Assembly: GCA_964544725.1 (NCBI GenBank)
Contig: CAZJDG010000018.1
Coordinates: 1-14,537, forward strand
Origin: Candidatus Woesearchaeota archaeon
Lineage (GTDB): Archaea > Nanobdellota > Nanobdellia > Pacearchaeales > GW2011-AR1
Length of the DNA: 14,537 nt
Direction: 5' to 3'
The notes under the pieces were generated by a model, which made no database searches, had not been told where the DNA came from, and saw only the letters and a program-made list of their open reading frames with translations. Both the position numbers and the translations under genes were made by a program. Of this stretch, positions 1 through 14,537 are shown piece after piece (positions within the stretch are counted from its first letter, which is position 1; every line of letters begins with the position of its first letter).

Positions 1-134
1 CTTTCAAGTCAGAGGATAAAAGGGAAACAGAATCTAAACTTCACTGTCCAAAATGCTTTAGTGCAAATGTAGGTATGGTTTCAGGTTGTAGCGAACCAAC
101 CTGTTTTGATTGTGGATATTCAAAGTGTAGTTAA
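1..134 (+). CDS. nrdJ: 3' end (last ~43 codons) of a class II adenosylcobalamin-dependent ribonucleotide reductase-like gene: Cys-rich zinc-finger/redox tail
   Basis: Frame 3 reads FKSEDKRETESKLHCPKCFSANVGMVSGCSEPTCFDCGYSKCS*, with the stop at 132-134. The pattern is CxxC-x10-C-x4-CxxC-x4-C at the extreme C-terminus, as I recall for NrdJ tails. The downstream CobO and thioredoxin genes fit. Only the tail is visible. Confidence 0.45.
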   Translation, partial: FKSEDKRETESKLHCPKCFSANVGMVSGCSEPTCFDCGYSKCS

Positions 135-146
135 GGAACCTAAATT

Positions 147-154
147 TTTATATA
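147..154 (+). promoter_or_regulatory. archaeal TATA box (TTTATATA) for the 177 ORF; spacing implies a leaderless mRNA
   Basis: TTTATATA is centred about 26 nt upstream of the ATG at 177. No Shine-Dalgarno-like purine tract lies between them. Confidence 0.45.
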
Positions 155-176
155 ATTTATTCTTTAAGAATAAAGC

Positions 177-869
177 ATGAAAAATATAACTCTCGATGAA
201 TGTATTAGTCTTCAGGAGTCTTTTTTCCATGATGGAGTTTTTTCTCCATTTGAATTCGTTGAAGATTACCATGTATTTTATCCTTTAGCAATAATCGGTG
301 AGGTTGGAAGTCTTGTGAATAATTTCTGCAAAAAAATTAGAAGTCCAAATGACTACTCTTCTAAAATAAGAAATGAATCTGCAGACGTTTTTGTTTACTT
401 CCTTTTATTTGGAAGGATGATAGAAAAAAATGAAGGATTAAGGGTTTTTGGAAAAATTAAAGAAAATTGGGATGAAGAACCCTCAATCATTAAAGATGAT
501 TTTAATTTTAAAGGAGAAATAGATATTTTACTTAAAAAAATATCTTTATTTTCATCTACCGAAAAAAATGAATGTTACACTGAAGAATTTTTTTATGAAA
601 TTTTTAAATTAATAAAAGATATAAATTTTTATGTAACTGGCTCAACTTGGCAAGAAATTATTAATGAATTTCATATCAATGTTATTAAAGAATTTACAAA
701 CATTAAGAAATACTCTCCAGACTTATGGTATAATGGTAGTTGCTATGTAAATTTCTCAAAAATAATTGATTTCATAAAGAGGAATGAGGTTGAAGTTCCA
801 AAAAAAGTTTTCTTATTCCTTGATAGAATAGAAAAACTTCAAAGTGTAGCTAAAAATATAAATCCTTAA
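177..869 (+). CDS. DCTPP1/MazG-like all-alpha NTP pyrophosphohydrolase domain protein with an uncharacterised C-terminal half
   Basis: 230-aa ORF. Residues 38-79 read AIIGEVGSLVNNFCKK...NESADVFVYFLLFG, which resembles the DCTPP1/MazG signatures (GEVGEL...F, then ExxDVLIYL). The second Glu of the first motif is Ser here. The remaining ~140 aa are unrecognisable by eye. Confidence 0.5.
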   Translation: MKNITLDECISLQESFFHDGVFSPFEFVEDYHVFYPLAIIGEVGSLVNNFCKKIRSPNDYSSKIRNESADVFVYFLLFGRMIEKNEGLRVFGKIKENWDEEPSIIKDDFNFKGEIDILLKKISLFSSTEKNECYTEEFFYEIFKLIKDINFYVTGSTWQEIINEFHINVIKEFTNIKKYSPDLWYNGSCYVNFSKIIDFIKRNEVEVPKKVFLFLDRIEKLQSVAKNINP

Positions 870-901
870 ATATTTGTAAATAGCTTTCCAGACGATAAAT
901 C

Positions 902-909
902 TTTATATA
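902..909 (+). promoter_or_regulatory. archaeal TATA box (TTTATATA) for the adenosyltransferase gene
   Basis: This is the same octamer as at 147-154. It is centred about 25-26 nt upstream of the ATG at 931. Confidence 0.45.
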
Positions 910-930
910 TCGGATTTTTGGGTATTATAA

Positions 931-1452
931 ATGGAAGACAAATTCGGTTTAGTCCATATTTATACTGGAGAAGGGAAAGGCAAAACTTCTGCAGGAATGG
1001 GTCTGATTTTAAGAGCTCTTGGAAGAGGCTCAAAAGTAAAAATCATCCAATTATTCAAAAGAGATACTGGAGAACAATTTTTCTTTGAAAATTCAGGAGT
1101 CGAATATTTACAATTCAAACCCTTACATCCTTACTTTAAAACTTATGATGAAAGTGAACTTGGAAATTTAAGAAAAGAATTTTTAGTATTTTGGGAAAAG
1201 GCATTAGAAAATTTTGAAATTTATGATGTGGTTTTAATTGATGAACTTGGTCCAGGAATCAATTGGAAAATAATTCCTGAAGAATTAGCATTAGAATTAA
1301 TTGAAAATAAACCAGAAAACACAGAACTAATTTTAACTGGAAGAGATTTCCCAAAATCATTAATAGATAAAGCAAACTATGTGTCTGAAATCAAAAAAAT
1401 AAAACATCCTTACGATGAAGGAATTCTGGCAAGGGAAGGAATAGAATATTAA
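931..1452 (+). CDS. cobO: cob(I)alamin / cob(I)yrinic acid a,c-diamide adenosyltransferase (CobA/CobO/BtuR family)
   Basis: 173 aa. The N-terminus GLVHIYTGEGKGKTSAGMGLILRALGRGSKVKIIQLFK matches the family P-loop block (vYTGnGKGKTTAAlGlalRA.G.G..V.vvQFlK). LIDELG and the C-terminal HPYDEG block also fit. Confidence 0.85.
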   Translation: MEDKFGLVHIYTGEGKGKTSAGMGLILRALGRGSKVKIIQLFKRDTGEQFFFENSGVEYLQFKPLHPYFKTYDESELGNLRKEFLVFWEKALENFEIYDVVLIDELGPGINWKIIPEELALELIENKPENTELILTGRDFPKSLIDKANYVSEIKKIKHPYDEGILAREGIEY

Positions 1453-1727
1453 TGATACTTTGGATTTTCATAATCCTTGATGCACTAGTTCTCACAACCA
1501 TAACTCTTACACAATTTACTTCAGCTTCAACTTTCCCGTTACTCCTTTCTTCAATAACTTATTTAGGCGCTAAAGGATTTTTATTTTTCGGAGAACCCAT
1601 GAGCACAATAGACCTTTTCATAGCAGTTTATCTTATCCTAATGATTTTTGGAGTTAAGATAATATTCGCTTATTACTTGATGCTTGGGTGGTTTTTGTAC
1701 AAATTACTATTTACTCTTCTTAGTTAG
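1452..1727 (+). CDS. small hydrophobic membrane protein (about 3 TM segments), translationally coupled to cobO
   Basis: 91-aa ORF made almost entirely of hydrophobic stretches. Its ATG overlaps the cobO stop codon (TAATG at 1450-1454). Confidence 0.55.
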   Translation: MILWIFIILDALVLTTITLTQFTSASTFPLLLSSITYLGAKGFLFFGEPMSTIDLFIAVYLILMIFGVKIIFAYYLMLGWFLYKLLFTLLS

Positions 1728-1747
1728 ATATTTTTCTACAACAATAG

Positions 1748-1755
1748 TTATAAAT
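1748..1755 (+). promoter_or_regulatory. TATA-like box (TTATAAAT) upstream of the DCD::Nudix gene
   Basis: Centred 22 nt upstream of the ATG at 1773 and 25 nt upstream of the ATG at 1776. The second ATG may be the true start. Confidence 0.35.
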
Positions 1756-1772
1756 GATTCCGACAAAGAAAG

Positions 1773-3623
1773 ATGATGGACAATCAAAGGGGTCACACCT
1801 TAGTTTCACAGCAATTAAGGTCACTTATTTTAAATGGAGCAATACGGGTTCCAGAATCAAATCTTCTTCAACTCAGTTCAGATATTGAAAGTGAAAAAAA
1901 GAAAAAGGGATGGTTCAAGAAAGATTCTCTTGAAAGAAGGGTGCAACCAGGCTCATTTGAACCCAGTCTAGATGAAGAATTGTTTATTATTGACACTGAA
2001 GGTTCAGGAATTTTCAGACCAAGAAAAAATGAAAGTGTTTACAAAACTCTTTTACAAATTCCTGCACGAAGAAGAGTTAAGGTAAATATAGACGGAGGAT
2101 ATGAAGTAAAGAGGGGACATTCTGCACTAATACATCTTAATGAAAAAATAAACTTTGGAGTTTCCTCCGAATTTGATTTTATAAAATCCTCTCCAAAAAG
2201 TAGCATAGGAAGATTATTTCCAACTACTCGTTTATTATGTGATTATAGTGATTCTTTTGATGAGGCAACTGGAAATCATATGGGAGATTTAGATATGTGG
2301 CTTTTGTTCCAACCTTTTCCTAAAGATTTGATTATACAGCCAGGATTAACCTTAAATCAATTATGGTTCATTAAAGGAGACGCAAAATTAACAAATGAAG
2401 AAATAAGAAATGAATTATATAATAATCCATTGTTGTACGATGGAGATAGAAATCCCATTCAAAATCTAAAAGTTACTGATGGTCTTCCCCTCACTATTGA
2501 TTTAGAAGGAAAAGCAACTGAGGGAGTTGTAGGATTGCGTATGAGAAGAAATCCCCAACCAATTGACCTATCTAAAAAAGAGGAATATCTCCCTGAAGAA
2601 CATTTTGAACCAATTCTAGCAAAAGAAAAAATTGTTCTCAAACCAGGAAATCATTATCTCTTTGCTTCCAGTGAAGTATTATCAATTCCCTCTCACCTAA
2701 GTGCAGAGTTAAGAAGGCATTCACACGAAGGGCTTGAGGGAAAGTCACATGATGCTGGATGGATAGACCAAGGTTTTGTAGGGGATTTAGTTTTTGAAAT
2801 AGGTCCTTATGAAGAAATTACTTTAGAAGGAGAGAGAACACCAATAAGTAGACTTGATTTATTTAGAACATCTGAAATTCCGGATAAAATTTATGGAGTT
2901 GAAATAGGTTCAAGTTACCATGGTCAAAAAGGGCCGAAGACATCGAAACATTTCAAACCATTTGATTTTGCAATGGCTGCCAAAAACTATGAAAAATTAT
3001 CAAAGATGGTTTTAGTGCAAGATAGAGAAGTTTTACTAAGACATAGAACTATTCCTGAAGGGTTTGAACCAATGAGTCCAGAAAACACCCCAAATTTTTT
3101 TAGAGACATTGAAAGTGGTTTTTTCCACTCCCGTTATGATTGTGAAGAAGATCCTTTATTATTACAATTCATACCTTATGTTTTACTTTTTAATCAAGAT
3201 GAAGAAGTTTTTTCATATATCCGATCAGACAACATACACCATTACGGGGACAAAAGACTTTTCGGAAAACATTCAATAGGTGTTGGAGGGCATGTAGTCA
3301 AAAATGATGGACAGGATTATATTAGGAATTGTTTAGAACGAGAATTAGCAGAGGAGGTGAAAATTTCTGGAAAACATTCTCCCCCTTTATTTGCTGGAAC
3401 TCTATATGCAACAAACAAGCCAGTGGACAAAGTTCATTTAGGATTGATATATGCTCTCAGAGCAGAGGGAACAATCGAGCCTAATGAGGATTCAATAGTT
3501 CATGCGGAAATGGCTCCAATTAGTCAAATGAGAGAAGATTATCATCAAGGCATTGAAACCGAAACTTGGACAAGAATATTAATTCCACACTTAAAAAATA
3601 TCTACAATTTATCAAAACCATAA
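1773..3623 (+). CDS. two-lobed dCTP deaminase-like (dUTPase-fold, long DCD type) domain fused to a C-terminal Nudix hydrolase-like domain
   Basis: 616 aa. The N-terminus LVSQQLRSLILNGAIRV...VQPGSFEPSLDEE is Dcd-like. KSSIGRL appears in lobe 1. Lobe 2 has LKPGNHYLFASSEVLSIP...SHDAGWIDQGFVGDLVFEI...SYHGQKGPKTSK. The C-terminus has QFIPYVLLF...SIGVGGHV...LERELAEEVKI, a Nudix REUxEE core. Confidence 0.75.
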   Translation: MMDNQRGHTLVSQQLRSLILNGAIRVPESNLLQLSSDIESEKKKKGWFKKDSLERRVQPGSFEPSLDEELFIIDTEGSGIFRPRKNESVYKTLLQIPARRRVKVNIDGGYEVKRGHSALIHLNEKINFGVSSEFDFIKSSPKSSIGRLFPTTRLLCDYSDSFDEATGNHMGDLDMWLLFQPFPKDLIIQPGLTLNQLWFIKGDAKLTNEEIRNELYNNPLLYDGDRNPIQNLKVTDGLPLTIDLEGKATEGVVGLRMRRNPQPIDLSKKEEYLPEEHFEPILAKEKIVLKPGNHYLFASSEVLSIPSHLSAELRRHSHEGLEGKSHDAGWIDQGFVGDLVFEIGPYEEITLEGERTPISRLDLFRTSEIPDKIYGVEIGSSYHGQKGPKTSKHFKPFDFAMAAKNYEKLSKMVLVQDREVLLRHRTIPEGFEPMSPENTPNFFRDIESGFFHSRYDCEEDPLLLQFIPYVLLFNQDEEVFSYIRSDNIHHYGDKRLFGKHSIGVGGHVVKNDGQDYIRNCLERELAEEVKISGKHSPPLFAGTLYATNKPVDKVHLGLIYALRAEGTIEPNEDSIVHAEMAPISQMREDYHQGIETETWTRILIPHLKNIYNLSKP

Positions 3624-3626
3624 AAG

Positions 3627-3634
3627 TTTATAAA
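3627..3634 (+). promoter_or_regulatory. TATA box (TTTATAAA) upstream of thioredoxin
   Basis: Centred about 31 nt upstream of the ATG at 3662, just after the stop codon of the upstream gene. Confidence 0.35.
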
Positions 3635-3661
3635 TTGTATTTTTTCTATACTCTTGTTAAA

Positions 3662-3988
3662 ATGACAAACAACGATCAAGTTCCAGAATTAAGCGAACAG
3701 GAATTTAATTCTTACATCAAAGAGGGAACTGTTCTGATTGATTTTTTTGCAGACTGGTGCATGCCCTGTGTTATGATGTCTCCAGTAATAGATGAATTAT
3801 CTGAAAAATTTAAAGGGAAAATAAAATTCGGGAAACTAAATATCGAAGACAATTCAAATATTGCACAAAAATTCGGAGTGGCTTCAATTCCAAATTTTAT
3901 ATTATTCAAAGATGGTGAACAAATTGAACAATTTATTGGTTCAATGCCTGGAGATGATTTTAAAGAAAAATTAGAAAACTTTGTTTAA
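3662..3988 (+). CDS. trxA: thioredoxin
   Basis: 108 aa counted from the internal Met (MTNNDQ...). The active site is WCMPC (3755-3769), a variant of WCGPC. A cis-Pro block SIPNFILFKDG and a typical Trx length are present. The ORF-track start at 3566 overlaps the upstream gene and the promoter, so I rejected it. Confidence 0.9.
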   Translation: MTNNDQVPELSEQEFNSYIKEGTVLIDFFADWCMPCVMMSPVIDELSEKFKGKIKFGKLNIEDNSNIAQKFGVASIPNFILFKDGEQIEQFIGSMPGDDFKEKLENFV

Positions 3989-3989
3989 A

Positions 3990-4187
3990 ATGAAAAAGAT
4001 ATGTGGGATTTCAATTGAAGATTTTGCTACGGTTAGATTAGTTGGAGAAACTAGAAATTTAACTCCTGAAGAATTGAGGACAACTCTTAACAGAGATTAT
4101 CATCCTCTTGTTACTAAAGATAATGAAGGTGTTTTAGTTTATATGTCTGATAAAGAATATGAAGAATTGACAAAGGGAAGAGCATAA
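3990..4187 (+). CDS. Phd/YefM-fold small protein (antitoxin-like N-domain only, no toxin-binding tail)
   Basis: 65 aa from the ATG at 3990, which is 1 nt after the trx stop. YHPLVTKDNEGVLVYMSDKEYEELTK aligns by eye with E. coli YefM [27 protein letters not shown]. The protein ends right after this block. Confidence 0.5.
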   Translation: MKKICGISIEDFATVRLVGETRNLTPEELRTTLNRDYHPLVTKDNEGVLVYMSDKEYEELTKGRA

Positions 4188-4206
4188 TTATTTCTGTCTC
4201 GGTAAC

Positions 4207-4214
4207 TTTAAAAA
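4207..4214 (+). promoter_or_regulatory. TATA box (TTTAAAAA) for tRNA-Lys
   Basis: Centred about 27 nt upstream of tRNA position 1 (4238). Confidence 0.45.
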
Positions 4215-4237
4215 TCTAAATTTATTCAATCAATTAC

Positions 4238-4311
4238 GGCTCCGTAGCTCAGCTTGGTAGAGCACTGGACTTTTAATCCAGGTGTCGAGGGTTCGAATCC
4301 CTTCGGGGCCA
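4238..4311 (+). tRNA. tRNA-Lys: tRNA-Lys (anticodon UUU), no intron, CCA not encoded
   Basis: Cloverleaf folded by hand. Acceptor stem GGCTCCG/CGGGGCC with one G-U pair. D arm GCTC/GAGC. Anticodon stem CTGGA/TCCAG with loop CTTTTAA. T arm GAGGG-TTCGAAT-CCCTT. Discriminator A. Total 74 nt. Confidence 0.93.
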
Positions 4312-4312
4312 C

Positions 4313-4318
4313 TTTTTT
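4313..4318 (+). terminator. oligo-T archaeal termination signal after the tRNA
   Basis: A T6 run begins 2 nt after the tRNA 3' end. Confidence 0.4.
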
Positions 4319-4321
4319 AAA

Positions 4322-4588
4322 ATGAGTTTATCAAAACTAATTGAAGAAACAACCCAAAGGGAAACTTATTGTAGAAATATGGCTAAAAAATTTAAAAGAT
4401 TAGCAATTCTTTCGGGAGCAGTTTCTCTAGGTGCATTATATTTTCTTGACAAAAGTCCAACTATGAGTACTTTTACATCCCTAACTGGACTAGGATTCAC
4501 AATATTTGATGTTACCAATTATTTTAGGTATAATCAATATGCAAATTATTTAAGGGAAAGACATCCAATATATTTTAATGAAGATTAA
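4322..4588 (+). CDS. small hypothetical membrane protein
   Basis: 88-aa ORF with hydrophobic segments (LAILSGAVSLGALYFL; FTSLTGLGFTIF). It starts only 10 nt after the tRNA and has no separate promoter. No family recognised. Confidence 0.4.
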   Translation: MSLSKLIEETTQRETYCRNMAKKFKRLAILSGAVSLGALYFLDKSPTMSTFTSLTGLGFTIFDVTNYFRYNQYANYLRERHPIYFNED

Positions 4589-4668
4589 TTTCTCTAAAAA
4601 TCACCTAAAATTGACCAAAAAACAGGTTTCTAAAGCAATTCAGAAATGGTACATCAAGCAGCCTAAAA

Positions 4669-4676
4669 TTTATAAA
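4669..4676 (+). promoter_or_regulatory. TATA box (TTTATAAA) positioned for a leaderless start at the ATG at 4698
   Basis: Centred about 25-26 nt upstream of the ATG at 4698, the same geometry as at the 177 and 931 genes. Confidence 0.45.
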
Positions 4677-4792
4677 TAAAATCTACTTTAAATAATAATG
4701 GATAAATATAAACAAAGATTGGGAAAATTCTTATTGGAACAGGAATTTTTAGCAATCTTATTTCTTTTTCTGGATGTGAAAGTTTTGAAGAG

Positions 4793-5035
4793 ATGGTAGA
4801 ATCGACTCATGATAAAATATATAATAAGGTGTATAATGGTGCCTTACTAAGGTGTGTAGATACAAATCATGATGGTATTATTACATATAAGGAAAAAGAT
4901 GATTTTACTGTAGATTGGATCAAGAATCAAGGTGTAACAATGATAATGGGACAAGGACGTCCACTAAATCCCAGTGGAGAGAAAGTTTCTACAGCAACTT
5001 TGATAGAATGGTTAAAAGAAACATGCCTTAAATAA
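4793..5035 (+). CDS. small EF-hand Ca2+-binding protein; probably the 3' portion of a frameshifted lipoprotein gene that starts at 4698
   Basis: The canonical 12-residue EF-hand loop DTNHDGIITYKE (DxNxDGxIxxxE) lies at 4859-4894. Upstream in the same frame is KIGKILIGTGIFSNLISFSGC, a signal peptide plus lipobox-like Cys, but with no start codon. The nearest promoter-served ATG (4698) is in another frame. Confidence 0.55.
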   Translation: MVESTHDKIYNKVYNGALLRCVDTNHDGIITYKEKDDFTVDWIKNQGVTMIMGQGRPLNPSGEKVSTATLIEWLKETCLK

Positions 5036-5040
5036 TTCTT

Positions 5041-5508
5041 TTACTTTTTCATAGATTTTTTCATTCTGTAAAGCACTAATAACCATGTCAATAAAAAACC
5101 AATTATTGTTATCACTATAATTATCAAAAAATAATTTATCTGTTTTTCAACATAAAAAATGGAGCTTCCAGACGCTTTATCGTCTACCGTGACTATAATT
5201 GAATATATTCCAGATTGTGCATTTTCAGGTATTAAAATAGACTTAACCCAAGAAAGTTGAATCCCAACACCCTTTGTTTCTGTTTTTCCAATAATGATCT
5301 CATTTCCTTTTTTAATTTCATATTCTAAAAAGATATCATGCGTCCCTGGATTTTCCGGGTCTATTATTTCAAAAGTAAAATAAACCTTTTCTCCCGCCTC
5401 AACTCTTTCATATTCCTTAAGAACATTAACAGAAACATCAATTGCCGAAATAAAAGTCAAATTCAAGATTACTATGGATACTATAATATAAATTAATTTT
5501 TTATTCAT
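5041..5508 (-). CDS. secreted, C-terminally membrane-anchored surface protein (single beta-sandwich-like ectodomain)
   Basis: 155 aa. N-terminal signal or TM segment MNKKLIYIIVSIVILNLTFISA. A beta-rich middle of about 105 aa. C-terminal TM segment FLIIIVITIIGFLLTWLLVL followed by the basic tail YRMKKSMKK. Confidence 0.6.
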   Translation of the reverse strand: MNKKLIYIIVSIVILNLTFISAIDVSVNVLKEYERVEAGEKVYFTFEIIDPENPGTHDIFLEYEIKKGNEIIIGKTETKGVGIQLSWVKSILIPENAQSGIYSIIVTVDDKASGSSIFYVEKQINYFLIIIVITIIGFLLTWLLVLYRMKKSMKK

Positions 5509-5660
5509 TTTCTACTTCCTTTAACTTTTTAGAAAAGAGTCTTTTATCCACTAAATCCAAGTACCTTTTCCTGCCCCAACAAATTTTGCTTTAATCAATC
5601 CCTCTTCTCTAAGATTATTCTATAAGTTTTTCTGGATAACTTATCAAGTTATTTGTCCAT
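5501..5660 (-). pseudogene. decayed small winged-helix (wHTH) DNA-binding gene remnant
   Basis: The minus strand gives three consecutive fragments in different frames. They are MDK*LDKLSRKTYRIILEKRD*, NNLREEGLIKAKFVGAGKGTWI* and LDLVDKRLFSKKLKEVENE*. Joined, they look like a recognition helix, a wing and a C-terminal helix. The last fragment's stop overlaps the start region of the 5508 gene. The region is short and AT-rich, so over-reading is possible. Confidence 0.3.
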
Positions 5661-5744
5661 TATTTATGATTCATTTAATATTGCGTGATAAAGAATATAA
5701 AAAAGTATCGTTTAATATTAAATGACTGCAAGGAAATAGTTAAA

Positions 5745-5897
5745 ATGGCAAAAGTTCGTTACGTTAATATTTCAGTTCCAGATAAATTAGCAAAAGCTAT
5801 TGAAGATTATATTAAAGAACATCCTGAATTAGATTTAAGAAGTAGGGCCCAAGTTGTTAATTTTGCATTAAGAAAGTTGTTTGTTGATGGGAAATAG
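5745..5897 (+). CDS. ribbon-helix-helix (CopG/Arc/MetJ-like) DNA-binding protein
   Basis: 50 aa from the ATG at 5745: MAKVRYVNISVPDKLAKAIEDYIKEHPELDLRSRAQVVNFALRKLFVDGK. This is a beta strand (VNISVP) followed by two helices, the typical RHH layout. I consider the GTG start at 5685 in the ORF track unlikely. Confidence 0.6.
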   Translation: MAKVRYVNISVPDKLAKAIEDYIKEHPELDLRSRAQVVNFALRKLFVDGK

Positions 5898-5898
5898 A

Positions 5899-5905
5899 TT
5901 TTTTT
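5899..5905 (+). terminator. oligo-T (T7) termination signal after the RHH gene
   Basis: A T7 run begins 2 nt after the TAG stop. Confidence 0.35.
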
Positions 5906-5937
5906 AACAAATTATATAAATCTAAGAAATCAAAAGG

Positions 5938-5956
5938 TTTTTAAACCAATTTTTAG
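5938..5956 (+). repeat. copy 1 of the 19-bp direct repeat TTTTTAAACCAATTTTTAG (contains a TATA-like TTTTTAAA)
   Basis: An exact 19/19 match to 5998-6016, exactly 60 nt upstream of it. It lies in the intergenic region upstream of rpoH. Confidence 0.9.
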
Positions 5957-5997
5957 TTTCTTTTATTATTGGCCAGTTGTTAAAATAAATCAATAAA

Positions 5998-6016
5998 TTT
6001 TTAAACCAATTTTTAG
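5998..6016 (+). repeat. copy 2 of the 19-bp direct repeat TTTTTAAACCAATTTTTAG, ending 1 nt before the rpoH ATG
   Basis: Exact repeat of 5938-5956. The rpoH ATG at 6018 follows. Confidence 0.9.
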
Positions 6017-6017
6017 C

Positions 6018-6227
6018 ATGCACATTCTCCAACCAAAACACAGCAAACTAAATGAAAAAGAGTCTGAAAAGTTATTACAAAATCTAAATGTTTCTAAATC
6101 GCAACTACCCAAAATATATCTAAGTGATTCAGTATTACCTGAAGGGGCTGATGTCGGAGATGTTATAAAAATAGAAAGAAAAGGCCCTGATGGAAAATTA
6201 AATTTATATTACAGAGTTGTTGTTTAA
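6018..6227 (+). CDS. rpoH: DNA-directed RNA polymerase subunit H (Rpo5 / Rpb5 C-terminal domain homologue)
   Basis: 69 aa. HILQPKHSKLNEKESEKLLQNLNVSKSQLPKIYLSDSV...GDVIKIER...YYRVVV matches the archaeal RpoH pattern (H.LVPKHeiLseeE...l....qLPkI...DP......GdvvkI.R). It sits immediately upstream of rpoB. Confidence 0.9.
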   Translation: MHILQPKHSKLNEKESEKLLQNLNVSKSQLPKIYLSDSVLPEGADVGDVIKIERKGPDGKLNLYYRVVV

Positions 6228-6228
6228 T

Positions 6229-9200
6229 ATGAAAAACAACAGCCATATCGTTGTAAAAAAATATCTATCAGATCACTCCCTAGTACAATCAAATATTACT
6301 TCTTATAATAATTTTATCGAAAAAAGACTCCAAGAGATTGTCGATGAAATTTCAGAAACAATTGATAACGAAGACTTTGAAATAATTCTTGGAAAAGTTA
6401 AAGTGGGGAAACCAAGAATTATAGAATCCGATGGAAGTTCGGAAGACGTACTCCCTTATGAAGTAAGACTTAGAAATCTGACTTATTCTGCACCAATCAC
6501 TCTTGAAATGACTATCAAAAAAGATGGTCAAATTGACTCGGAAATAGTTGAAATTGGAAGAATTCCAGTAATGGTTGGAAGCAATGTGTGTAATACTCAT
6601 GGAATGTCTGAAGAGGAATTAATAAACAATTATAATGATCCTAAAGATTCAGGAGGTTACTTCATAATTAATGGAAATGAAAGAGTCATGGTTATGTCTG
6701 AAGACTTAGCAGAAAACCAACCATTCATTGAATACAACTCAAAAAAAGAACTTCATTTAAGATTATTCTCTTCAAGAGGAACCTACAGAATTCCAACAAC
6801 TATATCAGAAAGTAAAGAAGGACTTCTTGAGTTAAGTTTCAGTAGATTTAGAGATCTTCCAGCGGTTGTTATTTTGAAGGCATTAGGAATGGTAAAAGAA
6901 TCCGATATTGCCAAATTTATTGGAAAAGAAACAGATAGTGTTATTGTTAATCTTTACGAATTCGTTAATATAAACACATCAGAGGATGCATTGATGTACA
7001 TCGCTGAAAAAGCATCTTTACAAGGAACAAAAAAAGAAATTCTTGATAGAGCAAAACAAAGAATTGATTCTTATTTGTATCCACATATAGGTCAAAAGAA
7101 AGAAGATAGAATCAAAAAAGCAATTACCTTATGTAAATTAATCAAACAATATTTAGTTGCTAAAGAAAATCCTCATTTGAAAACAGATAAAGACCATTAT
7201 GCGAACAAAAGAGTGAGATTGTCCGGGGATTTATTAGCAAGTTTGTTCAGAGTTAATCTTGGAGTTTTAGTAAGAGATATTCACTATTCTTTACAAAAGG
7301 CTTCAAAAAGAAAAAAAATATTCTCAATTAGAACAATTGCAAAATCAACTTTATTCTCACATAGAATTGAATCTGCAATAGCGACTGGAAGTTGGACTGG
7401 AGAAAGATCAGGTGTTACCCAAAATATGGATAAGACAAATTATCTAGCAATTATTTCTCAATTGCAGAGAGTTTCATCTATGTTGCCCTCAGAACAAGAA
7501 AACTTCTTAGCAAGAACATTACATCCAACTCATTATGGTAAATTCTGTCCAATCGAAACTCCTGAAGGAACTGAAATTGGACTAAGAAAAAACCTTGCCA
7601 TTTTATGTCAAATTTCTACAAGGACCGATTTAGATGAAGAAAAGTTTTTGAAAGATTTAGAATCTGAAGGCTTAGATAAAGAAGGAGTTGCAGGAACTGA
7701 TGTTTTCCTTAACGGAAGATTCATTGGAAATGTAGCATCTCCTGATGATTTTGTAAAGAAGATAAGGGAAAAAAGAAGAGATGGCGAACTACCCTTACAA
7801 CTAAACATAAGATCTGATTCTAATTTTGAAATTATTACAATTTCGACAGAACCAGGAAGAGCACTAAGACCATTAATAATTGTTGATAATGGAATCCCAA
7901 GATTAACAAAAGAACATTTACTTAGATTGGAACAAGATGAAATTAACTGGGATTATTTAATCAAAGAAAAAGTGATTGAATATCTAGATACCTCTGAAGA
8001 AGAAAATGCACTAGTCTCATTATACGAAGAAGAATTAACACATGAACACACTCACTTAGAAATTGATTCTATGGATTTGCTTGGAGTTGTTACAAGTTTA
8101 GTTCCTTACGGAAACCACGACCAAAGTTCAAGATTAAACAGAGGAAGTAAGACTCAGAAGCAAGCTTTAGGTTTGTATGCTGCAAATTACTTATGTAGAT
8201 TGGACACAGATGTATCTATTTTACAATATCCCCAAAAACCAATCGTAAGAAGTTTTGTCTATGACACATTAGACACTTATCCTGCTGGACAAAATTTAGT
8301 GGTTGCAATTATGACTCATGAAGGATACAACATGGAGGATGCTTTAGTTTTCAACAAGGGCAGTATTGACAGAGGGGTTGGAAGAAGTTTTTATTTTAGA
8401 CCCCATTCTGCAGTCGAAATGAATTATGCAGGAAGTTTAAAAGATGAAATTATAATTCCAGACAAAGACACATCAGGTTACAAAACTGAAGCAAGCTACA
8501 AGAACTTAGAAGATGATGGTGTTGTTTATCCTGAAGCAGAAATCAATGAAGGAGAAGTTTTAATCGGAAAAATCTCACCCCCAAAATTCTTGTCAGAAGC
8601 TAGAGAAATTTCAGTTAGAACAAAAAAAGAATCAAGTGTAACAATGAAGCAAGAAGAAAAAGGAACTGTTGAATCTGTTTTCATAACTCAAGATTCAGAA
8701 GGAAACAAAATCGTCCAAGTTAAAACAAGAGATTTAAGAATCCCTGAAATTGGAGATAAATTCGCTACTTCGCATGGCCAGAAAGGAGTTATTGGGGCAA
8801 TAATTCCTGAAAATGATGTTTCTTTTACTTCAAGAGGAATAAGACCTGACGTAATTTTCAATCCACATGGTTTATCAAGTAGAATGACTATGGGATACCT
8901 TTTAGAATTGCTTGCTGGAAAAGTAGGATGCCTCAGAGGTAAAATTGTTGATGGAACTCCTTTCTCTGGAGAAACTAAGTCTGAATTAGAAGGTCAATTA
9001 GTAAATTTAGGATTTAGATTTGATGGGAAAGAAGCCATGTACAATGGAGTTACTGGAAAAAGAATGGATGTTAAAATATTCGTTGGAAACTTATACTATT
9101 TGAAACTGAAATATATGGTGGCAAACAAGATACATGGAAGAGCCTCTGGAAAAATCGCCCTATTAACAAGACAGCCAATCGAAGGAAGATCAAGAGGAGG

Positions 9201-9483
9201 AGCATTAAGATTAGGAGAAATGGAGCAGCAAGCATTAGTTGCACATGGAGCATCTCTATTACTAAAAGAAAGATATGATTCTGATAAGGTAATATTACAT
9301 ATTTGTACAAAATGTGGAACAATTGCAGTTGAAGACAATATTAGGGAAAAAATCTACTGTCCTTCTTGTTCCAGTGAAGAGGCTGAACCTGTAGAAGTTT
9401 CTTATGCGTTCAAATTACTATTGGAAGAACTTCAAGGATTACATATTCAAACTAAACTTGGTCTAAAGAACAAATACGAGTAA
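6229..9483 (+). CDS. rpoB: DNA-directed RNA polymerase subunit B (unsplit)
   Basis: About 1084 aa from the ATG at 6229 (TAA-T-ATG junction with rpoH). Hallmark blocks are GYFIINGNERV, GDKFATSHGQKG, RMTMGYLLE, GEMEQQALVAHGA and the C-terminal Zn ribbon CTKCG...CPSC. Confidence 0.97.
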   Translation: MKNNSHIVVKKYLSDHSLVQSNITSYNNFIEKRLQEIVDEISETIDNEDFEIILGKVKVGKPRIIESDGSSEDVLPYEVRLRNLTYSAPITLEMTIKKDGQIDSEIVEIGRIPVMVGSNVCNTHGMSEEELINNYNDPKDSGGYFIINGNERVMVMSEDLAENQPFIEYNSKKELHLRLFSSRGTYRIPTTISESKEGLLELSFSRFRDLPAVVILKALGMVKESDIAKFIGKETDSVIVNLYEFVNINTSEDALMYIAEKASLQGTKKEILDRAKQRIDSYLYPHIGQKKEDRIKKAITLCKLIKQYLVAKENPHLKTDKDHYANKRVRLSGDLLASLFRVNLGVLVRDIHYSLQKASKRKKIFSIRTIAKSTLFSHRIESAIATGSWTGERSGVTQNMDKTNYLAIISQLQRVSSMLPSEQENFLARTLHPTHYGKFCPIETPEGTEIGLRKNLAILCQISTRTDLDEEKFLKDLESEGLDKEGVAGTDVFLNGRFIGNVASPDDFVKKIREKRRDGELPLQLNIRSDSNFEIITISTEPGRALRPLIIVDNGIPRLTKEHLLRLEQDEINWDYLIKEKVIEYLDTSEEENALVSLYEEELTHEHTHLEIDSMDLLGVVTSLVPYGNHDQSSRLNRGSKTQKQALGLYAANYLCRLDTDVSILQYPQKPIVRSFVYDTLDTYPAGQNLVVAIMTHEGYNMEDALVFNKGSIDRGVGRSFYFRPHSAVEMNYAGSLKDEIIIPDKDTSGYKTEASYKNLEDDGVVYPEAEINEGEVLIGKISPPKFLSEAREISVRTKKESSVTMKQEEKGTVESVFITQDSEGNKIVQVKTRDLRIPEIGDKFATSHGQKGVIGAIIPENDVSFTSRGIRPDVIFNPHGLSSRMTMGYLLELLAGKVGCLRGKIVDGTPFSGETKSELEGQLVNLGFRFDGKEAMYNGVTGKRMDVKIFVGNLYYLKLKYMVANKIHGRASGKIALLTRQPIEGRSRGGALRLGEMEQQALVAHGASLLLKERYDSDKVILHICTKCGTIAVEDNIREKIYCPSCSSEEAEPVEVSYAFKLLLEELQGLHIQTKLGLKNKYE

Positions 9484-9501
9484 TCAAAGGTCATAATTAA
9501 A

Positions 9502-12500
9502 ATGTCAAAAGCAATTAAGAAAAAAATATCTGAAATAAAGTTTGTTCTGATTAGTCCAGAGCAAATTAAAAAGATTTCAGTTGCAAAAATTGTAACACCT
9601 GAACTTTATGATATTGATCAGTACCCAGTTGATGGCGGATTAATGGACTTGAGACTTGGTGCAATAGACCCAGGAGTAAGATGTAGAACTTGTGGTGGAA
9701 GATTAAAAGAATGTCTTGGACACTCTGGAAGGATTGAATTAGCAAGACCAGTAATGCATTTGAAATATGTTCCCCTAATTGAAACTGGTTTAAGATGTTT
9801 CTGTCACGAATGTGGAAAATTAATGCTTAGTGATAAAGACTTAGTAAAATATCCAGCAAGCGAGAGAGCTAAAAAAGCTAAAGATTGTAAGAGATGCCCA
9901 CACTGTAATACTGCTCATGAAAAAGTAAAAACTGAAAAGCCAACAAGTTTCTATATTGGAAAAAAGAGACTTTTCCCAACAAAAATAAGAGAAATTTTAG
10001 TTAATATTCCAGATGAAGAATTAAGAAAGATTGGAGTAGACCCTGAAGGAGCGAGACCTGAATGGGCTGTTTTAACTTTACTTTTAGTTCCTTCTGTAAC
10101 AATTAGACCAAGTATTGTTCTTGAATCTGGAGAAAAAAGTGAAGATGATTTAACACATAAACTTTCAGACATAATTAGAGCAAATCAAAGACTTTGGGAA
10201 AACCTAAATGCAGGGGCTCCAGAAGTTATTATTGAAGATTTATGGGATTTATTACAATTCCACATAACAACTTTCTTCGACAATGCAGTTTCAAAAATCC
10301 CCCCAGCAAGACACAGAAGTGGACAACCATTAAAAACAATCACTGAAAGAATTAAAGGAAAAGAAGGAAGAATCAGAAAGAACCTTGCAGGAAAAAGAGT
10401 CAATTATTCTGCAAGAACTGTTGTTTCTCCAGACCCATCTATTGATCTTAATGAAGTTGGAATTCCTTTAGAAATTGCAAAAATTGTAACTGTAGCAGAA
10501 ACAGTTAATGACATTAATCTTGAAAAGCTAAAAAAATTAATAGAAAATGGAGAAAATTATCCTGGAGCAAATTACATAATAAGACCTGATGGAAAAAAGA
10601 AAAAAATAACAGAAGAATTGAAAGAAGAAATTATGAGTGAAATTATCCCTGGATATCAAGTTGAGAGACATTTACAAGAAGGAGACATAGTTCTATTCAA
10701 TAGACATCCTAGTTTACACAAGGGAAGTTTAATGGCACACTATGTAAAAATTTTACCAGGAAGAACATTCAGATTGCACCCAGGAACAACTTTCCCATAT
10801 AATGCTGATTTTGATGGAGATGAAATGAATATTCACTCTCCACAAACTGAAGAAGCGAGAGCTGAAGCAATAAATTTACTGGATGTTAAACAAAATTTAA
10901 TGTCTCCAAAAAATAATACTAATTTTTTAGGATTCAGTGCTGACGCAATAACTGGAAATTATTTATTAGGATTAAAAGAATTTGATTCTGGATCTGCAAA
11001 CCAACTACTTTATAATTCCGGAATAGACAGTTCATTCTCAAAAAAGAATATTTCAGGGGAAAAAATTTTCTCCCAATTTATCCCTAAGATTAATTTCTCA
11101 AATGATTCCATACAAATAAAGGATGGAAATATCATAAAAGGTAAAATTGACAAAACTCTTTTTGGAAGTGAAGATGGAGAATTAGTCAAACATCTAGATA
11201 AAGAAGTTGGAAGAGCTGAAACAACCAAAATAATCAAAAATTTATTTGACTTGGGAATAAATTATTTAACAGATAGAGGAATAACTATCTCTCTTGAAGA
11301 TTTGAATCTACCTGTAAAGGCACTTACAGAAAGTAAGGAAATTATAAATAGGGCTGAAAAGAAAGTTGAAAACATAATTGAAGAATACAAACAAGAGCAA
11401 GTAGAAATAATGCCAGGAAGAACTAAAGAAGAAACTAGGGAAATCAAAATTCTTCAAACTCTAAACGAAGTAAGAACAAAAATTGGGGAAATGGTGAAGA
11501 AAGAATTCCCTGAAGATAATCCGGTAAACCATATGATTACTTCTGGGGGTGGTGGAAATATTCTGAATATAACTCAAATAGCATGTTGTGTGGGTCAACA
11601 GGCTCTAGGGGGTAAAAGAGTTGACATAGGATACAATCAAAGAACATTACCTTTCTTTAAGAAAGAAGAAATCTCCCCAGCATCAAGAGGATTCATTAAT
11701 AGTTCATTCATGAAAGGGCTGAGACCGGACGAATTCTTCTTTGGAGCAGTTACTGGAAGAGATTCTCTAATGGATACTGCATTAAGAACTCCTAAATCTG
11801 GTTACTTATATAGAAGACTTGCAAATGCATTCCAAGACTTAAAAGTAGAGTATGATGGAACAATAAGAGACAGTAATAATAATGTTATAGAATTCCAGTA
11901 TGGACATGATGGTTTGGATGTATCAAAACTTCACCTAGGGGAAAAAATCTCTTCCGGAGAAGCTATCGGAATCGTTACCGCACAATCATTCGGAGAATCC
12001 TCAACACAGATGGTTCTAAACACTTTCCATATGGCAGGTGTTCAGGAAATGCAGGTTACTGCAGGACTACCAAGAATTATAGAAATTTTTGACGCAAGAA
12101 AAAAACCTTCATCTCCAAAAATGGATATTTACCTATCAAAAGATAATAACAATGAAAAAGATGCAAAATCATTTGCTGAAAGAATCAAAGAAGTTAAAGT
12201 AAGTGAAATAGCTTCTGAAATAAAATTGAACTTTAGTGATAAAAGTATTGAAATTGTTTCAGACAAGCAAGGACTTAGGCAAGCACATCTCTCATTAAAA
12301 AAAGTTGTTGACAAATTGAATGATCTTGGGTACAACTCTAAAGAGAAAGGAGATTCAATAATCATGAATGTTTCTTTGCTAGACTTCAAAGAAATTTATA
12401 AGCTTAAAGAAAAAATAAAGAAAACAATAATTTCTGGAATTAAGGATATCAAAGAAGTTGTAGTTGTAAGGAAAGATAGAGATTACATGATTGCAACTGC

Positions 12501-12945
12501 AGGGACCAACTTGAAGAAAATTGTTGAATTAAAAGAAGTTGACAAAGATAAAACAATCTCAAATGATTTCCACGAAGTTGTAGAAGTTTTCGGAGTAGAA
12601 GTTGCAAGACAATTAATAATTGAAGAAATAAAAAAAGTTTTGAATACACAGGGAATTGATATTGATATAAGGCATTTAGAATTAGCTGCTGATGCAATGA
12701 GTAATACTGGTTCAATAAAAGGGATAACTAGAATGGGGATCATTGCCCAAAAATCTTCAATTCTTGCAAGAGCAACTTTCGAAACACCAGTAAAACAATT
12801 TGTAAACGCATCCGTAAAGGGGAATAAAGATAAGTTGACAAGTGTTATAGAAAACATTATACTCAATCAGCCAGTTCCCGTCGGTACGGGATTACCTGGT
12901 TTACTCGTAAAAGTAATTGGTTCTTTAGCAAAAAAGAAAGAATAA
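9502..12945 (+). CDS. rpoA: DNA-directed RNA polymerase largest subunit, A' and A'' portions encoded as one continuous ORF
   Basis: 1147 aa. N-terminal Zn sites CRTCGG...CLGHSG and CHECG...CPHC. Catalytic NADFDGDEM at 10801-10827. Bridge helix GRDSLMDTALRTPKSGYLYRRL. Trigger loop GEAIGIVTAQSFGESSTQMVLNTFHMAG at 11956-12039. A''-type C-terminus NQPVPVGTGL. No stop codon lies between the A' and A'' regions. Confidence 0.95.
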   Translation: MSKAIKKKISEIKFVLISPEQIKKISVAKIVTPELYDIDQYPVDGGLMDLRLGAIDPGVRCRTCGGRLKECLGHSGRIELARPVMHLKYVPLIETGLRCFCHECGKLMLSDKDLVKYPASERAKKAKDCKRCPHCNTAHEKVKTEKPTSFYIGKKRLFPTKIREILVNIPDEELRKIGVDPEGARPEWAVLTLLLVPSVTIRPSIVLESGEKSEDDLTHKLSDIIRANQRLWENLNAGAPEVIIEDLWDLLQFHITTFFDNAVSKIPPARHRSGQPLKTITERIKGKEGRIRKNLAGKRVNYSARTVVSPDPSIDLNEVGIPLEIAKIVTVAETVNDINLEKLKKLIENGENYPGANYIIRPDGKKKKITEELKEEIMSEIIPGYQVERHLQEGDIVLFNRHPSLHKGSLMAHYVKILPGRTFRLHPGTTFPYNADFDGDEMNIHSPQTEEARAEAINLLDVKQNLMSPKNNTNFLGFSADAITGNYLLGLKEFDSGSANQLLYNSGIDSSFSKKNISGEKIFSQFIPKINFSNDSIQIKDGNIIKGKIDKTLFGSEDGELVKHLDKEVGRAETTKIIKNLFDLGINYLTDRGITISLEDLNLPVKALTESKEIINRAEKKVENIIEEYKQEQVEIMPGRTKEETREIKILQTLNEVRTKIGEMVKKEFPEDNPVNHMITSGGGGNILNITQIACCVGQQALGGKRVDIGYNQRTLPFFKKEEISPASRGFINSSFMKGLRPDEFFFGAVTGRDSLMDTALRTPKSGYLYRRLANAFQDLKVEYDGTIRDSNNNVIEFQYGHDGLDVSKLHLGEKISSGEAIGIVTAQSFGESSTQMVLNTFHMAGVQEMQVTAGLPRIIEIFDARKKPSSPKMDIYLSKDNNNEKDAKSFAERIKEVKVSEIASEIKLNFSDKSIEIVSDKQGLRQAHLSLKKVVDKLNDLGYNSKEKGDSIIMNVSLLDFKEIYKLKEKIKKTIISGIKDIKEVVVVRKDRDYMIATAGTNLKKIVELKEVDKDKTISNDFHEVVEVFGVEVARQLIIEEIKKVLNTQGIDIDIRHLELAADAMSNTGSIKGITRMGIIAQKSSILARATFETPVKQFVNASVKGNKDKLTSVIENIILNQPVPVGTGLPGLLVKVIGSLAKKKE

Positions 12946-12970
12946 ATCTTTAGGAAAAGGAAAGATTAAG

Positions 12971-12978
12971 TTTTTAAA
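12971..12978 (+). promoter_or_regulatory. TATA-like box (TTTTTAAA) upstream of nusA
   Basis: This is the same TTTTTAAAC motif as in the 19-bp repeats. It lies about 50 nt upstream of the ATG at 13026, implying a UTR of about 25 nt if functional. Confidence 0.3.
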
Positions 12979-13025
12979 CAAAGAATTATTGAAAGTTTTA
13001 TGGATGAATTTTCTGATATAACAAA

Positions 13026-13442
13026 ATGGCTAATACTATAAATATGCAAGATATGCGGCACTTGAATTTATTCGGAAGAATAACACATATCAGCACAAGG
13101 TTCTGTTTCCCATATAATGAGCATATTATTTTCAGTGTTCCAATGAATCTTGTTTCAAAAGCAGTTGGAGAAAACGGAAGAAACATAAAAAAATTAAATG
13201 AAATTCTTGGAAAAAGAGTAAAAGTAGTTCCTTCTCCTAACGGAATTCAGGATGCAGAAAAATTCATCGAAAGGGTAATTAGCCCTACCCAATTTAGAGA
13301 AATAGAGCTAATAGATGATACAATAATTATAACGGCTGGTTCCCAAAACAAAGCAGCATTATTGGGAAGAAACAAAAGGAGATTATTAGAATTACAAAAA
13401 ATAGTTAAGAATTTTTTTGGAAAAGAGCTAAGAATTATTTAA
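13026..13442 (+). CDS. nusA: archaeal NusA-like transcription termination/antitermination factor (two KH domains)
   Basis: 138 aa. Two KH GxxG-type blocks are present, AVGENGRNIKKLNEILGKRVKVV and LLGRNKRRLLELQKIV. Its position after rpoA matches the conserved archaeal cluster. Confidence 0.85.
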   Translation: MANTINMQDMRHLNLFGRITHISTRFCFPYNEHIIFSVPMNLVSKAVGENGRNIKKLNEILGKRVKVVPSPNGIQDAEKFIERVISPTQFREIELIDDTIIITAGSQNKAALLGRNKRRLLELQKIVKNFFGKELRII

Positions 13443-14032
13443 TCTTTTTTTAGCCGATAAATCCAGCCAATAACAAACCCTAAAGTATTAAATCCTGGAT
13501 TCCCAGAATTATTCGCATGCATAGTTCTATAATATAACGAATTCCATATCTTTTTCCCCATAGAAATATGGTCCAAATCCACAGCAAAAGTTAATGCTGA
13601 GTTCTCAGAAAGTTTATATTCAAGTCCTACACCAGCATTAAGGTTAAAATTTAATTTGTATTTATGTTCTTCAAAATTCCTAGCCATGTAAATAGCGCCC
13701 ATTCCTAAATAAAAGTAAGGACTTATTTCCTTTTTCTCAAAAATTTTCTTAAGCTTAAAATCAATACCAGCATCATAGTCTCCTTGAAACTCTCCTAAAA
13801 AAGGAGCTACTTTAAATTTATTAAAACCCCACAAATCATAATCAAATTCAAAACCTAAACTAATTCTAAGAGGATCATATTTTTCATCAGTCCCATTGAG
13901 AACCTGAGTATTTTGATGATATCCCAAAGAAGGATGAATTCGATAATATTCATTTTTCCCTAGTGCAGAGGAACTTAAGACAGTTGTTACAAAAAAAGTA
14001 GAGAGAATTAAATCCTTTAATATTTTCTTCAT
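13439..14032 (-). CDS. PagL / acyloxyacyl hydrolase-like 8-stranded beta-barrel protein with Sec signal peptide
   Basis: 197 aa. Signal peptide MKKILKDLILSTFFVTTVLSSSALG. Alternating beta-barrel pattern. LNFNLNAGVGLEYKLSENSALTFAVDLDHISMG...NPGFNTLGFVIGWIY aligns by eye with the P. aeruginosa PagL C-terminus LNFEDRIGAGLKFANGQSVGVRAIHYSNAG..PNDGIESYSLFYKI (recalled from memory). The His-x-Ser motif is conserved at 13562-13570. Confidence 0.6.
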   Translation of the reverse strand: MKKILKDLILSTFFVTTVLSSSALGKNEYYRIHPSLGYHQNTQVLNGTDEKYDPLRISLGFEFDYDLWGFNKFKVAPFLGEFQGDYDAGIDFKLKKIFEKKEISPYFYLGMGAIYMARNFEEHKYKLNFNLNAGVGLEYKLSENSALTFAVDLDHISMGKKIWNSLYYRTMHANNSGNPGFNTLGFVIGWIYRLKKD

Positions 14033-14052
14033 AAAAAGCTCAGAAAGTTGTC

Positions 14053-14060
14053 TTTTAAAA
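14053..14060 (-). promoter_or_regulatory. TATA-like box (TTTTAAAA, palindromic) upstream of the PagL-like gene
   Basis: Centred about 24-25 nt upstream of the minus-strand ATG at 14032, inside the 34-nt gap after the GTPase stop. Confidence 0.35.
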
Positions 14061-14066
14061 GAATTA

Positions 14067-14537
14067 TTATACTATCCTTATTTTCCCTTCTTGCCAATCT
14101 TTTAGAATTTTTTTAGCAGTTCTTTCTTCATCAATTAAACTACCTTTTTTGAAATAATTCATCTTCTTCCCTAATTTTTGAATTAAACTGTCCGAGTCTC
14201 CATCCACTTTAAGTTTATAATAATCTTCCAATAATTCAGGATATTCTTCCATCAGTCTAGAAACAACCATGTCTGGATTTTTAGTTTTGTCCCAAGTAAC
14301 TGCTCCAATTTGAGAATGTTTCACTTGTTGTTCACTATCTCCAGAGGTTCTTTCTTTTGGAGGGATTATTCCTGGCGTATCAATTAAATACAATCCTTTA
14401 GAAAGTTTAATTTTTTGTATTCCTTTAGTATATCCTGCTTCTGAAGATGTTCTCGCGGAAGCTCTTCCAGTAAGAATATTTATGATGGAGCTTTTTCCAG
14501 TATTAGGGTACCCAATAACTCCCACACTAATGTCTTC
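14067..14537 (-). CDS. circularly permuted ribosome-biogenesis GTPase (YlqF/RbgA/YawG-like), 3' part; the 5' end lies beyond the window
   Basis: The reading frame is open to the window edge (EDISVGVIGYPNTGKSSIINILTGR...). The G1 motif is GYPNTGKS and the G3 motif is LIDTPGII, followed by a helical C-terminal domain. No G4 motif follows G3, consistent with a permuted order. Confidence 0.75.
   Translation of the reverse strand, partial: EDISVGVIGYPNTGKSSIINILTGRASARTSSEAGYTKGIQKIKLSKGLYLIDTPGIIPPKERTSGDSEQQVKHSQIGAVTWDKTKNPDMVVSRLMEEYPELLEDYYKLKVDGDSDSLIQKLGKKMNYFKKGSLIDEERTAKKILKDWQEGKIRIV

Follow-up and report, generated by a model that had tools for sequence, protein, structure and literature searches.

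Described relatives and layout of the locus

Bacterial nrd operons that are controlled by NrdR and carry NrdR boxes were reportedly described by Rodionov and Gelfand in 2005. Bifunctional DCD-DUT enzymes (Methanocaldococcus jannaschii and Mycobacterium tuberculosis; PDB 1OGH and 2QXX) carry out both steps from dCTP to dUMP within one dUTPase-fold domain of 190-200 aa. A two-domain protein, the Agrobacterium tumefaciens "2'-deoxycytidine 5'-triphosphate deaminase" (PDB 2R9Q; PF06559 + PF22569), is to our knowledge without biochemical characterisation. In Bacillus subtilis, the class Ib reductase operon nrdI-nrdE-nrdF-ymaB includes a YmaB/TM1382-family Nudix gene, and among the class Ib reductases compared only Bacillus species have ymaB in the reductase operon (PMC5960316). 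Lastly, class II NrdJ enzymes of the CRD type have a zinc-binding C terminus with six cysteines (Loderer et al. 2017, PMC5704485).

The window, the whole stretch of 14,537 nt that we analyzed, is essentially one entire contig of 14.5 kb (14,539 nt) from a Woesearchaeota-like archaeon, which leaves no sequence for a leftward extension. Positions 1-4187 hold the compact, co-directional block of seven plus-strand genes that a preliminary description had noted, with gaps of -1 to 61 nt, followed by a tRNA-Lys gene:

3-134, + strand: 3' end of nrdJ, 43 codons plus stop, six cysteines
177-869, + strand: ORF230, putative divergent member of the MazG/dimeric-dUTPase superfamily by profile and fold methods
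931-1452, + strand: CobO (PF02572, 5.9e-48)
1452-1727, + strand: TM91, predicted 91-aa membrane protein, ATG overlapping the CobO stop (TAATG)
1773-3623, + strand: DCD::Nudix, 616 aa (PF22569, PF06559, PF00293)
3662-3988, + strand: thioredoxin, 108 aa (TIGR01068, PF00085)
3990-4187, + strand: ORF65, 65 aa, ATG at 3990, without family match
4238-4312, + strand: tRNA-Lys(UUU), called by ARAGORN

We read 1-4187 as the far end of a housekeeping gene cluster for deoxynucleotide synthesis that is native to a DPANN archaeon and located just upstream of rpoH-rpoB-rpoA, and assign this reading a probability of about 0.78. The core of the preliminary description holds, namely a co-directional dNTP-supply module in which a B12-dependent reductase is accompanied by its cofactor-activating enzyme and thioredoxin. 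In its broader proposal that all seven genes are dNTP-related, TM91 and ORF65 are placed by position alone. Unlike the Bacillus operon, the archaeal window joins its Nudix domain to a two-domain dCTP deaminase in one protein, and it encodes beside this fusion a class II reductase together with CobO, thioredoxin and a membrane protein. The combination, which the preliminary description did not know as an operon, has known relatives in nrd-ymaB and in the NrdR-controlled operons and is in that respect not entirely new.

Relatives of the window likewise begin with nrdR, behind paired 16-bp palindromes (consensus ACACAATATATTGTGT) that are 31-32 bp apart. These differ from the bacterial NrdR operons in their DPANN archaeal host and in having the boxes immediately past archaeal TATA-like elements. 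The window has no NrdR box of its own because its contig does not reach the promoter-proximal part of the cluster. Since AT-rich TATA-like elements are found upstream of most genes in the block and no NrdR box is in the window, co-transcription of the block stays putative.

The reductase and its B12 branch

Comparison with relatives confirmed that 3-134 encodes the predicted C terminus of a class II adenosylcobalamin-dependent ribonucleotide reductase, NrdJ, as the preliminary description had proposed for the 5' partial gene. All 43 residues align with the end of an 838-aa protein from a near relative (locus L066) at 86% identity, and this protein has the domains Ribonuc_red_lgN, lgC and TSCPD of a full-length NrdJ. 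A second relative, L005, gave 27/38 identical residues at the end of its NrdJ (E 1e-18), while the C-terminal end of NCBIfam PRK08665 on its own gave only E 0.013. The tail reads CPKC-x10-C-x4-CxxC-x4-C, a C-terminal zinc/redox array, directly followed by the stop codon. This is the six-cysteine array described for CRD-type NrdJ (PMC5704485), and in full-length relatives the TSCPD domain precedes it.

The CobO label was upheld as well. A match to PF02572 over the full length and the P-loop GEGKGKTS confirm the predicted CobA/CobO/BtuR-type ATP:cob(I)alamin adenosyltransferase at 931-1452; the TIGR00708 score of 137.9 bits is under the equivalog cut-off of 167.75. CobO adjoins NrdJ in L005, L006, L037, L066, L069, L073 and L075 and a partial NrdJ end in L076, and the contig of L079 starts inside CobO. 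In L014, L032 and L034 its place is taken by a PduO-type adenosyltransferase (PF01923, 1e-49), and CobO is absent from the class I reductase locus L001. CobO co-varies with NrdJ, being swapped for the PduO-type enzyme in other lineages and gone with a class I reductase.

TM91 follows the same trend. It adjoins NrdJ or its adenosyltransferase in every locus recovered with DCD::Nudix or TM91 as seed (the window, L005, L006, L014, L032, L034, L066, L069 and L073-L079), and both TM91 and the adenosyltransferase, CobO or PduO-type, are missing from the class I relative L001/L002. The protein has 3-4 hydrophobic segments and the invariant residues D10, Y37, K41, D54, Y75, Y83 and K84, and it had no match in any family library searched or in the PDB. 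Through the TAATG overlap, TM91 is positioned for a putative translational coupling to CobO.

The thioredoxin assignment also stood, with a TIGR01068 score of 109.9 bits against a cut-off of 96.8, PF00085 at 1.2e-26 and the active site WCMPC. Its likely start is ATG 3662, giving 108 aa as relatives are called, rather than TTG 3566. Thioredoxin comes after the deaminase slot in L001/2, L005, L006, L066, L073, L074 and L078, whichever class the reductase belongs to, and is thus kept in the cluster also with a class I enzyme. We regard it as a candidate reductant of the reductase. By comparison, the one CRD-type NrdJ studied in vitro, from Stackebrandtia, was not reduced by any thioredoxin of its own organism (PMC5704485), whereas the cluster in the window keeps its thioredoxin gene.

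ORF65 begins 1 nt past the thioredoxin stop. Homologues were found only in the organism of the window and in L001/L002, at 61% identity, and ORF65 is a predicted lineage-specific small protein. The earlier "YefM fold" label is unsupported, with no match in Pfam or NCBIfam and no significant fold match for a weak single-sequence AF2 model (pLDDT 64.7).

The deaminase-Nudix fusion and ORF230

Domain matches confirmed that 1773-3623 encodes a predicted dCTP-deaminase::Nudix fusion, as labeled in the preliminary description. A two-domain, dUTPase-fold dCTP-deaminase-like module (~aa 50-395) matches DCD_N (PF22569, 2e-26), DCD_C (PF06559, 3.4e-11) and also DCD; the score against the NCBIfam equivalog, 134, is under the cut-off of 283. 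The fusion shares the N-/C-domain architecture of 2R9Q (7.5e-23; profile 5.9e-50, residues 47-392), a protein that lacks a Nudix domain, and the C-half of its deaminase aligns with 2QXX (4.4e-8), catalytic Glu included. In the N-half, K142-S143-x-x-G146-R147 is invariant, as is, in the C-half, E342, which aligns with the catalytic E129 of the M. tuberculosis DCD-DUT. The remaining ~aa 409-611 carry a Nudix box of non-canonical spacing that is barely over the PF00293 cut-off (3e-4; 21.3 against 21.1 bits), with R523, E524, E527 and E528 (REx2EE) at least 90% conserved. This predicted domain belongs to the YmaB/TM1382 family (PDB 3E57/TM1382, 2.8e-14; profile 6e-24). More than 115 protein clusters from more than 50 DPANN species make up the DCD::Nudix family, including one DCD::Nudix::NDK triple fusion.

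Within a housekeeping cluster, the Nudix domain could instead be a reductase regulator that hydrolyzes dATP, or dNTPs generally, and sets the allosteric state, with the deaminase acting independently. The domain is homologous to a protein that Bacillus velezensis encodes directly behind nrdI-nrdE-nrdF, at the ymaB position (28% identity, E 1e-19), and Bacillus YmaB, which in preliminary work reportedly has dNTP pyrophosphohydrolase activity, was speculated to make dAMP from dATP and so control dATP, not to hydrolyze dUTP (PMC5960316). Linkage of the fusion to reductases of all three classes is consistent with such a role, and a separate trimeric dUTPase beside the fusion in L016, L026 and L041 implies that the Nudix domain need not be a dUTPase. 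We nevertheless consider a regulator rather unlikely. Stand-alone homologues from CPR, archaea and phage lie among tmk, thyA, DHFR and dut and not beside reductase subunits. A Giovannonibacteria genome has one between tmk and thyA, and a Saccharibacteria genome has one near tmk; archaeal ones adjoin dut, and that of Pseudomonas phage nickie belongs to the array thyA-DHFR-[Nudix]-tmk. Moreover, its covalent attachment to a dCTP deaminase, in one case with NDK added, points to pyrimidine channelling, and the alternatives found in the slot of the fusion are all cytosine deaminases.

In the pyrimidine reading that we prefer, the DCD module would deaminate dCTP to dUTP and the YmaB-type Nudix domain would hydrolyze a pyrimidine dNTP, of which dUTP, yielding dUMP and PPi, is the likeliest. 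DCD::Nudix may then be a two-module analogue of DCD-DUT that feeds thymidylate synthase, with the same proposed net reaction from dCTP to dUMP. It would differ from DCD-DUT in its duplicated, two-domain deaminase and in leaving the second step to a separate Nudix fold.

For ORF230, the label DCTPP1/MazG-like stood in its MazG part, by profile and fold methods only; orthology to DCTPP1 is too specific, as superfamily membership alone is supported and one metal ligand is absent. No match was found in Pfam, NCBIfam, PHROG or PADLOC. Its relatives number 37 among 1.84 billion representatives, with Pfam MazG proteins as weak tail matches, and elsewhere the gene preceding them is not that of a reductase but of an ABC exporter or a DUF402 protein. 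Alignment with a MazG-like set by hhalign gave 97.8% (E 9e-13). The AF2 model (pLDDT 83, pTM 0.82) has dimeric dUTPases as its top PDB folds, at weak scores (E 0.09-1, TM 0.4-0.57). As in the MazG/dimeric all-alpha dUTPases (PF03819, PF12643; 1OGK, 2YB0, 5MYD, 1W2Y), a two-helix core with acidic motifs (residues 22-81; GE42VGS and E67-S-A-D70) is present, and a C-terminal helical extension brings ORF230 to the all-alpha shape and size of the dimeric dUTPases. In contrast to that superfamily, ORF230 has no direct Pfam match, and the second Glu of ExxE is Ser/Thr family-wide; one of four canonical metal ligands is missing. It also has its own invariant motifs RSPNDY, WQ, FH and DLxYxGSC. Taken together, ORF230 probably belongs to the all-alpha MazG/dimeric-dUTPase (NTP-pyrophosphohydrolase) superfamily, as a rare and divergent member.

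Exchangeable slots in a conserved setting

Across genomes, 18 of the 49 non-redundant DCD::Nudix loci have the catalytic subunit of a reductase no more than 10 kb away, and the count rises to 19/49 with the nrdJ tail of the window. Chance would give ~2%, assuming a genome of ~1 Mb and a single reductase (binomial 1.7e-18, uncorrected for phylogeny). The remaining 30 have no reductase within the available sequence. Linkage of the fusion to reductases is far above chance and supports the core of the preliminary description. Linked reductases are of class I in L001, class II in many loci and class III (NrdD/NrdG) in L016, L031 and L040, and are upstream and co-directional, divergent, or downstream. 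Other recurrent neighbors are NrdR, Trx, ThyX, Tmk and Dut.

The relatives share a scaffold of nrdR (with its NrdR boxes), a reductase slot, a variable small nucleotide-hydrolase slot, adenosyltransferase and TM91 (only with a class II reductase), a cytosine-deaminating slot, thioredoxin and tRNA-Lys. In three relatives RpoB is 94-96% identical, yet the cassettes differ. The reductase slot of near relatives holds either class I NrdAB or NrdJ, CobO and the membrane protein, and the deaminating slot either DCD::Nudix or a DCD plus a ThyA-dCMP-deaminase fusion. TM91 is followed by DCD::Nudix in the window, L005, L006, L069 and L073, by a canonical 191-aa DCD and a ThyA-pterin-dCMP-deaminase fusion in L066/L072, by a kinase-dCMP-deaminase fusion in L074 and L076, and by a two-domain DCD without Nudix in L078. 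This comparison shows that near relatives have exchanged the contents of these slots.

Such swapping would also suit a virus-derived or mobile island of auxiliary nucleotide-metabolism genes integrated at tRNA-Lys. Phages typically carry auxiliary genes for reductase, thioredoxin, MazG-like, dCTP-deaminase and Nudix proteins, the Nudix domain matches phrog_8902 (4.3e-24) with homologues in 47 phage records, and 4313-5900, directly past the tRNA, is variable. Even so, an island is very unlikely. Codon and k-mer composition, which the preliminary description had proposed to compare, match the rpo genes (RSCU correlation 0.94, rpoB-versus-rpoA control 0.97; tetranucleotide correlation 0.945, control 0.963). 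The window has no integrase, virus structural or replication gene, or att-like repeat, and the fusion is vertically widespread across DPANN genomes. Rather than a boundary made by integration, tRNA-Lys(UUU) is a conserved syntenic gene: it holds the same relative position in L001, L006, L066 and L054, lies near the DCD::Nudix gene in L016 and L031, and its synteny with rpoH/rpoB is common to L001/2, L005, L006, L066, L054 and L078, including distant relatives with the same scaffold.

A nucleotide-depletion anti-virus module, formed by DCD::Nudix and ORF230 and merely parked by the reductase, is likewise very unlikely. Known defence effectors include dCTP deaminases and dNTPases, ORF230 is rare and patchy, and the kinase-deaminase fusions in the slot of L074 and L076 match the PADLOC dCTPase model (9.5e-54 and 1.2e-46). 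However, no window protein matched a PADLOC model, the deaminase of the window has a dUTPase fold and not the defence-type cytidine-deaminase fold, its slot alternates with biosynthetic thymidylate synthase and canonical DCD, and the fusion recurrently neighbors ThyX, Tmk, Dut, NrdR and reductases. The choice between housekeeping, viral and defensive origins, called undecidable from the window, is thus decidable: conserved rpoH-rpoB-rpoA/tRNA-Lys synteny, native codon usage and the lack of PADLOC, integrase or att matches argue for housekeeping.

In the housekeeping pathway that we propose, NrdJ would reduce ribonucleotides with adenosylcobalamin, which CobO would make for it from imported or scavenged corrinoid, and the six-cysteine tail would be re-reduced, most simply by the thioredoxin of the operon. 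TM91 may be a membrane partner of this B12 branch, in corrinoid uptake or hand-over, and ORF230 may be a divergent MazG/dimeric-dUTPase-type nucleotide pyrophosphatase, or a nucleotide-binding protein, that trims or sanitizes the pool. For three uncharacterized proteins of the cluster, conserved gene neighbors now suggest testable functions.

Block layout and the truncated nrdJ gene

The first 4.2 kb of the window carries seven plus-strand reading frames, followed by a tRNA-Lys(UUU) gene. Gaps within the block run from -1 to 61 nt; the CobO stop codon overlaps the TM91 start in a TAATG at 1450-1454, and ORF65 starts one base past the thioredoxin stop. Downstream lie rpoH, unsplit rpoB, unsplit rpoA and a gene for a NusA-like KH protein. 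The G+C content of the window is ∼31%, and the contig is of DPANN-type archaeal origin.

Features of the window
3-131, plus strand: last 43 codons of nrdJ (frame 3)
177-869, plus strand: ORF230
up to the TAATG at 1450-1454, plus strand: CobO, adenosyltransferase family
1452-1727, plus strand: TM91, 91-aa membrane protein
1773-3623, plus strand: DCD::Nudix, 616-aa fusion
from 3662 (most likely start), plus strand: thioredoxin (Trx)
3990-4187, plus strand: ORF65
4238-4312: tRNA-Lys(UUU)
4313-5900: four small ORFs between tRNA-Lys and rpoH
5924-5956 and 5984-6016: direct repeat upstream of rpoH
6217-9483: rpoB
9502-12945: rpoA
13439-14032, minus strand: 197-aa ORF

The window is practically the whole public contig (14,539 nt), which ends inside nrdJ; only the last 43 codons are present, and the Ribonuc_red_lgC barrel with its B12-dependent signature would lie beyond that end. 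Exact-protein look-ups with ORF230 and DCD::Nudix for a leftward extension gave no direct match, and an identical protein (P0001) is present only on contigs of 3.5-4.4 kb. Since no longer contig was recovered, full-length nrdJ was inferred from relatives. The fragment translates to FKSEDKRETESKLHCPKCFSANVGMVSGCSEPTCFDCGYSKCS and contains six Cys residues. On its own it matches the C-terminal end of a B12-reductase model weakly (E 0.013), and all 43 residues align, at 86% identity, with the C terminus of the 838-aa NrdJ of L066 (L numbers denote loci of relatives used for neighborhood comparison), a protein with reductase all-alpha (lgN), barrel (lgC), and TSCPD domains. Identities to other NrdJ ends are 81% (L069), 71% (L005), and 94% over 32 residues (L078). 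Most class II reductases end in a cysteine-rich domain for which this array of six terminal cysteines has been described (PMC5704485). Taken together, the identity to the L066 NrdJ end and the cysteine array bear out the preliminary description of this partial gene as a ribonucleotide reductase, and the objection that it might be something else therefore does not apply. In other loci, NrdJ genes of 2116 aa (L028:2883-9233) and 1241 aa (L032:4868-8593) look intein-interrupted, as does a 239-aa thioredoxin (L028:1071-1790) in which a WC active site is followed by unrelated sequence.

At the other end of the block, the thioredoxin scores 109.9 against TIGR01068 (cut-off 96.8) and has WCMPC as its active site. 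Translation most likely begins at the ATG at 3662, a start that yields 108 aa, as called in relatives. The YefM fold earlier suggested for ORF65 could not be upheld: the protein has no Pfam or NCBIfam match at E up to 0.1, its weak single-sequence AF2 model (pLDDT 64.7) gave no significant Foldseek match, and the gene that follows is a tRNA, not a toxin. An HMM search found ORF65 homologues in L001/L002 only.

Linkage, exchange and origin of the cluster

The DCD::Nudix protein falls into >115 clusters at 90% identity, nearly all of ∼600 aa, and clusters with a source name are labeled Nanoarchaeota, Woesearchaeota, or Pacearchaeota. Scanning one genome per GTDB species yielded 59 loci, whose ORFs were called and clustered, recurrent clusters being annotated with Pfam. 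Linkage was counted over the 49 non-redundant loci with a full-length fusion, with flanks of up to 10 kb. A reductase catalytic subunit is present in the flanks of 18/49 loci, or 19/49 with the window's own nrdJ tail, so that homologues of these genes are linked in relatives and not scattered. The chance expectation is ∼2% for an assumed ∼1-Mb genome with one reductase (binomial 1.7e-18, a value that ignores relatedness). NrdR is found in 14 and thioredoxin in 12 of the 49 loci, and other neighbors include ThyX, thymidylate kinase, and dUTPase; at least one deoxynucleotide gene besides thioredoxin occurs in 25 loci (26 with the window's tail). Relative to the fusion, the reductase may lie co-directionally upstream, divergently, or downstream, and it may be of class I (NrdAB; L001/L002), class II (many loci), or class III (NrdD/NrdG; L016, L031, L040).

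Gene order in the window and in related loci
Window: [NrdJ]-ORF230-CobO-TM91-DCD::Nudix-Trx-ORF65-tRNA-Lys
L066/L067 (RpoB 95.7% to window): NrdR-NrdJ-115-aa weak MazG-CobO-116 aa-TM91 homologue-canonical 191-aa DCD-735-aa thymidylate synthase/pterin/dCMP-deaminase fusion-Trx-121 aa-tRNA-Lys-126 aa-rpoH
L001/L002 (RpoB 94.1-94.4% to window): NrdR-NrdA(ATP-cone)-NrdB-DCD::Nudix-Trx-ORF68-tRNA-Lys...rpoH; without CobO and TM91
L005, L006, L073 (more distant): NrdR-NrdJ-x-CobO-TM91-DCD::Nudix-Trx
L069 (more distant): NrdJ-x-CobO-TM91-DCD::Nudix to contig end; contig starts just upstream of nrdJ

The slot between NrdJ and CobO is variable, being occupied by ORF230 in the window, a 115-aa weak MazG protein in L005 and L066, and a nucleoside 2-deoxyribosyltransferase-like protein in L069. 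In the slot after TM91 there is always a gene for a cytosine-deaminating deoxynucleotide enzyme: DCD::Nudix, a DCD with a ThyA-dCMP-deaminase fusion, a P-loop-kinase/dCMP-deaminase fusion (L074, L076), or, in L078 and encoded on the opposite strand, a two-domain DCD that lacks Nudix. No other comparative result speaks as strongly as this functional equivalence of the occupants for a role of the fusion in the dC-to-dU branch feeding thymidylate synthesis. Between relatives whose RpoB is 94-96% identical, both the reductase class and the dC-to-dU enzyme have been exchanged in place, with the genes for cofactor support accompanying the reductase. Exchange of cassettes among such close relatives marks the locus as prone to recombination, and some of its modules may well be of mobile origin.

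The first gene of the cluster in relatives is nrdR, and each time one or two 16-bp palindromes (consensus ACACAATATATTGTGT) stand ahead of it. Paired boxes are separated by 31-32 bp and follow closely on TATA-like elements resembling TTTAAATA; in L028 and L035 the boxes occupy the intergenic region common to a divergently oriented DCD::Nudix. No NrdR box was found in the window, whose promoter-proximal part is off the contig; the best score, inside rpoB, is 9.6 bits versus 14-22 for true sites. The distal genes would therefore ride on an upstream transcript or use the AT-rich elements before each gene. DCD::Nudix loci without a reductase have no extra NrdR boxes upstream of the fusion. DPANN NrdR with bacterial-type boxes upstream of nrdR was observed in L001, L005, L006, L014, L025, L027, L028, L032, L034, L035, L038, L040, L048, and L054, and our literature search found no paper on NrdR in DPANN.

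The preliminary description had wavered between a housekeeping, a virus-derived, and a defensive block, and had proposed a composition comparison of 1-4187 with the rpo genes. When carried out, this comparison gave native-like values for both relative synonymous codon usage (r = 0.94; rpoB versus rpoA control, 0.97) and tetranucleotides (r 0.945; control, 0.963). PHROG matches in the window are confined to the deaminase, Nudix, and thioredoxin domains. Viral derivation with integration at the tRNA gene is disfavored: among the window ORFs screened against Pfam there is no integrase-like ORF, the window has no att repeat of the tRNA 3′ end, and tRNA-Lys(UUU) keeps the same relative position in L001, L006, L066, and L054. 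A defense module is likewise disfavored, as PADLOC models matched none of the ten window proteins. Together, the rpo-like composition, the missing defense match, the lack of integrase and att repeat, and the conserved tRNA indicate that the block is native, and neither the viral nor the defensive reading was sustained. In L074 (2649-3689) and L076 (1003-2034), the P-loop-kinase and dCMP-deaminase fusion sits after TM91 in an apparently biosynthetic operon. These two fusions match the PADLOC anti-phage dCTPase model at 9.5e-54 and 1.2e-46, respectively; with a fusion of this type filling the deaminase slot, defense-type and biosynthetic dCTP deaminases meet there.

Several features were noted in the remainder of the window. 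The four small ORFs at 4313-5900 encode an 88-aa membrane protein, an 80-aa protein with an EF-hand-like loop, a 155-aa membrane protein (minus strand), and a 70-aa protein. Relatives with 94-96% identical RpoB have wholly different content here, namely 337-aa and 78-aa genes in L001 and a 126-aa gene in L066. Codon usage of this stretch agrees less closely with that of the rpo genes (r 0.78, small sample), and neither an integrase nor an att repeat was found in it. The 33-nt direct repeat just upstream of rpoH has copies that are 88% identical, 60 nt apart, and each contain TTTTTAAACCAATTTTTAG; duplication of a promoter element is a possible reading. RpoB (1088 aa) and RpoA (1147 aa, with Rpb1 domains 1-5) are each encoded by one undivided ORF. 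Most archaea have rpoA split into A′ and A″. Oddly for an archaeal contig, the 197-aa ORF on the minus strand has matches to PagL lipid A deacylase (1.4e-7) and to a model for outer-membrane beta-barrels (0.0036). In one Woesearchaeota genome, a 120-aa MazG-family gene (L006:13110-13472; PF03819, 6.4e-4) lies between rpoH and rpoB.

The DCD::Nudix fusion and ORF230

The 616-aa fusion comprises the Pfam domains DCD_N, DCD_C, and NUDIX. All scores for the dCTP deaminase (DCD) of dUTPase fold exceed the Pfam cut-offs (DCD_C 92.9, DCD 64, and DCD_N 43.7 bits), and the DCD part matches the two-domain protein 2R9Q with a profile E of 5.9e-50. Its C-half matches canonical dCTP deaminases, and by alignment E342 is the counterpart of the catalytic Glu129 of Mycobacterium tuberculosis Dcd; all 26 family members compared keep it. 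Of the KSSxGR motif, the N-half has an invariant copy (K142, S143, G146, R147) and the C-half a degenerate one. With this motif intact in one half and the catalytic Glu in the other, the two DCD halves look complementary. The fusion scores under the equivalog cut-offs of PRK07559 (134.2 versus 283) and TIGR02274 (43.8 versus 92.8).

The Nudix part, the C-terminal 200 residues, matches Thermotoga maritima TM1382 (3E57) at 2.8e-14 (single sequence) and 6e-24 (profile); the Pfam NUDIX score is 21.3 against a cut-off of 21.1. G505-G506-H507 is invariant and R523-E524-x-x-E527-E528 is conserved in at least 90% of sequences. Compared with the canonical Nudix box Gx5Ex7REUxEExGU, the spacing from GGH to REx2EE is longer and the position-7 Glu is not evident. 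The same part is 28% identical over ∼200 residues (E 1e-19) to a 205-aa Bacillus velezensis protein encoded directly after nrdI-nrdE-nrdF, which is the position of ymaB in Bacillus subtilis, between nrdF and the amidase/spoVK genes. For YmaB, itself a Nudix protein, dNTP pyrophosphohydrolase activity has been reported on a preliminary basis, along with the speculation that dAMP is its product (PMC5960316). Stand-alone homologues of the Nudix part occur as tmk-[Nudix]-thyA in a Giovannonibacteria genome, near tmk in a Saccharibacteria genome, beside dut and a nucleoside phosphorylase gene in archaea, and as thyA-DHFR-[Nudix]-tmk in Pseudomonas phage nickie.

In the reading that we prefer, the fusion would run dCTP to dUTP to dUMP inside a single polypeptide. 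A regulator-type role for the Nudix domain, centered on dATP, is kept alive by separate dut genes adjoining the fusion in L016, L026, and L041 and by the dATP proposal made for YmaB (PMC5960316). For YmaB-type Nudix proteins, two things point to pyrimidine dNTP hydrolysis for thymidylate synthesis: their occurrence in one chain with a dCTP deaminase, in one case with NDK as well, and neighbors such as thyA, tmk, and dut in archaea, CPR bacteria, and a phage. The NDK case is P0022, a 765-aa NCBI metagenome protein with DCD_N-DCD_C, a Nudix region, and a C-terminal NDK domain (residues 625-761). Paralogues also adjoin the fusion gene: stand-alone YmaB-like Nudix proteins of 212-221 aa (L009, L027), a 366-aa two-domain DCD without Nudix (L031), and, by cluster membership, extra copies of ∼190 aa (L007) and 349-366 aa (L007, L048). 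Literature searches on TM1382, COG4112, and dCTP deaminase with Nudix in DPANN found nothing relevant.

ORF230 has no Pfam or NCBIfam match. Its family is rare, with five proteins out of 5.8 billion by a word-based search and 37 in 1.84 billion representatives by an exhaustive profile search. When ten of the weakest matches to its profile were scanned, all ten proved to be Pfam MazG proteins, over residues 29-95. Alignment to a MazG-like set by hhalign gave 97.8% probability (E 8.9e-13, residues 22-81), a comparison that is not fully independent because the set was partly found with the ORF230 profile; the Pfam assignments of the set are independent. A confident AlphaFold model is all-helical (pLDDT 83, pTM 0.82), and its best Foldseek PDB matches, which are weak, are dimeric dUTPases of trypanosomatids, Campylobacter, and staphylococcal phages (E 0.09-1, TM 0.38-0.58, rmsd 5-11 Å). 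Three of the four acidic ligands of the ExxE...ExxD pattern are kept (E42, E/D67, D70); in each of the five family members aligned, Ser/Thr stands in place of the first motif's second Glu. By sequence comparison, ORF230 thus belongs to the MazG/all-alpha NTP pyrophosphohydrolase superfamily, and its activity may be altered. Of the "DCTPP1/MazG-like" label given to it previously, the MazG superfamily assignment stands, and with it a tie to nucleotide metabolism at the superfamily level; the narrower likeness to DCTPP1 is not supported.

Only the window and L034 have an ORF230-family gene in an nrdJ cluster. Three others directly follow ABC-exporter-type genes for a membrane protein and an ATPase (L064:3-1673, L065:993-2783, L084:2-160), and a fourth (L083) precedes a DUF402 gene. 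These settings rule out ORF230 as a reductase-specific partner and make it an occasional guest in the operon, not a fixed part.

The B12 branch and the meaning of the cluster

CobO matches PF02572 at 5.9e-48 (163.8 bits versus a gathering score of 25.7) over profile positions 3-172 of 172 and has the P-loop GEGKGKTS. Its score against the NCBIfam equivalog TIGR00708, 137.9 bits, is under the cut-off of 167.75, and we therefore assign it by sequence to the CobA/CobO/BtuR family without an equivalog-level name. CobO follows NrdJ in L005, L006, L037, L066, L069, L073, and L075; in L076 the end of nrdJ alone is seen before it, and the L079 contig begins inside CobO. A PduO-type adenosyltransferase (PF01923, 1e-49) takes its place in L014, L032, and L034. 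This non-orthologous displacement at the same place ties adenosyltransferase function to this reductase.

TM91 has no match in Pfam, NCBIfam, PHROG, or PADLOC, and none by sequence in the PDB. Invariant residues in the family are D10, Y37, K41, D54, Y75, Y83, and K84. An HMM search found its homologues solely in loci with NrdJ, and an independent TM91-seeded search of JGI metagenomes gave eight clear loci, in all of which TM91 directly follows NrdJ or CobO. It is absent from the class I relative (L001/L002) and also from some NrdJ loci (L028, L035, the 950-970-aa NrdJ type). A 91-aa membrane protein beside a Nudix gene in a Staphylococcus phage was considered as possible kin, and no relation was found. 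A genome-reduced archaeon of this kind is not expected to make B12. From the co-variation with NrdJ and the adenosyltransferase alone, we infer for TM91 a role in corrinoid uptake or hand-over.

Taken together, these results support the earlier view of the block as a dNTP-supply module and place it as a housekeeping nrd-type gene cluster of a known kind. What is new in it is the DCD::YmaB-Nudix fusion, the NrdJ-bound orphan membrane protein, and the rare MazG-superfamily protein, together with the exchange, in place, of both reductase class and dC-to-dU enzyme between closely related loci. A combined reading, to which we give roughly one chance in four, would make TM91 the founding member of a class of small membrane proteins devoted to the B12-dependent reductase; it would import scavenged corrinoid or hand it over, so that CobO and NrdJ are supplied. 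Under this reading DCD::YmaB-Nudix would take dCTP to dUMP by a novel two-fold route, and the thioredoxin of the operon would fill the long-sought part of physiological reductant for six-cysteine-tail NrdJ enzymes. Should the functional readings fail, an ordinary nucleotide-metabolism gene cluster is what is left. The locus is of value for the functional hypotheses that it opens to testing rather than for any new principle. DPANN archaea presumably depend on scavenged metabolites, and their dNTP balance and B12 supply have largely been inferred from gene lists. The locus offers concrete leads: the thioredoxin, which adjoins a six-cysteine-tail NrdJ, is a candidate reductant for that NrdJ class, and TM91, found only beside NrdJ and its adenosyltransferase, is a candidate for the missing corrinoid-handling step.

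Follow-up and report, generated by a model that had tools for sequence, protein, structure and literature searches.

A DPANN fusion of a long-form dCTP deaminase and a YmaB/TM1382-type Nudix domain as a candidate enzyme for conversion of dCTP to dUMP

The window, the whole 14,537-nucleotide stretch of DNA analyzed here, opens in the 3' end of a gene for a class II (B12-dependent) ribonucleotide reductase (3..131, + strand), which runs off the window start and retains the Cys-rich C-terminal tail and the stop codon (...CPKCF...CFDCGYSKCS*). This segment is 71% identical to the C terminus of the NrdJ-like gene of the related locus L003 (tblastn, E = 1e-11). The genes described next lie on the same strand. 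A 230-aa ORF between the reductase and CobO (177..869, +) has no Pfam or PHROG match, and a 30%-identical homologue of it lies near NrdJ in L043. The next gene encodes an ATP:corrinoid adenosyltransferase of the CobO/BtuR type (931..1452, +; Pfam PF02572, E = 6e-48), whose product would provide the class II reductase with adenosylcobalamin; CobO is also found between NrdJ and the fusion gene in L003, L011, L012, and L013. The 91-aa predicted membrane protein encoded at 1452..1727 (+) is conserved beside CobO, NrdJ, and the fusion, with homologues in L003, L011, L012, L013, L021, L041, and L043. Downstream of the fusion gene lies a thioredoxin gene (3662..3988, +; Pfam PF00085, E = 1e-26), the product of which is likely the reductant for the reductase. 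The listed thioredoxin ORF starts at TTG 3566, whereas homology starts at ATG 3662, the position from which tblastn aligns. Profile searches gave no support for ORF 177..869 or the 115-aa ORF of L003 as MazG-like NTP pyrophosphatases.

The fusion gene itself (1773..3623, +) is one unbroken frame of 616 aa plus a stop codon, and the AlphaFold model of the full protein has a mean pLDDT of 95 and a pTM of 0.89. The fusion is real and conserved, being a single polypeptide in ~150 non-identical orthologues with the same architecture, all from DPANN archaea. An earlier note on this DNA had described one polypeptide that combines a long two-lobed DCD with complementary half-sites and a Nudix-like domain with a non-canonical box; the continuous frame and the shared architecture bear out the first part of this description, and the domain calls also stand, as detailed below. 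More than 100 full-length clusters show 43–82% identity to the fusion, ~60 representatives at the 50%-identity level reach down to 29% identity, and the species-level loci that carry it number 57.

The deaminase half is made of two lobes. Lobe 1 (residues 1–228; 1773..2456, +) matches Pfam DCD_N (PF06559) over residues 50–202 (E = 3e-11; 43.7 bits against a cut-off of 21.4), and lobe 2 (residues 229–398; 2457..2966, +) matches DCD_C (PF22569) over residues 231–394 (E = 2e-26; 92.9 bits against a cut-off of 22). PF06559, the accession that the earlier note had given for the long DCD family, is therefore correct. Foldseek matched the full model to the long DCD structure 2R9Q with a TM score of 0.87–0.90 and E = 8e-25. 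When lobe 1 was modeled alone (pLDDT 93.8), it matched structures of short Dcd and Dcd-Dut with E values from 2e-7 to 1e-5, and because of these matches the presence of two Dcd-fold lobes is confirmed by structure, in agreement with the suggestion that the Dcd/dUTPase fold occurs twice. By sequence, hhalign gave no significant likeness between lobe 1 and lobe 2 (E = 0.32), with E = 0.17–0.84 over the comparisons of lobe 1 with lobe 2 or with E. coli Dcd; the support for a lobe duplication is purely structural and comes from the predicted models.

The two lobes carry complementary half-sites, as had been proposed. Lobe 1 contains the putative phosphate-binding motif K142-S143-S144-I-G146-R147 (nt 2196–2213), in which K142, S143, G146, and R147 are invariant in 148 orthologues. 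It lacks the catalytic Glu and carries a putative counterpart, Q180 (LLFQPF), which is kept in 141 of 148 orthologues. Lobe 2 aligns with E. coli Dcd at a probability of 90% (hhalign, with the reference sequence confirmed against 1XS1), and in this alignment H326 pairs with H121, D332 with D128, E342 with E138, and Y382-Q385 with Y179-Q182. Lobe 2 holds H326, D332, the putative catalytic E342 (nt 2796–2798), E347, and a C-terminal lid of Y382, Q385, and G387. Conservation of the deaminase residues is near-absolute, with D332, Y382, and Q385 kept in 148/148 orthologues and E342 in 147/148. Lobe 2 has no SSxxR motif; it reads RHSHEGL against RSSLARL in Dcd, and the Arg is missing. Mutant entries for E138 are present in the PDB, which marks it as a studied residue of the E. 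coli enzyme.

Comparing the deaminase half with known proteins, the closest architecture is that of the long DCD 2R9Q, a structural genomics entry from Agrobacterium tumefaciens. It is the same two-lobe Dcd-fold chain (TM 0.90), and its motifs are divided in the same way, with PKSSxGR on lobe 1 and both AGFxDxGF...E and the GSxYxxQ lid on lobe 2. However, the fusion is only 22–30% identical to canonical long DCDs, adds a 218-aa YmaB-type domain that is absent from them, and coexists with one of them in L038. Its score against NCBIfam NF005734 (134.2 bits) is below the equivalog cut-off of 283, which places it in a divergent subfamily of long DCD; in the literature, no published activity was found for the long form. 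Both lobes share their fold with E. coli Dcd (1XS1) and with the Dcd-Dut enzymes of M. jannaschii (1OGH, a weak sequence match with E = 0.017) and M. tuberculosis (2QXX), and of the short Dcd site, lobe 2 retains the catalytic Glu and the Asp together with the Tyr/Gln lid at the C terminus. Nevertheless, the protein is not a short Dcd, because its score against TIGR02274, the model for short homotrimeric Dcd, is 43.8 bits against a cut-off of 92.8 and because each of its two lobes has only half of the motifs. The active sites of the Dcd family are inter-subunit clefts (PMC4827122). Homotrimeric Dcd proteins of ~190 aa have three identical inter-subunit sites, whereas the chain described here has two non-identical lobes with half of the motifs each. 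Monomeric dUTPases of herpesviruses (e.g., Epstein-Barr virus) offer a possible analogy, as duplicated dUTPase-fold chains with the conserved motifs divided between the copies and one site per chain; the reaction and lineage are different.

The C-terminal domain spans residues 399–616 (2967..3620, +) and, judged by sequence comparison, is a member of the TM1382/YmaB family (COG4112, phrog_8902). TM1382 (3E57) matches residues 409–611 in sequence (E = 3e-14) and the predicted structure with a TM score of 0.85 (Foldseek), and the model also matches the Nudix-fold structures 2FKB, 5ZRK, 2O5F, and 3HHJ. A YmaB profile aligned with the domain over 194 columns (hhalign, probability 99.8%, E = 1e-27), the YmaB reference P0289 was matched by blastp (E = 4e-17), and phrog_8902 gave 4e-24. 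P0289 is a ymaB orthologue; its locus reads ymaF-miaA-hfq-..-nrdI-nrdE-nrdF-[P0289], agreeing with the published operon (PMC5960316). Against Pfam NUDIX (PF00293), the domain scores at the margin of the gathering cut-off (21.3 versus 21.1 bits), P0289 has no Pfam match whatsoever, and NCBIfam holds no model for the domain or its stand-alone relatives. The homology to YmaB and TM1382 extends over their whole length, and the link to ribonucleotide reductase genes is the same, whereas those proteins are stand-alone (~190–220 aa) and the domain described here is fused to the C terminus of a deaminase. The earlier note had placed a linker of ~60 aa in front of the Nudix-like domain, and this part did not hold. 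Residues ~399–455 align to residues 14–70 of TM1382 and 2–60 of YmaB and are modeled with pLDDT above 90, making them the structured N-terminal part of the domain.

Within this domain, RELAEEVKI (residues 523–531; nt 3339–3365) includes a putative metal-binding helix, R523-E524-L-A-E527-E528 (nt 3339–3356). The Nudix box is degenerate, as had been noticed from the sequence, and reads G506-x5-D512-x10-RELAEE-V-K530-I. It departs from the canonical GX5EX7REUXEEXGU by D in place of E, a spacer of 10 instead of 7 residues, and K in place of G, while its REUXEE core is unchanged. In half of the orthologues, RE-x3-EE replaces RE-x2-EE, and the glutamates of this motif are kept in 138–144 of 148 orthologues (93–97% each). 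E524 or E528 is lost in 10 of the 148 (~7%), with every DCD residue kept. R454, Y469, G505, G542, H555, E597, and W599 are invariant (148/148), and H507 is kept in 147/148. In a 17-sequence alignment, all 24 invariant residues of the YmaB family are present in the window domain, namely R50, E54, Q61, I63, P64, R79, G84, R87, L88, S93, G97, and G98 and, in the second half, H99, R118, E119, E122, E123, G138, V147, V150, H151, E170, E194, and W196 (YmaB numbering). The R-E-x-x-E-E signature is kept in 17/17 of these diverse members, including YmaB and phage proteins.

YmaB has stood unexplained in the nrd operon of B. subtilis since the 1990s. The family occurs in Bacillus nrd operons, many phages, and DPANN archaea. 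The Bacillus orthologue is located in nrdI-nrdE-nrdF-ymaB, a prophage cassette reads nrdE-nrdF-grx-[YmaB-like]-thyA-DHFR, and Pseudomonas phage nickie (YmaB-like protein ATW58021.1) has nrdA..nrdB..thyA-DHFR-[YmaB-like]-tmk. Among the 74 viral loci retrieved in a scan with a narrow YmaB-family alignment, ribonucleotide reductase was present within 8 kb in 31, thymidylate synthase in 13, and a Dut-family ORF in none. The copies in Staphylococcus and Clostridium phages adjoin DNA polymerase or exonuclease genes, not reductase genes. Recombinant YmaB showed dNTP pyrophosphohydrolase activity in preliminary work, which describes this activity only in general terms and suggests production of dAMP for NrdE (PMC5960316); the function of 3E57 is listed as undetermined (PMC5389931). 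Four stand-alone metagenomic bacterial relatives (P0142, P0136, P0149, and P0132) have no reductase or thymidylate genes nearby, and this missing link to reductase speaks against the relay from dCTP to dUMP considered below.

The neighborhoods of the fusion in related loci were compared over flanks of up to 10 kb. Of the 28 loci flanked by 5 kb or more on each side, 13 carry ribonucleotide reductase or NrdR genes and 18 carry one or more dNTP genes (RNR, Tmk, ThyX, NDK, Dut, or PyrG); the Tmk, ThyX, and Dut neighbors were confirmed by Pfam. Thioredoxin comes next after the fusion in L001–L005 and in 8/28 well-flanked loci. Fusion orthologues follow reductases of class I, II, or III, so the reductase class varies while the fusion stays, and across divergent genomes the fusion keeps its place between reductase/thioredoxin on one side and the RNA polymerase H-B-A operon on the other. 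NDK is fused to the protein in P0022 and adjoins it in L054 and L058. In five loci, P-loop nucleotide kinases with or without a zinc dCMP-deaminase domain directly adjoin the fusion. Two loci, L023 and L038, have both a canonical Dut (Pfam E = 2e-31) and another long DCD immediately next to it, and L034 and L016 have additional stand-alone YmaB-like paralogues beside it. Canonical long DCDs also adjoin tmk (L083–L086). The 76-aa ORFs of L033 and L051, initially grouped with Dut, are not Dut, and the L045 member of the reductase cluster is an intein-bearing SufB-like protein.

We propose, with a probability of about 0.5, that the fusion serves a DPANN archaeon (Woesearchaeota/Pacearchaeota-like) as a housekeeping enzyme of pyrimidine deoxynucleotide metabolism, converting dCTP to dUTP and then to dUMP. 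In the long-form DCD part (residues 1–398), which would deaminate dCTP to dUTP, the lobes probably build a single composite active site together. Lobe 1 would supply the triphosphate-binding K-S-S-x-G-R loop, and lobe 2 the base-recognition hairpin (H326 and D332), the catalytic E342, and the C-terminal lid (Y382 and Q385). In homotrimeric Dcd, the corresponding elements are contributed by adjacent subunits. The Nudix part (residues 399–616), with its intact RE-x2-EE helix, would most likely hydrolyze the dUTP made next door to dUMP and PPi. The dUMP would feed ThyX and then Tmk, and dUTP would be kept out of DNA. We infer what each half acts on, which step comes first, and any channeling between the sites, and favor the relay because of its genomic context of ribonucleotide reductase, thioredoxin, Tmk, ThyX, NDK, and nucleotide kinases. 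As with Dcd-Dut, dUMP is the expected product of the pathway; however, one site carries out both steps in Dcd-Dut, whereas a separate Nudix domain is proposed here for the second. The deaminases of M. jannaschii and M. tuberculosis are bifunctional and form dUMP, and by analogy the deaminase half itself could be bifunctional, leaving the Nudix domain another job.

The relay had been raised as a possibility in the earlier note, and it holds as the best fit to the genomic context, but it is weakened by L023 and L038. With Dut and a second long DCD beside the fusion, the route from dCTP through dUTP to dUMP is present there without it, so the absence of dut does not by itself account for the fusion. 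The loss of E524 or E528 in ~7% of orthologues also counts against the relay, as Nudix catalysis appears dispensable in some lineages.

More tentatively, with somewhat less than even odds, the fusion may serve as a "Rosetta stone" for the orphan YmaB/TM1382 Nudix family. This family would then act as the dUTP (pyrimidine dNTP) pyrophosphatase in a thymidylate supply line linked to reductase, replacing or backing trimeric Dut, and the long DCD would be a one-site, single-chain pseudo-dimer that hands dUTP to the Nudix domain. DPANN archaea have tiny genomes and scavenge nucleotides, and the safe making of dTTP is therefore a real gap in their metabolic maps. The fusion ties YmaB/TM1382 to the long DCD family, for which a structural-genomics structure is the sole source of knowledge, and so provides a concrete biochemical hypothesis for both families, in which one polypeptide takes dCTP through dUTP to dUMP. 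If true, this would name a function for the widespread phage and bacterial family phrog_8902, add a non-Dut route of dUTP removal, and provide a second case, after the herpesvirus dUTPases, of a dUTPase-fold trimer site rebuilt in one duplicated chain. Should the relay prove wrong, the protein would still be correctly annotated as an enzyme of the dCTP deaminase family that carries an accessory Nudix domain.

It is possible, although we lean against it, that the Nudix half is not a dUTPase but a (d)NTP pyrophosphohydrolase of wider or other specificity, with a role in adjusting dNTP pools or reductase allostery or in removing non-canonical pyrimidine dNTPs; the deaminase would then act as proposed or itself form dUMP. 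One example is the conversion of dATP to dAMP, which was speculated for YmaB alongside a report of general dNTP activity (PMC5960316). Conservation links the family most strongly to reductase genes, not to DCD, and its structural neighbors include the dCTP/CTP-acting Nudix proteins 5ZRK (MutT2-dCTP) and 2O5F (DR0079). The coexistence of the fusion with Dut and a second DCD, and with extra YmaB-like paralogues, points in the same direction. However, consecutive steps are the simplest explanation for a covalent attachment to a dUTP producer that is kept in ~150 orthologues, and in phage cassettes the family is found between thyA-DHFR and tmk, with Dut not in reach. The dAMP idea, moreover, was tied by its authors to the class Ib NrdE of Bacillus, whereas the fusion follows reductases of all three classes alike.

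We regard as improbable a mainly non-catalytic Nudix-like domain, serving in nucleotide binding or as a scaffold, as a sensor of an effector (e.g., dTTP), or as an oligomerization partner of the deaminase. The 10 orthologues without E524 or E528, in which the other listed family residues are invariant, and the non-canonical box would fit such a role, and the pTM of 0.89 suggests that the modeled domain is packed rigidly on the deaminase. The conservation of each glutamate in 93–97% of orthologues and of R-E-x-x-E-E throughout the diverse family members argues against it, as does the reported catalytic activity of YmaB (PMC5960316).

A virus-triggered effector that depletes dNTPs by destroying dCTP on infection, the alternative offered in the earlier note, is very unlikely. 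The adjoining kinases in five related loci match the PADLOC "dCTPase" PDLC02373 (best E = 2e-61), a kinase plus zinc cytidine-deaminase type of anti-phage dCTP deaminase that has the same nominal substrate, and both types can lower dCTP. However, their folds and architectures are unrelated, and the fusion has neither a dCMP_cyt_deam nor a kinase domain (Pfam). The fusion itself has no PADLOC match (E up to 0.1), the window has no such kinase, and no sensor, toxin-antitoxin, or mobile-element genes lie nearby; its conserved place beside the RNA polymerase operon indicates a housekeeping neighborhood. That the fusion is an assembly or frameshift artifact joining two genes can be dismissed, since beyond a few split or truncated relatives (L016, 322 + 293 aa; P0128, without lobe 2) nothing favors it, while the frame runs on without a break, a near-identical protein (P0001) comes from an independent assembly, ~150 non-identical full-length orthologues come from many samples, and the deaminase runs directly into the Nudix domain, leaving no linker that might conceal a gene boundary.

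A literature search covering TM1382, 3E57, 2R9Q, PF06559, COG4112, and DCD + Nudix + DPANN returned no paper that examines the fusion or long-form DCD, consistent with the earlier impression that this is not a characterized protein. The automatic names assigned at JGI already read "dCTP deaminase/predicted NUDIX family phosphoesterase."

The fusion gene (1773–3623) is a single 616-aa frame, and the best reading of its product is a relay in which the deaminase half would convert dCTP to dUTP and the YmaB-type Nudix half would convert dUTP to dUMP. The substrates are putative, and we give this reading a probability of roughly one-half. The earlier note had placed a two-lobed dCTP deaminase (DCD) and a Nudix domain on one chain, and the uninterrupted frame, the Pfam and PDB matches, Foldseek, and conservation in relatives all bear this out. 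Pfam assigned DCD_N (PF06559) to residues 50–202 and DCD_C (PF22569) to residues 231–394, and the score against the NCBIfam long-DCD model NF005734 was 134 bits, far under its 283-bit equivalog cutoff. The best PDB sequence match of the deaminase half was the long DCD 2R9Q (E = 7.5e-23, residues 137–395); short Dcd and Dcd-Dut sequences matched only within lobe 2. The AlphaFold model, for which an alignment of 87 orthologues was the input, has a mean pLDDT of 95 and a pTM of 0.89, and the domains are thus predicted to pack in a fixed arrangement. Foldseek with this model returned 2R9Q (TM 0.90) and 3E57 (TM 0.85), followed by short Dcd/Dcd-Dut structures and assorted Nudix proteins. Although the likeness between the lobes is no longer recognizable when their sequences are compared, lobe 1 modeled separately (residues 1–228; pLDDT 93.8) still matched short Dcd and Dcd-Dut structures (E 2e-7 to 1e-5; TM 0.6–0.74), so both lobes have the Dcd fold in the models.

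Lobe 2 aligned with Escherichia coli Dcd, whose reference sequence was verified against 1XS1, at 90% probability, pairing H326 with H121, D332 with D128, E342 with E138, and Y382-Q385-G387 with Y179-Q182-G184. PDB entries exist for E138A/D and H121A mutants of E. coli Dcd, which identifies E138 and H121 as residues already studied. Opposite R-S-S-L-A-R-L of Dcd, lobe 2 has R-H-S-H-E-G-L, and lobe 1 carries K142-S-S-I-G-R147. The half-sites are complementary, as had been proposed, with K-S-S-I-G-R in lobe 1 and E342 plus Y382/Q385/G387 in lobe 2. Counted over 148 non-identical fusion proteins, K142, S143, G146, R147, R153, D157, Q196, D332, Y374, Y382, Q385, and G387 are invariant (148/148), while E342 and E347 are each present in 147 and Q180, the glutamine that the earlier note had read in place of the catalytic glutamate in lobe 1, in 141. 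Active sites of the Dcd family are clefts between subunits (PMC4827122), and most naturally the two lobes would imitate two adjacent subunits and together form one complete site of presumptive geometry.

In the Nudix half, the Pfam NUDIX match at residues 470–589 is borderline (21.3 bits against a cutoff of 21.1), and the PDB sequence match is the uncharacterized Thermotoga protein TM1382 (3E57; E = 2.8e-14, residues 409–611). There is no 60-aa linker of the kind first described; because this stretch aligns to TM1382 residues 14–70 and is modeled with confidence, it is part of the Nudix domain. A search from a Bacillus phage relative retrieved 592 Bacillaceae proteins, among them P0289, whose locus (ymaF-miaA-hfq-..-nrdI-nrdE-nrdF-P0289) places it at the position described for ymaB in PMC5960316. 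The profiles of the window's Nudix domain and of YmaB align from end to end (99.8%, E = 1e-27), and the pairwise identity to YmaB is 28% (E = 4e-17). An alignment of 17 members, drawn from YmaB, phages, bacteria, and DPANN archaea, has 24 invariant residues, among them R-E-x-x-E-E, GGH, VH, and E-x-W. The family is phrog_8902 in PHROGs, labeled function unknown, and PMC5960316 cites preliminary work that attributes a dNTP pyrophosphohydrolase activity to YmaB. The fusion does not have the canonical Nudix box but G506-x5-D512-x10-RELAEE-V-K-I, and RE-x3-EE occurs in half of the fusion orthologues; the earlier call of a Nudix-like domain with a noncanonical box stood, with its extent corrected and its family now given as YmaB/TM1382. 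The Nudix glutamates are retained in 93 to 97% of the fusion proteins (n = 148). E524 or E528 is lost in 10/148, in which all DCD residues and the other family invariants are kept. These glutamate-replaced fusions (~7%; P0024, P0055, P0072, P0078, P0086, P0100, and P0105 and those of loci L029, L056, and L072) have, for example, RKITDE, RKVLTGE, or RDKVLGD.

Among stand-alone relatives, the YmaB-like gene follows nrdI-nrdE-nrdF in Bacillus. In a Peribacillus prophage it has nrdF-glutaredoxin on one side and thyA-DHFR on the other, and in Pseudomonas phage nickie it is flanked by thyA-DHFR and tmk. Within 8 kb of 74 viral YmaB-like loci, we found a reductase in 31, thymidylate synthase in 13, and DHFR in 10. 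A small Dut HMM, which recovers the three DPANN Dut genes as a control, detected no Dut in any of these 74 loci. Several distant stand-alone relatives have neighborhoods without nucleotide genes.

The fusion is genuine and conserved, with >100 full-length clusters at 43 to 82% identity. All the named ones belong to Nanoarchaeota, Woesearchaeota, or Pacearchaeota, and an independent assembly contains a near-identical copy. At the 50%-identity level there are ~60 full-length representatives, down to 29% identity, and a scan of species-representative genomes gave 57 loci with the fusion and 22 with DCD only; the latter include CPR bacteria and one alphaproteobacterium. What is new is a variant built of two known, poorly characterized families, which opens the function of YmaB-type proteins to direct testing. 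In P0022 (765 aa), NDK is added at the C terminus of the DCD-YmaB protein. P0128 (361 aa), in which lobe 1 is joined straight to the YmaB-type domain and lobe 2 is missing, may reflect gene decay or faulty assembly. P0117 (L010/L069) is an unfused long DCD, 42% identical, directly 3' of CTP synthase (PyrG); as sigma-70 and a bacterial-type AspRS are encoded on the same contig, the archaeal label could be mistaken.

Upstream of the fusion, the related loci L001 and L002 carry NrdR and class I NrdAB, L003 and L004 carry NrdR, a class II reductase (NrdJ-like, TSCPD domain), and CobO, and L005 carries class III NrdDG, with thioredoxin and Rpo5 downstream each time. The reductase class is exchanged while the fusion stays in place. 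Of the 28 fusion loci flanked by 5 kb or more on both sides, 13 have a reductase or NrdR nearby, 8 have thioredoxin, and 18 have at least one dNTP gene. Pfam-confirmed neighbors are tandem ThyX in six loci, Dut in three, and thymidylate kinase in eight, where the stop codon of one gene often overlaps the start codon of the next; in L054 and L058, NDK follows the fusion at a distance of 8 to 16 nt. Five loci (L014 9708–12011, L039 7003–8710, L040 4198–5229, L045 9637–10203, and L067 9875–10924) have a P-loop nucleotide kinase immediately next to the fusion, either on its own or joined to a zinc dCMP-deaminase domain. For every reaction on the way from dCMP to dTTP, a candidate adjoins or is fused to this gene somewhere (kinase, NDK, DCD, Nudix, ThyX, and Tmk), and for dUTP to dUMP the only candidates in these neighborhoods are the YmaB-type domain and, in three loci, Dut. 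At L023 5998–7644, the same P-loop kinase forms one 548-aa protein with a second long DCD. An extra stand-alone YmaB-like gene, divergently oriented and 30 to 33% identical to the fused domain, adjoins the fusion at L034 7285–7950 (−) and L016 7249–7887 (−).

The main rival to the relay is that the Nudix half acts on a different substrate or has a regulatory role. The gene order in L038 is NrdD-NrdG-Dut-canonical long DCD-fusion-Rpo5, and L023 is similar; with Dut and a long DCD in these loci, some fusion carriers already own the Dcd plus Dut route, and there the fusion must add regulation, channeling, or another substrate. In L038 (2020–3588), the canonical Dut and the canonical 366-aa long DCD are immediately upstream of the fusion, and in both loci two DCD paralogues stand side by side. 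The interpretation in the earlier note is borne out in part. Of its two proposals the relay fits best, and the other, an antiviral dCTP deaminase, is argued against: homologues of the PADLOC "dCTPase" PDLC02373 are neighbors of the fusion at a handful of related loci, but the fusion itself has no PADLOC match, the known defense dCTP deaminase consists of a kinase and a zinc deaminase whereas the fusion has two Dcd-fold lobes and a YmaB-type Nudix domain, the window holds no PDLC02373-type kinase, and the stable place in a housekeeping cluster argues for a metabolic role. The P-loop kinases beside the fusion match PDLC02373 with a best E of 2e-61, covering only profile positions 155–395 of 630, and may be either housekeeping or defense genes.

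The window itself is AT-rich and archaeal (G+C ~31%). It opens with the 3' end of a class II (B12-dependent) reductase (3–131), a 230-aa ORF without assigned function (177–869, +), the corrinoid adenosyltransferase CobO (931–1452), and a predicted 91-aa membrane protein (1452–1727). Downstream of the fusion, thioredoxin (3662–3988) is separated by a few small ORFs from the RNA polymerase operon, which comprises subunit H/Rpo5 (6018–6227), subunit B (6217–9483), and an unsplit subunit A (9502–12945, +; one 1147-aa ORF with Rpb1 domains 1–5), followed by a NusA-type KH protein (13026–13442). Subunit A is likewise undivided (no A'/A'') in L001–L005, as ORFs of 1100 to 1161 aa. CobO and the 91-aa protein accompany the class II reductase in the window, L003, and L011–L013, which looks like a cofactor-supply pairing within the reductase cluster. 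Pfam and PHROG searches gave no match for the ORF at 177–869, which has a homologue at 30% identity near NrdJ in L043; a guessed MazG-like fold found no support. Two TATA-like AT-rich boxes spotted by eye, TTATAAAT (~1747–1755) and TTTATAAA (~3628–3637), lie ~20 to 30 nt 5' of the ATG start codons of the fusion and thioredoxin genes, respectively; they may fit separate promoters and leaderless transcripts, or may be due to chance at 31% G+C. Finally, a 197-aa ORF with a signal-peptide-like N terminus (13439–14032, −) has no homologue among 83 related DPANN loci, and its weak Pfam matches, PagL lipid A deacylase (1e-7) and outer-membrane beta-barrels, are odd for an archaeal contig; its G+C equals that of the remainder of the window.
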